The notes under the pieces: generated by a model
What the model was told of the DNA's origin: nothing
Databases searched by the model: none
The model's input: only the letters and a program-made list of their open reading frames with translations
Made by a program: the position numbers and the translations under genes
Source: an uncultured Eubacteriales bacterium
GTDB taxonomy: Bacteria; Bacillota; Clostridia; Oscillospirales; Acutalibacteraceae
Assembly: GCA_900317815.1 (NCBI GenBank)
Contig: ONIC01000096.1
Coordinates: forward strand, 6,012 to 70,011
Reading direction: 5' to 3'
Length of the DNA stretch: 64,000 bases
Shown here: piece by piece, positions 1 through 64,000 of the stretch
Layout of the letters: every line of letters begins with the position of its first letter
Numbering within the stretch: the stretch's first letter is position 1

Positions 1-14
1 GTATAAGCGGCGAG

Positions 15-1250
15 GTGCTTGCGTTCTGCAATACTGTTCTTGAGGAACTTGAGCCGCGCTTTAAGAAGATAGATGAGACTGCGGAGTATAATCAGCTGAA
101 GGTGATATCCGCAATGCAGGAACACAGAGTGAACGCCGCCTGCTTTGCCGCAACTACCGGTTACGGATATGACGATGCGGGACGTGACAATCTCGAGCGC
201 GTATATGCTTCGGTTTTCGGTACGGAAGCGGCGCTTGTGCGTCCGCAGATCACCTGCGGAACTCATGCCCTTGCCGTTGCGCTTTCTGCGATACTTCGCC
301 CGGGAGACACACTGCTTTCTCCCGTAGGCAAGCCTTACGACACACTGGAGGAGGTCATAGGCATACGTCCTTCACGCTGTTCTCTGAAAGAATTCGGCGT
401 GAATTACAAGCAGGTCGATCTTCTTCCCGACGGAGGTTTTGACTTTGAAGGGATCAGAAATGCGATCGACGATAAGACAAAGATGGTCACGATACAGCGC
501 TCCAAGGGCTATCAGACACGCCCGACTCTTTCTGTCGAGCGGATAGGGGAGCTGATCGCATTCATCAAATCCGTAAAACCCGACATAATATGTATGGTCG
601 ATAACTGCTACGGCGAATTTGTCGAGAAAATCGAGCCGTCAAATGTCGGCGCCGATATGATTGTCGGCTCTCTTATCAAAAATCCCGGCGGAGGACTTGC
701 CCCGATCGGCGGATATATCTGCGGCACGAAAGAATGTGTAGAAAACTGCGCATATCGTCTGAGCGCACCGGGTCTCGGTCAGGAGGTAGGAGCAAATCTC
801 GGAATTATGCCGGCGTTCTATCAGGGCTTCTTTATGGCTCCGACGGTCGTATCGGGAGCGCTCAAGGGAGCTGTATTTGCGGGACTTTGCTATGAAAAGC
901 TCGGCTTCAGGTGTGTGCCTGACGGTACGGAGGAACGCTTTGATATTATACAAGCGGTCGAGCTCGGTTCGGAGGAGCGTATGGTCGCTTTCTGCAAAGG
1001 TATCCAGGCAGCGGCGCCTGTTGACAGCTATGTTACTCCCGAACCGTGGCCAATGCCCGGCTACGATTCCAACGTGATCATGGCGGCAGGCGCGTTCGTC
1101 CAGGGGTCGAGTATAGAGCTTTCCGCCGACGGCCCGATCAAGGAGCCTTACGCCGTGTACTTCCAGGGCGGACTTACATGGTATCACGCGAAGCTCGGTA
1201 TCATGATGTCAATACAGAAGCTTTTTGAAGCGGGTCTGATAGAGCTTTGA
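15..1250 (+). CDS. YnbB-type PLP-dependent Cys/Met-metabolism enzyme (so-called aluminium-resistance protein family). The frame stays open to the left window edge, so the true start may lie upstream.
   Basis: 411-aa ORF. Family-typical segments include EYNQLKVISAMQEHRV, GYGYDDAGRD and IQRSKGY, which carries the expected PLP lysine. Confidence 0.7.
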   Translation: MLAFCNTVLEELEPRFKKIDETAEYNQLKVISAMQEHRVNAACFAATTGYGYDDAGRDNLERVYASVFGTEAALVRPQITCGTHALAVALSAILRPGDTLLSPVGKPYDTLEEVIGIRPSRCSLKEFGVNYKQVDLLPDGGFDFEGIRNAIDDKTKMVTIQRSKGYQTRPTLSVERIGELIAFIKSVKPDIICMVDNCYGEFVEKIEPSNVGADMIVGSLIKNPGGGLAPIGGYICGTKECVENCAYRLSAPGLGQEVGANLGIMPAFYQGFFMAPTVVSGALKGAVFAGLCYEKLGFRCVPDGTEERFDIIQAVELGSEERMVAFCKGIQAAAPVDSYVTPEPWPMPGYDSNVIMAAGAFVQGSSIELSADGPIKEPYAVYFQGGLTWYHAKLGIMMSIQKLFEAGLIEL

Positions 1251-1287
1251 GGGTATCGATAATATACAGATAACCGAGAACCGAGAA

Positions 1288-1316
1288 CCTCTCCTGAAAA
1301 ATGGGGAGGTTTTTTT
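1288..1316 (+). terminator. Rho-independent terminator after the ynbB-like gene
   Basis: CCTCTCC / GGGGAGG stem (one G-U pair), 8-nt loop, then TTTTTTT. Confidence 0.7.
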
Positions 1317-1425
1317 GTTTCGTCATACCGCATATAATTTCAGGCGAAAATATGTATATAATTTCGGAAAGGAGTATATTAAATCGTAACAAATCTGATT
1401 TATTTATTAAATTACCGAAAATTTA

Positions 1426-1454
1426 TTGACTTTTCACGAAAAAAATCTTATAAT
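1426..1454 (+). promoter_or_regulatory. Sigma-A-type promoter for secDF
   Basis: TTGACT, 17-nt spacer, TATAAT. Confidence 0.55.
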
Positions 1455-1587
1455 AACTCTGTTACGATTGTTTGAATAGGGTATTTCTGCGCTTTTTTAG
1501 CCGGAATGATATTCGGACAATAAAGCCGTGTCGAGGTCTTTAGAATCGGTGACGCGGCAAACATACACATCACGGAGGTTAAAACGC

Positions 1588-2997
1588 ATGAAAAGAGTTG
1601 CAAAACCTGTATTCTTCATCGTTGCGCTTCTTATCATCGCTCTTGCGGTCACGTCTGTATTCGGAATCGACACGCAGTTCGGTGATATCAAGACGACCCG
1701 CATCAAGGGCGTAGACGATATTCGATGGGGAATCGACATCAAGGGCGGCGTTGAGGCGACATTCCGTCCGGCTGACGGTGTAGAGGCTACACCGGAACAG
1801 CTCGAATCGGCAAAATCCGTCATCGAGACAAGACTCGTTGGCAACAGCATCACCGACTACGAGCTTTATGCCGACGAAAGCTCCAACAGGATCATTGTCC
1901 GCTTCCCTTGGAAAGAGGATACCACAAACTACGACCCGAACGCCGCTATAGAGGAAATTTCCGCTACGGCCGTACTTACGTTCCGTCCGGGCAACAGCTA
2001 TGAGACAGTTGATTACGATGCAGACGGCAATCCCGTCATGAAGACGCCTACAGGCGCCACAGCGGAAACTGTGCTCCTTGACGGTTCTACCGTAAAGAAG
2101 GCGGAGCCCGGCGTGATCAGCGAGAACGGTACTAACCAGTATGTAGTATCGCTCGAGTTTAACGATGAGGGTACGCAGCTCTTCAAAGAGGCTACTACTA
2201 CATATCTCAACCAGACTATTTCGATCTGGATGGACGACACGATGCTCTCTTATCCGACTGTAAACGAGGTCATCTCGGGAGGCAAGGCTCAGATCTCAGG
2301 CTCGTTCACGGCAGAGGAGGCAACCGCTCTTGCAACTAAGATCAACGCAGGTGCGCTGCCCTTCACGCTGGAGACTGTAAACGTTTCCTCGATCAGCCCG
2401 ACGCTCGGTCAGAACTCGCTTCGCGCTATGGGTATCGCTGCCGTTATCGCTCTTTGCTTCATCGCCGTATTTATGATCATTTTCTTTAGAGTTCCGGGCT
2501 TTGTTGCGATCATCGCGCTTATCGGTCAGATGGCTATTATTCTCGTGTCTGTTTCGGGTTACTTCCCTGTATTCAACAGCTTCACGATGACCCTCCCCGG
2601 TATCGCAGGTATGATCCTGTCGATCGGTACGGGTGTTGACGCAAATATCCTTACAGCCGAGCGTATTCGCGAGGAGCTCAAGCGAGGCAAGTCACTTGAC
2701 AGCGCTATCAATGCGGGTACAAAGAACTCACTTTCAGCTATCATCGACGGTAACGTTACTATAGTTATAGTAGCCGTGATCCTCATTCTTGTGTTCGGTC
2801 CGTTCAATATGCTTTCCTTTATTTTCGGTCTTTCGACGACGGGTGCGATCTATGCCTTCGGCTATACTCTTCTCATCGGTACTATCGCAAACTTCATTAT
2901 GGGTATCGGTGCCGCAAGACTTATGCTCAAGTCGATCTCGGGTTATAAGTTCCTGAGAAATCCCAGACTTTACGGAGGTGCTAAGAATGAAAGATAA
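1588..2997 (+). CDS. secD: Protein translocase subunit SecD
   Basis: ATG at 1588 lies 8 nt after GGAGG; the ORF-track start at 1528 is an in-frame upstream extension. N-terminal TM segment, large extracytoplasmic loop, and a C-terminal multi-TM block with GVDANILTAERIREE. Confidence 0.9.
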   Translation: MKRVAKPVFFIVALLIIALAVTSVFGIDTQFGDIKTTRIKGVDDIRWGIDIKGGVEATFRPADGVEATPEQLESAKSVIETRLVGNSITDYELYADESSNRIIVRFPWKEDTTNYDPNAAIEEISATAVLTFRPGNSYETVDYDADGNPVMKTPTGATAETVLLDGSTVKKAEPGVISENGTNQYVVSLEFNDEGTQLFKEATTTYLNQTISIWMDDTMLSYPTVNEVISGGKAQISGSFTAEEATALATKINAGALPFTLETVNVSSISPTLGQNSLRAMGIAAVIALCFIAVFMIIFFRVPGFVAIIALIGQMAIILVSVSGYFPVFNSFTMTLPGIAGMILSIGTGVDANILTAERIREELKRGKSLDSAINAGTKNSLSAIIDGNVTIVIVAVILILVFGPFNMLSFIFGLSTTGAIYAFGYTLLIGTIANFIMGIGAARLMLKSISGYKFLRNPRLYGGAKNER

Positions 2998-3952
2998 GGT
3001 ACTCGACTTCTACTCGAAGAGAAAAGTCTTTTTCGGCATTTCCATCGGTATAATCGTAATCGGAATTATCTTCAATATCATTTTCGGTGTTTCGCTCGAT
3101 ATCCAGTTCTCGGGCGGCTCGATGATCTCCTACTCATATAACGGTGAGGTCAATGAGGAAGAAATGAAGGCTCTTATCCAGGAGAAGACTCCCGACGATA
3201 AGGTAACCTTCACAGTATCAAAGGATATCGCTGCCAACAACGAGAACGGTGACGGCTATACTCTTACAGTTCAGTTCTCGGGCACCGATGCCATCAGCAC
3301 GGAGATCCAGTCCGAGATCCTCGCTTCTCTTCAGGAAAAATATCCCGACAACAATTTTGACACCAACGAGTTTACATCTGTAGATGCTACTATGGGTCTG
3401 AAGTTCTTCATTAAGTGTCTTGTTGCCGTTGCTATCGCGAGTGTTCTCATGGTGATCTACGTTACGATCCGATTTAAGAGGATCGGCGGTATGTCCGCGG
3501 GTATGTTCGGTCTTGTAGCGCTTTTCCACGATATCATCATGGTATATATCGTATTCGTTGTTTTCAGAATGCCTATCGACTCGAACTTTATCGCAGTCGT
3601 TCTTATGATCCTCGGTTATTCGCTCAACGACACGATCGTTATCTACGACCGTATCAGAGAGAACAAGGCTAAGATGGGTCCGAAGGCTTCTCTTATCGAA
3701 GTTTACAACCGCAGCATGACTCAGTGTATCAAGAGAACGATCATGACTTCGATCACTACTCTTGCAGCTATCACTTCTGTATATGTTGTATGCCTTGTAT
3801 TCAACATCACATCTATCCAGAGCTTTGCGCTTCCGATGATGATCGGTCTTGTATCGGGCTGCTATTCGTCGATCTGCATTGCAACTCCTCTTTGGGTTAT
3901 CTGGCAGCTCCACAAAAAGAGCAAGGAGCCCGAGAAGAAAGCAAAGGCTTGA
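2987..3952 (+). CDS. secF: Protein translocase subunit SecF
   Basis: ATG at 2987 follows GGAGG and overlaps the secD stop. SecF-type TM block with LNDTIVIYDRIREN. Confidence 0.9.
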   Translation: MKDKVLDFYSKRKVFFGISIGIIVIGIIFNIIFGVSLDIQFSGGSMISYSYNGEVNEEEMKALIQEKTPDDKVTFTVSKDIAANNENGDGYTLTVQFSGTDAISTEIQSEILASLQEKYPDNNFDTNEFTSVDATMGLKFFIKCLVAVAIASVLMVIYVTIRFKRIGGMSAGMFGLVALFHDIIMVYIVFVVFRMPIDSNFIAVVLMILGYSLNDTIVIYDRIRENKAKMGPKASLIEVYNRSMTQCIKRTIMTSITTLAAITSVYVVCLVFNITSIQSFALPMMIGLVSGCYSSICIATPLWVIWQLHKKSKEPEKKAKA

Positions 3953-3965
3953 TAAAAATCTCTTG

Positions 3966-3994
3966 TCCCCGTCTGATCTCAGGCGGGGATTTTT
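3966..3994 (+). terminator. Rho-independent terminator after secF
   Basis: TCCCCG / CGGGGA stem followed by a T-run. Confidence 0.75.
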
Positions 3995-4063
3995 GTAACA
4001 TTTTTTCTTCGCTGCGCTATAATGTAGTAAGACACGATTTTACGGCGTTGTGAGGTGTTGTGT

Positions 4064-4207
4064 ATGTGCACTCGGGATTGTGCTTCAAAATGCGCGCTTT
4101 CATTCGGTCTTGCTTTGATGCTTTCATCGTTTTTTAAAAACGGTGCGGCTATATTTCTTGTCGGTGCCGCGTTTGTGATATTATCCTTCGCACTTCGCAG
4201 GCGCTGA
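4064..4207 (+). CDS. Possible 47-aa hydrophobic micro-protein (MCTRDCASKCALSFGLALMLSSFFKNGAAIFLVGAAFVILSFALRRR)
   Basis: GAGGTG lies 6 nt upstream of the ATG. Two hydrophobic stretches and an RRR tail. Sits directly upstream of spoVM. Below the ORF-track size cutoff. Confidence 0.3.
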   Translation: MCTRDCASKCALSFGLALMLSSFFKNGAAIFLVGAAFVILSFALRRR

Positions 4208-4226
4208 ATATACGGGAGGCTCAATT

Positions 4227-4313
4227 ATGAAATTTATCGTTGTAGACAATCCGAAATTCTGGTCTCCGATCCTGAGATGTATGTTCAAGATAAAGAAAGT
4301 CAAAGCCGAATAA
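4227..4313 (+). CDS. spoVM: Stage V sporulation protein M (28 aa, MKFIVVDNPKFWSPILRCMFKIKKVKAE)
   Basis: GGGAGG lies 7 nt upstream. Size and the MKF...PKF...ILR...F.IKK amphipathic-helix pattern match SpoVM of Bacillus and Clostridium. Followed by a terminator. Not in the ORF track because it is under 60 aa. Confidence 0.8.
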   Translation: MKFIVVDNPKFWSPILRCMFKIKKVKAE

Positions 4314-4321
4314 ACAAGAAA

Positions 4322-4351
4322 CGGGGAGCGCAGACTCCCTGTTTTGCTTTT
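4322..4351 (+). terminator. Rho-independent terminator after spoVM
   Basis: CGGGGAG / CTCCCTG stem (one G-U pair), 6-nt loop, then TTTTGCTTTT. Confidence 0.7.
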
Positions 4352-4466
4352 GTGAAAAAATAATAATGAAAGATGCATCTGAGTATGAAGGATTATCGCA
4401 TATTTATAAAAAAGATAACAATTCGGTTATCTGACAGATAAAATTCTGATAATGCTCAAAAAAATC

Positions 4467-4495
4467 TTGCTACTACAAGTAAAAAATGGTATAAT
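4467..4495 (+). promoter_or_regulatory. Sigma-A-type promoter for aspS-gatCAB
   Basis: TTGCTA, 17-nt spacer ending in TGG, TATAAT. Confidence 0.6.
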
Positions 4496-4566
4496 AAATA
4501 CAACTGTGGATATGGTGGGGCAGCATTGCCTTTATATATTCAAAAACGCAGGAAAGGCAGAGAAAA

Positions 4567-6315
4567 ATGATGAGAGAAAATCAGTATCGCACACACAACT
4601 GCGGTGAGCTCAGAGAGAGCGACATCGGCAAGAATGTAAGAGTTGCAGGCTGGGTCGAGAATATCAGAGACCACGGCGGCGTTATGTTCCTTGACATCCG
4701 TGACCAGTACGGAGTAGTTCAGGTAGTTGTGCACGACGATAATTTACTCAAAGATATAAATAAGGAATGCACTGTAACGATAGAGGGCGAGGTAGTAAAG
4801 AGAGACGAGGAGACTATCAACCCGAAGATCGCAACAGGTATGGTAGAGGTACACACATCAAGTCTCAGAGTGCTCGGCAGATGCAAGGCAAATCTTCCTT
4901 TCGAGATCTCCTCGGCTAAGGACGTTAAGGAAGAGGTACGCCTTAAGTATCGCTTCTTAGATCTCAGAAATAAGAAAAATCATGACAATATCGTGCTCAG
5001 AAGCCAGATCGTTTCGTATCTCCGTTCTCAGATGACTGAGATGGGTTTTATGGAGATCTCTACTCCGATACTTTCGACATCTTCTCCCGAAGGCGCAAGA
5101 GATTATCTTATACCGAGCCGCAAGCACAAGGGCAAGTTCTACGCACTTCCGCAGGCTCCTCAGATTTTCAAGCAGCTTTTGATGGTATCGGGATTTGACA
5201 AGTATTTCCAGATAGCACCGTGCTTCCGTGATGAGGACGCAAGAGCAGATCGTTCTCCGGGTGAGTTCTATCAGCTCGATTTCGAGATGGCATTCGCAGA
5301 GCAGGATGATGTTTTTGCGGTAGCCGAGCAGGTGCTCTATAATACGTTTACAAAATTCGGCGGCGGCAAGGAAGTCAGCAAGCCTCCGTTCAAGAGGATC
5401 CCCTACGCAGAGGCTATGGTAAAGTACGGCACAGACAAGCCGGATCTGAGAAATCCTCTCGTTATAACTGATATTTCCGATATGTTCGTTGAGACTGACT
5501 TCGGCCCGTTCAGAGGCAAAACAGTCCGCGCGATCAACGTTCCCGACTGCGCAGGTCAGTCAAAAAGCTGGTTCAAGCGCATGGAGGAGTACGCGCTCTC
5601 CATCGGTATGAAGGGTCTCGGTTACGTAAAGGTAAGAGACGATATGACCTTTGACGGTCCGATCGACAAGTTCCTTCCCGCAGAGGACAAAAAGACTCTC
5701 ATCGAGAGAACAGGTCTGAAGCCCGGTGCTGTCTGCTACTTTATCGCAGATTCCGCTCAGGACGCTCCGAAGCTTGCGGGTCAGATCAGGACAGAGGTCG
5801 CAAACCGTCTCGGCATCATTGATACGAGCCGCTTCGAGCTGTGCTTTATCGTAGATTTCCCGATGTACGAGTACGATGACGACGGAAAGGTGATCTTTAC
5901 GCACAATCCGTTCTCAATGCCGCAGGGAGGACTTGAGGCTCTCGAAACGATGAACCCCGTTGATATCCTTGCTTATCAGTATGATATCGTGTGCGACGGC
6001 GTAGAGCTTTCTTCGGGCGCTGTCAGAAATCACGACGTTGAGATCATGAAGAAAGCATTCGCAATAGCAGGCTACACAGAGGACGAGCTGAAAGAGAAGT
6101 TCAAAGCTCTCTACAATGCGTTCCAGTACGGCGCTCCGCCGCATGCAGGAATGGCTCCCGGTGTGGACAGAATGATAATGCTCCTCACAGGCGAGGAGAA
6201 TATCCGCGAAATCATCGCATTCCCGATGAACTCCAACGCACAGGATCTCCTTCTCGGTTCTCCCGGAGAGGTTACGGAGCAGCAGCTTCGCGAGGTCCAC
6301 ATCAAACTCAGATAA
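4567..6315 (+). CDS. aspS: Aspartate--tRNA ligase, probably non-discriminating given the adjacent gatCAB
   Basis: 582 aa. Bacterial-type AspRS with an OB-fold N-terminus, FRDEDARADR (class II motif 2) and GMAPGVDRM (motif 3). Confidence 0.95.
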   Translation: MMRENQYRTHNCGELRESDIGKNVRVAGWVENIRDHGGVMFLDIRDQYGVVQVVVHDDNLLKDINKECTVTIEGEVVKRDEETINPKIATGMVEVHTSSLRVLGRCKANLPFEISSAKDVKEEVRLKYRFLDLRNKKNHDNIVLRSQIVSYLRSQMTEMGFMEISTPILSTSSPEGARDYLIPSRKHKGKFYALPQAPQIFKQLLMVSGFDKYFQIAPCFRDEDARADRSPGEFYQLDFEMAFAEQDDVFAVAEQVLYNTFTKFGGGKEVSKPPFKRIPYAEAMVKYGTDKPDLRNPLVITDISDMFVETDFGPFRGKTVRAINVPDCAGQSKSWFKRMEEYALSIGMKGLGYVKVRDDMTFDGPIDKFLPAEDKKTLIERTGLKPGAVCYFIADSAQDAPKLAGQIRTEVANRLGIIDTSRFELCFIVDFPMYEYDDDGKVIFTHNPFSMPQGGLEALETMNPVDILAYQYDIVCDGVELSSGAVRNHDVEIMKKAFAIAGYTEDELKEKFKALYNAFQYGAPPHAGMAPGVDRMIMLLTGEENIREIIAFPMNSNAQDLLLGSPGEVTEQQLREVHIKLR

Positions 6316-6336
6316 TTGATCGAAAGGACGATACTT

Positions 6337-6615
6337 ATGGTAACCCGTGAGGATGTTATTAACATCGCCAGACTGTCAAAGCTGTATATCGCAGAGGAAG
6401 AGCTCGACGATATGACAAAGGCGATGGACGATATAGTTAAATTTGCCGATACTATCAACAATGCGTCCGAGGAAGGCGTTGAGTTTGACAATATCAATAA
6501 TCTTCGCAACGCATTCAGAGAGGATGAAGTCGTTGAGTCTTACGACAGAGACGAGATCCTGAAAAATGCAAACGATATGGACGAGGGTCATTTCCTCGTG
6601 CGCAAGAGGGTGTAA
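6337..6615 (+). CDS. gatC: Asp/Glu-tRNA amidotransferase subunit C
   Basis: 92 aa from the ATG at 6337; the track start at 6316 is TTG. Typical GatC N-terminus (VINIARLSKLYIAEEEL). Located between aspS and gatA. Confidence 0.9.
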   Translation: MVTREDVINIARLSKLYIAEEELDDMTKAMDDIVKFADTINNASEEGVEFDNINNLRNAFREDEVVESYDRDEILKNANDMDEGHFLVRKRV

Positions 6616-6617
6616 AG

Positions 6618-8084
6618 ATGGCAGATGGAATGATAAAAAAGCTCGGAGGTATGCTGGAAAGCAAGGAGATCTCCTGTAAGGAGCTTACGGAAAAATACCT
6701 GTCCGAGATCGACAAGGCTAACGGCGATCTCAACGCCTATGTAAAGGTGACTCCCGACGAGGCGCTCACAGCCGCAAAGCTCGTTGACGAAAAGCTGGCA
6801 CGCGGTGAAAAGCTCGATGCGCTCGAGGGAATCCCGATGACTCTCAAGGACAATATTTCCACAAAGGGTATCGACACTACCTGCTGTTCGAAGATCCTCG
6901 AGGGTTACAAGCCCATTTATGATGCGACTGTATGGAGTGCGCTCAAGTCGAAGAATGCCGTTTTGCTCGGAAAAACCAATATGGACGAGTTTGCGATGGG
7001 TTCGTCGAGCGAGACGTCCTGTTTCGGCGGCGCTTCAAACCCGCACGATATCTCCCGCGTTGCAGGCGGCAGCTCGGGCGGTGTTGCATCTGCAGTCGGG
7101 GGCAACATTGCAGCGTATGGACTCGGCTCCGATACAGGCGGATCTATCCGTCAGCCCGCAAGCTTCTGCGGCATCGTCGGACTGAAGCCTACATACGGCG
7201 CAGTCTCACGTTTCGGACTTATCGCTTATGCATCGAGCTTCGATCAGATCGGACCTATCACAACTACAGTCGAGGATGCAGCGATCGTTTATGACGCGAT
7301 CTCCGATTACGATAAAATGGATTCAACATCTCAGGGCAGAAAGGGCGCTCCGACTGTTCAGACGCTGAAAAACGACATAAAGGGTATGAAGATCGGTATT
7401 GCCGATGAGTATCTTGACGGCGTGAGCGATGAGGTAAGAGGTGTCATTGAGAAGGCGTGCGAGGTTTACAGATCTCTCGGAGCAGAGATCGTCCGCTTTA
7501 AGCTGCCGTCTCTTAAATATGCGCTTCCCGTATATTACATACTCGCGTGCGCCGAGGCTTCATCAAACCTTGGCAGATATGACGGTATCAGATACGGCTA
7601 CCGCACATCAAATTACAAGGACGTAAACGAAATGGTCTGCAAGACGAGAAGCGAGGGCTTCGGCGCAGAGGTCAAGAGAAGGATCCTGCTCGGAACCTAC
7701 GTTCTCAGCGCAGGCTATTACGATGCATATTACAAGAAGGCGCAAAATCTCCGCGGATCTATAGTCAACGCATTCAAGGGTGCGTTCGGGAACTGCGATG
7801 TGATACTTGCTCCGACCGTTCCGATGACGGCATTCAAGAAGGGCAGCGCTATAAGCGACCCCATTCAGACATATCTGACCGATATCTGCACCGTTCCCGT
7901 AAATATTGCGGGACTTCCCGGAATTTCGATCCCATGCGGCTTTGACGGCGAGGGTATGCCGATCGGTATGCAGCTTATCGGAAATACGTTCTGCGAAAGC
8001 ACGATCCTCAATGCCGCATGGCAGTATGAAAACGCTGCGGGCAAAGATGTATTCAGACCGTCGCATTACGGCGTAAAGCTTTAA
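6618..8084 (+). CDS. gatA: Asp/Glu-tRNA amidotransferase subunit A
   Basis: 488 aa. Amidase signature region including GGSSGGVASAV and GSDTGGSIRQPA. Confidence 0.95.
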   Translation: MADGMIKKLGGMLESKEISCKELTEKYLSEIDKANGDLNAYVKVTPDEALTAAKLVDEKLARGEKLDALEGIPMTLKDNISTKGIDTTCCSKILEGYKPIYDATVWSALKSKNAVLLGKTNMDEFAMGSSSETSCFGGASNPHDISRVAGGSSGGVASAVGGNIAAYGLGSDTGGSIRQPASFCGIVGLKPTYGAVSRFGLIAYASSFDQIGPITTTVEDAAIVYDAISDYDKMDSTSQGRKGAPTVQTLKNDIKGMKIGIADEYLDGVSDEVRGVIEKACEVYRSLGAEIVRFKLPSLKYALPVYYILACAEASSNLGRYDGIRYGYRTSNYKDVNEMVCKTRSEGFGAEVKRRILLGTYVLSAGYYDAYYKKAQNLRGSIVNAFKGAFGNCDVILAPTVPMTAFKKGSAISDPIQTYLTDICTVPVNIAGLPGISIPCGFDGEGMPIGMQLIGNTFCESTILNAAWQYENAAGKDVFRPSHYGVKL

Positions 8085-8097
8085 GGAGGTAAAAATC

Positions 8098-9510
8098 ATG
8101 CAATACGAGATGGTCGCAGGCTTTGAAACACACGTCGAGCTTGCTACAAATACAAAGATTTTTTGCTCCTGCACAACTCAGTTCGGCGGTGAGCCGAATA
8201 CACACTGCTGTCCGATCTGCATCGGGCTTCCCGGAGTGCTTCCCAAGCTCAACCGTGAGGTCGTAAGATTTGCGATCAGAGCAGGTCTTGCTAGCAACTG
8301 TCATATAGCCAACATTTCCAAAATGGACAGAAAGAATTACTGCTACCCCGATCTGCCTAAGGCGTATCAGATCTCGCAGTACGACAAGCCGCTTTGTGAA
8401 AACGGATATATACAGCTTTCAAACGGCAGAAAGATCCGCCTTAACAGGATCCATATAGAAGAGGACGCAGGCAAGCTCATACACAAGCGTGGAGACACTT
8501 ATATTGATTACAACCGCGGCGGCGTTCCGCTTATCGAGATCGTCTCCGAGCCTGATATCCGCTCCGTTGAAGAGGCAAAGGAATATGTCGAGAAGCTCCA
8601 GCAGATCATGCGCTATATCGGCGTTTCCGACTGCCGTATGCAGGAAGGAAGTATGCGCTGCGATGTAAACGTCTCCGTAAGACCTGTCGGCAGCGATAAG
8701 CTCGGAACAAGGACTGAGATCAAAAATATGAACTCCATCACGTTCATCGGACGTGCTATGGAATATGAATATAACCGCCAGGTTGATCTTATCGAGTCGG
8801 GCGGTGAAGTTGAACAGCAGACGCTCCGTTATAATGACGCAGAGAATACGACATCTCCGATGAGAGGCAAGGAGGACGCAAACGATTACCGTTACTTCCG
8901 TGATCCCGATCTTGTTACTATAGACGTTTCAAACGAGGAGATCGATGAGCTGAGAGCTACTATTCCCGAACTTCCGTTTGAAAAGGTCGGGCGTTATGTA
9001 AACGAACTCGGTCTTTCCGAAAAGGACGCGGCAAATATTGCGAAGTACAGAAGCATTGCAGAGTACTTCGAGAAGGCGTCCCACGGTGTTAAGAACCCGA
9101 AGACGGTTGCAAACTTTATTATTGGTCAGATCTTCCGCCGCCTTGAGACAGAGGAGGACAAGGAGTCGTTTGACATCAAGACGAGCGCCGAGCAGCTTTC
9201 CGAGCTTGTAAAGCTCATTGACGAGGGCAAGATAAAGAACAACCTCGCAAAGTCTACTCTCGAAAAGATGCTTGATACAGGCGATCCTGTGACTAAGTTT
9301 GTTTCAGAGAGCGATATGGCGGGTCTTGACGAGAATGCGCTCAAGGAGCTTTGCTCAAAGGCTGTAGAGTCGAACCCGAAGGCAGTAGATGACTTCAAGA
9401 AGGGCAAGCAGAAAGCTGTAAAGTCGCTTGTCGGCTTTGTTATGAAGGAGAGCCGCGGCAAGGCGGACGCAGCAGCAGCAGAGCAGATCATTATAGAGAT
9501 CATCGGCTGA
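8098..9510 (+). CDS. gatB: Asp/Glu-tRNA amidotransferase subunit B
   Basis: 470 aa. GatB N-terminus (GFETHVELATNTKIFC) and a C-terminal YqeY-like tail. Confidence 0.95.
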   Translation: MQYEMVAGFETHVELATNTKIFCSCTTQFGGEPNTHCCPICIGLPGVLPKLNREVVRFAIRAGLASNCHIANISKMDRKNYCYPDLPKAYQISQYDKPLCENGYIQLSNGRKIRLNRIHIEEDAGKLIHKRGDTYIDYNRGGVPLIEIVSEPDIRSVEEAKEYVEKLQQIMRYIGVSDCRMQEGSMRCDVNVSVRPVGSDKLGTRTEIKNMNSITFIGRAMEYEYNRQVDLIESGGEVEQQTLRYNDAENTTSPMRGKEDANDYRYFRDPDLVTIDVSNEEIDELRATIPELPFEKVGRYVNELGLSEKDAANIAKYRSIAEYFEKASHGVKNPKTVANFIIGQIFRRLETEEDKESFDIKTSAEQLSELVKLIDEGKIKNNLAKSTLEKMLDTGDPVTKFVSESDMAGLDENALKELCSKAVESNPKAVDDFKKGKQKAVKSLVGFVMKESRGKADAAAAEQIIIEIIG

Positions 9511-9580
9511 TATGATGAAGCAGCGCTCTGGAACTTACAGAAGAACGTTTAGCTTCAATAAATAATAAATAAAGAAACGA

Positions 9581-9610
9581 AGAGCGTCGCGTCAAGCTGC
9601 GCTCTTTTTA
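9581..9610 (+). terminator. Terminator after gatB
   Basis: AGAGCG / CGCTCT stem followed by TTTTT. Confidence 0.6.
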
Positions 9611-9781
9611 CTTTTCCGAAACAAATAATTAATTATTATCTCAAAATCAGGAATTATAATAGTAGTACCGTGACCGGCAGTGATATGTGTTTGATTTAGG
9701 TGTAGAAATATTGTCAGATTTTTTGTTGATTATAACTATATTGTTTCACATTCTCAAATTATCAAATTATGGTTTTTATCA

Positions 9782-9810
9782 TTGAAAAAACGGCTTTGGT
9801 ATGATATAAT
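9782..9810 (+). promoter_or_regulatory. Sigma-A-type promoter for the lipoprotein gene
   Basis: TTGAAA, 17-nt spacer, TATAAT. Confidence 0.5.
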
Positions 9811-9896
9811 AGGGTGAAAGTCGGTTAGTATAATTTGTAGAGGATACCGCGCGGTGCGGTGTCGTTTTTATGCGCATAAATTTTGGAGGATATAAT

Positions 9897-11510
9897 ATGA
9901 AAGTATTTTGGAAATACGTTCTTTGCATTTATGCTCTTTTGATGATCGTATTATTTTCCGGCTGCGGAAAGACGGAGTACTCCGTTAAGGATTTCGCGGA
10001 TATTACTGTGGTAGGCTACACAGAGCACGGAAATCTCTCAATAAAAGTAAACGATGCTGCCGTAAACAGGATCTATGCAGACGGCAGAAAAGATAAAACA
10101 GCGGCACTGCGCTTTGCGGAGACGTTCCGCTTTTCTTACGAGGGTCAGAACGACGACGACTCGTTCTTTTCTAACGGAGATGTCGTGACGATCAATGTCA
10201 GCTACGATGAGACAATGGCGAAGGATCTCGGACTCACGTTCATAGATTCTTCCTTTGAATATACTATCGAAGGGCTTGAGGACAAGATACAGGTCAGCCC
10301 GTTCGAGGGACTCAGCGTCAAGTTCAGCGGAGTAGATCCCTACGGCACGGTCCAGCTCGATAAATCAAATTGTATTCAGTACGTTATCGACAACGTGACT
10401 TTCCGCTGTGACAACTACGATCTTTCAAACGGCGATAAGGTCGTTGTTAAGGCTGAGTTTAATCCCGAGATCGCAGAACGCAACGGTTACGTTTTCACAG
10501 AAGACGTCAAGAAATTTACGGTCGTCGGTCTTTCAAAGTATGTTACTACGATGATGGGTGTAAACTACACCGCCGTTACTGCGAGAATGCACTATATGGT
10601 CGAGCAGTATGTCGGCGGCTCTGACGCATCATACAAGTCTCTCAAATGGTACTTCGGAGATGAAGACTCCGATACAGACTCAGACGGTTATATTGACGAG
10701 GAAGAGACAGTTACCTCCGAATCCGAAGAAGACACCTTAGCTCCAGATGATGAGAACGGCGAGGATCAGGAAGACGACGCTTCGGCAGCAGAGAGCGGCG
10801 CTTCTTCTGCAAAGAAGAAAAAGACCAACATTCAGCGTATCAAGGACGATTTCGTTCTTTCAAACTTCAAGGCAAAGTTCGATTACAAGCCTGTAGAGTG
10901 CTACTATGCGCTCAATCCTTTGCAGTACAGCGACAACGTATTCTACGCTGTTTACAAGGTCAAGGGTACGTTTGTTTGCGAAGATACTTCCGGTTCCGGT
11001 TATATCAACGTGGGTGACACAGTTGTCGGTGAGATCTATGTTACAGCTTCTCTGACAGGCGGCAGCGTTGATATCAAGAACAATCTTTTCTATGAAAAAG
11101 AGGTACTCGAAAACGATCACGCATATTCGATCAGATCTTATCCGGAATATACCGATATGACGGGAGACGTGTTCAAGAGCACAACTTATGTTGTTGAGAA
11201 GGTCGATTACGTCGAGGATAACGATGAGTACGACAAGTTCTCGCGCGATCAGGCAGAGTGGGGCAACCATTCCAGGGCTGAAGTATCGCATATCAATATC
11301 GAATCCGACAGCGATTCCGACAAAAAGAAGAAGCGTAATTCGTCGAACGAAAGCAGCACATCTTCGGAGCTTGAGACCGATACGGACACGGACGGCTATT
11401 TCGAGGAAGAAGAAAGCGCTGTATATTACGATCCCGATTATGAAGAGGAAGACTACGGCGACGGATATGATTACGATGATTATAACTATGGCTACGACGA
11501 GGAATACTGA
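9897..11510 (+). CDS. Lipoprotein of unknown function with internal and C-terminal Asp/Glu/Tyr-rich low-complexity regions
   Basis: ATG at 9897 lies 6 nt after GGAGGA. Signal peptide with lipobox LFSGC. Acidic linker (DEDSDTDSDGYIDEEE...) and tail (YYDPDYEEEDYGDGYDYDDYNYGYDEEY). Confidence 0.8.
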   Translation: MKVFWKYVLCIYALLMIVLFSGCGKTEYSVKDFADITVVGYTEHGNLSIKVNDAAVNRIYADGRKDKTAALRFAETFRFSYEGQNDDDSFFSNGDVVTINVSYDETMAKDLGLTFIDSSFEYTIEGLEDKIQVSPFEGLSVKFSGVDPYGTVQLDKSNCIQYVIDNVTFRCDNYDLSNGDKVVVKAEFNPEIAERNGYVFTEDVKKFTVVGLSKYVTTMMGVNYTAVTARMHYMVEQYVGGSDASYKSLKWYFGDEDSDTDSDGYIDEEETVTSESEEDTLAPDDENGEDQEDDASAAESGASSAKKKKTNIQRIKDDFVLSNFKAKFDYKPVECYYALNPLQYSDNVFYAVYKVKGTFVCEDTSGSGYINVGDTVVGEIYVTASLTGGSVDIKNNLFYEKEVLENDHAYSIRSYPEYTDMTGDVFKSTTYVVEKVDYVEDNDEYDKFSRDQAEWGNHSRAEVSHINIESDSDSDKKKKRNSSNESSTSSELETDTDTDGYFEEEESAVYYDPDYEEEDYGDGYDYDDYNYGYDEEY

Positions 11511-11562
11511 TCTTCATATTTGTTAGAAATTTATAAATTTTTTAAAAATTTTGAGGATTTAT

Positions 11563-11591
11563 TTGAATTTGATAGATTAGTGTGGTATAAT
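11563..11591 (+). promoter_or_regulatory. Sigma-A-type promoter for yloV-recG
   Basis: TTGAAT, 17-nt spacer ending in TGG, TATAAT. Confidence 0.5.
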
Positions 11592-11650
11592 CAAAAGTGG
11601 ATGTTATGTAAAAACTATACATTATATATTTGATAGGATGTGTATTAATA

Positions 11651-13336
11651 ATGATAAACGGTACTTGTCTAAAGAACGCGATCATTTCAGGAGCTAACAA
11701 CATCAGCAAGAACAGATTTGCGATCGATGACCTCAATATTTTCCCTGTACCGGACGGTGATACGGGTACGAATATGTCTATGACGATCAACTCCGCTGCT
11801 GCTCTTCTCAAAGAGATGGACGATGCTTCGGATGTTTCGATCGTAGCCTCCAAGGCAGCTTCCGCAATGCTCAGAGGTGCGCGCGGAAATTCGGGCGTTA
11901 TTCTCTCTCTTATTTTCAGAGGCTTTGCACAGGGCCTCAAGGAGAAGGAAGAAGCAGACGGCGCAGATCTTACCGAGGCTCTCGGAAAGGGCGTTGAGGC
12001 TGCGTATAAGGCTGTAATGAAGCCGACAGAAGGAACTATCCTTACTGTTGCGCGTATGGCTTACGAGGCAGGCTCGGAGCTTTCCGCTACCAATACAGAT
12101 CCCGTAGCAGTATGGGGCGCAGTAGTGACCGCAGCGGAGCAGGCTCTCGAGCTTACTCCCGAACTTCTCCCCGTGCTTAAAAAGGCAAATGTCGTTGACG
12201 CAGGCGGTAAGGGTCTGCTTACTATCTTCGAGGGTATGCTTTCCGTTATCAGAGATGGTACAATGGTAGAATATGACGAGGCAAACGATTCTCCCAAGGC
12301 AGAGGAAGAGGATTACTTCCGCAGTGCTGCCGCTCAGTTTGACTCCGATATCACATATACTTACTGCACAGAGTTCATTGTCGGCAAGGATCCCGACATT
12401 CACACAGATACACAGGAACTCAGAGATTTTCTCAGAACGATCGGCGACTGCGTAGTTGTGGTTGACGATGAAGAGATCATCAAGGTTCATGTTCATACAG
12501 AAAACCCGGGCAACGCTCTCCAGTCCGGTCTCGAGTTTGGCCAGCTTCTGAAGGTCAAGGTCGAGAATATGAAGGAGCAGCACAGAAAGGCTGCCGAGGC
12601 AGAGGAGAGAGCAAAAGCAAGACTCGCAGAGCGTCTTGAAAAGGAGCAGGAGCTTGCTGTTAAGGAGCCTGTTGAGGAGATCGGCTTTATTGCAGTTGCA
12701 GCAGGCGAGGGACTTGTTCAGCTCTTCAAGGACTGCGGATGCGCTCACGTTGTAAGCGGCGGTCAGTCTATGAACCCGAGCACACAGGATATCCTTTCCG
12801 CTATCCTCGCTACTCCTGCCAAGAAGGTTGTAGTTCTTCCGAACAACAAGAATATCATCATGGCTGCCGAGCAGGCTGTTCCGATGGTAGACGACAGAGA
12901 AGTTATCGTACTTCCCACAAGAACAATCCCGCAGGGCATCTCCGCGCTGCTGTCCTTTGATGCTGATCTTGCTGCCGATGAAGCTATTGAAGTTATGAAG
13001 TCTTCCTTCGCAGATGTTCAGACAGGTCTTGTAACATTTGCCGCAAGAAATTCCGAGTTCGGTTCTCACAAGATCAAGGAGAACGATATTATCGGTCTTG
13101 AAAACGGCAAGCTCACCGTAAATGAGAAGGACGTTGTAAAGGCTGCCGTAAAGGTAACAAAGCAGCTCGTTTCGAGAGATTCCTCGTTCATCACTGTTAT
13201 CAGCGGCGAGGGTGTAACTTCGGAGCAGGCAGACAAGGTTGTCGATACTCTCACATCGAAGTATGGCAAGGACATGGAGATAACATACGTAAACGGCGGT
13301 CAGCCTGTTTATTACTTTATAATTTCCGTTGAATAA
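11651..13336 (+). CDS. yloV: DAK2-domain fusion protein YloV
   Basis: ATG at 11651. N-terminal DhaL/DAK2 motif (FPVPDGDTGTNM) and a long C-terminal YloV-type domain. Shows the conserved yloV-recG synteny. Confidence 0.85.
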   Translation: MINGTCLKNAIISGANNISKNRFAIDDLNIFPVPDGDTGTNMSMTINSAAALLKEMDDASDVSIVASKAASAMLRGARGNSGVILSLIFRGFAQGLKEKEEADGADLTEALGKGVEAAYKAVMKPTEGTILTVARMAYEAGSELSATNTDPVAVWGAVVTAAEQALELTPELLPVLKKANVVDAGGKGLLTIFEGMLSVIRDGTMVEYDEANDSPKAEEEDYFRSAAAQFDSDITYTYCTEFIVGKDPDIHTDTQELRDFLRTIGDCVVVVDDEEIIKVHVHTENPGNALQSGLEFGQLLKVKVENMKEQHRKAAEAEERAKARLAERLEKEQELAVKEPVEEIGFIAVAAGEGLVQLFKDCGCAHVVSGGQSMNPSTQDILSAILATPAKKVVVLPNNKNIIMAAEQAVPMVDDREVIVLPTRTIPQGISALLSFDADLAADEAIEVMKSSFADVQTGLVTFAARNSEFGSHKIKENDIIGLENGKLTVNEKDVVKAAVKVTKQLVSRDSSFITVISGEGVTSEQADKVVDTLTSKYGKDMEITYVNGGQPVYYFIISVE

Positions 13337-13339
13337 AGG

Positions 13340-15391
13340 TTGATTCAATTGGCTTCACTTTATGAGATTCCAATAGAAAAAATTAACGGCATAGGCGAAA
13401 AACGTGCCCGGCTTTATAATAAGCTGGGCATTGTTTCTGTTGGTGACCTTATACGCTTTTATCCGCGTACTTATGAGGACTGGAGCAAGATCACCGGCAT
13501 TTTTTCTGCCGTTCCCGGCGAAGTGTGCTGTATCAGGGCAACAGTCGAAATCGCGCCTGCTTCGAGAGTTATCTCAACAGGCAGGATCATGGCGACCTCA
13601 AGCGTTTACGATGATACTGGCTATGTGAAGCTTGTCTTTTTCAACAATAAATATATCCACACGATGATTAAGCAGGGCGCTGAGTACCTTTTCTACGGCA
13701 AGCTGACTGTCAGCGGAGGAATTCGCGAGATGGTAAACCCTGCTTTTCAGAACGCAGGCGCTGCAGTGCCGATCCATCCTATCTACAGTCAGGTGGCGGG
13801 TCTTACAAGCAAACAGATCGAAGCTGCTGCAAAACGCGCTCTTGATATGCTCCCCGAAACAGTAAAGGATACTATCCCCGAGGACATCAGAGCGGAATAC
13901 GACCTTATCGGTCTTAAAGACGCGCTTTTGAAGATACATTTTCCAAAATCAAAGGACGATATCGACAAAGCTCGCCGCCGATTGATATTTGAAGAACTGC
14001 TTGTGCTGCTTGTGGGGCTGAGATCGATCAAAGACCTGCCTGAAAAGAAGTCCTCGTTCAGACTCGAACGTGATTATACGAATGAGTTTCTGAATCTGAT
14101 CCCCTTTAAACTGACAAACGCTCAGCTCAAGGCAATAAAGGATTGTGTTTCCGATATGTCGGACGGCGGCTCAGCTATGAACAGGCTCGTTCAGGGAGAT
14201 GTCGGCTCGGGAAAAACAATGGTGGCGGCTGCCGCTGCGTATAACTGCATAAAAAACGGATGTCAGGCTGCTATGATGGCTCCGACCGAGATACTCGCGC
14301 GCCAGCATTTCGAAAATCTCGACTCGCTGCTGACTCCCGCAGGTATCAAGGTCAGACTTCTGACAGGTTCTATGACGGCAAAGCAGAAGAGGATCGTCCT
14401 CGAAGAACTTGCATCGGGTGAGACGGATTTCCTTGTCGGCACACACTCGCTGATATCAGACAATGTTGTGTTCAATGATCTCGGGATCGTAATAACCGAT
14501 GAGCAGCATCGCTTCGGCGTTCGTCAGCGCTCTACTCTGCTTGCAAAGGGCAGAGATCCTCATCTGCTTGTAATGTCGGCAACGCCTATCCCTCGTACAC
14601 TTGCGCTGATGATCTACGGAGACCTCGATATATCGATTATCGACGAGCTTCCGCCGGGGCGGCAAAAAGTCGATACATTCCTGATAGATGATTCGGTCAG
14701 GATCAGAGCATATAATTTTCTTATCAAGAATATCAACGAGGGCAGGCAGTGCTATATCGTTTGTCCCGCTGTTGACAATACTGAGACGGGTCTCAAGGGC
14801 GTAGAAGAGTATGCTGCCGAGATAGCAGAGACTGTCTTCAAGGATCATAGGGTCGGTGTCCTTCACGGAAAAATGAAGGCTGCCGAAAAGGAAAGCGTTA
14901 TGTCCGAGTTTATAGAGGGCAGGATAGATGTACTCGTATCGACAACCGTTATCGAAGTCGGCGTTGATGTGCCGAATTCAACGATAATGATGATCGAGAA
15001 TGCAGAACGCTTCGGTCTGTCTCAGCTCCATCAGCTCAGAGGGCGTGTCGGCAGAGGAAAGTTCAAATCATACTGTATTCTCGTGTCGAACGCAAGGGGA
15101 GAGGACGCAAAACGCAGACTCAACGCCTTATGCGAAACAAATGACGGCTTTAAGATCGCAGACGAAGATCTGAAACTTCGCGGTCCCGGAGATTTCTTCG
15201 GATCACGTCAGCACGGTCTTCCCGAACTCAAGATCGCTGATATTGCAGAAGATATCGACATACTCAGGGAAGCCCAGACGGCAGCTCAGGATATTATGAA
15301 GGATTATTCCGATCCGAAAAATGATGATTACAGAGGTCTGCGCGCCGAGGTCAGAATGCTTTTTAACAGCGTCGGCGCCCAGCTTAACTGA
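13340..15391 (+). CDS. recG: ATP-dependent DNA helicase RecG
   Basis: 683 aa. Wedge domain plus SF2 helicase motifs GDVGSGKT, DEQHRFG and QLRGRVGRG. The start is TTG at 13340 or TTG at 13349. Confidence 0.95.
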   Translation: MIQLASLYEIPIEKINGIGEKRARLYNKLGIVSVGDLIRFYPRTYEDWSKITGIFSAVPGEVCCIRATVEIAPASRVISTGRIMATSSVYDDTGYVKLVFFNNKYIHTMIKQGAEYLFYGKLTVSGGIREMVNPAFQNAGAAVPIHPIYSQVAGLTSKQIEAAAKRALDMLPETVKDTIPEDIRAEYDLIGLKDALLKIHFPKSKDDIDKARRRLIFEELLVLLVGLRSIKDLPEKKSSFRLERDYTNEFLNLIPFKLTNAQLKAIKDCVSDMSDGGSAMNRLVQGDVGSGKTMVAAAAAYNCIKNGCQAAMMAPTEILARQHFENLDSLLTPAGIKVRLLTGSMTAKQKRIVLEELASGETDFLVGTHSLISDNVVFNDLGIVITDEQHRFGVRQRSTLLAKGRDPHLLVMSATPIPRTLALMIYGDLDISIIDELPPGRQKVDTFLIDDSVRIRAYNFLIKNINEGRQCYIVCPAVDNTETGLKGVEEYAAEIAETVFKDHRVGVLHGKMKAAEKESVMSEFIEGRIDVLVSTTVIEVGVDVPNSTIMMIENAERFGLSQLHQLRGRVGRGKFKSYCILVSNARGEDAKRRLNALCETNDGFKIADEDLKLRGPGDFFGSRQHGLPELKIADIAEDIDILREAQTAAQDIMKDYSDPKNDDYRGLRAEVRMLFNSVGAQLN

Positions 15392-15442
15392 TATCATTTA
15401 TAATATAAAGAAATGTGAAAAGAAAAGAAAGAGGAGATTTAA

Positions 15443-16810
15443 ATGAGGATCAGAAGATTTGCGGCGGCTCTTGTCGCTGTAATGATGATCGTGTCCTGCT
15501 TTGCGCTCACTGTGTCCGCTGCAACATTCAATGCCAATGTTGACACATCATGCAAGGCTGTTTACATGATCAATCTTGACACAGGTATCACTGTCTTTGA
15601 GAAGAATTCTACAGAGAAAGTCTATCCCGCCTCCACTACGAAGATTATGACGTATATCGTTGCGGTCGAGAATGTCAGTGATGTAAAGAATACGAAGGTT
15701 GTTGTCGAGCAGGAGGTGCTTGACGAGCTTCTCGGAACAGGCAGCTCACTTTCGGGTCTGAATTTCTTTGTAGGACAGGCAGTGACTGTATACGATCTCC
15801 TCAATTGCCTGATGATAAAATCAGGTAATGATGCAGCTGTAGTTCTTGCCGATTATATAGGAAACGGATCTCAGCAGAAGTTCATTGATATGATGAACGC
15901 TAAGGCAGAGGAGCTTGGCTGTAAGAATACGCACTTTATGAATCCCCACGGACTTCACGATCCCGACCATTATACTACAGCGCAGGATCTTGCGACTATC
16001 ATGCAGTACGCACAGACTCTTCCCGATTTTAACGAGATCTGCGGAACGGTCAGCACATATCTTTCCGTTGACAGCGATAAGGAATATCCCCTCGTTACGA
16101 CGAATTACCTTATAGACCAGGTGAACGGCGGCGACTACTACTATGAGTTCTGTAAGGGCGGCAAGACAGGAACGACCGATGAGGCAGGCTATTGCCTCTG
16201 CTCGACGGCTTCCAACGGCGGTTATACATATATGTGTATAGCGCTCGGCGCGCCATCGGTCAATTCAGAAGGTACAGAGGTAGAGACCAACGGCGCAATG
16301 GTTGACAGCAAGGCGCTTTATCAGTGGGCGTTCAACAACCTCGAACTCAAGACAGTCATTGACGAGAAGAAACCGATCTGTGAAGTTCCGATCTCGCTTG
16401 CATGGGACCGCGATACCGTTCAGCTTGTGCCCCAGGGCAGCTTTTCAACGATACTTCCCTCTGATATCGAAAGCTCAAGCATCGACATCAAGACAGATAT
16501 TCCCGCATCTCTTACGGCTCCCGTTCTTGAGGGCAATGTCATAGGAACGGCAACTGTCAGCTATGCAGGTCAAGAGCTTTGCAGCGTAAACCTTATCGCC
16601 GCTGAGACGGTTGAACGCAGCAAGATGCTCTACTTCCTCGAATCGGCAAAGAAGATCCTGCGCTCTCGCTGGATGATACTTGCGATCAGCATAGTAGTGA
16701 TCCTCTTTATAATTTATATTATTATCACACAGGTCTACAACAGCAAGAAAAAGAAAAACCGTGAAATGAAAAACAGGAAGAAGCGCAGATCGTCTTCAAA
16801 ACGTGACTGA
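15443..16810 (+). CDS. D-alanyl-D-alanine carboxypeptidase (PBP5/DacB-like, serine type) with a C-terminal membrane anchor
   Basis: Signal peptide. Motifs SxxK (ASTTK), SxN (SGND) and KTG (GGKTGTT). C-terminal TM segment and a Lys/Arg-rich tail. Confidence 0.9.
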   Translation: MRIRRFAAALVAVMMIVSCFALTVSAATFNANVDTSCKAVYMINLDTGITVFEKNSTEKVYPASTTKIMTYIVAVENVSDVKNTKVVVEQEVLDELLGTGSSLSGLNFFVGQAVTVYDLLNCLMIKSGNDAAVVLADYIGNGSQQKFIDMMNAKAEELGCKNTHFMNPHGLHDPDHYTTAQDLATIMQYAQTLPDFNEICGTVSTYLSVDSDKEYPLVTTNYLIDQVNGGDYYYEFCKGGKTGTTDEAGYCLCSTASNGGYTYMCIALGAPSVNSEGTEVETNGAMVDSKALYQWAFNNLELKTVIDEKKPICEVPISLAWDRDTVQLVPQGSFSTILPSDIESSSIDIKTDIPASLTAPVLEGNVIGTATVSYAGQELCSVNLIAAETVERSKMLYFLESAKKILRSRWMILAISIVVILFIIYIIITQVYNSKKKKNREMKNRKKRRSSSKRD

Positions 16811-16817
16811 TAAATTT

Positions 16818-16849
16818 ACGCACATCTGAAAAAGGTGTGCGTATTTTTT
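16818..16849 (+). terminator. Terminator after the carboxypeptidase gene
   Basis: ACGCACA / TGTGCGT stem followed by ATTTTTT. Confidence 0.7.
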
Positions 16850-16892
16850 ATAAATAATATCGTAAAATATACAAAAATCTCCAAATTTCCCC

Positions 16893-16921
16893 TTGATTTT
16901 TATATTACATTGTGGTATTAT
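16893..16921 (+). promoter_or_regulatory. Promoter for hpf
   Basis: TTGATT, 17-nt spacer ending in TGG, TATTAT. Confidence 0.5.
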
Positions 16922-16987
16922 ATATACATAGAGAATGCACCCGTGCATCTCTGTATCATTATTCTTTCAAAGGAAAGGGTGGATAGT

Positions 16988-17527
16988 ATGAAAATTACCT
17001 ACACAGCAAGAAAAGTCACACTGAAGGATAACTTTAAGGAGCGTGTTGAGAAAAAGCTCAAGAAATATGACCGCATTTTCTCCGAGAACGCGGAGGCAAA
17101 TGTAAAGGTAACGGTTTATACGAACCGTCAGACCGTTGAGATAACGATCAATGATAACGGTATGATCTACCGTGTTGAAGATACAAAGGCTGAGATGAAT
17201 GAAGCGCTTGACGTCAATATGGACAAGCTCGCTCGTCAGATCAGAAAGAACAAGACGCGTCTTGCAAAGAGACTGCGTGAGACCGCCTTTGACGAGCCGA
17301 TCGTCGATGAAGATACCGATGAGGAAGAGGCAGAGGTCACTTACGAACTGTTCCGCACGAAGAAGGTTTCGCTGAAGCCGATGTCGCCTGATGAAGCGAT
17401 CCTTCGTATGAACATGGTAGACCACAAGTTCTTTATGTTCCTTAATTCCGACACAGACAAGGTCTCCGTTGTTTACATCAGAGATAACGGTGATTACGGT
17501 ATGCTCGAGTCGGAACTTGACGATTGA
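16988..17527 (+). CDS. hpf: Ribosome hibernation-promoting factor, long form
   Basis: ATG at 16988; the track ORF from 16835 is an extension. N-terminal S30AE/RaiA domain (MKITYTARKVTLKDNFKERVEKKL), an acidic linker and a C-terminal dimerisation domain. Confidence 0.9.
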   Translation: MKITYTARKVTLKDNFKERVEKKLKKYDRIFSENAEANVKVTVYTNRQTVEITINDNGMIYRVEDTKAEMNEALDVNMDKLARQIRKNKTRLAKRLRETAFDEPIVDEDTDEEEAEVTYELFRTKKVSLKPMSPDEAILRMNMVDHKFFMFLNSDTDKVSVVYIRDNGDYGMLESELDD

Positions 17528-17575
17528 CAACTTAGAGTATAACGGAACCATCTCCTTAACACTGTTTTAGCAGGG

Positions 17576-17611
17576 GGGGCACAGGCTTGGAGTCTGTGCT
17601 CCTTCCTTTTT
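17576..17611 (+). terminator. Terminator after hpf
   Basis: GGGGCACAG / CTGTGCTCC stem followed by TTCCTTTTT. Confidence 0.55.
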
Positions 17612-17635
17612 ATATAACGAAGCGAAAAGAAAAAA

Positions 17636-17672
17636 CCGCCTGTCACTTTTCAACAGGCGGTAATATTTTTTT
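17636..17672. terminator. Bidirectional terminator between hpf (+) and pyrI (-)
   Basis: CCGCCTGT / ACAGGCGG stem flanked by an A-run upstream and a T-run downstream. Confidence 0.75.
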
Positions 17673-17673
17673 A

Positions 17674-18108
17674 TCATCTGTGATGTCTGTCCGAGGTGGC
17701 CTTGCTTTCGCAGTAAATGCAGCGGTAGACCCTGTTTTCACGGTCTGTCAGCTTGAATATATGAACAAGCTCCTGCTCCGTTTGTGAGATGCAGCGGGGA
17801 TTTTTGCATTTTATTACATCAACGAGTTTTTCGGGAAGATCGGGGTGGAATTTCTTGACGATCTCGCCGTTTTTGATAACGTTGACCGAAACGCCGGGAT
17901 CGAGATAACCGAGAACGTCAACGTCGATGTCGATCGGTCGGTCGATCTTTATGATATCCTTCTTGCCGTTTTTGGACGAGGGAGCGTTCTTGATGATAGC
18001 GACCGAGCAGGTCAGTCTGTCAAGATTGAGGTATTTGTAAAGAACCATACTCATCCCCGAGGTGATGTGGTCAATTACGATACCGTCTGTTATGGAATCT
18101 ATTATCAT
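17674..18108 (-). CDS. pyrI: Aspartate carbamoyltransferase regulatory subunit
   Basis: 144 aa. C-terminal zinc domain with CKNPRC...CIYC. Confidence 0.9.
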   Translation of the reverse strand: MIIDSITDGIVIDHITSGMSMVLYKYLNLDRLTCSVAIIKNAPSSKNGKKDIIKIDRPIDIDVDVLGYLDPGVSVNVIKNGEIVKKFHPDLPEKLVDVIKCKNPRCISQTEQELVHIFKLTDRENRVYRCIYCESKATSDRHHR

Positions 18109-19023
18109 TTACTCCACCTCCAGCAGCTTGAGAATGAGCGCCATTCTCATATATTTTCCGTTGAGTACCTGCTTGAAGTAGCAGGCTCTCGGGTCGTTGT
18201 CAACAGCAACCGATATTTCATTTACTCTCGGCAGCGGGTGCATTATGCACAGGTCTTCCTTTGCGTCTGTCAGCTTATCGGGGGTGAGTATGTAGCTGTC
18301 CTTAAGCCTGATATAATCCTGTTCGTTGAAGAAGCGTTCTTTCTGAACTCTCGTCATATAGAGAATATCGAGCTTTGGCATAGCGGCAAGCAGATCGGTA
18401 GTTTCCTCATACGGAATATTATTCTTGATGAGAACATTATTCGTAACATAGTCGGGAAGTTTCAGCTCGTCGGGGGAGATGAGAACAAATTTAATGCCCG
18501 TGTATCTCGACAGTGCATTTATCAGCGAATGGACAGTCCTTCCGAATTTCAGATCGCCGCAGAGACCGACCGTCAGATCATTGAATCTTCCCTTTTCACG
18601 GTAGATCGTGAGAAGATCTGCGAGTGTCTGAGTCGGGTGATTGTGACCGCCGTCACCTGCGTTGATGATCGGAACTCCGCTTACCATTGAAGCGACCATC
18701 GGCGCGCCCTCCTTTGGGTGACGCATAGCGATGATATCGGCATAACAGGAAACAACCTTGATAGTATCGGAGACCGACTCTCCCTTAGCTGTAGACGAAC
18801 TGCTGCTCTCGGAAAAACCGAGCACACTTCCTCCAAGCTCGTACATTGCCGCCTCAAAGCTGAGACGAGTTCTGGTAGACGGCTCGAAGAAGAGCGTTGC
18901 AAGCTTCTTCCTGCGGCACTTTTCGGAGTATTTGTCGGGATCATTTATGATGTCGCAGGCAATATTGATAAGTTCGCCGATCTCTTCTGTTGAAAGATCG
19001 AGAATGTCAAGCAGATGTCTCAT
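18109..19023 (-). CDS. pyrB: Aspartate carbamoyltransferase catalytic subunit
   Basis: 304 aa. Motifs [13 protein letters not shown] and HPLPRV. Confidence 0.95.
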
Positions 19024-19658
19024 GCGTTTGCTCCTATCCAGCTTTCATCGGAAGGATTGTTTCTGAACTTGATGAGCTTTTCCTTGTCCTCAGGCTTGAT
19101 GTAACCTTGCTCGGCTGCGACCTCTGCGACCTCATCGAGGTTTGTCAGGCTGACGTTCTTGACGTTGGCTGCAGCGAGGCGGTCGATGCCCTTCTGCATA
19201 CCGTATGTGAAGATGCTCGCAATGCCGAGTACCTCTGCGCCTGCGTCACGAAGTGCGTTGACTACCTCGATAACGCTGCCGCCCGTAGAGATAAGATCCT
19301 CGATAACAACGACCTTCTGACCCTTCTCAAGCTTGCCTTCTATCTGATTTCCTCTGCCGTGATCCTTTGCTCCCGAGCGGACGTAGCCCATAGGCATATC
19401 AAGGATAGTAGCGGTGATAGCGGCATGAGCGATGCCTGCCGTGCTTGTTCCCATGAGTACCTCTGCGTCGGGGTATTCCTTGCGGACTACCTCAGCGAGC
19501 GCGTTTTCAACATCATTTCTGACCTTCGGAGCTGTGAGAGTAAGTCTGTTGTCGCAGTAGATGGGGCTCTTGATGCCGCTTGCCCATGTAAACGGCTCCT
19601 GCGGTCTTAAAAAAACTGCGTTTATTGATAAAAGATCCTCTGCTATAAGTCTGTTCAT
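19020..19658 (-). CDS. pyrE: Orotate phosphoribosyltransferase
   Basis: 212 aa. PRPP-binding loop [13 protein letters not shown]. Its stop overlaps the pyrB start by 4 nt. Confidence 0.95.
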
Positions 19659-19690
19659 ATTGATTATCTCCTTTGCTCTTCTCTTTTCGG

Positions 19691-20347
19691 TCAGTGGCTC
19701 CCAAGAAATTGACCGAGTTTCTTTACATCTTCAATAATATACTCCGCACCGTATTCTTCCGCTTCATCGCGGCTTCCGAATCCGAAAAGCACATACGCGC
19801 AGTCCATTCCGACTTTGTGTGCGCCTATAACATCGTGCTTTCTGTCTCCGATCATCAGCGCTTCCTTAAGATCCTCCACGCCGACGCTTTTTACAGCATA
19901 CTTCAGAACGTCAGCCTTGTCCTGACGAGAGGTATCAAATGTGCTGCCTGCGATCAGATCAAAATACTGTGCAATGCCGAAGTGTTCGAGTATGCGTACT
20001 GCAAACGGCTCGGGCTTTGAGGTCGCTAAAATGACCTTCCTGCCCGATTCGTGAAGCTTTTTTAAAAGCTCCACTATACCGTCATATACTCTGTTTTCAA
20101 AAATGCCCTTCTGCGGGTAGTACTCTCTGTAGTAGTGCACTCCGAGTCTGACCTTTTCGTCGTCAAAGCCGTAAAATTCACGGAAAGATTCAGTCAGGGG
20201 AGGACCGATGAACGGGCGGAGCGTTTCCTTGTCCTCAACGGGATGACCGAGCTTTTCAAGGGCGTATGCTACAGAATTGTAAATGCCCTCCGCAGAGTCG
20301 GTCACAGTCCCGTCAAGGTCAAAGAACAGGTATTTGTATTTATACAT
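19691..20347 (-). CDS. HAD-superfamily phosphatase (PGP/PpaX-like) embedded in the pyr operon
   Basis: 218 aa. HAD motif I (FFDLDGTVTDS) and motif IV (MIGDRKHD). Starts 3 nt after the pyrF stop. Confidence 0.8.
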   Translation of the reverse strand: MYKYKYLFFDLDGTVTDSAEGIYNSVAYALEKLGHPVEDKETLRPFIGPPLTESFREFYGFDDEKVRLGVHYYREYYPQKGIFENRVYDGIVELLKKLHESGRKVILATSKPEPFAVRILEHFGIAQYFDLIAGSTFDTSRQDKADVLKYAVKSVGVEDLKEALMIGDRKHDVIGAHKVGMDCAYVLFGFGSRDEAEEYGAEYIIEDVKKLGQFLGSH

Positions 20348-20350
20348 ATA

Positions 20351-22684
<2,334 letters not shown>

Positions 22685-22829
22685 AGTGTCACCTCCGGAA
22701 GTAATGTATAGTGAAAAATGAATAGTGTCGGAAAGCCTTTTTCTAACAGAAGTTGCGGCGAAATTTAACATTTTTTTTAATAAAGCCGCATAATTGCCTG
22801 TCGGTGTATGACGACCCGACTTATAGATA

Positions 22830-22871
22830 GTGGTTATGCCGCCGTGAGTTTTCTCACAGCGGTATAACCAC
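22830..22871 (-). promoter_or_regulatory. Strong intercistronic hairpin directly after the carB stop, inside the 193-nt carB-pyrK gap
   Basis: On the mRNA strand the sequence is GTGGTTATACCGCTGTGAG-AAAA-CTCACGGCGGCATAACCAC. This is a stem of about 19 bp with one mismatch and one G-U pair, and no U-tract follows. Confidence 0.4.
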
Positions 22872-22877
22872 CTTTTC

Positions 22878-25800
22878 TTACATATCGATAGTAGAGATGC
22901 AGAGAGTTGTCTCTTCAAGCACATCCAGCAGCGCGCGAACAGTATCGAGAGCTGTGAAGATAGCGATATTGTTCTCAACTGCCCAGCGGCGGATCATATA
23001 GCCGTCGTTGTTTGTCTCGTGATAGAGATCCTTTGTGTTGATAACGTAGCTGATGTAGCCCGAGTGCATAGCGTCGAAAATCTCCTCGTTGCCTGTCGAG
23101 AGCTTCTGACGGATCCTTGTCTTGATACCGTGCTCTCTGAGGTACTTTGCCGTGCCCTCTGTTGCTTCGATGTTGAAGCCGAGGTTGTAGAAACGTCTGA
23201 TGAGGGGGAGTGCCTCTGCCTTGTCAACGTCTGCGATCGTCGCAAAAACAGTACCATAGTTGACCATCTTTGTGCCTGCCGACTGCAAAGCCTTGTAAAG
23301 CGCTCTTGTACGAGTATTGTCGTAGCCGATAGCCTCACCTGTAGACTTCATTTCGGGCGAGAGGTAAGCGTCGAGACCGCGAAGCTTTGAGAAAGAGAAT
23401 GCGGGCGCCTTAACGTACCAGCGTTCCTTCTCCTTCGGATATACAACGTCGATGCCCTGTTCCTTGAGGCTCTTGCCGAGGATAGCGAGTGTTGCTATAT
23501 CTGCGAGAGAGTAGCTCGTTGCCTTCGAAAGGAACGGAACTGTTCTCGATGAACGCGGATTGACCTCGATGACGTAAACATCGTTGTTCTTGTCTACGAT
23601 GAACTGGATATTGTAAAGACCGACGATGCCGATGCCGAGACCGAGCTTTACAGTGTAATCTATGATTATGTCCTTGACCTCTTGGGTGAGGTTAAATGAC
23701 GGATATACGCTGATACTGTCGCCGGAATGGATACCTGTTCTCTCAACGTGTTCCATAATTCCGGGGATAAATACATCCTTTCCGTCGCATACGGCATCGA
23801 CCTCGCACTCCATACCAGAGATGTACTTGTCAACGAGCACGGGCTTGTCAACATCGACTTCAACGGCTGTCTTGAGATAGTGACGCAGCATTTCTTCATT
23901 GGCAACGATCTGCATTGCGCGTCCGCCGAGAACGTAGCTTGGACGAACGAGAACGGGATAGCCGATCTCTGAAGCGGCAGCAACGCCGTCCTCTATGTTG
24001 GTGACCGCCTTGCCCTTCGGCTGCGGGATCTGAAGCTCCTCCATGATCTTCTCGAAGGAATCTCTGTTCTCCGCCTTCTCGATAGCGTCAACGTCTGTAC
24101 CGATGATCTTGACACCGCGCTTCATAAGCGGCTCGGCTAAGTTGATAGCCGTCTGACCGCCGAGTGAAGCGATAACTCCGATCGGTTTTTCAAGCTCGAT
24201 GATATTCATAACGTCCTCGACCGTGAGCGGCTCAAAATAGAGCTTGTCGCTCGTTGTGTAGTCCGTCGAAACGGTCTCGGGGTTGTTGTTTATAATGATA
24301 GCTTCGTAGCCGTTGCTCTTGATCGTCATTACTGCGTGAACGGTCGAGTAGTCGAACTCAACGCCCTGACCGATCCTGATAGGACCTGAACCAAGTACGA
24401 CGATCTTCTTTCTGTCGGAAATGATCGACTCATTCTCCTGCTCGTATGTCGAATAGAAGTAGGGGATATATGAATCAAACTCGGAAGCACAGGTGTCGAT
24501 CATTTTGTATACAGGGAACATCTTTTCTCTGCAGCGGAGCTGATATATCTCTTCCTCGTTTGTCTCCCAGAGCTTTGCGATGTACTTATCGGAGAAGCCC
24601 ATGCGCTTAGCTTCGTAAAGCACGGAGGTGTCGTTCTTGTTTGCCTTGATGACTCTTTCGTATTCAACGATGTTCTTGATCTTTTCAAGGAAGAACATAT
24701 CTATCTGAGTGATCTTGAAGATCTCACGCAGGTCAATGCCGTTCCAGATAAGCTCCGCAATAGCGTAGATCCTGTCGTCCGTACCCTTGCGGATGTAGTC
24801 GAGCAGCTCGTCGTTTGACATATCGTTGAACTTCGGCTTGTAGAGGTGATATACGTCAATCTCAAGCGAACGGACAGCTTTGAGAAGGCTCTCCTCGAAC
24901 GTTCTGCCGACGCTCATGACTTCGCCCGTTGCCTTCATCTGAGTACCGAGCACGTTGGAGGCATCGGAGAACTTGTCGAACGGGAAACGGGGCATCTTTG
25001 TTACGATATAGTCGAGAGTAGGTTCGAAGGAGGCGGGAGTGTTTGCGATGCGGATCTCGTCGAGCGTCATGCCGACTGCGATCTTGGCGGAAACTCTTGC
25101 GATCGGGTATCCGCTTGCCTTTGATGCAAGCGCAGACGATCTCGAAACTCTCGGGTTTACCTCGATGAGGTAGTAATCAAACGAAAGGGGATCGAGCGCA
25201 AATTGAACGTTGCAGCCTCCCTCTATCTTGAGCGCACGGATTATCTTGAGCGCACTGTCTCTGAGCATGTGGTACTCTTTGTTTGTAAGCGTCTGCGACG
25301 GCGCAACAACGATCGAGTCGCCCGTGTGGATACCTACGGGATCGAGGTTTTCCATATTACAGATCGTGATAGCTGTGTCATTCGAGTCACGGATAACTTC
25401 GTACTCGATCTCCTTGTAGCCCTTGACCGACTTCTCGACAAGAACCTCGTGTACGGGGGAGAGTCTGAGAGCGTTAGTCTGGATATCTACAAGCTCCTCG
25501 TCGTTGTTTACGAAACCGCCGCCCGTACCGCCAAGCGTGAATGCGGGACGAAGAACAACGGGATAGCCGATCTTGTGAGCGGCTTCGAGAGCCTCTTCAA
25601 CGGAGTGAGTTGTGACGGATGGGAGAATAGGCTCGCCGAGCTCTTCGCAGAGCTGCTTGAACATTTCTCTGTCCTCAGCCTTTTCGATACTCTCAACGCT
25701 CGTGCCGAGCAGCTCTACCTGGCACTCGTGGAGAACGCCCTTCTTTGCGAGCTTTACCGCAAGGTTAAGACCTGTCTGTCCTCCGATACCGGGAACGATA

Positions 25801-26054
25801 GCGTCGGGACGCTCGTAACGGAGTATCTTTGCAAGATATTCGAGCGTCAGCGGCTCCATGTATACCTTGTCAGCAATAACTGTGTCCGTCATGATAGTAG
25901 CGGGGTTGGAGTTGCAGAGTACGACTTCATAGCCTTCCTCTCGGAGAGCCAGACACGCCTGTGTGCCTGCATAGTCAAATTCGGCAGCCTGACCGATAAC
26001 GATAGGGCCCGAACCGATAACGAGCACCTTCTTGATATCTTCTCTTTTTGCCAT
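22878..26054 (-). CDS. carB: Carbamoyl-phosphate synthase large subunit
   Basis: 1058 aa. Duplicated ATP-grasp halves and a C-terminal MGS-like domain. Confidence 0.97.
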
Positions 26055-26055
26055 A

Positions 26056-27153
26056 TTATTTGCCCTCCTTCATAAGACGGATGAATTTTTCAAAGAGATA
26101 TGTGCTGTCCTGGGGACCGGGCGCGCTCTCGGGATGATACTGAACGCTGAATACCTTGTCCTTTTCGCAGCGGACGCCCTCGACCGTGTTGTCGAGGATA
26201 TTTATGTGAGTTACCTCAAGCTCAGTGTCCTTGACGCTGTCGGAATCCACCGCATAGCTGTGGTTCTGCGATGTGATCTCGATCCTGCCGTTCTCAAGGT
26301 TCTTGACGGGGTGATTTCCGCCTCTGTGACCGAACTTGAGCTTGTAAGTCTTCGCTCCGTAAGCGAGGCTGATGAGCTGATGACCGAGACAGATTCCGAA
26401 GATCGGAAACTTTCCCTTTATTTTTCTGATAAGCTCGATAACACATTCAACGTCTTCGGGGTTTCCGGGACCATTTGAGAAGAATACTCCGTCGGGAGCA
26501 AGCTTTTCTATCTCTTCCGCTGTCGTGTTGTAAGGAACAACAGTGACGTTGCAGCCGAGCTTGTTAAGGCTTCTTATGATATTGAGCTTGATGCCGCAGT
26601 CAACAGCGACTACTTCAAGCTTCGGATGTGCCGTTCTCGAGTACCACTTTTTCTTGCACGATACCTTCGCTACAGCGTCCTTCGGTATCGGAGTTTCGTT
26701 AATGATCTTCATGCACTCGTCATGCGGCTTGTCTGCATCCGTGATAAGCACCTTCTGATGACCTTCGTCGCGGATACGTCTTGTTATCATTCTCGTGTCG
26801 ATGCCCGAAATGCCGGGAATGCCGTACTCTTCGAGGATCTCGCCGAGAGTTTTGGTGTATCTGAAGTTGGAGGGGATATTGTTGTACTCTCTGACGATCA
26901 GTCCGCCGATCGTCGGTACCTTCGTCTCGAAATCATCGTCTGCGATACCGTAGTTGCCGATAAGCGGATATGTCATCGTTACCATCTGGTATGTATACGA
27001 CGGATCGGAGACGATCTCCTGATATCCTACCATCGAGGTGTTGAAAACAAGCTCACATACTCTCTCACAGTTGTGACCGAAGCCTGTGCCGAGAAACTCG
27101 CTGCCGTCTTCAAGAACGATTTTCCTGTTTTTGACCGTTGTTACATTTTCCAT
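26056..27153 (-). CDS. carA: Carbamoyl-phosphate synthase small (glutaminase) subunit
   Basis: ATG at 27153 follows GGGGGA. Class I glutamine amidotransferase motifs ([11 protein letters not shown]). Confidence 0.95.
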
Positions 27154-28403
27154 ACTATTTCCCCCTTGACCATTGTCATAACACATTTTCCGCAGACCTT
27201 TACACCCTCAAACGGAGTAGCGCGCCCCATCGTAAGGAATGTTTCGGGATCTACCGTGTATTCTTCGTCCAAGTTCCAGACGCAGAGATCGGCGCTTTTG
27301 CCCTCCGCTATCTGTGTGTCTATACCAAATCGTCTGCCGGGCTTTTCGCTCATCAGTGCGATCAGCTCGCCAAGCGTTATGATCTCTTTCTTTACCAGAT
27401 ATGTGTAAAGCACAGGGAATGCTGTCTCAAGTCCGACAACTCCCATTGCGCTCTTTTCAAGTCCTCTTGACTTTTCTTCGATGCTGTGCGGCGCGTGATC
27501 GGTAGCGATCATATCTATCGTGCCGTCCTTTATGCCCTCGATCAGCGCCTGCTTGTCTGACTCGCTCCTGAGCGGCGGGTTCATCTTGAAGCGTCCGTCC
27601 TCGATCAGGTCCTTGTCACTGTATACAAGATAGTGAGGCCCCGTCTCACAGGTAATGTCTGCGCCGTCGCGCTTTGCCTGTCTGATGAGCTCGACGCTTT
27701 CCTTTGTCGAAACGTGGCAGACATGGTAGCTGCATCCTGTCTTTTTAGCAAGTCCGATGTCGCGTTTGATCTGTCCCCACTCGCTTTCTGAGCAGATGCC
27801 TCTGTGACCGTGCGCCTTTGCATACTCGCCGTCATGTATGTATCCGCCCTTGAGCAGCTCGTTTACCTCGCAGTGCGCCGCAATGATCTTGTTGAGCTTT
27901 CTGGCTTTTGTCATAGCCTCTTCCATTATCCCGTCCTTCTGAACGCCGTGACCGTCATCGGAGAATGCGATAACATCGGGTGCCATACCTTCAAGGTCGG
28001 CAAGCTCCTGTCCGTCCTCGTTGACTGAGATGGAACCGTAGGCATGAACGTTTATAACGGCATCACGCTCGATTATGTCAAGCTCCTCTTTCAGGTGAGC
28101 CACGCTGTCGGGTACAGGCTTCAGATTCGGCATCGCGCATACGTCCGTGTATCCGCCGTGAGCTGCCGCAAGAGAGCCTGTCTTGATCGTTTCTTTATAA
28201 GAAAAACCCGGTTCTCTGAGATGTACATGAACATCGATGAAACCGGGAAAAACGAAGCAATTATTCAAATCTATCACGTGTGTGTCACCGTCAGAGGGAA
28301 TAGAAACACCAATAGAAACAATTTTCCCGTCGCAGATGAGAAGATCTTTTTTAGCGATCGCGGAATCCTGAAAAATATTGGCATTCTTCAGCAGATATTT
28401 CAT
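27141..28403 (-). CDS. pyrC: Dihydroorotase
   Basis: 420 aa. Motifs DVHVHLREPG and DHAPH. Confidence 0.95.
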   Translation of the reverse strand: MKYLLKNANIFQDSAIAKKDLLICDGKIVSIGVSIPSDGDTHVIDLNNCFVFPGFIDVHVHLREPGFSYKETIKTGSLAAAHGGYTDVCAMPNLKPVPDSVAHLKEELDIIERDAVINVHAYGSISVNEDGQELADLEGMAPDVIAFSDDGHGVQKDGIMEEAMTKARKLNKIIAAHCEVNELLKGGYIHDGEYAKAHGHRGICSESEWGQIKRDIGLAKKTGCSYHVCHVSTKESVELIRQAKRDGADITCETGPHYLVYSDKDLIEDGRFKMNPPLRSESDKQALIEGIKDGTIDMIATDHAPHSIEEKSRGLEKSAMGVVGLETAFPVLYTYLVKKEIITLGELIALMSEKPGRRFGIDTQIAEGKSADLCVWNLDEEYTVDPETFLTMGRATPFEGVKVCGKCVMTMVKGEIVWKM

Positions 28404-28483
28404 CGTTGATAACCCCTTTGCAGTGTTGGAAAAGCGGGGAGCGCATTTTGAGATGGTAAGCAGCCGCCCGAAATTCTCGTATT

Positions 28484-28512
28484 ATAATAACATTTCAGGC
28501 TTATTATGTCAA
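28484..28512 (-). promoter_or_regulatory. Candidate promoter of the pyr operon
   Basis: On the minus strand: TTGACA, 17-nt spacer, TATTAT. It lies about 75 nt upstream of the pyrC ATG. Confidence 0.45.
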
Positions 28513-28781
28513 GCTACAATTTTGTTAAGATATGCATATTTATGCATTGTATGCAGAAAATATGTATACTCAACACCATGCATTTTTGTCTGATTTTAAC
28601 AATGGGCTCCGGCATAATATCTGCACGATCCGCAAATAATGATATTATCAGACGTTTTTATCGCCCCAAAAGCTGTGAAACGAGCGTTTTATGTGACCGA
28701 AATGTTATCTTGTGATCTTTTTGCTTCCCACAGCTTTTCGGAAAATATTCGCTGATATTCAAAAATCAAGGAGACGATACA

Positions 28782-29069
28782 ATGAGCAGAAATAATTCCC
28801 GCGGAGAAAAACATTTTGTAAATGAGGCTATGACTGACGCTTATGATGAACATAAGCGGGATCAGTCGGCGGATACTGCCCACAAGCTATGCTATTCGGA
28901 TGTGAATCATTCCGAAAACTTTTTGCAGATGAAAAAGAAAACGGCGGGTGCATACAAAACTATGAGCGCCGCCGACAGAGGATATACAGACCGAAAGACC
29001 AACGCCGCCGTACCGTCCGACAGCGCAGTAGAGGAGCTTCGTGACTGGAGCACAGAGAACCGTCAATAG
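28782..29069 (+). CDS. Small hydrophilic hypothetical protein (95 aa)
   Basis: AAGGAGA lies 7 nt upstream of the ATG. I recognise no family. Its 3' end overlaps the convergent lipoprotein gene by 7 nt. Confidence 0.5.
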   Translation: MSRNNSRGEKHFVNEAMTDAYDEHKRDQSADTAHKLCYSDVNHSENFLQMKKKTAGAYKTMSAADRGYTDRKTNAAVPSDSAVEELRDWSTENRQ

Positions 29070-29410
29070 CTTTCTCTTACAAAGTCGGCGCTGCCGCAGT
29101 CGTTTTCGAGATTCAGCGTCTTTCCCCGCAGCGTATATCCGAAAACGTACTCGTCGCTTTCGTCACAGATCGTCAAAGTTCCGTCATCTATCAGGCAAAG
29201 TCCTGATATGACGGCTTTTTCTTCGGGGGAGGAGACAGTCAGAACGGCTCGGTCCCCGTCAAAAACAAGCGATGCCGCAATATCTCCTCTGCATTCCCAG
29301 CAGCCGCTTCTGATCTCATCGGCGCAGCCGTTTACAATACGTTCTCCGCAGCCCGACAATATCAACATAAAACAAACGGCAATACACCCAATAACACTTC
29401 GTGATCTCAT
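29063..29410 (-). CDS. Small lipoprotein of unknown function
   Basis: ATG at 29410 lies 9 nt after GGAGGGG. Signal peptide with lipobox LSGC. Confidence 0.6.
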   Translation of the reverse strand: MRSRSVIGCIAVCFMLILSGCGERIVNGCADEIRSGCWECRGDIAASLVFDGDRAVLTVSSPEEKAVISGLCLIDDGTLTICDESDEYVFGYTLRGKTLNLENDCGSADFVRESY

Positions 29411-29521
29411 ATAACGCACCCCTCCGACTATTCATCGTTTCTTTAAAACAATACTTGACTGACCGCTTTTTAATACGGTCTGCGTCTGATGAAGTTTACG
29501 CATTTTTTTCACTGATTATGC

Positions 29522-29556
29522 AAAAAAAGCGCACCTGCAAAGAAAAACAGGTGCGC
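29522..29556 (-). terminator. Terminator after the AIM24-family gene
   Basis: GCGCACCTG / CAGGTGCGC 9-bp stem. The A7 run on the plus strand gives a U-tract on the minus strand. Confidence 0.75.
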
Positions 29557-29583
29557 CATAACTATTTATATGGTAATGCTTTA

Positions 29584-30285
29584 TCAGCTTCCCGTAGGAA
29601 TGAATGGCTTGACAGCGTCTGCAAGCTTGTTGATCGGCATCGTCTGGAGCCAGATCTTGCCGGGGCCTGTAACCTTCGTGTTGAAGAGACCCTCGCCGCC
29701 TAAGAGGGCGTTTCCGATACCCTTGACAGTCTCGACATCCATCGTACAAGTAGCTTCCATAGCTGCAAGGTAGCCTGTGTCTACGAGCATGGATTCGCCG
29801 GGACCGAGTACGTAGTTGTATACGCAGCCGTCGATCTCAAGGAATACCGTGCCATTGCCGGAAAACTTCTGCATAAGGAATCCTTCGCCGCCGAGGATAC
29901 CACCGAATTTCTTGCCGCCTGTGAACGCGAGTTCCATCTGGACACCGGGAGTACTTGCGAAATAAGCACTCTTCTGAGCTATGAGCTCGTTTTGACCGAT
30001 ATCGAATGCAATGATGTCACCCGGGAATGTAGATGCAAATGCGATCTCTCCGGGACCGGCAACTGCCGTGTAGGTGTTGCGGAAGATGGACTCGCTTGTG
30101 AGAGCGCTCTTAGCCATCTTGCCGAGTGCGCCCATAAGACCCTTTCCGCCGCTTCCGAGACCCGTCTGCATTTGCATTGTCGGTGTCATCCAGGACATGG
30201 CGCCCTTCTGGCACTCGATGCTCTCGCCCTGATTGAGTTTGCAGACAAGCACGGGAAGAGGTCTGTTGTGAACTTCATATAGCAT
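29584..30285 (-). CDS. AIM24 / TIGR00266-family protein
   Basis: ATG at 30285 follows AAGGAGG. The sequence has a typical family beginning and Gly-rich beta-helix-like repeats. Confidence 0.8.
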   Translation of the reverse strand: MLYEVHNRPLPVLVCKLNQGESIECQKGAMSWMTPTMQMQTGLGSGGKGLMGALGKMAKSALTSESIFRNTYTAVAGPGEIAFASTFPGDIIAFDIGQNELIAQKSAYFASTPGVQMELAFTGGKKFGGILGGEGFLMQKFSGNGTVFLEIDGCVYNYVLGPGESMLVDTGYLAAMEATCTMDVETVKGIGNALLGGEGLFNTKVTGPGKIWLQTMPINKLADAVKPFIPTGS

Positions 30286-30597
30286 AATTAATGCCTCCTT
30301 TATCATAATACCGGACAACAATGCGTAAGCCGCATTTGATTTTCGGTAAGATTTGATGTGGAATGATCCTTGTTACTCATTTTACCACAGTTGACTATAA
30401 ATATCAAGTTTTTTATCGAAATTTTATTATTTTTCTGTCGGGAGCTCCCTTTTATCGCTCCTGTAATCAGTAATGATTTGCCTTGACTATACTTGAAATT
30501 TGAATATAGTTTTGGATTTTAACGCATAAAATTGTTGAAACAAATATTAAGAACGTGAGATTTGATATTACATTCTGTTAATATTGCCCATTTCGGA

Positions 30598-30626
30598 TTG
30601 ACAGAAACGTCGCAGAGTGTTATAAT
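30598..30626 (+). promoter_or_regulatory. Sigma-A-type promoter
   Basis: TTGACA, 17-nt spacer, TATAAT. Confidence 0.6.
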
Positions 30627-30655
30627 TTGTAGATACAAAGATCGGAGGGATTTTT

Positions 30656-31396
30656 ATGTTCTACGTTATGTCAGGTCCGCGTGGGGACTACGGAAAGTAC
30701 AGAAAGCTGCTCAATAAAATACGGCTGAAGGATACCGATGTTCTCTACGTTCTCGGAAACGTAATCAACGGCGCGAACGAAGGAATGAAGATCCTTCTCG
30801 ATATGATGATGCGCACCAATGTCTACCCTGTTATCGGAAGCAGCGAGTATCTTGCTCTGCCGTGCCTTAAGTATCTTGCGGATAATACGGGTGACGACGC
30901 TATGACCAATATGGACGACAAAGTAAGGACACGTATGATGCGTCTTATCTCCGCAGGCGGTCAGCAGACCATATTTACGTTCCGGGCTCTCAACGAGGAA
31001 CAGCGTGAGATGGTGCTTGACTACCTCAGCGACTTTTCTCTTTACGAAGAGGTCGAAGTCGGAGGCAAGGACTATGTGCTCGTCAGCGCAGGCATCAAGA
31101 ATTTCGAACCCGATAAAGATCTTGACGACTACGGAATCAAGGATCTCATCACGGAAGGCGCCGACTACTCCAAAAAGTATTTCGATGATAAGATCCTGGT
31201 CACTGCGCAGACACCCACCCGCAGGATCTATGAAGAAAACGATCCGCTTGCCGAGACGACTCCCAACGGTGAGGCTTCACGCTTTGACAAGATCTATACG
31301 GGCAGCAATCACATCGCGATAAACTGCGGAAGCGACATAGGAGGCAGGCTTGCAGCAATCAGGCTCGATGATATGGCGGAGTATTATACCGACTGA
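30656..31396 (+). CDS. Metallophosphoesterase-fold protein with all canonical metal ligands substituted (probable pseudo-enzyme)
   Basis: Collinear with PrpE / Ser-Thr phosphatase-1-type proteins. The motifs read SGPRG (for GDxHG), GNVINGA (for GDxxDRG), GSSE (for GNHE) and AQTP (for GHTP). Confidence 0.7.
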   Translation: MFYVMSGPRGDYGKYRKLLNKIRLKDTDVLYVLGNVINGANEGMKILLDMMMRTNVYPVIGSSEYLALPCLKYLADNTGDDAMTNMDDKVRTRMMRLISAGGQQTIFTFRALNEEQREMVLDYLSDFSLYEEVEVGGKDYVLVSAGIKNFEPDKDLDDYGIKDLITEGADYSKKYFDDKILVTAQTPTRRIYEENDPLAETTPNGEASRFDKIYTGSNHIAINCGSDIGGRLAAIRLDDMAEYYTD

Positions 31397-31521
31397 TCCT
31401 GATATGACAAGTGTGAACAGATGTGAAAAAGCGGCGGCTTCGGGTCGGATGCGTATGCTTGCCATAAAAAACTGCATTTTTTTCCTGTTGAAATTGCTCG
31501 TGTTTTGCGATATAATATCAA

Positions 31522-31555
31522 CAGTGCGCGTTTTCACCCTGCGCTCTGATTTTTT
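31522..31555 (+). terminator. Hairpin plus T-run, possibly the terminator of the phosphoesterase-like gene
   Basis: CAGTGCGC / GCGCTCTG stem (one mismatch) followed by ATTTTTTG. Confidence 0.4.
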
Positions 31556-31710
31556 GTACATTCTGAACGGAATGTGCTTGCACTATTGCGTTTTAATGTG
31601 TTAAAACTTACCTCTAAAGCTCGGTTGTCCGTTTTGACCAATATTCAACATAACATTTTATGATAATATTGACAAAAAACTAAAATCGACAAAATTTTAA
31701 CAATATCCTA

Positions 31711-31739
31711 TTGATTTGTACGAATTTCTGAGGTATAAT
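31711..31739 (+). promoter_or_regulatory. Promoter for hydCBA
   Basis: TTGATT, 17-nt spacer, TATAAT. Confidence 0.55.
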
Positions 31740-31775
31740 AATAAAAATCTATTAAGATTTATAGGAGGTCCACAA

Positions 31776-32288
31776 ATGGCAGAAAAAACTGTTCAACCGT
31801 TCCGTGAAACCGATGAGCAGAAGCAGGCGCTTCAGGATATCATCGAGCGGAACAAGGTCCAGCCGGGAGCATTGCTTCCGATTCTTCATGAGGCACAGGA
31901 AGTCTACGGTTACCTTCCGATCGAGGTACAGCAGAGAGTAGCTGACGGTCTCGGAATTTCGCTCAGCGAGGTTTACGGCGTTGCTACTTTCTATTCGCGT
32001 TTCAGCCTCACCCCGAAGGGCAAGCACAGGATCAGTGTCTGTCTTGGCACGGCGTGCTATGTTAAGGGCGCCGACAAGATCCTTGCAGAGGTAGAGAAAA
32101 AGCTCGGCATCAAGAGCGGCGACTGCACGGAAGACGGTCTGTTCTCGATTGACTCGTGCCGCTGCGTAGGCGCTTGCGGTCTCGCACCGGTTATGATGGT
32201 TGATGAGGAAGTTTACGGAAAGCTGACACCGGCTATGGTAGACAAGATCCTCGACAAGTACATCAAAGAGGAAGGAGAGAGCAAGTAA
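31776..32288 (+). CDS. hydC: [FeFe]-hydrogenase NuoE-like 2Fe-2S subunit (HydC/HndA type)
   Basis: ATG at 31776 follows AGGAGG. Thioredoxin-like 2Fe-2S motif (CLGTAC...CRCVGACGLAP). Confidence 0.9.
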   Translation: MAEKTVQPFRETDEQKQALQDIIERNKVQPGALLPILHEAQEVYGYLPIEVQQRVADGLGISLSEVYGVATFYSRFSLTPKGKHRISVCLGTACYVKGADKILAEVEKKLGIKSGDCTEDGLFSIDSCRCVGACGLAPVMMVDEEVYGKLTPAMVDKILDKYIKEEGESK

Positions 32289-32290
32289 TT

Positions 32291-34183
32291 ATGACTATTG
32301 AAGAACTCAACAAGATAAAAGCCGACCATCAGCAGCTTGTTATGGTCAGAAAAGTTATCAAGGAGCAGGGCGAGGAGCTCGCGAAGCATACTCAGTACCG
32401 CAAGCAGGTACTCGTATGCGGCGGTACAGGCTGTACTTCGTCAGGCAGTAAGAAGGTACTCGCAGCACTCGAAGAGTCTCTCAAGGAGAATGGCATCGAG
32501 GACGAGATCCTCGTTGTAAGAACAGGCTGCTTCGGTCTGTGCTCACTCGGCCCGATCATGATCGTTTATCCCGAGGGTTCGTTCTACTCTCAGGCTACTC
32601 CCGAGGGCGTCAAGAGGATCGTCAAGGAGCACCTCGTAGAGGGCAATGTTGTCAAGGATCTTCTCTATAAGGAGACTGTTCACGCAGACGGCACGATCCT
32701 TGCACTCTCAGAGACTCCTTTCTATAAGAATCAGCATAGAATTGCGCTTCGCAACTGCGGCGTTATCGATCCCGAGAACATCGAAGAGTACATAGCTGTA
32801 GACGGCTACCAGGCACTTGCAAAGGCTCTTACAACAATGACTCCCGATGATGTTATCAAGGAAGTTCTCGACTCCGGTCTTCGCGGACGCGGCGGCGGCG
32901 GATTCCCGACAGGCAGAAAGTGGATGTTCGCTAAGGCTTCTCAGGGCGATATAAAGTATGTAGCCTGCAACGCCGATGAGGGCGACCCGGGCGCATTTAT
33001 GGATCGTTCCATTCTTGAGGGCGACCCGCAGTGCATCATCGAGGCTATGGCTATCGCCGGATACGCTATCGGCGCTCACCACGGCTTCGTATACGTTCGT
33101 GCAGAGTACCCGATCGCCGTTGATCGTCTCAGAATCGCAATTGAGCAGGCGAGAGAGCGCGGCTTCCTCGGCAAGAACATCTTCGGCTCAGGCTTTGACT
33201 TCGATATGGAGATCCGTCTCGGCGCAGGTGCATTCGTATGCGGCGAGGAGACAGCTCTTATGACTTCTATCGAAGGCAACCGCGGTGAGCCTCGTCCGAG
33301 ACCTCCGTTCCCCGCAGTCAAGGGTCTTTTTGAGAAGCCGACAGTCCTCAACAACGTTGAGACATACGCTAACATCGCTCAGATCATTCTCAAAGGCAGC
33401 GGCTGGTACTCTTCGATGGGTACAGAGACCTCGAAGGGTACAAAGGTATTTGCACTTGGCGGAAAGATCAACAACGTAGGTCTTGTTGAAGTCGAGATGG
33501 GTACTACACTCCGCACAATCATCGAAGAGATCGGCGGCGGCGTTCCCAACGGCAAGAAGTTCAAGGCTGCTCAGACGGGCGGACCTTCCGGCGGATGCAT
33601 TCCCGCAGAATATATCGACACACCTATCGACTATGACAGCCTTATCGCGATCGGCTCCATGATGGGCTCTGGCGGAATGATCATTCTCGATGAGGATACA
33701 TGTATGGTAGATATCGCGAAGTTCTACCTTGAGTTCACCGTAGACGAGAGCTGCGGTAAATGTACACCGTGCCGTATCGGCACAAGAAAGCTCCTCCAGT
33801 ACCTCGAGAAGATCACCGAGGGCAAGGGCGAGCCGAAGGATCTCCAGGAGATCGAGGATCTTGCAACTCACATGCAGAAGTCCTCTCTCTGCGCGCTCGG
33901 TCAGACAGCACCGAACCCGATCCTTTCCACAATGAAGTTCTTTAAGGACGAGTACATCGCTCACATCGAGGACAAGACCTGTCCCGCAGGCGTATGTAAG
34001 TCGCTTATCAGATATGAGATAATCCCCGAAAAGTGCAAAGGCTGTACCCTCTGCGCACGCAATTGCCCTGTTAAGGCTATCACAGGCACTGTCAAGAATC
34101 CTCACGTTATCGATCCCGACAAGTGCATCAAGTGCGGCGTCTGCATGAGCAACTGTAAATTCGGCGCAATCATTACGAAATAA
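32291..34183 (+). CDS. hydB: [FeFe]-hydrogenase NuoF-like flavoprotein subunit (HydB/HndC type)
   Basis: 630 aa. N-terminal 2Fe-2S domain, FMN/NADH site (GRGGGGFPTG), ESCGKCTPCR, and a C-terminal 2x[4Fe-4S] ferredoxin domain. Confidence 0.95.
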   Translation: MTIEELNKIKADHQQLVMVRKVIKEQGEELAKHTQYRKQVLVCGGTGCTSSGSKKVLAALEESLKENGIEDEILVVRTGCFGLCSLGPIMIVYPEGSFYSQATPEGVKRIVKEHLVEGNVVKDLLYKETVHADGTILALSETPFYKNQHRIALRNCGVIDPENIEEYIAVDGYQALAKALTTMTPDDVIKEVLDSGLRGRGGGGFPTGRKWMFAKASQGDIKYVACNADEGDPGAFMDRSILEGDPQCIIEAMAIAGYAIGAHHGFVYVRAEYPIAVDRLRIAIEQARERGFLGKNIFGSGFDFDMEIRLGAGAFVCGEETALMTSIEGNRGEPRPRPPFPAVKGLFEKPTVLNNVETYANIAQIILKGSGWYSSMGTETSKGTKVFALGGKINNVGLVEVEMGTTLRTIIEEIGGGVPNGKKFKAAQTGGPSGGCIPAEYIDTPIDYDSLIAIGSMMGSGGMIILDEDTCMVDIAKFYLEFTVDESCGKCTPCRIGTRKLLQYLEKITEGKGEPKDLQEIEDLATHMQKSSLCALGQTAPNPILSTMKFFKDEYIAHIEDKTCPAGVCKSLIRYEIIPEKCKGCTLCARNCPVKAITGTVKNPHVIDPDKCIKCGVCMSNCKFGAIITK

Positions 34184-34195
34184 GGAGGGAATAGC

Positions 34196-35956
34196 ATGGA
34201 AACTGTACATCTTAAGATTAACAATATCCCTGTTGAAGTTCCGAAGGGTTACACGATCCTTCAGGCTGCAAAGCAGGCTAACATTGAGATACCGACACTG
34301 TGCTATCTCAAGGATATCAACTGCATCGGCGCTTGCCGTGTATGTATGGTAGAAGCAAAAATGAACGGCAGACCGATGAGAGGACTTCTCGCTGCCTGTG
34401 TATATCCGGCTGAGGAGGGTCTTGAGGTATTCACGAACACTCCCGCTGTTATCAAGTCGAGAAAGACTACTCTCGAGCTTCTTCTTGCAAATCACAACAA
34501 GAAGTGTCTCTCCTGCGAAAAGAGCACGAACTGCGAACTGCAGCGTCTCGCAAGAGAGTACGGCTGCGATGAAGAGCACTTCAGAAGCGAGCCGCCGAGA
34601 TACGATATCGATGATGTATCTCCCTACATCGTTCGCGACAACAACAAGTGCATCCAGTGTATGAGATGCGTAGCTGTATGTAAGAACGTACAGACCGTTT
34701 CGACGATCGGCGCTATCCAGAGAGGCTTCAATGCTCACGTTGGCAGCGCATTCGATAAGAGCCTTGCAGACGCTCCGTGTGTAGGCTGCGGTCAGTGCGT
34801 AGTTAACTGCCCTGTCGGCGCACTTAAGGAGAAGAGCCAGGAGGAGAAGGTCTGGGACGCTATCGCAGATCCCGACAAGAAGGTCATCTTCTATACGGCT
34901 CCTTCCATCAAGGCTACACTCGGCGAGAGCTTCGGTATGCCGATCGGCACAAATGTCGAAGGCAAGATGGCAGCAGCTATCCGCCGTCTCGGCGAGGACG
35001 TAACAGTCTTCAATATGGACTTTACAGCTGACCTTACGATCATTGAAGAGGCTAACGAGCTTGTTCAGAGGATCACCACAGGCGGCACACTTCCGATGTT
35101 CACATCCTGCTGCCCCGGTTGGGTCAAGTTTGTTGAGCATTACTATCCCGAGTTCACTCCGAACCTTTCAACCTGCAAATCGCCGCAGGCAATGTTCGGC
35201 GCAGTTCTCAAGGGCTACTACGCTCAGAAGAACAACATCGATCCCGAGAAGATCTTCGTAGTCAGCGTTATTCCCTGCACAGCGAAGAAGTTCGAGGTAA
35301 CCCGTCCGCAGCTCCGCTCCGAGGAAGCTTATGACGATGTTGACGTAGCGCTCACAACAAGAGAGCTCGCAAGAATGATCCAGCGCGCAGGTCTCAAGTT
35401 CGAGGAGCTTCCCGATGAGGATTATGATACACCGTTCAACAAGGCAACGGGCGGCGGCGCTATCTTCGGCGCAACAGGCGGCGTGCTCGAAGCAGCGCTC
35501 CGTACAGCAGCTCATACTCTCGACGGCGACTTCAAGAAGGTCGATTTCGAAGAGGTAAGAGGTCCCAAGCCGATCAGAACAGTAACTTACGAGGTAGCAG
35601 GCGTTAAGATCACCGTTGCTGTAGCATCGGGTCTCGGCAACGCAAGAAAGATCCTCGAAATGATAAAATCAGGCGAGCTTGACTGCCAGATGGTAGAGAT
35701 CATGGCATGTCCGGGCGGCTGCATCAACGGCGGCGGCCAGCCGATCCCGAGCGACAAGGTCCTCAACAACATCGACTACAAGGCTATCCGCGCCAAGGCA
35801 CTCTATGACTACGACAAGAACGCAGAGTTCAGAAGCAGCCATGAGAGCCCTGTTATCAAGATGGTCTACGACGAGTTCTTCCACGAGGCAGGCTCGCACG
35901 AGGCCCACAAGTACCTCCACACATCTTATGTGGAGCGCGGCCACGAGTATAAGTAA
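34196..35956 (+). CDS. hydA: [FeFe]-hydrogenase catalytic subunit (multimeric, bifurcating-type architecture)
   Basis: 586 aa. N-terminal 2Fe-2S and accessory 4Fe-4S cysteine motifs. H-cluster motifs TSCCPGW, PCTAKKFE and MACPGGCINGGGQP. Confidence 0.95.
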   Translation: METVHLKINNIPVEVPKGYTILQAAKQANIEIPTLCYLKDINCIGACRVCMVEAKMNGRPMRGLLAACVYPAEEGLEVFTNTPAVIKSRKTTLELLLANHNKKCLSCEKSTNCELQRLAREYGCDEEHFRSEPPRYDIDDVSPYIVRDNNKCIQCMRCVAVCKNVQTVSTIGAIQRGFNAHVGSAFDKSLADAPCVGCGQCVVNCPVGALKEKSQEEKVWDAIADPDKKVIFYTAPSIKATLGESFGMPIGTNVEGKMAAAIRRLGEDVTVFNMDFTADLTIIEEANELVQRITTGGTLPMFTSCCPGWVKFVEHYYPEFTPNLSTCKSPQAMFGAVLKGYYAQKNNIDPEKIFVVSVIPCTAKKFEVTRPQLRSEEAYDDVDVALTTRELARMIQRAGLKFEELPDEDYDTPFNKATGGGAIFGATGGVLEAALRTAAHTLDGDFKKVDFEEVRGPKPIRTVTYEVAGVKITVAVASGLGNARKILEMIKSGELDCQMVEIMACPGGCINGGGQPIPSDKVLNNIDYKAIRAKALYDYDKNAEFRSSHESPVIKMVYDEFFHEAGSHEAHKYLHTSYVERGHEYK

Positions 35957-35984
35957 TTCTTTACTCTGCCGAATTCAGAAAAAA

Positions 35985-36012
35985 TCCCCCGCTTCAGAGC
36001 CGGAGCGGGGGA
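35985..36012. other. 9-bp GC-rich hairpin after hydA without a downstream T-run
   Basis: TCCCCCGCT / AGCGGGGGA. An A-run sits on the 5' side only. Confidence 0.4.
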
Positions 36013-36087
36013 GTGATATGACTTTGGATTCTGACGCAAAAGGGTTCTGATGCGGAAGGGCAAAGCAGATATTATTATTGATTGTAC

Positions 36088-36119
36088 ATCTGCGTCCTTC
36101 TGCGGGCGCAGATTTTTTT
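36088..36119 (+). terminator. Rho-independent terminator 17 nt upstream of the hydrogenase-regulator gene
   Basis: ATCTGCG / CGCAGAT stem followed by TTTTTTT. Confidence 0.7.
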
Positions 36120-36136
36120 ATGAAAAGAGGTTTATT

Positions 36137-36382
36137 ATGGAAACAAGAGTTGCTATCATCGGTATCATAGTTGAAAATACCGATTCCGTCGAGAAGCTCA
36201 ACGATTTGCTCCACGAGTACGGCAAGTATATCATCGGACGAATGGGTCTGCCTTACGAGAAGAAGAGCGTGAACATTATCAGCGTTTGTTTAGACGCTCC
36301 GCTCGACACGATCAATCAGCTTTCCGGCAAGCTCGGAATGATCGACGGTATAAGTGCAAAAGCGGTATTCTCCAAGGTCTGA
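36137..36382 (+). CDS. TM1266-type iron-only hydrogenase system regulator (small ACT-like protein)
   Basis: 81 aa from the ATG at 36137 (METRVAIIGIIVENTDSVEKLNDLLHEYG...). Conserved position upstream of hydE/G/F. Confidence 0.8.
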   Translation: METRVAIIGIIVENTDSVEKLNDLLHEYGKYIIGRMGLPYEKKSVNIISVCLDAPLDTINQLSGKLGMIDGISAKAVFSKV

Positions 36383-36386
36383 TCGG

Positions 36387-37427
36387 ATGAAGAAGCTCAT
36401 AGACAAGCTTTATTCCGAGACAAAGCTTTCACGTGACGAGTACATCGAACTGATAAGCCGTCACACTCAGGAAGATGCGGAATACCTTTTCTCCCTTGCA
36501 GTTAAGCGCCGCCGTGAATACTACGGAAACGACGTTTATGTAAGGGGACTTATCGAATTTACCAATTATTGCAAAAACGACTGTTTCTATTGCGGTATCC
36601 GCCGTTCAAACAAATGCGCTCAGCGCTACCGCCTGGGACAGGATGATATAATGAGCTGCTGCGAAGAGGGTCACGCTCTCGGATTTCGCACCTTTGTGCT
36701 TCAGGGCGGCGAAGATCCGTACTTTACGGATGAACGTATCTGCGGCATAGTCTCACAGATCAAGTCTGAGTACCCTGACTGCGCCGTGACACTTTCGATA
36801 GGCGAGAAGGAGCATGAAAGCTACCGGGCCTATTTTGACGCGGGCGCCGACCGATATCTGCTCCGCCACGAAACGGCGAGCGCAGAGCATTACGGCAGGC
36901 TTCACCCGAGTGAGATGTCTCACAGCCACAGGATAAAATGCCTGTACGATCTTAAATCTATAGGCTATCAGGTCGGCTGCGGCTTTATGGTCGGTTCTCC
37001 GTTTCAGACAAGCGAAAATTTAGCCGATGATATGCTTTTTATCAAGGAACTGTCACCTCACATGGTTGGGATAGGGCCGTTCATTTCGCAGCACGATACG
37101 CCGTTTTACGACAAGAAAAGCGGCACACTTGAACAAACTCTTTTTATGCTCGGGCTTATCAGACTGACTCTGCCGTATGTCCTTCTGCCGGCGACGACAG
37201 CGCTCGGAACGATACACCCGCTCGGCAGGGAAAAGGGCATACTCGCAGGCGCAAATGTCGTCATGCCGAACTTGTCACCCGTATCTGTCAGAAAAAAGTA
37301 CCTCCTATACGATAACAAGATCTGTACGGGTGACGAGGCGGCAGAGTGCAAAAACTGCCTGCAAATGAGAATGAAGTCGATCGGCTATAATGTCGTTACC
37401 GCAAGGGGCGACTGTGCCGTCTTATAA
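36387..37427 (+). CDS. hydE: [FeFe]-hydrogenase H-cluster radical SAM maturase HydE
   Basis: ATG at 36387. CKNDCFYCGIR radical SAM motif and a BioB-like fold. Confidence 0.9.
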   Translation: MKKLIDKLYSETKLSRDEYIELISRHTQEDAEYLFSLAVKRRREYYGNDVYVRGLIEFTNYCKNDCFYCGIRRSNKCAQRYRLGQDDIMSCCEEGHALGFRTFVLQGGEDPYFTDERICGIVSQIKSEYPDCAVTLSIGEKEHESYRAYFDAGADRYLLRHETASAEHYGRLHPSEMSHSHRIKCLYDLKSIGYQVGCGFMVGSPFQTSENLADDMLFIKELSPHMVGIGPFISQHDTPFYDKKSGTLEQTLFMLGLIRLTLPYVLLPATTALGTIHPLGREKGILAGANVVMPNLSPVSVRKKYLLYDNKICTGDEAAECKNCLQMRMKSIGYNVVTARGDCAVL

Positions 37428-37448
37428 AAAATTACAGGAGAGATCAAT

Positions 37449-38876
37449 ATGGGATTCAAATACGATCCAAAATCATCTGTTGCAGATGAATTTATCAATG
37501 ACGAGGAGATCAAAGCCTGTCTCGAATATTCCGAGAAGAATAAGAATAATGTCGAGCTTATAGATCAGATCCTCGAGAAGGCAAGACTCGGCAAGGGTCT
37601 TACACACAAGGAGGCTATCGTCCTCCTCGACTGCGACATTGAGGAAAAAAACCAGGAGATCTTTGCGCTTGCCGAGAAGATCAAGAAAGATTATTACGGC
37701 AACAGAATAGTTATGTTTGCGCCGCTCTATCTTTCCAATTATTGCGTAAACGGATGCCTCTACTGCCCCTATCACGCCAAGAACAAGCACATCCGCCGCG
37801 TGAAGCTCACTCAGGAGCAGATCAGACAGGAAGTTATCGCACTTCAGGATATGGGTCACAAGAGACTTGCTCTCGAAGCAGGCGAGGATCCGGTGAACAA
37901 TCCTATCGAGTATATCCTTGAATCCATCAAGACTATATACAGTATCAAGCATAAGAACGGCGCTATCCGCCGCGTAAATGTCAATATCGCAGCCACTACT
38001 CACGAGAACTACAAGAAGCTCAAGGACGCAGGGATCGGCACATATATCCTATTCCAGGAGACGTACAACAAGGAATCCTACGAGAGACTTCATCCGACAG
38101 GTCCGAAGCATAACTACAACTACCATACGGAAGCTATGGACAGAGCTATGGAAGCAGGTATCGACGATGTCGGCTGCGGCGTATTGTTCGGTCTTGAGCT
38201 TTACAGATATGAATTTGTCGGTATCCTCATGCACGCAGAGCATCTTGAAGCCAAGTTCGGAGTAGGTCCGCACACGATCAGCGTTCCTCGTGTGCGCCGT
38301 GCTGATGATATCGACCCCGATGTATTCGACAACGGTATTTCCGATGAGACATTCGCTAAGATCGTAGCCTGCATCAGGATCGCTGTTCCGTACACCGGTA
38401 TGATTGTATCGACACGTGAGTCTCAGAAGAGCCGTGAGCGTGTCCTTCACCTCGGCGTATCTCAGATCAGCGGCGGCTCGAAGACGAGCGTAGGCGGCTA
38501 TGCTGAACCCGAAGCGGAGGAGGATGATTCCTCGCAGTTCGATGTCAGCGACACGAGAACTCTCGACGAGGTTGTCAAGTGGCTCATGGAACTTGGTTAC
38601 ATTCCGAGCTTCTGCACAGCCTGCTACCGTGAGGGCAGAACAGGCGACAGATTTATGTCGCTCTGCAAGGCAGGTCAGATTCAGAACTGCTGCCACCCGA
38701 ATGCGCTTATGACGCTCAAGGAGTATCTCGAGGATTATGCGTCGCCCGAAACGAGAAAGATCGGAGAGGAGCTTATTATAAAAGAGCTCGATAATATCCC
38801 GAAGCAGAAGGTCAGAGAGAAGACGATGGAATATCTCACAGGTATCCATGCAGGAGAGAGAGACTTCCGCTTCTGA
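37449..38876 (+). CDS. hydG: [FeFe]-hydrogenase H-cluster radical SAM maturase HydG
   Basis: 475 aa. CVNGCLYCPYH motif and the C-terminal auxiliary-cluster cysteines (CTACYREGRTG...C). Confidence 0.95.
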   Translation: MGFKYDPKSSVADEFINDEEIKACLEYSEKNKNNVELIDQILEKARLGKGLTHKEAIVLLDCDIEEKNQEIFALAEKIKKDYYGNRIVMFAPLYLSNYCVNGCLYCPYHAKNKHIRRVKLTQEQIRQEVIALQDMGHKRLALEAGEDPVNNPIEYILESIKTIYSIKHKNGAIRRVNVNIAATTHENYKKLKDAGIGTYILFQETYNKESYERLHPTGPKHNYNYHTEAMDRAMEAGIDDVGCGVLFGLELYRYEFVGILMHAEHLEAKFGVGPHTISVPRVRRADDIDPDVFDNGISDETFAKIVACIRIAVPYTGMIVSTRESQKSRERVLHLGVSQISGGSKTSVGGYAEPEAEEDDSSQFDVSDTRTLDEVVKWLMELGYIPSFCTACYREGRTGDRFMSLCKAGQIQNCCHPNALMTLKEYLEDYASPETRKIGEELIIKELDNIPKQKVREKTMEYLTGIHAGERDFRF

Positions 38877-38901
38877 TAAGTAAAATCCAATGAAAACAAT
38901 G

Positions 38902-38940
38902 CGGCGGCGGCTTTTTGCTTCAAAAAAAGCTTCGCCGCCG
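38902..38940 (+). other. Long, nearly perfect hairpin between hydG and hydF
   Basis: CGGCGGCGGCTTTTT-gcttc-AAAAAAAGCttCGCCGCCG. Only a weak U-tract follows. Confidence 0.5.
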
Positions 38941-38961
38941 AACTTTTAAGGAGAAAATACA

Positions 38962-40158
38962 ATGAGCCTTAACACAGTACCCGCCGCAGAGCGGGTCCAT
39001 ATCGGGTTCTATGGCAGGCGCAATGCAGGAAAGTCAAGTCTTGTCAATGCCGTGACGGGTCAGGATCTTGCGATCGTTTCCGATGTTGCGGGAACAACGA
39101 CCGATCCTGTTACAAAAACGATGGAACTGTTGCCGATAGGTCCCGTTGTTATCATAGACACACCGGGCATTGACGATGAGGGTGAACTGGGTGCGCTAAG
39201 GGTCGAGAAAAGCTACAAGGCGCTCGCTAAAACAAATATTGCAGTTATCGCTGTAGATTCCTCTCTCGGAATAAGAGCCGAGGAAGAAGCGCTGATCGCA
39301 AGGATAAAAGAGAAAAATATCCCGTATATCGTCGCATATACGAAGTCGGATCTCAATGATCTCGGCAAAAACAGCGGCAGCGAGATAAGCGTCAGCAGCA
39401 AGACGGGACAGAATATCAACGAACTAAAGGAACTTATCGGTAAATTTGCAGCAAGCACGGCGAATGAACGCTTTATTATTTCCGATAAGCTCTCGGCGGG
39501 CGATTTTGTTGTACTTGTTGTACCTGTAGATAAGGCAGCGCCGAAGGGGAGACTTATCCTTCCGCAGCAGCAGACTATCCGCGATATACTCGATGCACAC
39601 GCAATGTGTGCAGTAACTCAGGACGACAAACTCAAAGAGACGCTTGCATCGCTGAATGTCAGACCGAGATTTGTAATAACAGACAGTCAGGTCTTCGGTA
39701 AGGTCAGCAAGATCGTTCCCGAGGATATCGACCTGACATCTTTTTCGATACTTTTCGCAAATTACAAAGGCGATCTCAAGCTGATGGTCGAGGGCGTGAA
39801 GATGATATCCGAGCTTTCCGACGGCGACAGAGTGCTGATCTCCGAAGGATGCACGCATCACCGCCAGTGTGGAGACATCGGCACCGTCAAGCTGCCCGCT
39901 CTCATAAAGAAATTTACGGGGAAGACGCCGCAGTTTACGTGGACATCGGGCACAGAGTTCAAGGATGATCTCACGAAGTATAAGCTCGTGATACATTGCG
40001 GCGGATGTATGCTAAACGAAGCCGAAATGCAGTCGCGGCTGAAGTCTGCGAAGCGTCAGGGAGTTCCGATAACGAACTACGGCACCGCAATCGCATATAT
40101 GAACGGGATACTCAAGAGAAGCCTGTCACCGTTCCCAGAGATACAAGAACTGTTGTGA
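38962..40158 (+). CDS. hydF: [FeFe]-hydrogenase maturation GTPase HydF
   Basis: 398 aa. P-loop (GRRNAGKSS) and C-terminal cluster ligands (CTHHRQC...HCGGC). Confidence 0.95.
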   Translation: MSLNTVPAAERVHIGFYGRRNAGKSSLVNAVTGQDLAIVSDVAGTTTDPVTKTMELLPIGPVVIIDTPGIDDEGELGALRVEKSYKALAKTNIAVIAVDSSLGIRAEEEALIARIKEKNIPYIVAYTKSDLNDLGKNSGSEISVSSKTGQNINELKELIGKFAASTANERFIISDKLSAGDFVVLVVPVDKAAPKGRLILPQQQTIRDILDAHAMCAVTQDDKLKETLASLNVRPRFVITDSQVFGKVSKIVPEDIDLTSFSILFANYKGDLKLMVEGVKMISELSDGDRVLISEGCTHHRQCGDIGTVKLPALIKKFTGKTPQFTWTSGTEFKDDLTKYKLVIHCGGCMLNEAEMQSRLKSAKRQGVPITNYGTAIAYMNGILKRSLSPFPEIQELL

Positions 40159-40169
40159 TATTGATATGA

Positions 40170-40200
40170 CCGCACAGAGTTTTACTTTGTGCGGTTTTTT
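40170..40200 (+). terminator. Rho-independent terminator after hydF
   Basis: CCGCACA / TGTGCGG stem followed by TTTTTT. Confidence 0.85.
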
Positions 40201-40208
40201 GCCCTTAA

Positions 40209-40285
40209 TTGTAAACTTACTATTGACAAATTGCGGTTTACAATATATAATTGTAAACGTGATAAGTCACAAATCAGGTTTACAA
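40209..40285 (+). promoter_or_regulatory. bioY promoter overlapped by two tandem BirA-type operators
   Basis: TTGACA (40223-40228), 17-nt spacer, TATAAT (40246-40251). Two copies of TTGTAAAC-N19-GTTTACAA lie at 40209-40243 and 40251-40285. Confidence 0.6.
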
Positions 40286-40297
40286 AGGAAGAAAAAT

Positions 40298-40885
40298 ATG
40301 CAAAAAGAAAAGATCAACCCCAATCTCATCACTGTCACTTCTGTGGGAATATGCGCAGCGCTGCTGACGATCTGTTCATGGATCAGCATTCCTGCACTCG
40401 GCCCGTTTGTGCCGTTTACGCTTCAGACGTTCGCAGTATTTCTGATCGCAGGTCTGTTTCCTCTCAAGACGAGTCTCTGTTCTGTTGTGGTCTACATAGC
40501 GCTCGGCGCTGTCGGTGTTCCTGTATTTTCCGGATTTAAATCGGGTCTTGCAGCCGTGACAGGACCGACTGGCGGATATATCATCGGATTTGTATTTGCG
40601 GTTCTCCTGATATGGGCGATAAAGAGAATAAAGGCAGGCTCGGTGCTGTTTCTTGTCGTCGGTATGATCGCGGGACTTGCTGTCTGCTACGCCTTCGGTA
40701 CGGTATGGTTCTATATCGTATATGCAAAAACGGGCGAGGCGATGGGTATTATGAGAATTCTCTCGCTTTGCGTCTTCCCGTTCCTGATCCCCGATGCGGT
40801 AAAGATGGCGCTTGCGGTACTGCTTGTCAACAGGCTTTCCGCTCCGCTGTCAAAATTAGGCTTTACCGAGGCTGCGAAGGAATAA
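40298..40885 (+). CDS. bioY: Biotin transporter S-component BioY
   Basis: ATG at 40298; the track ORF is an extension. Six-TM BioY-like sequence (GPTGGYIIGF). Confidence 0.9.
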   Translation: MQKEKINPNLITVTSVGICAALLTICSWISIPALGPFVPFTLQTFAVFLIAGLFPLKTSLCSVVVYIALGAVGVPVFSGFKSGLAAVTGPTGGYIIGFVFAVLLIWAIKRIKAGSVLFLVVGMIAGLAVCYAFGTVWFYIVYAKTGEAMGIMRILSLCVFPFLIPDAVKMALAVLLVNRLSAPLSKLGFTEAAKE

Positions 40886-40917
40886 CATAGCTTCTATCTA
40901 CACATCCTTTCCGTACA

Positions 40918-40955
40918 CCCCGACAGATATTCAAGTCTGTCGGGGAGATCTTTTT
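40918..40955 (+). terminator. Terminator after bioY
   Basis: CCCCGACAGA / TCTGTCGGGG 10-bp stem followed by AGATCTTTTT. Confidence 0.8.
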
Positions 40956-40981
40956 GCCGTTGACCTTAGCCGTTGACCTTA
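40956..40981. repeat. Perfect tandem duplication of a 13-mer (GCCGTTGACCTTA x2)
   Basis: Read directly from the sequence. Each unit contains a TTGACC hexamer. Confidence 0.9.
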
Positions 40982-41105
40982 CACGTTTTTACACCGTAAA
41001 AGCACATTTCTTGAAACATCTTAATGTAAAATTGTCAAATATTCGCTTTGTATACTCCTAAATTCGATTAAAACAGAGAAAATTTGCAGGATTTAGAATT
41101 TTCTC

Positions 41106-41134
41106 TTGCATTTTGCATACATATATATTAGAAT
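41106..41134 (+). promoter_or_regulatory. Promoter for the aminotransferase gene
   Basis: TTGCAT, 17-nt spacer, TAGAAT. Confidence 0.5.
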
Positions 41135-41191
41135 AGTATGCGGTAAAAAAACAATACGGGCAGAGTTGCCCGCTATGGAGGCTGTCTTATT

Positions 41192-42466
41192 ATGAGATCA
41201 TACAAGGAAATGAGCAGGGAAGAGCTTTCCGCAGAGAAGGCTTCTCTTGAAAAGGCTTATGAGAACTACAAGGCTATGGGGCTTTCGCTCAATATGGCAA
41301 GAGGTAAGCCGGGCGCAGAGCAGCTCGATATCTCGATGCCTATGCTCGATGTTCTCGATTCTGCAAGCGACTGCACAGACGAGGGCACAGACTGCCGCAA
41401 CTACGGTATACTCGATGGTATCCCCGGCGTTAAGAAGATGTTCGCGGACGTACTCGGCGTAAGCTGCGACGAGGTATTTGTCGGCGGAAATTCAAGTCTT
41501 AATATGATGTTCGATACGATCACTACATTTATGGTAAAGGGTGTTGCAGGCTGCAAGCCGTGGCTCACACAGGGCCATGTTAAGTTCCTTTGTCCCGTTC
41601 CCGGTTACGACCGTCACTTCGGTATCACCGAGTATTACGGTATCGAAATGATAAATATTCCGACAGATGAGAACGGCCCTGATATGGATCTTGTCGAGAA
41701 GCTCGTTTCCGAGGACGAGTCTGTAAAGGGTATCTGGTGTGTTCCGAAGTACTCGAACCCAACGGGTATCACATATTCCGATGAAACGGTACGCCGCTTT
41801 GCAGCTCTTAAACCGAAGGCAAAGGACTTCCGCATCATCTGGGACAATGCTTACGTTATTCATGATGTGACCGATACTCCCGACAGCCTGCTCTCCATCA
41901 TGGACGAGTGCAAAAAGACGGGCAACGAGGATCTTCCGATCATTTTCGCTTCGACATCAAAGATCACATTCCCGGGTGCAGGCGTTGCAGTAATGGCATG
42001 TTCCAAGAACAACATGGACGTTATCAAGGCTCGCTATACAAGACAGACTATCGGCTACGACAAGCTCAATATGCTCCGTCACCAGCGTTACCTCAAGGAC
42101 AGCGCAGGTCTTGTCGAATACATGAACAAGCACAAGGCTGTTATCGCGCCTAAGTTCAAGTGTGTGCTCGATGCTCTTAACAGCGAGGTCAAGGAGACAG
42201 GCTGCGCAGAATGGACAGAGCCGAACGGCGGTTACTTCATCAGTGTCAATGTTCTCGAGGGAACTGCAAAAGAGGTAGTAAGACTTTGCAAGGAGGCAGG
42301 CGTTGTGCTCACAGGCGCAGGTGCTACTTTCCCCTACGGCAAGGATCCCAAGGACTCCAACATCAGGATCGCTCCGACATACCCGAGCGTTGAAGAGCTT
42401 GCAAAAGCAGCGGATATCTTCTGCATCTGCACAAAGCTTGCAGCTGTAAACAAGCTCCTCGCATAA
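41192..42466 (+). CDS. PLP-dependent aminotransferase (aspartate-aminotransferase-like fold type I)
   Basis: 424 aa. STSKITFPGAG segment with the expected PLP lysine. NMARGKPG N-terminal motif of a clostridial aminotransferase family. Confidence 0.85.
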   Translation: MRSYKEMSREELSAEKASLEKAYENYKAMGLSLNMARGKPGAEQLDISMPMLDVLDSASDCTDEGTDCRNYGILDGIPGVKKMFADVLGVSCDEVFVGGNSSLNMMFDTITTFMVKGVAGCKPWLTQGHVKFLCPVPGYDRHFGITEYYGIEMINIPTDENGPDMDLVEKLVSEDESVKGIWCVPKYSNPTGITYSDETVRRFAALKPKAKDFRIIWDNAYVIHDVTDTPDSLLSIMDECKKTGNEDLPIIFASTSKITFPGAGVAVMACSKNNMDVIKARYTRQTIGYDKLNMLRHQRYLKDSAGLVEYMNKHKAVIAPKFKCVLDALNSEVKETGCAEWTEPNGGYFISVNVLEGTAKEVVRLCKEAGVVLTGAGATFPYGKDPKDSNIRIAPTYPSVEELAKAADIFCICTKLAAVNKLLA

Positions 42467-42486
42467 TGATATAAATATAAAAATTG

Positions 42487-42528
42487 TCCGCCCTACGGAA
42501 AAGCAACAGCTCCGTGGGGCGGATTTTT
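42487..42528. terminator. Bidirectional terminator between the aminotransferase (+) and rnz (-)
   Basis: TCCGCCCTACGGA / TCCGTGGGGCGGA 13-bp stem (one G-U pair). T-run downstream and A/T-rich sequence upstream. Confidence 0.8.
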
Positions 42529-43432
42529 ATGTGTATCTGAGTTCAATTTTTTCAAGATCGTTTGGTATCAGTGAATTATCAAATTTTGCTTTGATATAAT
42601 CCGAATATGACTGAGGATCATCGAGCGCAGGACTGAAATGCGTCAGCCACAGCTTTTTTGCGTTCGCATCGTGCGCTGTTTTTGCAGCTTCAAAGAATAT
42701 CATGTGTTTCTTTTCGATCGCCATTTTCAGCTTGTCTTCTTCTGCGTACATCCCTTCGCAGATCAACAGGTCGGAATCCATGGCAAGCTCGGTCAGGCGG
42801 GGAAGCGGGCGGGTGTCGGTGCAGTAGGTGACCTTGATACCTTTTCTGGGCGCTCCGAGCACCATTTCGGGTGTGATCGTTCTTCCGCCTGCGATGATGC
42901 TCGTACCGTTCTGGAGGAGCTTCCAATCCTTGACAATAACGCCGAGCGTCCTTGCTTTTTCTGCGTCAAATCGTCCCTTGCGGCTGAGTGTGAAGGAGTA
43001 TGCATAGCACAAAACACTGTGCTCCGCCTCAACTGCGTCTATAATAAGTCCGTACAGTTCGAAGCGCTCTTTCATCTCTGTGAGCTCTTTTATCTCCAGT
43101 TCAAAAGGCATCGCGGGCGCGGTTATGCACAGGCAGCGTATGATCTCGGTGCCGCCCTTCGGGGCGACGATCGTGACTTTTTCTCTGCGCTCTGATTTTG
43201 CCATTGACAGAAGCAGCCCCGACAGTCCGGTTACGTGATCCGCATGAAAGTGGGTAATGAGTATCACGTCGATATCATGCATACTGAATCCCGACTTCCT
43301 GATCTGTACCTGAGTACCTTCACCGCAGTCAACAAGAAAGGTGTGGCCGTTGTATCTTAGCAAAAGCGAGGTCAGCGCCCTGCCGGGCAGCGGCATTGTG
43401 CCTCCCGTTCCGAGCAGACAAACATCTATCAT
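42527..43432 (-). CDS. rnz: Ribonuclease Z
   Basis: ATG at 43432 follows AAAGGAGGG. Metallo-beta-lactamase motif HFHADH and an RNase Z-type N-terminus (LGTGGTMP). Confidence 0.9.
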   Translation of the reverse strand: MIDVCLLGTGGTMPLPGRALTSLLLRYNGHTFLVDCGEGTQVQIRKSGFSMHDIDVILITHFHADHVTGLSGLLLSMAKSERREKVTIVAPKGGTEIIRCLCITAPAMPFELEIKELTEMKERFELYGLIIDAVEAEHSVLCYAYSFTLSRKGRFDAEKARTLGVIVKDWKLLQNGTSIIAGGRTITPEMVLGAPRKGIKVTYCTDTRPLPRLTELAMDSDLLICEGMYAEEDKLKMAIEKKHMIFFEAAKTAHDANAKKLWLTHFSPALDDPQSYSDYIKAKFDNSLIPNDLEKIELRYT

Positions 43433-43471
43433 ATTCCGCCCTCCTTTCATACGAGACATTTCGTTACGTCG

Positions 43472-43500
43472 ATTATAACAAATTTCCCCCAAAAAAGCAA
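43472..43500 (-). promoter_or_regulatory. Promoter for rnz
   Basis: On the minus strand: TTGCTT, 17-nt spacer, TATAAT. Confidence 0.5.
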
Positions 43501-43639
43501 CACCGCACGCCCACGCGGACAAGCGTCCGCAGGCAATTTCGCTGTCAGTTATTGCGGATCGATACTTTTGTTCCGCGAGAGCGGCTACCCACTAAAATTA
43601 TACACTTACGCCCACGCGGGCGCATACATTATGCGATGA

Positions 43640-44237
43640 CGGTCTATCTGAAGCCTGACTTTTCTCTCTCTTGTTATTTATTTATATATGCGTTTATCAC
43701 GCATCCACGCATTTTCCTTGAATTTGTTGCATATAATGCATTGTTTTGGAGGGAAATATGTGGTTATAATTCTTACATATACTATAACTTAAAATAAAAT
43801 ATACCTATGTATGAATATATATATTGAGAAATTTAACTGATAATAAGATGAAAATCATAGCATATTTACTTTAACGCAGTTTTCATTTAAAGTGTATATA
43901 AAACACAAAAATTGAGTGATTAAATGCGTATATATACAATACAAATCACAAATGCAATAAAAAATAATATTAAAAAATAATAGTTCGATATACTAATATT
44001 ATTTGTATAATTTGCAATTCGGATACACATATATACAGTTATGCCTATCAAATTGTTCAAAAGGAACGAATAATTTCTTTTTTTGTATCAATTTTTCTTG
44101 TATATTACTATTGAACTGTTTAAATATATATATGTTACAATTCAATTGGATATCACTCAATTTGTGTAAAGTGTCTATTATTATGAATGCTTTATGCAAA
44201 AATTAATATACAAGCTAATGTGATCGGGTGAAAATAT
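43640..44237. other. Non-coding gap of about 600 bp, strongly AT-rich, at the left edge of the pilus island
   Basis: Composition visibly shifts to A/T with many TATATA-type runs. The only ORFs are short, lack an RBS and have low complexity. Confidence 0.6.
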
Positions 44238-44516
44238 ATGACTGACAAGGAATTGAAAAGGCTCAGCAGAAGAGAGCTTCTGGAAATGCTTCTTGAGCAG
44301 AGCAGACTTCTCGACAGCCGTCAGGCAGAGATCGACAGACTGAAAGCAGAGCTTGAAAATAAGAATATCCTGCTCGAAAACTCAGGTTCCATCGCCGAAG
44401 CGGCGCTGAAGATCTCGGGCGTTTTTGAGGCGGCTCAGAGGGCGGCTGATATCTATCTTGAAAGCGTAAAGCAAACGCGAGAAAGTGAGAGTCACGTCGA
44501 TGAAGACACCGAATGA
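44238..44516 (+). CDS. Small coiled-coil protein of unknown function, first gene of the pilus operon
   Basis: 92 aa with a heptad-like charged sequence (LKRLSRRELLEMLLEQSRLLDSRQAEIDRLKAELENK). Overlaps the next gene. Confidence 0.6.
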   Translation: MTDKELKRLSRRELLEMLLEQSRLLDSRQAEIDRLKAELENKNILLENSGSIAEAALKISGVFEAAQRAADIYLESVKQTRESESHVDEDTE

Positions 44517-45099
44517 AACAAACGCCAACACACTTCCCACTACGCAGCAGCTCGAGCGGGAACTGTATCGTGTAAGATTTAACAGCCGATATTTTCAGAT
44601 ACTCAGAAGCACGCTGTATGCTTTGATAATCACGGCGGCAGTCAGCGTTCTTGTTGCAAGTCTCCTGCTTCCTGTGCTTCAGATCTACGGCGAGTCGATG
44701 CGCCCGACACTTAACGAAGGCGACATTGTAGTATCTATAAAGAAAAAAGAGTATCAAACGGGAGAGATAGTCGGGCTTTATTACTCAAACAGAGTCCTTG
44801 TAAAACGTATCATTGCAGGAGAATTTGATACAGTGGACATTGACGAGGAAGGTTCTGTGTTTATAAACGGGAACAAACTCGACGAGCCGTATCTTTCGAA
44901 TCCTTCTTTTGGTGAGAACAACGATATAAAATATCCGTATCAGGTCCCCGAAGATACTTATTTTGTAATGGGTGACAACAGGGAAGTCAGCGTAGACAGC
45001 CGCAGCTCGTCTGTAGGATGTATCTCAACGGGCGATATTGTCGGAGAAATAGTATTTGTAGTGTGGCCGCTCTCGAATTTCGGTTCGGCGTCACGATAA
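44500..45099 (+). CDS. Signal peptidase I (S26 family), pilus-locus associated
   Basis: Catalytic Ser box (GESMRPTL), Lys box (VKRIIAGE) and GDNREVSVDSR. N-terminal TM segment. Start is ATG 44500 or GTG 44485. Confidence 0.85.
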   Translation: MKTPNETNANTLPTTQQLERELYRVRFNSRYFQILRSTLYALIITAAVSVLVASLLLPVLQIYGESMRPTLNEGDIVVSIKKKEYQTGEIVGLYYSNRVLVKRIIAGEFDTVDIDEEGSVFINGNKLDEPYLSNPSFGENNDIKYPYQVPEDTYFVMGDNREVSVDSRSSSVGCISTGDIVGEIVFVVWPLSNFGSASR

Positions 45100-45115
45100 C
45101 AATAGGGTAGGTCAG

Positions 45116-48100
45116 ATGATGAAAAACAACGATCCAAACAACATAGCTGCCGTATCTGTAATGCAGCACAAAAAGCGAATAGTCCGACTGCGTATCCTTA
45201 GCGTTCTGATGTGTATCACTGCGTTTATTACGACTTATGCGATGATACTGCCTGCTATAACGGCTTCCGCAGAGTATTCGAGCGACCTTTCCGAATTCGT
45301 GGATTCCGTGTCGATCAGAGACAGCGACGGAAATATCATTGAGCCCGGAGGTCTGGTCTATATCGGAGACGATTACACAATAGATATCAGTTTTTCCGAG
45401 AAGGGTAGCATAGATAACAACAAGCAGTTTCAATACAATGAAAACGGCTATATGACATACCAGATCCCGCGAGCATTTGCAACTTCTCCCGTGACAAACG
45501 GCGTCCTTACCAATGACAGCGGAGACAATGTCGGAACATACACTATTGATTCATCGGGGCTGATGTCTGTTTGTTTCGAAGAAGGGTTTATAGAAGGCAC
45601 AAACAAGGCTTCTCTCAATGTGCAGCTGAGCGCAAAGGTAAGCGAGAATCAAACCACCGGAGTGCAGACTATCGACTTTGGAGATTATACCGTTGAAATC
45701 ATGCTTTCGGCAGACGGTACGCTTGATGTCAAAAAAGAAGCAAGTCATTACGATCTGTCCACACACACAGTAGATTATGAAGTCACTGTCAAGGCAAAGC
45801 ACGGCAGTATCAGCGGTATAAGCTATCAGGATACATGCGCGCCGGATATGACGCTCGTTGCGGGATCGGTAAAATACTACAGCCTTGACGGACAGACTCA
45901 GTATAACGATTGTCCCACATCATTGCAGTCCAATGAGGGATTTATCATTAAATATTCGATGAAGATCGACGACAGTGTTTTTGAGAATAAGAGCAAACTT
46001 GTCTTTAACGCCGATAATACAATTGATGTATCAGGTACTAACGGCGAGGGAACCCCCGTGACTGTGTCAGACGATGCGACACAGAAGGTCACTTCCGAAT
46101 TTCTTACAAAAACGGGACATCTTGATACGGAAAGCAGTACACTGAGGATCAGATGGACTGTTACGGTAGGCGACGGCTACACACCTGTAGACGGACTTGT
46201 GGTGAAGGATATTCTCGGTGAGGGTCTGTCGTTCGATACATCCGAGAGGATCAGGATCACGCCGTATCGTTACAATCCCGAGACAGATAAGCTTGAAAGC
46301 GATACATCTCGGTATCTGTCTTTCCCGCTGAGCGGCCCCGATCAGAATGATGTTGTTATCCCTTCCGATCTCAACGCTACAAGATGTACGATCACATATT
46401 ATACGATATACAGCATTGAAGACGGTCAGGAGAAAAGATTTACCAACACGGTAACGACGACCGACGATACTCGCGGTACCGTTGAAGAAACGGGATCGAT
46501 CAAGGTAGACAATACAGGTCAGCCGCCGGATAATATCGAAAAAAGCGTTGAGCTTTCCGAGGACGGTCAGTCTTTGCACTATACAGTCGGCGTAGATGTT
46601 TACAAAAGCTGGTACGGCAAAACGAACGTTTATTTTGAGGACAGCTTTACGAAGGTTAATGTTGACAATGTGGAATACTTCTTCGGCTGGGGAGCAGAGA
46701 ATTTTGCGGTCAAGGTCACATACGAAGACGGTACCGAAAAGCAATATGCTCTCTCAGGTGAAGCTCAGGAGGACGGTACTTTCCATCCGCTTCGTTCAAG
46801 CAGCGACCCGAGAGTAAACAGAGTTCTTTTTAACTATCCCAGAACCTCGCTGAGCAACTCTGTATGGAAAGAAAACGAGAATGTCCGCCTGACGGTCGAA
46901 TACGATCTGCCGCTCAGCACACCCTTGTATACAAGAGACAGCAGCAAAGTTTATTCCGTAACAGAAAAGACAGTCAGGGACATTCTTGATGTGGCATTCC
47001 CGATAGACAACACAGCGCTGTTCTATTACAGTGAAAAAATGCACATAGATGATACGGCGCAGTATGTGGAACAGCCCGACGTGCCTTTGAAGAAGCACGG
47101 AGAGGAGCAGAGCAACGGTACAATAGACTATACCGTTACCTTCGATAACAATGTTCCTGAAACAAGTCTGCTCGCAAACAACGGTACGACCTACAAGTTT
47201 ACCGACGAGCTGAAATCAGCCGCAATGTCATACAAAGACGGCACGCTGCGCTGCATCACATACGATTCTGATGGAGCTGTGTACGCCGAGTACAGGTTCA
47301 ACGGCTCATTCGCAGATTATAAAAAGACGCCGATCGCAGAGGGCTCAGCAGATCGGATCGAAATACCGTTTTCCGAATTTAAATGGTATTCGGGACGTCA
47401 TACCTACAGCAATCTTCAGGGATTCAGTGAAGCTGATACGAGACAGGAAGATACGAGCAGAATAGTCTTTTACTATACTGTAGATGTAGACAAACAGTCC
47501 GAGATATTCCGGTCCAAAGAACAGTATATAGAATTGAAGAATCAGGCTGAGATCACGGGTGAAAAAGGCGGCGGTGAGCCGTACAGCGCAGGACCTGCCG
47601 AAAGTATCGTGCAGTTCCCGAACAAAATACTTGACAAGACAGTCGAACAGCTTGAAAACAGCAACAGGGCAAGATTTACTATCACGCTCAACCCTTCGGG
47701 CGCAGATCTTGTTGATAATTCAGACGAGTTTATTATCGTCGATAGGATGTCAGATAATCTGACGCTTGTACTGAGTACCGTAACCGCCAGTAAAAAAGAA
47801 GGTTCGGAGTTTGTTCCTATCACAGATTTACATTACACGTATGATAAGGACAACAACATCGTCAGATTTAGGCTTCCCGACCAAAAGTCGATAATCATTG
47901 AATACGAAACGCTTATAAATGCTCCGCTCAACAGTACGGCCCATGTCGTCAACTCGGTAGAGCTTGAGGGCCTGAGCGGATTTACTGGCATTACAGATGA
48001 GACATTTACTGTCCAGAACACGGGAGGCACAGCAGATGGCAATAAATTTGTTCTTCCGATCCTCAAGCAGGATTCACTGACGCACGAACCTCTCGAAAAT

Positions 48101-48577
48101 GCAGAGTTTGCTCTGTATGGTCCTACCGAGGAGCTGTCTAAAACACCGCCCGAGGGTGTTGCTGCGACCGTATCGACCCACGGACAGACCCTGAAATACT
48201 ACGGTTCGTTTACATCGGATCAGAACGGATATATAGAAATAGAGAAGGAGAACAACAAGGCGCTCTTCCTTAAAGGCGGGCTTTATGCTCTTGTTGAAAC
48301 AAAAGCACCGACGGGGTATATCCTGAATGATGAAACGATGTTCTTCTATGTACATGAAAAACCCGACAATGCTATTGACGAGATACCCGTATTTCAATCG
48401 CAGTATCCCGTTGTTATAACCAATGTGCTTCAAGGCTTCGATCTGCCTTCCACGGGCAGCTTCGGCGAGCTTGCATTCACAGTTGCAGGTATTACGGCTA
48501 TGAGCACAGCTGTGCTTCTTGGAGTAATACTTTGGCGCAAAAAGATGCGAAAGGGGGGCCCCGATCGCAAGTCATAA
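45116..48577 (+). CDS. Large LPXTG-anchored surface protein, probable pilus tip adhesin
   Basis: 1153 aa. Signal peptide and repeated Ig-like (Cna-B/SpaA-type) segments. E-box-like YALVETKAPTGY. C-terminal LPSTG, hydrophobic segment and RKKMRK tail. Confidence 0.85.
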   Translation: MMKNNDPNNIAAVSVMQHKKRIVRLRILSVLMCITAFITTYAMILPAITASAEYSSDLSEFVDSVSIRDSDGNIIEPGGLVYIGDDYTIDISFSEKGSIDNNKQFQYNENGYMTYQIPRAFATSPVTNGVLTNDSGDNVGTYTIDSSGLMSVCFEEGFIEGTNKASLNVQLSAKVSENQTTGVQTIDFGDYTVEIMLSADGTLDVKKEASHYDLSTHTVDYEVTVKAKHGSISGISYQDTCAPDMTLVAGSVKYYSLDGQTQYNDCPTSLQSNEGFIIKYSMKIDDSVFENKSKLVFNADNTIDVSGTNGEGTPVTVSDDATQKVTSEFLTKTGHLDTESSTLRIRWTVTVGDGYTPVDGLVVKDILGEGLSFDTSERIRITPYRYNPETDKLESDTSRYLSFPLSGPDQNDVVIPSDLNATRCTITYYTIYSIEDGQEKRFTNTVTTTDDTRGTVEETGSIKVDNTGQPPDNIEKSVELSEDGQSLHYTVGVDVYKSWYGKTNVYFEDSFTKVNVDNVEYFFGWGAENFAVKVTYEDGTEKQYALSGEAQEDGTFHPLRSSSDPRVNRVLFNYPRTSLSNSVWKENENVRLTVEYDLPLSTPLYTRDSSKVYSVTEKTVRDILDVAFPIDNTALFYYSEKMHIDDTAQYVEQPDVPLKKHGEEQSNGTIDYTVTFDNNVPETSLLANNGTTYKFTDELKSAAMSYKDGTLRCITYDSDGAVYAEYRFNGSFADYKKTPIAEGSADRIEIPFSEFKWYSGRHTYSNLQGFSEADTRQEDTSRIVFYYTVDVDKQSEIFRSKEQYIELKNQAEITGEKGGGEPYSAGPAESIVQFPNKILDKTVEQLENSNRARFTITLNPSGADLVDNSDEFIIVDRMSDNLTLVLSTVTASKKEGSEFVPITDLHYTYDKDNNIVRFRLPDQKSIIIEYETLINAPLNSTAHVVNSVELEGLSGFTGITDETFTVQNTGGTADGNKFVLPILKQDSLTHEPLENAEFALYGPTEELSKTPPEGVAATVSTHGQTLKYYGSFTSDQNGYIEIEKENNKALFLKGGLYALVETKAPTGYILNDETMFFYVHEKPDNAIDEIPVFQSQYPVVITNVLQGFDLPSTGSFGELAFTVAGITAMSTAVLLGVILWRKKMRKGGPDRKS

Positions 48578-48668
48578 ATATTCTGTCCGTTTTTATGAAC
48601 AGAAATCTGCTGTGCGGGGGCACACAGCAGGGCAAATCCGATATTAATTACCGAAAGGAAGATCACTA

Positions 48669-50090
48669 ATGAAAAAAACTCTTTCCATACTCCTCGCGAT
48701 CGTAATGCTTTTCGCACTTTGTGTTACCGCATACGCTGAGAACGATGACGGATCAATCACCATCGACAATGCTGTAACCGGCGAGAAGTACAACGCTTAC
48801 AAGATCTTTGATCTTACTTACGACGACGACAATGTTACCTACACATATACGACAACAGGCGGCTCCGATGCTTTCCTCACAGCTCTCTCGGGCACAGCGT
48901 CCCCGTTTAATGCTGTTAAGGTCGGCACTACGGATGTTTACAGCATCACTAAGAAAACAGGCGTTACAGATGAGAGTGTTATAAGCTGGCTCAAGTCTCA
49001 CATCACAGACGTTGCCGCTTCGAACAAGCTTGCAGAGAAGACAGGCGCAAACAATGAAGCAAAGTGGGAAAATGTTGAGTACGGTTACTACTATGTAACA
49101 AGCTCCCTCGGTTCCGCTGTAACTGTAAACAGCGCAAAGAAGGACGTTACGATCAAGGACAAGAACTCGCCCGTTTCTGTTACAAAAAAGCAGAGCACAA
49201 CAAACGGCTCCAATTACACAACAGATGAGGTCTCCGCATCTATCGGCGATGAGGTATTCTACGAAGTAACTATCGTTGACGGCGAGGGTACAAATCTTGA
49301 GGTAACATTCACCGATACAATGACAGACGGTCTTACAAACCTCAAAAACTATGTACTTTACAAGAATTCCGTTGACAATGCAAATAAGCTTGCTTTGACG
49401 ACTAACTATACAGTAGAGAGTGAAGACGACCACGGCTTTACGCTTAAGATCAACGCAGCAACTCTTACATCTCTGAACAAGGATGAGAAGATTATCGCTC
49501 GTTACTCCGCTCGCGTAAATTCAAACGCTGTGACGAAGGCAAGCGGTAACAACACGAACACAGCTACAATAACATATTCTCATCAGACAACTACAACATC
49601 GGTAAATGTTACAACTTACAAGATCCAGATCGTAAAGGATAACGCAAACGGCAAGGGCGTTCTTGACGGTGCAACCTTCAGACTTTACGATGCACTCACA
49701 GGCGGCAACGAGATCAAGATTGTCAAGGATTCCGCAGGCAAATACCATGTTGACACACAGGCAGCCACAGGCGCTCTTATCGAGGCAGGTACACCTGTTA
49801 TCACAGGTCTCAAGGCAGGAACATACTACCTCGAAGAGGTCGATTCTCCTAAGGGCTTCAATAAGCTCACAGAGAGAAAGCCTGTAACTGTTTCCGCAGA
49901 TAATATCGCAAGAGTAAACAGCTCTGTTTATGTAAACGGCGGCGTTGAGGTGCAGAACTCCGCAGGTTCTTCGCTCCCCACAACGGGCGGCACAGGCACA
50001 ACGCTTCTCATTATCCTCGGTTCGTTCGCAGTTCTCACAACAGGCGTATTCCTTGTAGCCAACAAGCGTATGAAGAAGGAAATGCTCTGA
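48669..50090 (+). CDS. LPXTG backbone (major) pilin
   Basis: 473 aa. Signal peptide. N-terminal ITIDNAVTGEKYNAYKIFDL typical of isopeptide-forming fimbrial subunits. E-box-like YYLEEVDSPKGF. LPTTG sorting signal. Confidence 0.85.
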   Translation: MKKTLSILLAIVMLFALCVTAYAENDDGSITIDNAVTGEKYNAYKIFDLTYDDDNVTYTYTTTGGSDAFLTALSGTASPFNAVKVGTTDVYSITKKTGVTDESVISWLKSHITDVAASNKLAEKTGANNEAKWENVEYGYYYVTSSLGSAVTVNSAKKDVTIKDKNSPVSVTKKQSTTNGSNYTTDEVSASIGDEVFYEVTIVDGEGTNLEVTFTDTMTDGLTNLKNYVLYKNSVDNANKLALTTNYTVESEDDHGFTLKINAATLTSLNKDEKIIARYSARVNSNAVTKASGNNTNTATITYSHQTTTTSVNVTTYKIQIVKDNANGKGVLDGATFRLYDALTGGNEIKIVKDSAGKYHVDTQAATGALIEAGTPVITGLKAGTYYLEEVDSPKGFNKLTERKPVTVSADNIARVNSSVYVNGGVEVQNSAGSSLPTTGGTGTTLLIILGSFAVLTTGVFLVANKRMKKEML

Positions 50091-50191
50091 TCCGTCGGAT
50101 ATTGTTGTGCGGATAAGCTTTAACGATAACTATATTGCGGGAGATGCTCCTGTTTCGGAGTGTCTCCTGCAATAACAGCAGGGAGAAGCCA

Positions 50192-51037
50192 ATGAAGGTT
50201 CTTGGAAAAACTGTAACTCTGATATTACTTACGATTTTTTTCATTGGTTTCTGCGTACTGTTATATCCCGCAGTAAGTCAGTATTGGAACTCGAAGGTGC
50301 AGTCGCGCGTTGTTGTTGATTACACAAACGAAGTCGAGGAAATGGATCCCGAAATGCACGATAAGCTGCTTTCGCAGGCTGTTCATTATAATGAGCAATT
50401 GGCAGAGCTTGACGCGCCTCTCTTTTCGTATAACGAGATCGAAGGTTACGATACTTCGCTTGACCCGAGCGGAAACGGCGTTATGGGAGTTATATCTATA
50501 GATAAACTCAGAGTCGAGCTGCCGATCCGTCACACAACGAGCGATGACGTGCTGAGCAATTCATGCGGTCATCTTGAGGGAACATCGCTCCCTGTAGGAG
50601 GCAGATCCACTCACTGTGTTCTCTCGGCTCACCGGGGACTTCCGAGCGCAGAGTTGTTCACTCACCTTGATAAGATGGAGGTAGGCGATACCTTCACTAT
50701 CACAACTCTCGGTGATGTTCTGACTTATGAGGTGGAAAGCATTGTTGTCGTGCTTCCGAACGATTCCTCGCAGCTTGCCATAGAATACGGTGCCGACCGC
50801 TGTACGCTGCTGACATGTACGCCATACGGTATCAACACGCATCGCCTGCTTGTAAAAGGCGTCCGCATTGATACAGTCGATAAGAAGAAAATGAATATAA
50901 CAGCGGAGGCATACATTGTAGACCGCTTGATAGTTTCCGCGGCTGTTGCTTTACCGATATTGTTTGTTCTTATAGTAATTGTGATATTTAAGCCTGTAAA
51001 GAAAAATACTGAACTCGGAGGTAGAAGAGGATCGTGA
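50192..51037 (+). CDS. Class C (pilin-polymerising) sortase
   Basis: ATG at 50192. N- and C-terminal TM segments. Catalytic His (LSAHRG), TLLTCTP and a downstream Arg (THRLLV). Confidence 0.9.
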   Translation: MKVLGKTVTLILLTIFFIGFCVLLYPAVSQYWNSKVQSRVVVDYTNEVEEMDPEMHDKLLSQAVHYNEQLAELDAPLFSYNEIEGYDTSLDPSGNGVMGVISIDKLRVELPIRHTTSDDVLSNSCGHLEGTSLPVGGRSTHCVLSAHRGLPSAELFTHLDKMEVGDTFTITTLGDVLTYEVESIVVVLPNDSSQLAIEYGADRCTLLTCTPYGINTHRLLVKGVRIDTVDKKKMNITAEAYIVDRLIVSAAVALPILFVLIVIVIFKPVKKNTELGGRRGS

Positions 51038-52092
51038 TGAAAAAAAGCATAAAAATTCTCAGCACCGTGCTTGCTCTTACTGTCTTGATGACATCATTTG
51101 CTGCGCTTACAGCTTACGGTGACGAAAACGAGAAAAACGGTTCCGCACCCTCGGAATATAACATACTCAAAATATGGTATAAGGCGGATGATTATGTCCT
51201 CACTGACAAAGATATTTCGGTGTATCATATTGCGGATATATCGGCACAGGGAGATTTTTCATATACAGAAGACTTCATAGCTTGTAATATCGAAGTTGAC
51301 GAGCTTTATTCACGCGACAGCTTTGATTCGGTTACATCTGCGTTGTCGTCATATATCTCGCTTAACAGTGTTGCACCGTTTGAGACCGCTCCACTGAATA
51401 ACGAGGGCTGCGCCGTCTTTGAAGACCTGACACGCGGTGTCTATTTTGTAGACGGTTTCTCAGTCAAAAAAGACAGTCTCGCATATTCCTTTGGCTGTGT
51501 GCTTTTTAACTCGTTCTTTACAGAGGAAAAAGCAGATTCTTCCGAGGAAATAAATATTTATCCGAAGCATCAGACATATTCTGCCTCAGATGAAGAGTAC
51601 AGGTGTAAGGTCACAAAGCTCTGGAAAGACAACGGCAAGGAAAGCTCCCGTCCTCAGAGTATCGAGGTCGTTATTTTCAAAAACGGGGAAGAGGATCAGA
51701 GAGTTGTTTTGTCCGATGAAAACAACTGGACGTATTACTGGACAAGCTCCGATTCGGGCGCTGTCTGGAATGTCGCCGAGGTAAACGCTCCGAGCGCTTA
51801 TCGTTCGGAGGTAACGTTGAGCGGATACAATTTCAATATCATAAATTCGGTCATCAACAGCGATACTCCCGACACTCCGACATCTTCCGGGCCCACAGAC
51901 AGCAGCAAGGCTGATAATACGAGCAAACCCGTCTCTCCTGTTTCCAATACGAACGGCGGCAGCGCGTTTTCTCAGGCAGTAAAGACAGGCTTTATCACAA
52001 ATGTGTATTTCTGGATACTTCTGCTCACTGTATCCGGTACTGCTTTTATTCTTTTGAGTGTCGCAGGAAGACGCAAGGAGACTGAAGAATAA
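51037..52092 (+). CDS. Cna-B-domain minor/basal pilin with a non-canonical AVKTG sorting signal
   Basis: Its ATG overlaps the sortase stop (TGATG). Signal peptide. Cna-B-like KVTKLWKDNGKESSRPQSIEVVIFKNGE. C-terminus is QAVKTG, then a hydrophobic segment, then RRKETEE. Confidence 0.75.
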   Translation: MKKSIKILSTVLALTVLMTSFAALTAYGDENEKNGSAPSEYNILKIWYKADDYVLTDKDISVYHIADISAQGDFSYTEDFIACNIEVDELYSRDSFDSVTSALSSYISLNSVAPFETAPLNNEGCAVFEDLTRGVYFVDGFSVKKDSLAYSFGCVLFNSFFTEEKADSSEEINIYPKHQTYSASDEEYRCKVTKLWKDNGKESSRPQSIEVVIFKNGEEDQRVVLSDENNWTYYWTSSDSGAVWNVAEVNAPSAYRSEVTLSGYNFNIINSVINSDTPDTPTSSGPTDSSKADNTSKPVSPVSNTNGGSAFSQAVKTGFITNVYFWILLLTVSGTAFILLSVAGRRKETEE

Positions 52093-52649
52093 TGAAAAGA
52101 TCTTCAAAGAACACAATAATGACGATCATAGGAGCTCTGCTGCTGTTGTCCGCAGCGGGGCTTCTGCTGTTTACAAGGTACAGCGGCAGAATTTCTGAGG
52201 AGAAAAGCTCGGAATATCTGTCTGAATTCGATGAGATCGTTTACGGAGAAAAAGCTGCGCTCGACGGAATGTCGGGCGATATGCCTGTGCTTAGTATTGA
52301 TGGCATAGATATGATCGGGAAGATCGCCGTGCCGTCATACGGAGTATCAATTCCTGTTATGAATGAAAGCATCAATGGCGCAGTATTCCGTATCGTGGGA
52401 AGTCTTTATGATGGCGATCTCACAGTGGTCGGTTCATCGAAAGACCTGCTCTATTGTGCGCAGCAGATTACAACAGGCGATGAGCTTGATTTTACCGATG
52501 TTCAGGGAAACACCTATATTCTCGAAGCCGAGCGCATCTCACATTCGACCGGGCTGCCCGAGAATGAAACATTTGACTGCGATCTGACTCTGATAGTTAA
52601 AAATGAGCTTGATATGAGCTATATAGTGATCTGCTGCAATGAATCGTGA
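52092..52649 (+). CDS. Membrane-anchored sortase-like protein lacking the His/Cys/Arg catalytic residues
   Basis: Start overlaps the previous stop (TAATG). N-terminal TM segment. LSIDGIDMIGKIAVP resembles sortase beta1-beta2. GSSK replaces AHRG and LTLIVKN replaces TLLTCTP. Confidence 0.5.
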   Translation: MKRSSKNTIMTIIGALLLLSAAGLLLFTRYSGRISEEKSSEYLSEFDEIVYGEKAALDGMSGDMPVLSIDGIDMIGKIAVPSYGVSIPVMNESINGAVFRIVGSLYDGDLTVVGSSKDLLYCAQQITTGDELDFTDVQGNTYILEAERISHSTGLPENETFDCDLTLIVKNELDMSYIVICCNES

Positions 52650-52661
52650 ATATCAAAAAGA

Positions 52662-52707
52662 AAACTCCCCTTATGAGGTCCACGTTCGGATTCTCTGAGG
52701 GGAGTTT
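52662..52707. terminator. Bidirectional terminator shared by the pilus operon (+) and the DUF5131 operon (-)
   Basis: AAACTCCCCT / AGGGGAGTTT 10-bp stem with a large loop. Confidence 0.75.
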
Positions 52708-52708
52708 A

Positions 52709-53488
52709 TTAAACGGTGTCAAGTCCCGCTTTTTTTGCCTGTGTATGTTGTTGATCTCTCGGTATATCGTAGATCCTGCTGCCCTTTTTGAATTTTGCGC
52801 CTGTCTGGTGAAAATGAAATCCGACGCCGTATTCAACGCATTGCATATGTGAGCCGAGTATCCATGCAAAGTCGCACAGACGAGCGTTGGGACCCGATTC
52901 ACCGCCAACAGACACACATTCGATCAGTCCTCCGTATTTTTTCAGAAACGGACGTATATTGATGCTTTCAAGCATAGGCTCGTGTATTATTGATCTGTGC
53001 CTGAGCGGCAGTTCCAGAAAAATAGGCAGCCGTGTGTCTGCAAGCGCCTGGTTCTCACAAGTGCAGCAGATCTCGACATTTTCATAGCCGCAGCCCCAGT
53101 CGGAAGGCAGACATTCCCTTATACGCTCCGGTCTTTTCGTGATCATATAGAAAAAGCAATCGGAGCGTTGTCTCATTATGCTCCATGCATCCTGCCGCCA
53201 GAGATCGGCGTCCTTGTGAAAAAAATCAGAGGTAAAGCACGTCATAAAAGTCGTTCCGCTCGGGTATTTGTATTCACCTTTACGACTGCCTGTTCCGTGC
53301 CTTGAGATCGGCAGAGAAAAAGCGGTTGTCTTGTTCAGTACAGTAGTATCTTTTCCGTACTCGGCATCTCTGCGGTATACATAGCAGTTATAGCAGCCTG
53401 GGGAGATCTTTGTGCAGCCGTGCCACGGATTCCACGTCACCGTCTCGACAGCGGCGGACGCTTCGGGGAATAATGACAACTGATACAT
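52709..53488 (-). CDS. DUF5131 (phage Gp37/Gp68) family protein
   Basis: WNPWHGCTKISPGCYNCY N-terminal Cys motif, FTSDFFH, ITKRPERI and GGESGPNAR. The ATG at 53488 has AAGGAG upstream; an alternative ATG lies at 53509. Confidence 0.8.
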   Translation of the reverse strand: MYQLSLFPEASAAVETVTWNPWHGCTKISPGCYNCYVYRRDAEYGKDTTVLNKTTAFSLPISRHGTGSRKGEYKYPSGTTFMTCFTSDFFHKDADLWRQDAWSIMRQRSDCFFYMITKRPERIRECLPSDWGCGYENVEICCTCENQALADTRLPIFLELPLRHRSIIHEPMLESINIRPFLKKYGGLIECVSVGGESGPNARLCDFAWILGSHMQCVEYGVGFHFHQTGAKFKKGSRIYDIPRDQQHTQAKKAGLDTV

Positions 53489-53521
53489 ACGCCCGCCGCT
53501 CCTTTCCATAGTGGTTATCTA

Positions 53522-53785
53522 TCAGAAATAGTAATTGATGACCGAATCGATCGCTCCTACATATTCATATCCCGACTGCTTGTCAGACATCAAGCTGTAG
53601 CTTGTGTCGTTTTTGAACATGGAGAGTTTTCCTTCTCTGTAGGGTTCATCGGTTTTGACAAAAAGCAGCGCGTCTTCTCCGATGCCGTAATCCCTGAAGT
53701 TGATACTGTCCGTTGCTTTGATGAAAGAAACTGTGCTTGCTGGTCGTTTTCCCCCGTATGCCTGTGTAGTAGTCAGATTTGTCAT
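53522..53785 (-). CDS. 87-aa protein, possibly a stand-alone degenerate S24/LexA-like beta-domain
   Basis: Strong RBS (GGAGGAG) 8 nt upstream. By eye it is collinear with the C-terminal domain of the upstream XRE-S24 protein (see findings). Confidence 0.6.
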   Translation of the reverse strand: MTNLTTTQAYGGKRPASTVSFIKATDSINFRDYGIGEDALLFVKTDEPYREGKLSMFKNDTSYSLMSDKQSGYEYVGAIDSVINYYF

Positions 53786-53801
53786 AATATTGCTCCTCCT
53801 C

Positions 53802-54599
53802 TTATCCTCTGTTATTAACAGAAATATATTTTTCTATATCTCTTTTGCTTGCAAGATCCTCAGACTCGTCGATCACGCCTATTACCTTGCCGATGTAAAA
53901 CACATTATCCCAATCGTTGAATGTCATAGTGTCGTAGTTTTCGTTGAATGAGTGAAGACCGTCGCGCTGATACTGCTTGACGTATGTCTCATTGCCGACT
54001 ATAAAAGCGCCGATGTCGCCCGGATTTGGTTTCGGACAATTCGGATATCTCTGAACGAGCAGCAGATCTCCGCTGTGATAGACAGGTTCCATACTGTCAC
54101 CGTTGACCGTGAAAACGCAGTCGGCTCTTTCGACTTCCGGTGAGACGTAAAGATATATAGGCTCGTCGCTCTCCTCAAATTCGGTAGGATCTCCGATACC
54201 TGCGGCAAGCGATCGGCTGTAGTGTATCAGCTCCCTGATCTTCGGGATCTCCTTCTGCTCCTCAATGTACTTGAGCGACTTTATCGTATTATCCACAACA
54301 TACTTGTGATCTTCCTCGAGCGATCGGTAATCGCTCAGCAGAAGTTGTTCGCGTTTTGTATAGCGGAGCATAGGATCTGCTATATCGAATAATTCGTAAA
54401 GCGTGATCCCAAGAGCTTTGCAAAGAAGCGGCAGGGTGTCAACATCGGGTCGTGATCGTCCGTTCTCCCAGTTACTGATCGAATTGCCGACGACTCCGAC
54501 TCGTTTTCCAAGCTCCTTTTGTTCAAGTCCGAGCTTTTCGCGGTAATACTTGATACTTCTGCATACCGGTGACGGAGTTTTCTTTTCGTTTGAAGCCAT
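53802..54599 (-). CDS. XRE-family HTH repressor fused to an S24 (LexA/CI-like) autopeptidase domain
   Basis: HTH segment (LGLEQKELGKRVGVVGNSISNWENGRSRP). S24 Ser box (VNGDSMEP) and Lys box (ETYVKQY). Confidence 0.9.
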   Translation of the reverse strand: MASNEKKTPSPVCRSIKYYREKLGLEQKELGKRVGVVGNSISNWENGRSRPDVDTLPLLCKALGITLYELFDIADPMLRYTKREQLLLSDYRSLEEDHKYVVDNTIKSLKYIEEQKEIPKIRELIHYSRSLAAGIGDPTEFEESDEPIYLYVSPEVERADCVFTVNGDSMEPVYHSGDLLLVQRYPNCPKPNPGDIGAFIVGNETYVKQYQRDGLHSFNENYDTMTFNDWDNVFYIGKVIGVIDESEDLASKRDIEKYISVNNRG

Positions 54600-54649
54600 C
54601 TTGTTTCGCTTCCTTTCATTTCTGCATGTGTGAAATACTCTTTGATATG

Positions 54650-54728
54650 ATTATAGCAAAAGAAACTGCAAGTGTCAATACAGAATGTATCCGAAAATCT
54701 CAAAAACTTGTGATAATAAAACACAAGT
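54650..54728 (-). promoter_or_regulatory. Promoter of the XRE-S24 operon with an upstream inverted repeat (candidate operator)
   Basis: On the minus strand: TTGACA (54678-54673), 17-nt spacer, TATAAT (54655-54650). Inverted repeat ACTTGTG-N9-CACAAGT at 54706-54728. Confidence 0.5.
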
Positions 54729-54800
54729 GACAAAAACGGGACAGGATGATCTTCGCTAAAAAAAGTTCGGCTGCGATCCCGAACTTACACTGTCTAAAAT

Positions 54801-54834
54801 AAAAAAATCCCCGATACCTTTGAGATATCGGGGA
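54801..54834 (-). terminator. Terminator after the CBM21 gene
   Basis: TCCCCGATA / TATCGGGGA stem. The A7 run on the plus strand gives a U-tract on the minus strand. Confidence 0.75.
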
Positions 54835-54849
54835 GAGTACATCTTCTGA

Positions 54850-55599
54850 TTAAAGCTCGATGTAGTAGTTATAATTGTAGTTGCTGCCGAAGTTGTTAGC
54901 CCAGTACTCTGTGCCGTTTACTCTGTAGCAGATCGCATACTCGAAATTCTCATACTCTTCATAGCTGTTGATATCGCTGATATCAATGTATGTTGTCCAG
55001 AGCTCTGTGCCGTCATCGTTAGTGCTGTTGTAGGAGAGAGCCTGATCGCTGTAGGTGTTCCAGCCGTCCGTTGTAAATCTTACGAATACGTTCTTGTTGT
55101 AAGCGTAGTTCTGAAGAACAGCGTCGATACGATACTGTGTGTTGTCGTAGGAACGGAAGTTTCTCTTAGCAGCAACAGGTGCTGTGCCGAGCTTTGCGCC
55201 TGTGTAGTTCTGACCGTTGTTGTTGTCCCAGTATGTAACGCCGTCTGCAACATACTTGAGAACGTACTGGCAGCCGAGTGTGCCGAATGTTGCCTTCCAG
55301 ATCTTAGAGCCGTCGCCGAGTGTTGTTACATACTCAGCTTCGGCATCGCGCCAGCCTGCAGCGATGTTAGCGTAGTAGTGAACGTAAACTTCCTGATTCT
55401 GTGCGTTGTCCTTAGTCTGGATGTATACCTCGTATGACTCGGAACCCCAGTGGGAGAATGTTACGTCTGCCGAATAGAGGCTTACCTTATCTGTGTAAGC
55501 GTTTGCTGTAGTTGTACCTGCGATGCAGAACATGCTGAAGAGTACTGCGAGTGTAAGAAGCATAGCAGCTGCTCTGTTTGCCTTGAATGTCTTTTTCAT
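54850..55599 (-). CDS. Secreted protein made of two tandem CBM21-like (starch/glycogen-binding) modules
   Basis: ATG at 55599 follows GGAGGAG. Signal peptide. Each ~100-aa repeat ends in the CBM21 hallmark (GVTYWDNNNGQNY; FEYAICYRVNGTEYWANNFGSNY). Confidence 0.75.
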   Translation of the reverse strand: MKKTFKANRAAAMLLTLAVLFSMFCIAGTTTANAYTDKVSLYSADVTFSHWGSESYEVYIQTKDNAQNQEVYVHYYANIAAGWRDAEAEYVTTLGDGSKIWKATFGTLGCQYVLKYVADGVTYWDNNNGQNYTGAKLGTAPVAAKRNFRSYDNTQYRIDAVLQNYAYNKNVFVRFTTDGWNTYSDQALSYNSTNDDGTELWTTYIDISDINSYEEYENFEYAICYRVNGTEYWANNFGSNYNYNYYIEL

Positions 55600-55953
55600 T
55601 TTGATCTCCTCCATTTTGTTATGGACTGTTAACTAAGGGTTTTGTCTGTTCCCTTGGTGCGAGTATATAGTAACAGATGAGAAACCAAAAATCAAGCATT
55701 TTCAGACAATCTTCTTTTTAATCTATCTATTGGGTAAATTGAACTAATTATATATTGAGAATTTGTGCAACGTTACATTTTGATTGGTCAACTTACCTAA
55801 CACGACCAACCTGTGTTTGTGCATAGATGCCATACAAATGTGTGGAGATGATATTTTATAAAGAATATAAAAGACAAATCTTTCCCATTTGTTCAATGCA
55901 GTAAGTTAACAAAATATAACAATTTACGATCGGAACGTTCTTGGCATATCTGT

Positions 55954-56495
55954 TTATCTGAACCATTTATCCGCCGCAGTAGGTCTGTCATAACCCCAGT
56001 CTTCGGGGACAGCTTCGGCAGTCTTTAAAAATCCGTTCTTTTCGAGAACTCTTTCGGACGCTTGATTTTCTATCATCGTACTGGCTGTGATTATTTCTAT
56101 ATCGGTATTTGAATAAAGATAATCTACCATAAGAGCGACAGTCCTTGTAGCGATGCCTTTTCCCCAGAACTTAGGGGAAAGCCTGTAGCCGATACACGTT
56201 TTTTGTATCGACTCTTTATAACCGTAAAATTCCGCAAGTCCGCACAATGCTCCGCTGTCCTGAAGTACGATCCCGATATCAGAGATTCTTTTTCCTTAAA
56301 GCTCTTTTCGTAAAGCTCATATATCATAACTTTCATATCTCTGTATTGCTGCTCAAACAAAAAGGTAGGCAGGTATTGGTAGACATTTTTGTCATTTGAA
56401 AATTCGGCTAAGAATTCAGCGTCACTGTATTCCAGCTTTTTTAGTACTATCATTTCATCTTTTAACATCGGTATTTCCGAGAATAGTTTAATCAT
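55954..56495 (-). pseudogene. GNAT (RimJ/RimL-like) N-acetyltransferase interrupted by a frameshift
   Basis: The overlapping ORFs 56124-56495 and 55954-56247 together make one GNAT. The frames switch at an A5 run on the coding strand (plus-strand TTTTT, 56289-56293). Confidence 0.75.
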
Positions 56496-56691
56496 ACGAT
56501 CATCTCCCTTTCCTATTATAGCACATTTTCTGCGATCTGCTTATATATCTTAGAATTTGATTAAAAAAACATTAGATCTTGATTAAACTGTGGAACCGGA
56601 TACTTTTATGATGTATAATAAGCCTGATGAATATGAAAACAAGCTCATGTGATCGTTACTGCAGGTACTCAGAGCGACACGGCGGAAGGTA

Positions 56692-57501
56692 ATGACTATG
56701 TTAAAATATCCTATATTGTTAGTTCACGGAATGGGTTTTCGAGACAACGGTATAATCAATTATTGGGGACGGATACCGAAGATATTTACAGACGACGGGA
56801 ACGAGGTCTTCTACGGCGGTCAGGACAGCAACGGTACGATCGAGGACAATGCACAGATGCTCAGACGACGTATCAGAAGTCTGATCCGAGAAACAGGCTC
56901 CGAAAAGCTCAACGTGATAGCCCACTCAAAGGGCGGAATGGATATGCGCTACGCTATTTGTCAGCTCGGTATGGATAGATACGTTGCCTCGCTGACTACG
57001 ATCAACACACCGCACAACGGTTCAGGATCCATTGATAAGGTACTTATGCTGCCTTCTCCTCTCATCAGGTTTGCAGGCGGCTGCTCCGACTTGTGGCTGA
57101 GATTGCAGGGAGATAAAAACCCGAACGCATACAAGGTCTTTCAGTCGTTCTCTACGGAATACGCAAAGAAATTCAACGAAGAAAATCCCGACTTCCCCGA
57201 TATCTATTATCAAAGCTATGCCTGCGTTATGAAAAACAGCCTGAGCGATATTGTGATGATGATACCTCATGCAATAGTAAATGCTTTTGAGGGTGAAAAT
57301 GATGGTCTTCTCACCCCGGAAGCCGTAAAGCACGGCGACTTCAAGGGCGTTGTCCGCAGCAATTCTGTAAGAGGTATCTCGCACTGTGACGAGGTCGATA
57401 TGCGCCGCCGCAGATTTACCAAAAGACAGGGAGACGGAGTGTCCGATATTCTTGATATGTATCGTGAGATACTGCAAACATTAAAAGAAAAAAATCTGTG
57501 A
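56692..57501 (+). CDS. Alpha/beta-hydrolase lipase/esterase (LipA-like small lipase family)
   Basis: PILLVHGMGF oxyanion region and nucleophile elbow AHSKGG. Confidence 0.8.
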   Translation: MTMLKYPILLVHGMGFRDNGIINYWGRIPKIFTDDGNEVFYGGQDSNGTIEDNAQMLRRRIRSLIRETGSEKLNVIAHSKGGMDMRYAICQLGMDRYVASLTTINTPHNGSGSIDKVLMLPSPLIRFAGGCSDLWLRLQGDKNPNAYKVFQSFSTEYAKKFNEENPDFPDIYYQSYACVMKNSLSDIVMMIPHAIVNAFEGENDGLLTPEAVKHGDFKGVVRSNSVRGISHCDEVDMRRRRFTKRQGDGVSDILDMYREILQTLKEKNL

Positions 57502-57547
57502 AAATAAGTCGGAATGACAGCTTCAAAACGAATAGACAAGCTGACTG

Positions 57548-57590
57548 CGGCACCCTTCCTGTTAAAGGTCGGGTGCTGTTTTCGTTATTC
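57548..57590 (+). terminator. Terminator after the lipase gene
   Basis: CGGCACCC / GGGTGCTG stem (one G-U pair) followed by TTTTCGTT. Confidence 0.55.
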
Positions 57591-57626
57591 TGACTAAATT
57601 GACGGACAATTTTTTTATGCTTCGAC

Positions 57627-57683
57627 ATATTGACACGGTGTCACAATAAATGTATAATAATTATAACGACACAATGTCAATAT
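57627..57683 (+). promoter_or_regulatory. Promoter of the flavin/flavodoxin operon with overlapping palindromes
   Basis: TTGACA (57630-57635), 17-nt spacer, TATAAT (57653-57658). Palindrome TGACAC-G-GTGTCA over the -35. A 9-bp inverted repeat (ATATTGACA ... TGTCAATAT) brackets the promoter. Confidence 0.55.
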
Positions 57684-57712
57684 ATCTTTTACAGATCGAG
57701 GAGAGATGACTT

Positions 57713-58648
57713 ATGAAGAGATTACCGAAAATAGCTCTCGGAGCATGGGCGTGGGGAAATGACGGAACATTCGGCGGCGAGCTTTCATCGGAAACGCTTC
57801 GCCCGATATTTGATACGGCAATGAAAAACGGACTCAACCTCTGGGATACTGCTTACGCTTACGGTATGGGAACATCGGAAAAGGTACTTGCGGGATTTGT
57901 CAGAGAGCTTCCGAGAGACGCTTACCTGATCTCGGATAAGTTCACTCCGCAGTGCGCCGACGGCAGCTCACCGAATGCAATGAGCGATATGATCGGTATG
58001 CAGCTTGAGCTTATGGGACTCGACAGCTTTGATATTTATTGGATCCACAACGTATGGGACGCACCGAAATGGACACAGGAGCTTGCAAAGTATTATGAGG
58101 GCAAGGAGAATGTTCCGCTGCTCGGCGTTTCTAATCACAACCTTGCAGAGATCAAGCAGGCTGATGAGATCTTAAAGTCGCATGGACTAAAGCTGTCTGC
58201 CGTTCAAAATCATTACAGTCTTATCAACCGTTCTTCTGAGAAATCCGGAATACTTGATTATTGCAGAGAGAATGACATTACATTTTTCTCGTATATGGTA
58301 CTTGAGCAGGGCGCTCTCTCGGGCAAGTATGACACATCTCATCCGATGCCTGACGGTTCTGCAAGAGCGCAGACCTACAATCCCGTTCTCGATAAGCTCG
58401 AGATACTGAACACAGAGCTTAAGAGACTTGCCGATAAATACTCGGTCGGCGCGGCGCAGATACCTGTTGCGTGGGCGATCGCGAAGGGAACGCTTCCGAT
58501 CATCGGCGTTACAAAGACGAGCCACGTTGAAGACGCAGTAAAGGCTGCTGATGTTGTTCTGAGCAGCGAAGAGACAGCGGAGCTTGAAGCGCTTGCGGAC
58601 AGTCTCAACATCAATGCGATCCGTTTTTGGGAAAAGGAGATGAAGTGA
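57713..58648 (+). CDS. Aldo/keto reductase
   Basis: 311 aa. LWDTAYAYG motif with the catalytic Asp/Tyr region, and the typical AKR C-terminus. Confidence 0.9.
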   Translation: MKRLPKIALGAWAWGNDGTFGGELSSETLRPIFDTAMKNGLNLWDTAYAYGMGTSEKVLAGFVRELPRDAYLISDKFTPQCADGSSPNAMSDMIGMQLELMGLDSFDIYWIHNVWDAPKWTQELAKYYEGKENVPLLGVSNHNLAEIKQADEILKSHGLKLSAVQNHYSLINRSSEKSGILDYCRENDITFFSYMVLEQGALSGKYDTSHPMPDGSARAQTYNPVLDKLEILNTELKRLADKYSVGAAQIPVAWAIAKGTLPIIGVTKTSHVEDAVKAADVVLSSEETAELEALADSLNINAIRFWEKEMK

Positions 58649-58649
58649 T

Positions 58650-59195
58650 ATGAAAAAGAATATCGGAGCAGTTTTGGCGCTCTATCCATGCCCCGTAATA
58701 GTAGTGGGCGCTATGGTTCAAGGTAAGCCGAGCTGGACGCTTGCAGCTCATGCGGGCATCGTTGCTCACTCACATCTTATGGTGTCGCTCGTTTCGGCGC
58801 ATTATATCAACAAGGGGATACGTGAGAACAAGGTCTTTTCTGTAAACATCGTTGACGCATCGTGGCTTAAAGAAGCCGATAAAATGGGAATTGTCAGCGG
58901 AAACAAAACAGACAAGTCGGGCGAATTTGCATATTCAATCGGAGAAAACGGCGCTCCGCTGATCGACAAGGCTAAGGTGTCGATTGAGTGCGAAGCGGAC
59001 GGAAACTACGAGCTTGAACATTTCGATAATTTTATCAGCAAGATACTTGCGACATATGCCGATGAAGAAGTCCTGAATGAACAGGGAAAGATCGACTATC
59101 ACACGTTCAAGCCTGCGCTTTTCGAGTTTCCAACGTATGAATACTTTGCCGCAGGAGAAAAACTGGGCGACTGCGGGAAGATGAATAAAGAATGA
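58650..59195 (+). CDS. Flavin reductase-like (FMN-binding split-barrel) protein
   Basis: 181 aa. Flavoredoxin-like beginning (LYPCPVIVVGAMVQGKP). Starts 1 nt after the AKR stop. Confidence 0.8.
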   Translation: MKKNIGAVLALYPCPVIVVGAMVQGKPSWTLAAHAGIVAHSHLMVSLVSAHYINKGIRENKVFSVNIVDASWLKEADKMGIVSGNKTDKSGEFAYSIGENGAPLIDKAKVSIECEADGNYELEHFDNFISKILATYADEEVLNEQGKIDYHTFKPALFEFPTYEYFAAGEKLGDCGKMNKE

Positions 59196-59236
59196 TAAGA
59201 TCACAGAATACGAGTAATTGAAAGGGGATCTCTTGT

Positions 59237-60019
59237 ATGAAAAGGACAGTTCTTTTGATTGCGGCATTACTTTGCGTTTTCTGGCTCTCAGCCTGCGGCA
59301 GTGCGCAGAAAAGCGAGGTATCGGCGCAGGGAGATGTGTCATCTGCAATGTCAAAGCAGGAGACGACGGAAAGCGCGAAAGTCTCTGAAGACTCCGAAGC
59401 CGCGAATGCAATTTCATCGACCGATGCGTCAGACAGCAAAACAGAGAGTAAGTCGGATATCAAAACCGAAAAGATCGACTCGGAAGACAGCGAGACGGTC
59501 GTCAGCGAAAGCAGCAGTATTGCTTCCGTTTCCGAGGAGACGGCTTCGGATAATACCGTGGTGGTGTACTTCTCGGCAACAGGTACTACTCGCGGCGTTG
59601 CAGAGCGTATCGCTTCTGTTACAAATGCCGATCTATACGAGATAGTCCCTGCTGAACCGTACAGCGATGCCGATCTCGACTGGAACGACAAAGACAGCCG
59701 CACTACTCTTGAAATGAACGATCCCGATATCCGCCCTGCGATCGCAGATGATACTATAGATCTCAGCGGATATACGACGGTATATATCGGTTATCCGATA
59801 TGGTGGGGAGACGCTCCGCGAATTATGAGTACGTTCGTAGAGTCCCACAGCTTCGACGGTATGACGGTTATACCGTTCTGTACATCGGGCGGCAGCAGTA
59901 TAGGAAGAAGCGGAGATAACCTCGCATCTCAGGCGGGCAGCGGCAACTGGCTCCCGGGCGACAGGCTTGACGGCGGGATCTCGGAGGAAGAGATAGAAAA
60001 CTGGATAAGCGGATCATAA
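59237..60019 (+). CDS. Lipoprotein-anchored flavodoxin (extracytoplasmic)
   Basis: Signal peptide with lipobox LSAC. A Ser/Glu/Asp/Thr-rich linker of about 85 aa. Flavodoxin domain (VVYFSATGTTRGVAERI...GYPIWWGDAPRI...IPFCTSGGS). Confidence 0.85.
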   Translation: MKRTVLLIAALLCVFWLSACGSAQKSEVSAQGDVSSAMSKQETTESAKVSEDSEAANAISSTDASDSKTESKSDIKTEKIDSEDSETVVSESSSIASVSEETASDNTVVVYFSATGTTRGVAERIASVTNADLYEIVPAEPYSDADLDWNDKDSRTTLEMNDPDIRPAIADDTIDLSGYTTVYIGYPIWWGDAPRIMSTFVESHSFDGMTVIPFCTSGGSSIGRSGDNLASQAGSGNWLPGDRLDGGISEEEIENWISGS

Positions 60020-60034
60020 TAGGGAGTGATCGTC

Positions 60035-60757
60035 ATGAAGACAAAGACAAGCAATACCATAAAAAGAGCAGTCGATGTCATATTGACGATCCTTCTGCTT
60101 TTTCTGACAGCGTATCAGGTGACGGGAGAAATGCTGCATGAGTGGTTCGGAATCGCAATGACTGTCCTGCTGATCGTACATCATGTGCAAAACAGAAAAT
60201 GGTACGGCGCATTGTTCAAAGGAAAGTACAATCCGTACCGCATTACCCTGACTGCTCTAAATACGCTTTTGCTTTTGTCGATAGCTATGACAGCGCTCAG
60301 CGGAATGTCTATGAGCTGTCATGCGGTACCGTTTATGTACGGCTTTATAGATGTTATGACGGCAAGACGTCTTCATCTTGCTGTGTCATACTGGACGTTC
60401 ATCTTTATGGGCGTTCACATAGGGCTGCATATCAGGACTATGACCGCAAAGCTCGGCGAAAAAAAGACGATGATCCTGAACATCGTATTCACGATCTTGT
60501 CGGGCGCAGGGCTGTGTCTGTTTCTGCGAGCAGGGATAGTGAACTATATTCTTTTCAGAACGCACTTTGCTTTCCTCGATTACGAGACTCCGAAGTGGCT
60601 CGTTATATTTGAAAACCTTGCAATGCTCCTTTTCTGGGCGCTGATCGGGTATACAGCCGCTCTCATATCACAGAAAAAGGGTGAAAAATACACTGCAAAA
60701 CCGCTTTTGCTGCCGACCGCTGCCGTTTTTATCGGCGTACTGCTTTATCTTGCTTAA
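60035..60757 (+). CDS. DUF4405-type polytopic membrane protein
   Basis: ATG at 60035 follows AGGGAG. Multiple TM helices with conserved-looking His residues (LHEWFG, LLIVHHVQNRKWY, GVHIGLHI). Confidence 0.75.
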   Translation: MKTKTSNTIKRAVDVILTILLLFLTAYQVTGEMLHEWFGIAMTVLLIVHHVQNRKWYGALFKGKYNPYRITLTALNTLLLLSIAMTALSGMSMSCHAVPFMYGFIDVMTARRLHLAVSYWTFIFMGVHIGLHIRTMTAKLGEKKTMILNIVFTILSGAGLCLFLRAGIVNYILFRTHFAFLDYETPKWLVIFENLAMLLFWALIGYTAALISQKKGEKYTAKPLLLPTAAVFIGVLLYLA

Positions 60758-60794
60758 AATAAAAAATTACCCCGAAAATGAGGTGCAACGTATT

Positions 60795-61328
60795 ATGAAG
60801 ATAGTTATACTTTTTGCAAGTCCGAATTCAAACGGTTCAACGAGCATTCTTGTGAACAGCTTTAAAAGCGGCGCACAGGAAAGCGGCCACAGCGTTGAGA
60901 TCATTGACGTATGTCGGCTGAAGATCTCTCCTTGTACAGGCTGTGTTGCCTGCGGTTATGAGGGAGAATGTGTTCAGCATGACGATAACGGCAAGATCAG
61001 GAATAGCCTTCTGTCGTGTGATATGGTCGTTTTCGCAACGCCTCTTTATTATTATGGTATGTCGGCTCAATTGAAAGCTGTTATTGATCGTTTTTGCGCT
61101 TATAACAGCAGTCTGAACAGAAGACATCTGAAATCGGCTCTGCTTGCCGTTGCGTGGAACACCGCAGACTGGACGTTTGAAGCGCTCTCGGTTCATTATA
61201 AAACTCTCGTTCGTTACATTGGTCTCGAGGATATGGGTATGGTGCTTGGTTTCGGCTGCGGAACGCCTTCAATGACAAGATCGGGAAAATATCCCAAGGC
61301 CGCTTACGATCTTGGCAGATCGCTGTAA
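60795..61328 (+). CDS. Iron-sulfur flavoprotein-like NAD(P)H-dependent FMN reductase
   Basis: ATG at 60795. MKIVILFASPNSNGST flavodoxin-like start and a compact Cys cluster (CTGCVACGYEGEC). Confidence 0.8.
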   Translation: MKIVILFASPNSNGSTSILVNSFKSGAQESGHSVEIIDVCRLKISPCTGCVACGYEGECVQHDDNGKIRNSLLSCDMVVFATPLYYYGMSAQLKAVIDRFCAYNSSLNRRHLKSALLAVAWNTADWTFEALSVHYKTLVRYIGLEDMGMVLGFGCGTPSMTRSGKYPKAAYDLGRSL

Positions 61329-61342
61329 GGGAGGGTAACAGA

Positions 61343-62515
61343 ATGAAAAAAAGAATCTTTTCTGCTGTTATGATCGCTGCTGTTTCAGCCGTTTTGTTTC
61401 CGCTTTTTGTATCTGCCGAAACGAGTGGACCGACAAATGATATGTACGGCGACATTGATTACGATGGTATAATATCTTCTGCGGACGCATTGCAGGTGCT
61501 GCGCTGCAGTGTCGGAACAGACGAGTATGATACTGTGCAGCAGGGCCTGTCGGATATTGACGACGACGGGAGTATCACAGCATCCGATGCTCTCGATATC
61601 CTGCGGTACAGCGTCGGTCTGAGCGTTGAGACTAAGGTCGGACGAGATGTAGACGGCTCACAAAAAACGGATCAAAAGAAAACACTTGTGGCGTACTTCT
61701 CCCGAACGGGAAATACAGAAACAGTGGCGGACTATATAATCGAGCTGACAAACGCAGACAGATTTGTGATCGAGGCGGCAGACCCGTATTCCGATGCCGA
61801 TATAGAGTATAATAGCGACTGCCGCGCAAACCGCGAGCAGAATGACAAATCAGTACGACCCGAGATCAAAGGTAAAATAGACGATATATCACAATACGAT
61901 ACGATCTATCTCGGCTACGCAATATGGTGGGGGCAGGAGCCTCGGATAATTGATACCTTCCTGGAGAGCTACGATTTTTCCGATATTACTGTTATACCGT
62001 TCTGTACTTCGGCAAGCTCAGGCATTTCCGCAAGCGAACGCAATATCAGAGAACTTGGTGTTGAGTTCGGTGAATTAAAGACGGGAAGACGTTTTGCGAT
62101 AGGCAGCACGAGGGAGCAGATCTCCGAGTGGGTCGGGGAAATATCTCCGACAAGGCAGAGCGACGTTGTATATGCGCACATCGGTGAAAATACGCTGCCG
62201 ATAAAGCTTGAAGACAATTCCTCGGCAAGAGCGTTTGAAGAACTGCTGAAAAACGGTGATCTGACTTTGAAAATGGACGATTACGGGAATTTTGAGAAAG
62301 TAGGCGAGCTCGGTTTTGCGCTTGAGAGAAACGACGAGGATATAACCACCGTTCCAGGCGACTTAATTCTTTATCAAGGTGATAAGATAACTATTTATTA
62401 TGATATCAACAGCTGGAGCTTTACAAGGCTCGGACATATACAGGGTAAATCGCAGGAGGAACTCAGATCAATACTCGGAAGCGGAAGCGTTACCGTGATA
62501 TTCAGTCTCAGATAA
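61343..62515 (+). CDS. Secreted dockerin - flavodoxin - cyclophilin-like three-domain protein
   Basis: Signal peptide (VSAETS). Duplicated dockerin Ca-binding segments (GDIDYDGIISSADALQVLR, SDIDDDGSITASDALDILR). Flavodoxin domain (VAYFSRTGNTE...GYAIWWGQEPRI...IPFCTSASS). C-terminal cyclophilin-like domain (LEDNSSARAFEELL...GDLILYQGDKITIYY...GSGSVTVIFS). Confidence 0.85.
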   Translation: MKKRIFSAVMIAAVSAVLFPLFVSAETSGPTNDMYGDIDYDGIISSADALQVLRCSVGTDEYDTVQQGLSDIDDDGSITASDALDILRYSVGLSVETKVGRDVDGSQKTDQKKTLVAYFSRTGNTETVADYIIELTNADRFVIEAADPYSDADIEYNSDCRANREQNDKSVRPEIKGKIDDISQYDTIYLGYAIWWGQEPRIIDTFLESYDFSDITVIPFCTSASSGISASERNIRELGVEFGELKTGRRFAIGSTREQISEWVGEISPTRQSDVVYAHIGENTLPIKLEDNSSARAFEELLKNGDLTLKMDDYGNFEKVGELGFALERNDEDITTVPGDLILYQGDKITIYYDINSWSFTRLGHIQGKSQEELRSILGSGSVTVIFSLR

Positions 62516-62527
62516 TGTATCACATAA

Positions 62528-62549
62528 CACCGCTCCGATCGGGGCGGTG
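62528..62549 (+). terminator. Hairpin after the flavodoxin operon (weak U-tract)
   Basis: CACCGCTCC-GATC-GGGGCGGTG. Confidence 0.45.
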
Positions 62550-62687
62550 CATCGTTATATTCCGGGCAGAATAATGTGCGCTCGCACGATCTGAAGATCG
62601 GACGTTTTTGAGATATCACACCTGAGCCATAATACAAAGTCGATTCAAAGATGACATTTATGTCAGCCGGTCTCGTCTGTATTTGTG

Positions 62688-62716
62688 TTGCATTGAGTCA
62701 TATTGTGTGATATAAT
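62688..62716 (+). promoter_or_regulatory. Promoter for the LRR-dockerin gene, leaving a leader of about 130 nt
   Basis: TTGCAT, 17-nt spacer, TATAAT. Confidence 0.55.
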
Positions 62717-62851
62717 ACGGGTAATATGTTTATAAACCTGAAGAAAAGAGCTGCGGGACAGCCTGACGAAGCTGCCTGACAAAAATACCGATCGGAGTCT
62801 GAAAAATGCTGCGTTCGGTCAAGCTTTACACGAATACAGAAAGGTTGGTCG

Positions 62852-63916
62852 ATGGATATGAAAAAGTATTTCGGAAAGTTCCTCTGCCTGATCGCTGCAG
62901 CGGCGATCTTTGCGGGGACGTTCCAATTTGCTGCCGCAGCCGATGGGGCAGATGCGATACACGGCAGCTTCGGTGATTACGATTACGAGCTGCTCGACGA
63001 CGGCACGGTATCTGTCACATATTACAGGGGACACGACTCGGACGTGAAGCTGCCAAATCTCATAGACGGCAAACCTGTAACGCAGATAGCAAGAGGAGCA
63101 TTTGCTGCCTGCTCTGCAATAAAAAGCGTAACGATCCCCGACTCTGTTACAAAGATCTGCAGCAGCGCATTTGCCGTTTGCGATTCGCTTGAATATGTGA
63201 GTATCCCCGACAGTGTGACCGAAATCGAAATGGACGCATTCTATCTGACAAAGTGGATCGACAGCTTTGAAGGTGATTTTTTGATCGCAGGCAAAGGTAT
63301 ACTTTTGAAATATAAGGGAGACAGCCCGAGTGTGGTCATTTCTGATAATGTCCGTGTAATAGGCTGCGGCGCTTTGTCGGATCATACCGAGCTTAAAAGC
63401 GTGACTATACCCGATTCGGTCGAAATCGTGGACGCTCTTGCTTTTTATCATACAGGTCTTGAAAAGGTCACGATACCCAATTCCGTTACGAGGATAGGAG
63501 AAAGCGCGTTCAGCCGATGCAGCGGTCTTACAAGCATTTTTATCCCGTCCACAGTAAAGGAGATCGGAGAAAGCGCATTTTCATTGTGCGATGAATTAAC
63601 TGCGGAATGCCGCCGGGGTTCCGCAGCAGAAGCATATTGTAAGGAGAATGATATCCCGTTTGAAGCAAGCGAGGGAGAGGACCTTCCGCCCGAAAAAGAG
63701 GAGCCAAAACCGACACGCACGGGTGATATCGACGGCGACGGAGAGATAACCTCCAACGACGCTTTGATGATACTTCGCTCAAGCGTGGGTGCGTTTGAGC
63801 TGACTCAATCGCAAAAATCTGCTGCCGACACTGACTCGGACCGTGAGATAACGTCAAATGACGCATTGAAGGTGCTGCGGTTCAGTATCGGAGCGATCGT
63901 CTCGTTCGATCAATAA
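62852..63916 (+). CDS. Secreted BspA-type leucine-rich-repeat protein with a C-terminal dockerin
   Basis: Signal peptide. Repeated ...SVTIPDSVT.I...AF..C..L... units. C-terminal GDIDGDGEITSNDALMILR / DTDSDREITSNDALKVLR. Confidence 0.85.
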   Translation: MDMKKYFGKFLCLIAAAAIFAGTFQFAAAADGADAIHGSFGDYDYELLDDGTVSVTYYRGHDSDVKLPNLIDGKPVTQIARGAFAACSAIKSVTIPDSVTKICSSAFAVCDSLEYVSIPDSVTEIEMDAFYLTKWIDSFEGDFLIAGKGILLKYKGDSPSVVISDNVRVIGCGALSDHTELKSVTIPDSVEIVDALAFYHTGLEKVTIPNSVTRIGESAFSRCSGLTSIFIPSTVKEIGESAFSLCDELTAECRRGSAAEAYCKENDIPFEASEGEDLPPEKEEPKPTRTGDIDGDGEITSNDALMILRSSVGAFELTQSQKSAADTDSDREITSNDALKVLRFSIGAIVSFDQ

Positions 63917-63928
63917 AAGCAAAAATAA

Positions 63929-63976
63929 ACGGTGCGATGTTTACTGCTTTTGCAGAACACCGCACCGTGTTTTTTT
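63929..63976 (+). terminator. Rho-independent terminator after the LRR-dockerin gene
   Basis: ACGGTGCG / CGCACCGT outer stem with inner CTGC/GCAG pairing, followed by GTTTTTTT. Confidence 0.8.
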
Positions 63977-64000
63977 ATTTATCTTACGCAGACCTTGGAC

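Follow-up and report, generated by a model that had tools for sequence, protein, structure and literature searches.

The question raised by this locus is what function is served by a gene set that combines cytoplasmic flavoproteins and a polytopic membrane protein with two flavodoxin-fold proteins predicted to lie outside the cytoplasm. The locus was analysed within a 64,000-nt stretch of DNA (the window) from a Ruminococcus-like rumen bacterium. The original prediction of six co-directional genes separated by 1-41 nt was confirmed at positions 57713-62515, where the ORF listing places six plus-strand ORFs with gaps, from gene 1 to gene 6, of 1, 41, 6 (15 to the ATG of gene 4), 37 and 14 nt (Table 1). 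The single consensus promoter was likewise recovered; its perfect TTGACA-17-TATAAT pattern is the sole 12/12 match within 55000-64000, and the total number of promoter-like sites in that region was not above the shuffled-sequence count. The hairpin downstream of gene 6 is probably a terminator, and its U tract is weak; the 71-nt segment that includes it (62510-62580) folds at -22.5 kcal/mol (z = -2.1), and the next gene lies 336 nt beyond gene 6. Profile-HMM searches with Pfam reproduced every domain call.

Table 1. Features of the six-gene operon (positions in the window).
Feature	Coordinates	Strand	Description
Promoter, sigma-70-type	57630..57658	+	-35 TTGACA 57630-57635, 17-nt spacer, -10 TATAAT 57653-57658
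Putative operator O1	57631..57643	.	Palindrome TGACACGGTGTCA; overlaps -35 hexamer
Putative operator O2	57667..57679	.	CGACACAATGTCA; 36 bp after O1, just 3' of -10
Gene 1, aldo/keto reductase (AKR)	57713..58648	+	311 aa, cytoplasmic; Pfam Aldo_ket_red PF00248, 3e-49
Gene 2, flavoredoxin-like FMN-binding split-barrel protein	58650..59195	+	181 aa, cytoplasmic; Pfam Flavin_Reduct PF01613, 2e-11
Gene 3, predicted lipoprotein	59237..60019	+	260 aa; signal and lipobox aa 1-20, linker aa 21-105, Flavodoxin_4 aa 107-258
Gene 4, DUF4405 membrane protein	60035..60757	+	240 aa; alternative GTG start 60026; Pfam PF14358, 1.7e-6
Gene 5, short FMN_red/flavodoxin-like protein	60795..61328	+	177 aa, cytoplasmic; Pfam FMN_red PF03358, 4e-22
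Gene 6, predicted secreted protein	61343..62515	+	390 aa; signal peptide aa 1-25, dockerin aa 35-86, Flavodoxin_4 aa 113-266, Cyclophil_like2 aa 280-387
GC-rich hairpin, probable terminator	62528..62549	+	CACCGCUCC-GAUC-GGGGCGGUG; starts 13 nt 3' of gene 6 stop

The products of genes 3 and 6 are predicted to be exported, on the basis of sequence rules and because 42 related loci keep the lipobox. The N-terminus of gene 3, MKRTVLLIAALLCVFWLSAC, satisfies the PROSITE lipobox rule with Cys20, and the acidic Ser-rich linker described earlier was found to comprise 85 residues with 24 Ser, 20 Asp+Glu and a net charge of -13. Its flavodoxin domain matches Flavodoxin_4 (PF12682, 1.5e-56) colinearly with the profile and without insertion, reaches NF005501 at 200 bits (cut-off 198), and contains an FMN loop of the ordinary type, YFSATGTT; the loop that binds FMN is conserved, as are the WW/TSxxSG motifs. 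Gene 6 starts with MKKR and a 19-residue hydrophobic stretch followed by VSA|E. Its three domains all scored above the Pfam cut-offs (Dockerin_1, 4e-6; Flavodoxin_4, 2e-39; Cyclophil_like2, 4e-21). The dockerin is of type I with two Ca loops, DIDYDGIISSAD and DIDDDGSITASD, and the flavodoxin loop reads YFSRTGNT. The AF2 model (pLDDT 82) can be superposed through its flavodoxin domain on 4ICI, 4J8P and the FMN-containing 3KLB (TM about 0.9), and through its C-terminal domain on TM1367 (1ZX8) and AF2241 (2NNZ) (TM about 0.65). The fusion of Flavodoxin_4 with Cyclophil_like2 is very frequent in Ruminococcus; its Pfam-recognised dockerin version is rare, with 4 clusters among the 120 matches listed.

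The membrane protein encoded by gene 4 scored 28.9 bits against PF14358 (cut-off 26.7) and is predicted to form seven transmembrane helices with the N-terminus inside and the C-terminus outside, a model that places 16 Lys+Arg inside versus 4 outside. Two histidine pairs, H35/H49 in TM2 and H114/H128 in TM4, are each spaced 14 residues apart in the pattern of di-heme cytochromes b and are predicted ligands of two b hemes. H49, H96, H128 and H132 are invariant, and H35, H114 and H177 are at least 90% conserved. Foldseek searches with the AF2 model (pLDDT 77.6, pTM 0.74) returned no significant solved homologue (best E 0.16); the most plausible fold matches, also not significant, were the di-heme cytochromes b FdnI (1KQF_C) and 6G94_A. 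From the literature, heme b binding is known for one DUF4405 family member, a cytochrome that Huang et al. (2024, PMC11334425) purified with heme b.

Three products are assigned to the cytoplasm. Gene 1 reached no NCBIfam equivalog level. For gene 2, the predicted split barrel was borne out by PF01613; the protein is closest to flavoredoxins (3BNK, 1e-22; 2D5M, 3.5e-17), and this relationship points to an FMN electron carrier, not necessarily an NAD(P)H:flavin reductase. Its hydrophobic N-terminus was considered as a signal peptide and rejected, being part of the fold (the PF01613 match starts at residue 12). The start of gene 5 was set at ATG 60795, which is preceded by a GAGGTG ribosome-binding site and agrees with gene calls, whereas the mechanical ORF opens at GTG 60681. 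The anticipated iron-sulfur-flavoprotein-like motif is present at residues 47-59 (CTGCVACGYEGEC, CX2CX2CX5C) and kept in 23 of 23 orthologues, making it a candidate 4Fe-4S site. The best solved relative of gene 5 is the N-domain of the flavone reductase 7D38 (1e-10).

Comparison with relatives showed that the conserved unit is the lipoprotein flavodoxin with DUF4405, not all six genes. In 57 of 74 loci, spanning Ruminococcus, Lachnospiraceae, Mogibacterium and Solobacterium, the gene immediately before DUF4405 encodes a gene-3-like lipoprotein Flavodoxin_4; the neighbourhood analysis called for originally revealed strict synteny of this pair. Fusions are also frequent: DUF4405 is joined to an FGE-like domain in 26/80 loci and to FGE-like plus Flavodoxin_4 domains in 16/80 (Pfam-confirmed), the extra domains coming after TM7 of DUF4405, where the chain is predicted to be outside. 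Flavodoxin_4 proteins located outside the cytoplasm are a common feature of these bacteria. The AKR, FMN_red, flavoredoxin and cyclophilin-like modules vary between loci. An FMN_red orthologue is found downstream of DUF4405 in 22/52 loci (42%), gene 1 orthologues (at least 50% identity) upstream of it in 21/61 and any AKR in 37/61 (34-61%), and flavoredoxin is linked in 4/22. The cytoplasmic genes are thus loosely linked to the core and may be independent detoxifying enzymes. No fusion joining a cytoplasmic flavoprotein to DUF4405 was found among the related loci; an apparent one in locus L068 proved to be a deletion remnant.

The head of the operon is conserved as well. The O1 palindrome occurs once in the window (0.05 expected) and stands at the start of the operon in 59 of 80 related loci, and O2 differs by one mismatch from the relatives' consensus TGACACgATGTCA. 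Together they form a pair of TGACAC-N-GTGTCA sites, and this cassette, present in those 59 loci and in the window, keeps the 36-bp spacing in 40 of 45 pairs from relatives (consensus of the 40 loci, taTTGACACnGTGTCAgAATagTGcTAtAaT), identical to that in the window. Because the dual operator is common to 59/80 loci, the gene set constitutes one regulon. The operon is predicted to be repressor-controlled; a TetR gene stands beside the cassette in 48/80 relatives, and none was found in the window.

We consider it rather probable that the operon encodes a repressor-controlled outward electron conduit based on flavin and heme. Such a conduit is outlined by what the sequences show directly, namely gene order, domains, export signals, conserved neighbourhoods, fusion proteins, paired histidines and the operator, and the original suggestion of a transmembrane electron relay is supported by the 57/74 synteny, the 16/80 fusions, the bis-His pattern and the heme b relative (PMC11334425). 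Reducing power would enter through the ISF-like FMN_red (gene 5) and/or the flavoredoxin (gene 2), the AKR being a co-regulated NAD(P)H enzyme. Two b hemes of DUF4405, ligated by His49/His128 on the inner and His35/His114 on the outer side, would carry the electrons across the membrane, and on its outer face the non-covalent FMN of the lipoprotein flavodoxin, swinging on its 85-residue acidic tether, would accept them. The gene 6 protein may relay electrons onward or use them in parallel, its dockerin placing it on a cohesin-bearing scaffold (cellulosome). The final acceptor would be an extracellular oxidant; quinone-like or electrophilic plant compounds, or O2, are most indicated because of the regulator type and the companion genes of relatives (TetR, AKR, CMD-cupin, ABM). 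Within this scheme we infer which cytoplasmic protein donates the electrons, which way they flow, how they pass between the two flavodoxins and what finally accepts them. Against it stand the loose linkage of the cytoplasmic genes to the core, the lack of a fusion between a cytoplasmic flavoprotein and DUF4405, the failure of the DUF4405 model to match a solved structure significantly, and the absence of both apbE and a flavinylation motif, so that FMN may not be retained outside the cell.

Instead of a single chain, the genes may form a co-regulated detoxification regulon, a reading that is distinctly less probable. The AKR, flavoredoxin and FMN_red would then be separate cytoplasmic enzymes for an electrophile, quinone, aldehyde or oxidant, the compound also serving as inducer of the operon by way of a TetR repressor, and the lipoprotein flavodoxin and DUF4405 alone would form a small membrane redox module with another electron source, such as a quinone pool or another dehydrogenase. 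Such a regulon would suit the modular gene content, in which only the Flavodoxin_4-DUF4405 pair is near-constant, the lack of fusions between cytoplasmic flavoproteins and DUF4405, the relationship of gene 5 to a plant-flavone reductase, and companions typical of such sets (TetR, 48/80; CMD-cupin, 29/80; ABM; a second AKR). It fits less well with the closeness of the genes (37 nt separating gene 4 from gene 5) under a common promoter-operator, with FMN_red orthologues of 75-80% identity directly 3' of DUF4405 in many loci, and with the fully conserved Fe-S-type Cys motif of FMN_red, which suits one-electron transfer to heme.

It is improbable that the exported flavodoxin folds instead scavenge FMN, riboflavin or heme from rumen fluid, with DUF4405 as a transporter or heme handler and not an electron wire. 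Flavodoxin folds do bind FMN tightly, the solved heme-binding flavodoxin FldH (8G64) is among the fold matches, and Gram-positive uptake systems as a rule use lipoprotein binding proteins. However, Pfam identified no ABC or ECF transporter among the six products, the dockerin would attach gene 6 to a scaffold at a distance from the membrane, and the fusions that join Flavodoxin_4 with DUF4405 and with redox partners (AKR-linked cyclophilin-like domains) fit catalysis better than uptake; DUF4405 has the conserved bis-His spacing of di-heme cytochromes, and a family member carries a heme b cofactor (PMC11334425). Least credible of all is a chance neighbourhood or separate transcription without common function. 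Promoter-like and terminator-like matches inside the region do occur at about shuffle frequency, but order and orientation are conserved across dozens of genomes of several families, and this synteny already contradicts a chance arrangement. Fusion proteins exist, one conserved promoter-operator cassette heads the operon, and the six genes occur together in all longer contigs of the source organism from independent rumen samples.

The proposed conduit shares features with several known systems. In the iron-sulfur flavoprotein (Isf) family, a 4Fe-4S cluster is bound by the motif CX2CX2CX4-7C, and the substrates reduced by Isf are O2 and H2O2. Like Isf of Methanosarcina thermophila, gene 5 combines a flavodoxin-like FMN fold with a compact Cys motif; sequence searches with gene 5 gave no link to solved Isf. 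In MsrQ-Fre (E. coli, two-component NOX-like) and the eukaryotic NOX/FRE ferric reductases, electrons pass from a flavin reductase in the cytoplasm to a membrane protein in which two bis-His b hemes are stacked across the membrane and which reduces a partner on the far side. DUF4405, MsrQ-like and PepSY-like models are reported to have this core in common (PMC11334425). In contrast to MsrQ and NOX, gene 4 is not Ferric_reduct (PF01794) by Pfam and has seven predicted helices, and the outer partner is a flavodoxin, whereas that of MsrQ is the molybdoenzyme MsrP, for which the operon has no gene.

The original statement that no obvious component is shared with the Listeria monocytogenes locus (Ndh2, EetA, EetB, FmnA, FmnB/ApbE, PplA, DmkA/B) still holds; judged by Pfam, the six genes have no member of a Listeria FLEET family among them. 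In that Gram-positive system, reducing power from the cytoplasm is delivered to a lipoprotein that carries flavin on the external side of the membrane (PMC11334425), and the conduit proposed for the operon resembles it in outline. The membrane step would be taken by a di-heme protein instead of quinone plus EetA/B, and the flavin is predicted to be held non-covalently in a flavodoxin fold instead of covalently in an FMN_bind domain.

The statement that no assigned function is known for this gene set is unsupported or outdated. Clusters of DUF4405, Flavodoxin_4 and apbE from Oscillospiraceae and other Firmicutes were published by Huang, Meheust, Barquera and Light (2024, mSystems; PMC11334425), whose laboratory also described the Listeria system, and were read as a putative extracytosolic electron-transfer apparatus. 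As in the operon, they have a PF14358 and PF12682 core, Oscillospiraceae-type hosts and a flavodoxin outside the cytoplasm, with DUF4405 proposed as a transmembrane heme b wire. Their Flavodoxin_4, the extracytosolic partner of DUF4405, is covalently flavinylated, which was argued to prevent the loss of extracellular flavins (PMC11334425). In contrast, apbE is absent from the window and from 79/80 related neighbourhoods, the operon has no flavin transporter gene, and neither of its flavodoxin domains contains the flavinylation motif. Both have a plain S-x-x-G-x-T loop without the insertion bearing the flavinylated Ser/Thr, as do 100/113 flavodoxin domains of relatives, and are predicted to bind FMN non-covalently. 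Two related loci (L040 and L018) hold the described flavinylated form, with ApbE (287 bits) and DATTSASIV-type flavodoxin insertions, beside the present form. Beyond the published clusters, the operon adds the ISF-like FMN_red, the flavoredoxin, the AKR, the flavodoxin with dockerin and cyclophilin-like domains, and the TetR/dual-operator control cassette. The operon is a variant of the system first described in 2024 and differs from it in lacking covalent attachment of the flavin.

In agreement with the original prediction, six co-directional genes were found behind one consensus promoter. They encode an aldo/keto reductase (AKR, gene 1), a flavoredoxin-like protein (gene 2), a flavodoxin lipoprotein (gene 3), a DUF4405 membrane protein (gene 4), an FMN_red protein (gene 5) and a dockerin-Flavodoxin_4-Cyclophil_like2 protein (gene 6). 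The ORF listing gave gaps of 1, 41, 15 (6 from an upstream GTG), 37 and 14 nt, and the TTGACA-17-TATAAT promoter is the sole perfect match within positions 55000-64000. All the domains named in the prediction were recovered by Pfam profile search. The G+C content of the operon was the same as that of the window (47.6%) and gave no sign of recent transfer. The identical six-gene set was present on independent contigs from cattle rumen metagenomes, indicating that the source is an uncultured rumen bacterium; the closest named relatives of its proteins were from Ruminococcus.

Coordinates of the operon, its surroundings and selected features of related loci (L numbers)
Feature	Sequence	Position	Strand	Remark
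Six-gene operon region	window	57627-62515	+	
Genes 1-3	window	57713-60019	+	
Genes 4-6	window	60035-62515	+	
Operator palindrome O1	window	57631-57643		perfect palindrome TGACACGGTGTCA, enclosing the -35 hexamer
Operator palindrome O2	window	57667-57679		second copy CGACACAATGTCA, 36 bp beyond O1, right after the -10 hexamer
GC-rich hairpin	window	62528-62549		3' of gene 6, within the 336-nt gap to the next gene
Palindrome TGACATTTATGTCA	window	62652-62665		spacer unlike that of the operators; upstream of the LRR_5 + Dockerin_1 gene, close to a promoter-like TATAAT
LRR_5 + Dockerin_1 gene	window	62852-63916		next gene downstream of the operon
DUF5131 protein and HTH_3/Peptidase_S24 (LexA/CI-like) repressor	window	52709-54599	-	near the upstream side of the operon
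Sortase-pilin cluster (SpaA-type, Sortase, Cna_B) and secreted CBM_21 starch-binding protein	window	45116-52649 and 54850-55614		
FMN_red and dockerin-flavodoxin gene	L082	2536-4260		rumen contig, same organism; called as one 574-aa product
DUF4405-FGE-like-Flavodoxin_4 protein	L009	10001-12169		R. flavefaciens 007c; Pfam-confirmed
Flavodoxins with insertion	L018	8842-13053		downstream of DUF4405
Flavodoxins with insertion	L040	4971-9233		downstream of DUF4405

Read-through, or else an error of assembly or a frameshift error, may explain the 574-aa product. Near the operon, the DUF5131 and repressor genes may be a mobile-element remnant, and the sortase-pilin cluster, the CBM_21 protein and the two dockerin proteins together indicated a surface-active, polysaccharide-attached lifestyle.

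A DUF4405 alignment was scanned against 185,579 species genomes, giving 221 related stretches. The best 80 of the 221 were retained. Most belonged to Ruminococcus flavefaciens and R. albus, and others to Lachnospiraceae, Mogibacterium and Solobacterium. The six window proteins were mapped onto these loci and all neighbouring ORFs were clustered. Counts in this paragraph and the next refer to these best 80 of 221. Genes 3 and 4 were near-constant neighbours: a gene-3-like Flavodoxin_4 (at least 55% identical) lay directly upstream of DUF4405 in 57 of the 74 loci with enough sequence, with a lipobox-type N-terminus in 42 loci. The other genes varied. FMN_red orthologues were downstream of DUF4405 in 22 of 52 loci, close AKR orthologues upstream in 21 of 61 (any AKR in 37 of 61), and the flavoredoxin and cyclophilin-like parts were occasional (4/22 each). 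A TetR regulator occurred in 48/80 and a CMD-cupin protein in 29/80 of the relatives' loci; homologues of neither were found in the 64-kb window. The near-constant flavodoxin-DUF4405 adjacency, set against variable neighbours, indicates that the conserved unit is the lipoprotein flavodoxin plus DUF4405, around which the remaining operon genes are a changeable shell.

DUF4405 carried a C-terminal FGE-sulfatase-like fusion in 26 loci, and in 16 loci a single protein combined DUF4405, the FGE-like domain and Flavodoxin_4. Secreted Flavodoxin_4-FGE-like-Flavodoxin_4 proteins were also seen in two loci (L017 and L018). A formylglycine-generating enzyme was rejected as the identity of the FGE-like domain, because the nearest solved relative was the Treponema denticola surface protein TvpA (2Y3C) and both catalytic Cys are apparently absent, the positions that we take to be theirs from a manual alignment with the FGE active-site motif reading Asp and Met. 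An apparent DUF4405-FMN_red fusion (L068), which if genuine would have linked a cytoplasmic donor with the cytochrome, was discarded as a deletion remnant made of a truncated FGE-like stretch and the last 25 FMN_red residues. In eight loci of Lachnospiraceae type (L053, L055, L057, L060, L072, L073, L075 and L078), a DUF362 lipoprotein and an ArsP_1-family permease were encoded directly downstream of DUF4405 or a few genes off, upstream in L053 and L078; this pair was absent from the window.

Gene 4 matched DUF4405 (PF14358) at 28.9 bits against a cut-off of 26.7, and its AlphaFold model (pLDDT 77.6, pTM 0.74) contained seven long helices. Sixteen Lys and Arg residues fell in predicted inner loops versus four in outer ones, which predicts an inside N-terminus and an outside C-terminus; the latter agrees with the fusions seen in relatives, where exported domains come after helix 7. 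Among its eight His residues, H49, H96, H128 and H132 were invariant and H35, H114 and H177 at least 90% conserved across 19 sequences. The pairs H35/H49 (helix 2) and H114/H128 (helix 4) are each 14 residues apart, a spacing by which cytochrome b-type proteins hold two hemes on two helices, one near each membrane face. Foldseek comparison of the model with PDB structures found nothing significant (best E 0.16, TRP channels in the top ranks), and the only sensible matches were the lower-ranked di-heme cytochromes b FdnI (formate dehydrogenase-N) and HyaC (hydrogenase-1). The likeness to 1KQF_C (prob 0.99, TM 0.46, E 0.5) is weak, and lends the heme reading of the modelled protein correspondingly weak support. 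A DUF4405 protein from an Oscillospiraceae bacterium (MBD5117352.1) has been purified and shown by pyridine hemochrome to contain heme b (PMC11334425); it was not found among the listed cluster members of gene 4 homologues. The family comprised 2,575 clusters at 50% identity (E <= 0.001) in a library of 1.8 billion proteins.

By sequence rules and Pfam, gene 3 encodes a lipobox and lipoprotein signal, an 85-residue acidic Ser-rich linker and a Flavodoxin_4 domain, and gene 6 a Sec-type signal followed by Dockerin_1, Flavodoxin_4 and Cyclophil_like2. These signals, together with the lipoboxes of 42 relatives, place both Flavodoxin_4 domains outside the cytoplasm as predicted proteins. Neither domain required gaps when aligned with the Bacteroides proteins 4J8P, 3KLB and 4ICI, which bind FMN and on which the gene 6 model superposed with a TM of about 0.9. 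The S-x-T-G-x-T phosphate loop, the WW pair and the TSxSSG loop were invariant in 24 homologues; the FMN loops read YFSATGTT in gene 3 and YFSRTGNT in gene 6, and both domains were colinear with the Flavodoxin_4 profile. The gene 6 dockerin scored 27.3 bits (Dockerin_1 cut-off 22.9) and has Ca-binding loops at residues 37-48 and 71-82, that is, the two loop-helix repeats of a predicted type I dockerin. The C-terminal domain of gene 6 was modelled with the fold seen in TM1367 and AF2241, which are atypical cyclophilins. In relatives, Cyclophil_like2 was fused to Flavodoxin_4 or to AKR (the latter in L053, L058 and L062), so that the domain accompanies redox enzymes; this suggests that it serves them, perhaps as a substrate-binding module.

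Among the matches listed, proteins with Flavodoxin_4 and Cyclophil_like2 were very common in Ruminococcus and invariably had a signal peptide, indicating that exported Flavodoxin_4 is ordinary in the group rather than an oddity of the window; those with a Pfam-recognised dockerin were rare among the same matches. Some gene 6 homologues contained Big_2 domains and two flavodoxin domains. In four R. flavefaciens homologues (P0174, P0240, P0160 and P0165), the N-terminal segment YDLNGDDRWDVYDLCIMRREVL resembled a divergent dockerin half-site by eye, but Pfam gave no Dockerin_1 match even at E <= 1. Nothing relevant was found in the literature on dockerin plus flavodoxin.

Genes 1, 2 and 5 matched Aldo_ket_red, Flavin_Reduct and FMN_red (4e-22), respectively. 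No signal peptides were found in these three proteins, the hydrophobic start of gene 2 being part of the Flavin_Reduct fold. Gene 2 is homologous over its whole length to flavoredoxins, which are FMN electron carriers, with matches to the solved structures 3BNK (1e-22, residues 9-178) and 2D5M (3.5e-17). The 177-aa gene 5 product has a CX2CX2CX5C motif (CTGCVACGYEGEC, residues 47-59) that was kept in 23 of 23 orthologues. Members of the iron-sulfur flavoprotein (Isf) family are defined by a compact CX2CX2CX4-7C motif in an FMN domain of flavodoxin-like fold. Gene 5 thus has the domain and motif of a putative Isf member, with a 4Fe-4S cluster and O2/H2O2 reductase activity as candidate properties. 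Its best solved relative was FLR (7D38), a flavone reductase from the gut, whose N-domain aligned with residues 12-101 of gene 5 only. A flavone reductase was rejected because gene 5 lacks the C-terminal half of the 310-aa FLR that forms the flavone pocket, namely the C-terminal subdomains and the "tail", which FLR requires for substrate binding.

The palindromes O1 and O2 upstream of gene 1 have the form TGACAC-N-GTGTCA. The O1 palindrome matches only once in the window, where chance would give 0.05 matches. Such a palindrome heads the operon in 59 of the best 80 of 221 loci, usually in two copies, whose spacing was exactly 36 bp in 40 of the 45 pairs found, within a conserved promoter (consensus taTTGACACnGTGTCAgAATagTGcTAtAaT...TGACACgaTGTCAgaata). 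The first genes after this cassette in relatives usually include a TetR gene (TetR_N + TetR_C_34); in L021 the gene lies at a separate site, preceded by a cassette copy of its own. The cassette is present in the window and no TetR gene lies within the 64 kb, so the repressor must be encoded elsewhere or have been lost. The promoter-operator cassette would mark the operon genes as one inducible regulon. Comparison of the relatives' TetR proteins with solved structures returned generic matches only and no ligand hint. The promoter-operator and the repressor family could help to identify the inducer and thereby the physiological acceptor.

In the route that we propose, reducing equivalents would enter via the candidate Fe-S flavoprotein (gene 5) and/or the flavoredoxin (gene 2), and electrons would cross the membrane over the two predicted hemes of DUF4405, which would then reduce FMN in the membrane-tethered lipoprotein flavodoxin. 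The flavodoxin/cyclophilin-like protein, sited on a cohesin scaffold by its dockerin, would receive these electrons or work in parallel, and an extracellular acceptor would be reduced last. Gene order, fusions, predicted topology and His pattern come from the present analysis, and we infer the donor, the direction, the hand-over between the flavodoxins and the acceptor. Judging from the companion genes (AKR, CMD-cupin, ABM and TetR), the acceptor may be a plant compound that is quinone-like or electrophilic, or it may be O2. In the main rival explanation, the relay is limited to the flavodoxin-DUF4405 pair, the part that is near-constant among relatives, and the cytoplasmic enzymes serve detoxification and share no more than their regulation with the pair. 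A bolder reading is, in our judgement, rather doubtful as a whole: an ApbE-independent extracellular electron transfer in rumen fibre-degrading Clostridia, running from an Fe-S flavoprotein through a di-heme DUF4405 to non-covalent flavodoxins, both membrane-tethered and dockerin-built into the cellulosome, where they would inducibly reduce quinone-like plant compounds or O2 outside the cell under a dedicated TetR on the TGACAC-N-GTGTCA pair.

If this reading is true, redox chemistry would be a cellulosome function, and the dockerin-carrying predicted flavoprotein suggests that the cellulosomes of strict anaerobes may hold redox modules besides hydrolases. In Gram-positive gut bacteria, extracellular electron transfer has hitherto been linked to ApbE and its covalent attachment of flavin. 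Most rumen relatives examined are predicted to combine the same cytochrome family with non-covalent flavodoxins and no nearby apbE, a pairing relevant to the published view, in which flavins have to be attached covalently if they are to stay outside the cell. The operon also supplies candidate cytoplasmic electron donors for DUF4405, of which the 2024 study named none. Literature searches on extracellular electron transfer in the rumen yielded no relevant work.

Among described systems, the one reported by Huang et al. (2024) comes closest, with DUF4405 clustered with apbE, Flavodoxin_4 and a flavin transporter (PMC11334425). The core of the transmembrane relay to extracytoplasmic flavodoxins put forward originally is supported, but it is not without precedent. 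Both systems have DUF4405 with conserved central His residues and Flavodoxin_4 predicted outside the cytoplasm. In the published clusters, the flavinylated Ser/Thr of Flavodoxin_4 sits in an insertion that separates strand 1 from helix 1, and covalent attachment was proposed to stop flavin loss outside the cell (PMC11334425). This insertion is absent from the two Flavodoxin_4 domains of the window and from 100 of 113 flavodoxin domains in relatives. Unlike those clusters, the window and 79 of the best 80 of 221 loci are without apbE: when all six-frame ORFs from the window and 86 loci (1.2 Mb) were searched by phmmer for similarity to the E. coli ApbE, there was a single match, in L040, confirmed as an ApbE lipoprotein (PF02424, 287 bits). 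L018 and L040, both Ruminococcus loci, show the published form: downstream of DUF4405 they encode flavodoxins with an insertion of 20-30 residues and DATTSASIV-type motifs, indicating that covalent and non-covalent types can coexist in one locus. The main difference from the published clusters would thus be the prevalence of exported, apparently non-covalent flavodoxins adjoining the same cytochrome.

More distant systems were separated by their protein families. The Listeria FLEET locus comprises Ndh2, EetA/EetB, FmnB (ApbE), PplA (FMN_bind) and DMK synthesis, whereas the six window genes all belong to other Pfam families, so the predicted lack of shared components stood. MsrPQ pairs Ferric_reduct (PF01794) with the periplasmic MsrP, whereas gene 4 matched DUF4405 only and the operon has no molybdoenzyme gene. 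The operon may resemble MsrQ-Fre and NOX-type reductases in the outline of its working, without being a member of either. Relative to the known DUF4405 system, what appears to be new in this operon is that it is ApbE-independent, dockerin-bearing and under putative TetR/dual-operator control.

Follow-up and report, generated by a model that had tools for sequence, protein, structure and literature searches.

The gene at the centre of this analysis encodes a protein of 390 amino acids in which a signal peptide is followed by a dockerin module, a Flavodoxin_4 domain and a Cyclophil_like2 domain, and it closes a six-gene operon (table 1) within the 64-kb stretch of DNA analysed, hereafter called the window. 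All six genes lie on the same strand with gaps of no more than 41 nt; a promoter consensus stands in front of them, the sole perfect TTGACA-17-TATAAT match within positions 55500-63000, and a hairpin follows the last stop codon. The ATG of the dockerin–flavodoxin gene is preceded by a GGGAGGG Shine-Dalgarno sequence 7 nt upstream, and 336 nt separate its stop codon from the next gene.

Table 1. Features of the operon, of the dockerin–flavodoxin protein and of the adjacent gene
Feature	Coordinates	Strand	Evidence and remarks
Promoter-like site TTGACA-17-TATAAT, 12/12	57630..57658	+	Consensus match only; 55 nt 5' of first operon gene
Aldo-keto reductase, 311 aa, first operon gene	57713..58648	+	Aldo_ket_red 168 bits; no signal peptide
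Flavin_Reduct-family protein, 181 aa, cytoplasmic	58650..59195	+	PF01613 44.8 bits; begins 2 nt past the aldo-keto reductase stop
Lipoprotein Flavodoxin_4	59237..60019	+	Flavodoxin_4 190.6 bits, aa 107-258
DUF4405 membrane protein	60035..60757	+	DUF4405 28.9 bits vs cut-off 26.7; ORF opens at GTG 60026
FMN_red / Flavodoxin_2 protein, cytoplasmic	60795..61328	+	FMN_red 79 bits
Signal peptide-dockerin-Flavodoxin_4-Cyclophil_like2 gene	61343..62515	+	390 aa; ATG start; last operon gene
Sec signal peptide, aa 1-25, predicted cut between VSA and ET	61343..61417	+	By-eye reading of sequence
Dockerin module, aa 35-92, two Ca loops and three helices	61445..61618	+	Pfam Dockerin_1; solved-dockerin matches; AlphaFold2
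Flavodoxin_4 domain, aa 111-267	61673..62143	+	Pfam, phmmer, Foldseek, conserved residues
Cyclophil_like2 beta-barrel, aa 274-390	62162..62512	+	Pfam, AlphaFold2, Foldseek
GC-rich hairpin, 9-bp stem, GATC loop	62528..62549	+	13 nt past the stop of the dockerin–flavodoxin gene; sequence reading
Second terminator-like site	62587-62600		From scan
Signal peptide-BspA-type LRR_5-C-terminal dockerin, separate gene	62852..63916	+	LRR_5 133 bits; Dockerin_1 35.8 bits

The aldo-keto reductase (AKR) is 82% identical to the product of the syntenic gene in Ruminococcus flavefaciens 007c (locus L044), and the FMN_red protein, whose translation carries a C47-x2-C-x2-C-x5-C59 motif like that of iron-sulfur flavoproteins (Isf), is 78.5% identical to its 007c counterpart. 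In the lipoprotein Flavodoxin_4, as read from its translation, a signal peptide with an LSAC lipobox precedes about 85 residues of low-complexity, S/E/T-rich linker, and the flavodoxin domain comes last. Two genes upstream of the dockerin–flavodoxin gene, the DUF4405 protein has about seven hydrophobic segments and His residues (H35, H49, H114, H128, H132) that are invariant in four homologues, and is a putative dihaem cytochrome b; DUF4405 purified from Oscillospiraceae is a haem-b membrane protein, and DUF4405 genes cluster with those for extracytosolic Flavodoxin_4 proteins (PMC11334425).

Next to the operon, the LRR protein carries a dockerin of a sequence type similar to that of the 390-residue protein, so that at least two proteins of this organism bear dockerins. 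A CBM21/CBM53 protein is encoded 6 kb upstream. Among the 45 ORFs of the window scanned with Pfam profiles we found no cohesin, and neither the operon nor the 64 kb encodes an LPMO-like protein, laccase, peroxidase or other CAZyme partner. The preliminary description had proposed that the protein supplies reductant to oxidative activities on polysaccharide or lignin, or scavenges peroxide at the fibre: The operon contains no CAZyme, oxidase or peroxidase, and neither proposal finds support in the sequence. Instead, the operon mates (DUF4405, two flavin reductases, an AKR and a lipid-anchored paralogue) point to an electron chain that works at the cell surface and is fed from the membrane.

Domains of the 390-residue protein

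The ORF is present exactly as it had been described, and the cleavable signal peptide, the two dockerin repeats, the flavodoxin domain and the cyclophilin-like C-terminal domain that had been read in it were all recovered. By eye, the N-terminus (MKKR followed by 19 hydrophobic residues) is of the classical Sec type and contains neither a lipobox nor a twin-arginine motif. In an AlphaFold2 (AF2) model of the whole protein, residues 1-32 have a pLDDT below 50, whereas the three domains fold separately, with disordered linkers between them, at a pLDDT of 84-88 (dockerin), about 92 (flavodoxin) and about 90 (C-terminal barrel); given a pTM of 0.46, the model makes no statement on inter-domain geometry.

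The dockerin module matches Dockerin_1 (PF00404) over aa 35-86 and exceeds the curated threshold of 22.9 with 27.3-28.4 bits (E 4e-6 for the lower score), a profile match that had been named beforehand as a test of the dockerin, and phmmer aligns it with solved dockerins (2ccl_B, 4uyp_B, 1ohz_B, 8ajy_B, 5m2o_B; E 7e-4 to 0.035). Both repeats, GDIDYDGIISSADAL (aa 36-50) and SDIDDDGSITASDAL (aa 70-84), are found with their 12-residue Ca loops, DIDYDGIISSAD (aa 37-48) and DIDDDGSITASD (aa 71-82), each of which has D at positions 1, 3, 5, and 12 and S/T at position 9. ALxxLRxSVG comes after each loop, 14 of 23 positions are identical between the repeats, and positions 10/11 read S-A in one loop and A-S in the other. 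Helices are predicted at aa 46-56, 64-70, and 80-90, and these form a compact three-helix fold in the AF2 model. The pattern D.[DN].[DN][GD].{5}D occurs only three times in a six-frame scan of the whole 64 kb, twice here and once in the neighbouring LRR-dockerin gene, and so is not a background motif. N-terminal dockerins had been called less common than C-terminal ones, in agreement with counts for R. flavefaciens FD-1, where 156 dockerins are C-terminal, 32 internal and 19 N-terminal (PMC2930009).

Delivery of the 390-residue protein to a cohesin scaffold is plausible. Pfam finds in it no CAZy-type domain, that is, none of the carbohydrate-active cargo that marks a cellulosome or amylosome subunit. 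A flavin protein also makes unusual dockerin cargo, as the preliminary description had suspected: The cargo listed for FD-1 comprises GH, CE, PL, CBM, peptidase, transglutaminase, serpin, LRR, cohesin and unknown modules and includes no redox module (PMC2930009), and a full-text literature search found no paper on a dockerin–flavodoxin protein, nor any on extracytosolic flavodoxins in Ruminococcus. In the dockerin literature, PMC4611034 names flavodoxin only within pyruvate-flavodoxin oxidoreductase, the supplements of the six-strain ruminococcal cellulosome paper hold no flavodoxin entry, and the main text and text-form supplements of the R. flavefaciens 007 exoproteome paper do not mention flavodoxin.

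The Flavodoxin_4 (PF12682) match covers aa 113-266 with 134.9 bits; the NCBIfam model PRK07116 scores 167.7 bits, under its cut-off of 198. The closest solved proteins are the Bacteroides structures 3KLB (an FMN complex), 4J8P and 4ICI, to which the domain is 37-40% identical (phmmer E 1e-28 to 2.5e-32) and against which its model reaches a Foldseek TM of 0.88-0.91. These share with it identical phosphate and aromatic flavin loops, but are single-domain chains of 156-171 residues, whereas the window protein is exported and has two additional flanking domains. The flavodoxin motifs are the S120-x-T-G-x-T125 phosphate loop, W195-W196, and the T222-S-x-S-S-G227 loop; S120, T122, G123, T125, W195, G197, T222, S223, S225, and S226 are invariant in 43 homologues, and the FMN-site residues align with the same motifs of FMN-bound 3KLB. 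We read the domain, from its sequence, as a putative non-covalent FMN binder. The beta1-alpha1 insertion that bears the flavinylated Ser/Thr, in an [S/T]GA[S/T]-like site, in published extracytosolic Flavodoxin_4 proteins (PMC11334425) is absent, the 3KLB alignment being gap-free across YFSRTGNTETVA; no [ST]GA[ST] string was seen by eye in the 390-residue protein, nor did the pattern [DSN]..[ST][GA]A[ST] give a match. No scanned ORF of the window matches the ApbE family, though an apbE gene may be present elsewhere in the genome, and the window encodes no flavin transporter. Outside the cell, the protein would have to take up FMN and keep it bound without a covalent link.

Cyclophil_like2 (PF18050) matches aa 280-387 with 75.7 bits. 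PDB sequence and profile searches with the C-terminal domain returned nothing significant, with chance Tudor-domain matches only, and it took a separate AF2 model of the domain (pLDDT 94.4) and Foldseek to reveal the cyclophilin-like fold; Foldseek pairs it with TM1367 (1zx8), AF2241 (2nnz), 3kop and the Pictet-Spenglerases KslB/McbB (E 3e-4, TM about 0.7). Identity to TM1367, AF2241 and KslB/McbB, which share the beta-barrel fold, is 12-17%; the KslB/McbB fold binds an aromatic small molecule, and, unlike all of these, the window barrel is exported and fused to a flavodoxin. Its best explanation is a putative small-molecule-binding or catalytic partner domain. A full-text literature search found no paper on PF18050/Cyclophil_like2.

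Host lineage, relatives and modes of anchoring

The host is an uncultured rumen lineage of Clostridia and is not among the characterized producers of cellulosomes or amylosomes. Identity of the operon genes to those of R. flavefaciens 007c is 64-82%, which would suggest R. flavefaciens itself as the host; this was ruled out by a comparison of the aspartyl-tRNA synthetase (AspRS). Its closest matches come from uncultured Clostridiales, RUG777 with 95% (partial) and RUG080 with 89%, and are followed by MAGs of the Acutalibacteraceae type at about 80%; the 80 best include no R. flavefaciens record. Recent horizontal transfer of the operon is likewise not supported, with a DNA identity to 007c of only 71-76% and GC and GC3 values that match the rest of the window; an older transfer is possible. 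Proteins of the family that combines a flavodoxin with a cyclophilin-like domain are plentiful in R. flavefaciens, one of the main fibre degraders of the rumen.

The search for further dockerin-plus-flavodoxin proteins proposed in the preliminary description shows that the architecture recurs: Dockerin_1 at or above the Pfam threshold is combined with Flavodoxin_4 in at least nine clusters at 50% identity, which differ in dockerin sequence and in domain order, indicating that the combination arose or was kept repeatedly. The N-modules of the orthologues, in turn, are mostly putative one-loop remnants at or below the threshold (13.9-25 bits), and hhalign matches them to full dockerins only weakly (probability 14%). 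They were considered as group 2 truncated dockerins of R. flavefaciens, which have a single Ca repeat in C-terminal position with Gly-Arg at 10/11 and bind ScaE (PMC12270676), but were rejected as such, being N-terminal with A/V/T-F/Y at 10/11.

Exported Flavodoxin_4 proteins, of which the relatives' genomes encode several paralogues each, are held at the surface in many ways: by a lipobox (the window paralogue), SLH domains (P0133), a C-terminal TM helix (P0122) or fusion to DUF4405; the dockerin would be one more anchor. A single protein of 722 residues in R. flavefaciens 007c joins the syntenic DUF4405 to an FGE-sulfatase and a Flavodoxin_4 domain, with no obvious apbE among the ORFs flanking the locus, and at two further loci (L051, L056) DUF4405 and Flavodoxin_4 genes are adjacent. 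It should be noted that DUF4405 adjoins the flavodoxin–cyclophilin gene in only 3 of 59 loci of the relatives, the window not counted, and that most R. flavefaciens orthologues neighbour a TetR regulator, a cytoplasmic Flavodoxin_4 and Isf-like genes instead, so that the cytochrome link is not universal. Proteins with a signal peptide and an AKR fused to Flavodoxin_4 (L036, P0123) tie the chemistry of the operon AKR to the exported flavoprotein.

Proposed role and alternatives

The 390-residue protein is most likely not a cellulosome helper but the terminus, docked at the cell surface, of a chain for electron export, and we give about even chances to its being, with non-covalently bound FMN, the distal element of the chain encoded by its operon, held near the cell by a cohesin. 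It would be exported by Sec as a soluble protein, with the dockerin as the sole retention device. The cohesin into which it plugs would most likely belong to a protein that anchors others at the cell surface, and less likely to an enzyme scaffold bound to the fibre. The six-gene operon would move reducing equivalents outward: Electrons from cytoplasmic NAD(P)H- or flavin-dependent reductases (the Isf-like FMN_red protein, the Flavin_Reduct protein and possibly the AKR) would cross the membrane through the DUF4405 dihaem b cytochrome, be picked up by the lipid-anchored Flavodoxin_4 on its flexible tether, and pass to the docked Flavodoxin_4–cyclophilin-like protein, which would reduce a small extracellular acceptor. 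Candidate acceptors are a plant quinone or carbonyl electrophile, a flavin or Fe(III) as electron sink, or O2. A wider version, which we hold to be rather doubtful, is that rumen and gut Clostridia wire redox proteins to their surface by cohesin–dockerin contacts, as a modular assembly of docked Flavodoxin_4–cyclophilin-like modules, fed by DUF4405 via the tethered lipoprotein flavodoxin, that reduces plant electrophiles or external electron acceptors where the cell attaches to fibre; the one-loop N-modules on the abundant R. flavefaciens orthologues would then serve this end as new functional truncated dockerins.

A true cellulosome or amylosome subunit on a fibre scaffold, supplying reductant to enzymes for the oxidation of polysaccharide or lignin or scavenging O2 or peroxide, would agree with the real and internally symmetric dockerin, the second dockerin gene next door and the CBM21/CBM53 protein upstream. 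FGE enzymes are O2-activating copper enzymes, so the FGE-sulfatase-family domain of the DUF4405 partner in 007c makes an O2-directed function conceivable. Nevertheless, the oxidative and CAZyme partners that such a subunit would serve are missing from operon and window, the operon partners, a cytochrome in the membrane and reductases in the cytoplasm, can pass electrons only to a protein held near the cell, the anchors of the relatives (lipid, SLH, TM) belong to the cell envelope and are not scaffold-specific, and the rumen is anoxic; we judge such a subunit quite improbable. The N-module could also be a Ca domain with the fold of a dockerin that mediates oligomerization or another envelope contact without binding cohesin, a reading under which the electron-transfer model may stand. 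Many non-cellulosomal dockerin-like modules are known, the window lacks a cohesin and the host is not a known cellulosome producer, and the one-loop remnants of most orthologues, with their low profile and hhalign scores, fit as well. This is made unlikely by the symmetry and completeness of the two repeats, each with its Ca loop and helix as in dockerins with a dual binding mode, by the second canonical dockerin encoded in the adjacent gene, and by the finding that even single-loop dockerins of R. flavefaciens bind a cohesin (PMC12270676).

Other readings concern the flavin and its source of electrons. The neighbours conserved in most relatives (a TetR regulator, AKRs, cytoplasmic Flavodoxin_4 and Isf-like reductases), the usual absence of an adjacent DUF4405 there, and a large ORF at locus L028 that resembles a carboxymuconolactone decarboxylase/cupin by eye would suit a stress regulon against plant quinones and aldehydes, acting on both sides of the membrane and TetR-regulated in relatives, in which the exported protein would draw its electrons from environmental reductants or a diffusible shuttle and not from DUF4405. 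There is little probability in this, since extracellular protein-bound FMN requires a dedicated electron source for turnover, and DUF4405 is adjacent or fused in the window, in 007c and at L051 and L056. Non-redox roles were considered too: Exported Flavodoxin_4 modules, docked or lipid-anchored, might serve the cell as a surface trap for free flavins that are then taken up or stored, with the dockerin preventing loss of the binder by diffusion. Flavin binding would indeed be reversible given that there is no covalent flavinylation site and no apbE nearby, and several exported paralogues per genome would be in keeping with such a store. However, the operon lacks an ECF RibU-type or ABC flavin transporter and includes a haem-type membrane protein, two flavin reductases and an AKR, and the AKR and DUF4405 fusions point to redox turnover, so that flavin capture is very improbable.

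Comparison with known systems

Non-glycoside-hydrolase dockerin cargo is known from R. flavefaciens FD-1 in the form of serpins, LRR proteins, peptidases and transglutaminases, and SIGN-Doc-SERPIN of this strain has its dockerin behind the signal peptide, as does the 390-residue protein (PMC2930009). FD-1 has LRR dockerin proteins, and in the window an LRR-dockerin gene lies beside the dockerin–flavodoxin gene. The window dockerin is symmetric like those of group 4, which bind the cell-wall cohesin ScaE, but has S-A / A-S at positions 10/11 where groups 2 and 4 have G-R; as cargo it has a redox domain that carries a cofactor, a kind not listed for FD-1, and its host is of another lineage.

The DUF4405/extracytosolic Flavodoxin_4/ApbE clusters of Firmicutes described by the Light laboratory (mSystems 2024, PMC11334425) likewise place an exported Flavodoxin_4 next to a DUF4405 protein with haem-ligand His residues, and share with the window an Oscillospirales-type lineage and a proposed role in extracytosolic electron transfer. 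The window differs from them in lacking apbE, a flavin transporter and the beta1-alpha1 insertion with the flavinylated Ser/Thr, and in having the extra dockerin and cyclophilin-like domain as well as the Isf-like, Flavin_Reduct and AKR genes in the operon.

Dockerins have so far been regarded almost wholly as a means of targeting carbohydrate-active enzymes, along with a small number of structural and protease-related proteins; an electron carrier with a cofactor would extend their cargo by a new class. Studies of Gram-positive extracytosolic electron transfer have brought up flavoproteins with lipid anchors and covalent flavins; the locus suggests two further options, protein–protein docking as the anchor and non-covalent FMN. 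A defined function, be it detoxification of plant phenolic aldehydes or quinones, an electron sink or O2 tolerance at the fibre surface, would matter for rumen fermentation and for the engineering of designer cellulosomes, and would give a first functional handle on the Cyclophil_like2 domain.

In Listeria monocytogenes, the surface-tethered lipoprotein PplA is the last protein of a flavin-based extracellular electron transfer chain; it has FMN-bind domains with covalent FMN and a lipid anchor, and the membrane step is made by the quinone pool and EetA/B. The chain proposed here would similarly end in a surface flavoprotein and bring cytoplasmic reducing power across a Gram-positive membrane, but with a DUF4405 cytochrome as the proposed membrane step and with a dockerin on the terminal protein.

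A flavodoxin with an N-terminal dockerin

The preliminary description had read the gene at the end of the six-gene operon as encoding a signal peptide, two dockerin calcium-binding repeats, a complete flavodoxin domain and a cyclophilin-like C-terminal domain, and each of these elements was recovered here, as was the open reading frame itself. The N-terminus (MKKR, 19 hydrophobic residues, then VSA/ET) reads as a Sec-type signal peptide, and the sequence shows neither a lipobox cysteine nor a twin arginine. The repeats occupy aa 36-50 and 70-84, each with a 12-residue loop carrying Asp at positions 1, 3, 5 and 12; in Pfam the segment scores 27.3 bits against a Dockerin_1 cut-off of 22.9, and in isolation it matches solved dockerins of C. 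thermocellum, A. cellulolyticus and R. flavefaciens. Flavodoxin_4 (134.9 bits) and Cyclophil_like2 (75.7 bits) follow. AlphaFold2 predicts three well-folded domains joined by disordered linkers (aa 96-109 and 269-273); the predicted flavodoxin domain matches the structures 4ICI, 4J8P and FMN-bound 3KLB at TM scores of 0.88-0.91, and the C-terminal domain, modeled by itself at a pLDDT of 94.4, is predicted to be a cyclophilin-like barrel, structurally closest to TM1367, AF2241, 3KOP and the Pictet-Spenglerases KslB/McbB.

The operon genes share one strand behind a promoter-like site, with intergenic gaps of at most 41 nt, and a GC-rich hairpin with a 9-bp stem lies 3' of the dockerin-flavodoxin stop codon. 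We take the cysteine motif of the fifth product to resemble the compact 4Fe-4S motif known from archaeal iron-sulfur flavoproteins, and refer to this protein as Isf-like. The downstream neighbor, in its own transcription unit, begins 336 nt past that stop codon and encodes a second dockerin protein, both of whose repeats read SND at loop positions 10-12. Across all six frames of the window, the dockerin loop pattern occurs twice in the dockerin-flavodoxin protein, once in this neighbor and nowhere else. Elsewhere the window has unremarkable chromosomal genes (SecDF, AspRS, GatAB, RecG, a pyrimidine operon, HydEFG along with a HydABC-type hydrogenase, a sortase-pilin cluster). Neither a cohesin nor ApbE was found among the 45 window ORFs scanned.

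Operon genes and other features of the window
Feature	Position	Strand	Description
546-aa ORF	9870-11510	+	no Pfam match at E 1e-5
246-aa ORF	30656-31396	+	no Pfam match at E 1e-5
Hydrogenase genes	31716-40158	+	[FeFe]-hydrogenase with Nuo51-like subunit (HydABC type, probably electron-bifurcating), two radical-SAM genes (probably HydE/HydG), maturase HydF
BioY	40166-40885		after HydF
Sortase-dependent pilus or adhesin cluster	45116-52092	+	1153-aa Collagen_bind + SpaA + LPXTG protein; SpaA + LPXTG protein; sortase; Cna_B protein
Possible prophage remnant	52709-54599	-	DUF5131 protein and HTH_3 + Peptidase_S24 (LexA/CI-like) repressor, between pilus cluster and CBM gene
CBM gene	54850-55614	-	254-aa protein with CBM21/CBM53 starch-binding module; hints that the host handles starch instead of, or besides, cellulose
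Promoter-like site	57630-57658		perfect TTGACA-17-TATAAT ahead of the operon
Operon gene 1			aldo-keto reductase (AKR)
Operon gene 2			Flavin_Reduct protein
Operon gene 3			lipoprotein: LSAC lipobox, ~85-residue S/E/T-rich linker, Flavodoxin_4 domain
Operon gene 4			DUF4405 membrane protein
Operon gene 5			FMN_red protein with CX2CX2CX5C motif
Operon gene 6	61343-62515	+	dockerin-flavodoxin gene: ATG start, GGGAGGG ahead of start, 390 aa
Second dockerin gene	62852-63916	+	signal peptide, BspA-type LRR_5 repeats, C-terminal dockerin

Recurrence, alternative anchors and the N-terminal module

The first 270 residues served as query for an exhaustive HMMER search covering 1.84 billion representatives; Pfam scans of the matches then gave nine clusters (at 50% identity) that combine Flavodoxin_4 with a Dockerin_1 score reaching the threshold. 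The dockerins of these clusters are clearly unlike in sequence and their domain orders differ (the homolog P0159 reads Cyclophil_like2-X-dockerin-Flavodoxin_4), so that, judged from sequence, the combination is recurrent and no one-off. SLH domains (P0133), a C-terminal transmembrane helix (P0122) or a lipobox anchor other exported Flavodoxin_4 proteins, and in R. flavefaciens 007c the domain is fused directly to DUF4405, in a 722-aa DUF4405-FGE-sulfatase-Flavodoxin_4 protein (L044:11272-13437, in the syntenic locus). P0133 consists of two SLH domains, an FGE-sulfatase domain and two Flavodoxin_4 domains; an FGE-type domain linked to a cytochrome and to flavodoxins is a puzzling combination for a strict anaerobe. 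An AKR is fused to Flavodoxin_4 behind a signal peptide at L036:3375-5003 and in P0123, the latter including a dockerin and a cyclophilin-like domain too; an exported AKR would lack an evident source of NAD(P)H.

Proteins with a signal peptide, Flavodoxin_4 and Cyclophil_like2 are very common in rumen Ruminococcus, and nearly all of the best 120 of 3639 matches are of this kind. Only four of these 120 have a precomputed Pfam dockerin; the remainder carry a conserved N-module, YTxxDxxNLQDFLLAKP...YDLNGDGxWDVFDLCLM, comprising one calcium loop and two helices (P0032 aa 40-90; L044:9752-10525; L041:10019-10771; alignment A3). This module covers only positions 12-56 of the Dockerin_1 profile (13.9-25 bits) and aligns with full dockerins in the expected register, weakly, at a probability of 14% (hhalign). 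Functional single-repeat dockerins are known as group 2 of R. flavefaciens (PMC12270676); these are C-terminal, with Gly-Arg at positions 10/11, whereas the modules described here are N-terminal and at most a different truncated class. The R. flavefaciens-type module may represent a novel, N-terminal kind of truncated dockerin that differs from group 2 of strain FD-1.

Directly after the signal peptide (~aa 29-38), 11 of 42 homologs (P0013, P0014, P0021, P0032, P0037, P0057, P0064, P0076, P0101, P0109, P0119) carry D[AT][VF]SAAT, one residue off the ApbE flavinylation motif [S/T]GA[S/T]. In these orthologs an N-terminal tether may bear covalently attached flavin; the motif is absent from the window's dockerin-flavodoxin protein.

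A putative electron-export chain

An Oscillospiraceae DUF4405 binds heme b, with four central histidines placed as in MsrQ- and PepSY-type cytochromes, and is encoded in clusters that also include apbE, flavinylated extracytosolic Flavodoxin_4 and a flavin transporter (PMC11334425). The window DUF4405 keeps five invariant histidines. Its basic N-terminus and about seven hydrophobic segments fit an extracellular C-terminus, which the 007c fusion demands. A DUF4405 gene lies beside a flavodoxin-cyclophilin gene here and in only 3 of 59 relatives' loci. From the heme b binding and the kept histidines, we interpret the operon as a putative route of electron export in which cytoplasmic reductases would pass electrons to DUF4405, from there to the tethered lipoprotein flavodoxin, then to the docked flavodoxin-cyclophilin-like protein and finally to an external acceptor. 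Since no apbE occurs in the scanned window ORFs and the dockerin-flavodoxin protein lacks the insertion at which published extracytosolic Flavodoxin_4 is flavinylated, its FMN would be held noncovalently outside the cell.

Of its features, only the dockerin could retain this otherwise soluble protein. Since the electron source is membrane-bound, a cohesin anchored to the cell makes a more plausible partner than a fiber-bound scaffold. Three observations favor a carbonyl or quinone substrate as the putative acceptor: the repeated association with AKRs, the presence of TetR regulators in relatives, and a barrel whose fold binds small molecules. Flavin or iron as an electron sink, and O2, are other candidates.

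Host lineage and comparison with known systems

An identical protein occurs in assemblies of runs ERR2027896 and ERR3275099, presumably cattle-rumen metagenomes, and the contig of a 95% variant repeats the downstream gene order (Isf-like, variant, LRR-dockerin). For the window AspRS, the best matches come from uncultured Clostridiales RUG777 (95%, partial) and RUG080 (89%), followed by Acutalibacteraceae-type MAGs at ~80%. The operon products (57713-61328, compared with L044) are 64-82% identical to those of R. flavefaciens 007c (AKR 82%, Isf-like 78.5%, DUF4405 64%) though R. flavefaciens is absent from the best 80 AspRS matches, which suggests that the redox cluster was exchanged laterally long ago between rumen lineages. 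Any transfer would be old, because DNA identity to 007c is only 71-76% and the base composition resembles the host's, with no transfer signal.

Redox cargo on a dockerin is absent from the published inventory of R. flavefaciens FD-1 and was not found in the searchable literature, and a redox domain adds to the kinds of cargo on dockerin proteins. The closest described system is the DUF4405/extracytosolic Flavodoxin_4 cluster, from which the window locus differs in lacking flavinylation signatures and in having dockerin anchoring, an added cyclophilin-like domain and cytoplasmic reductase partners.
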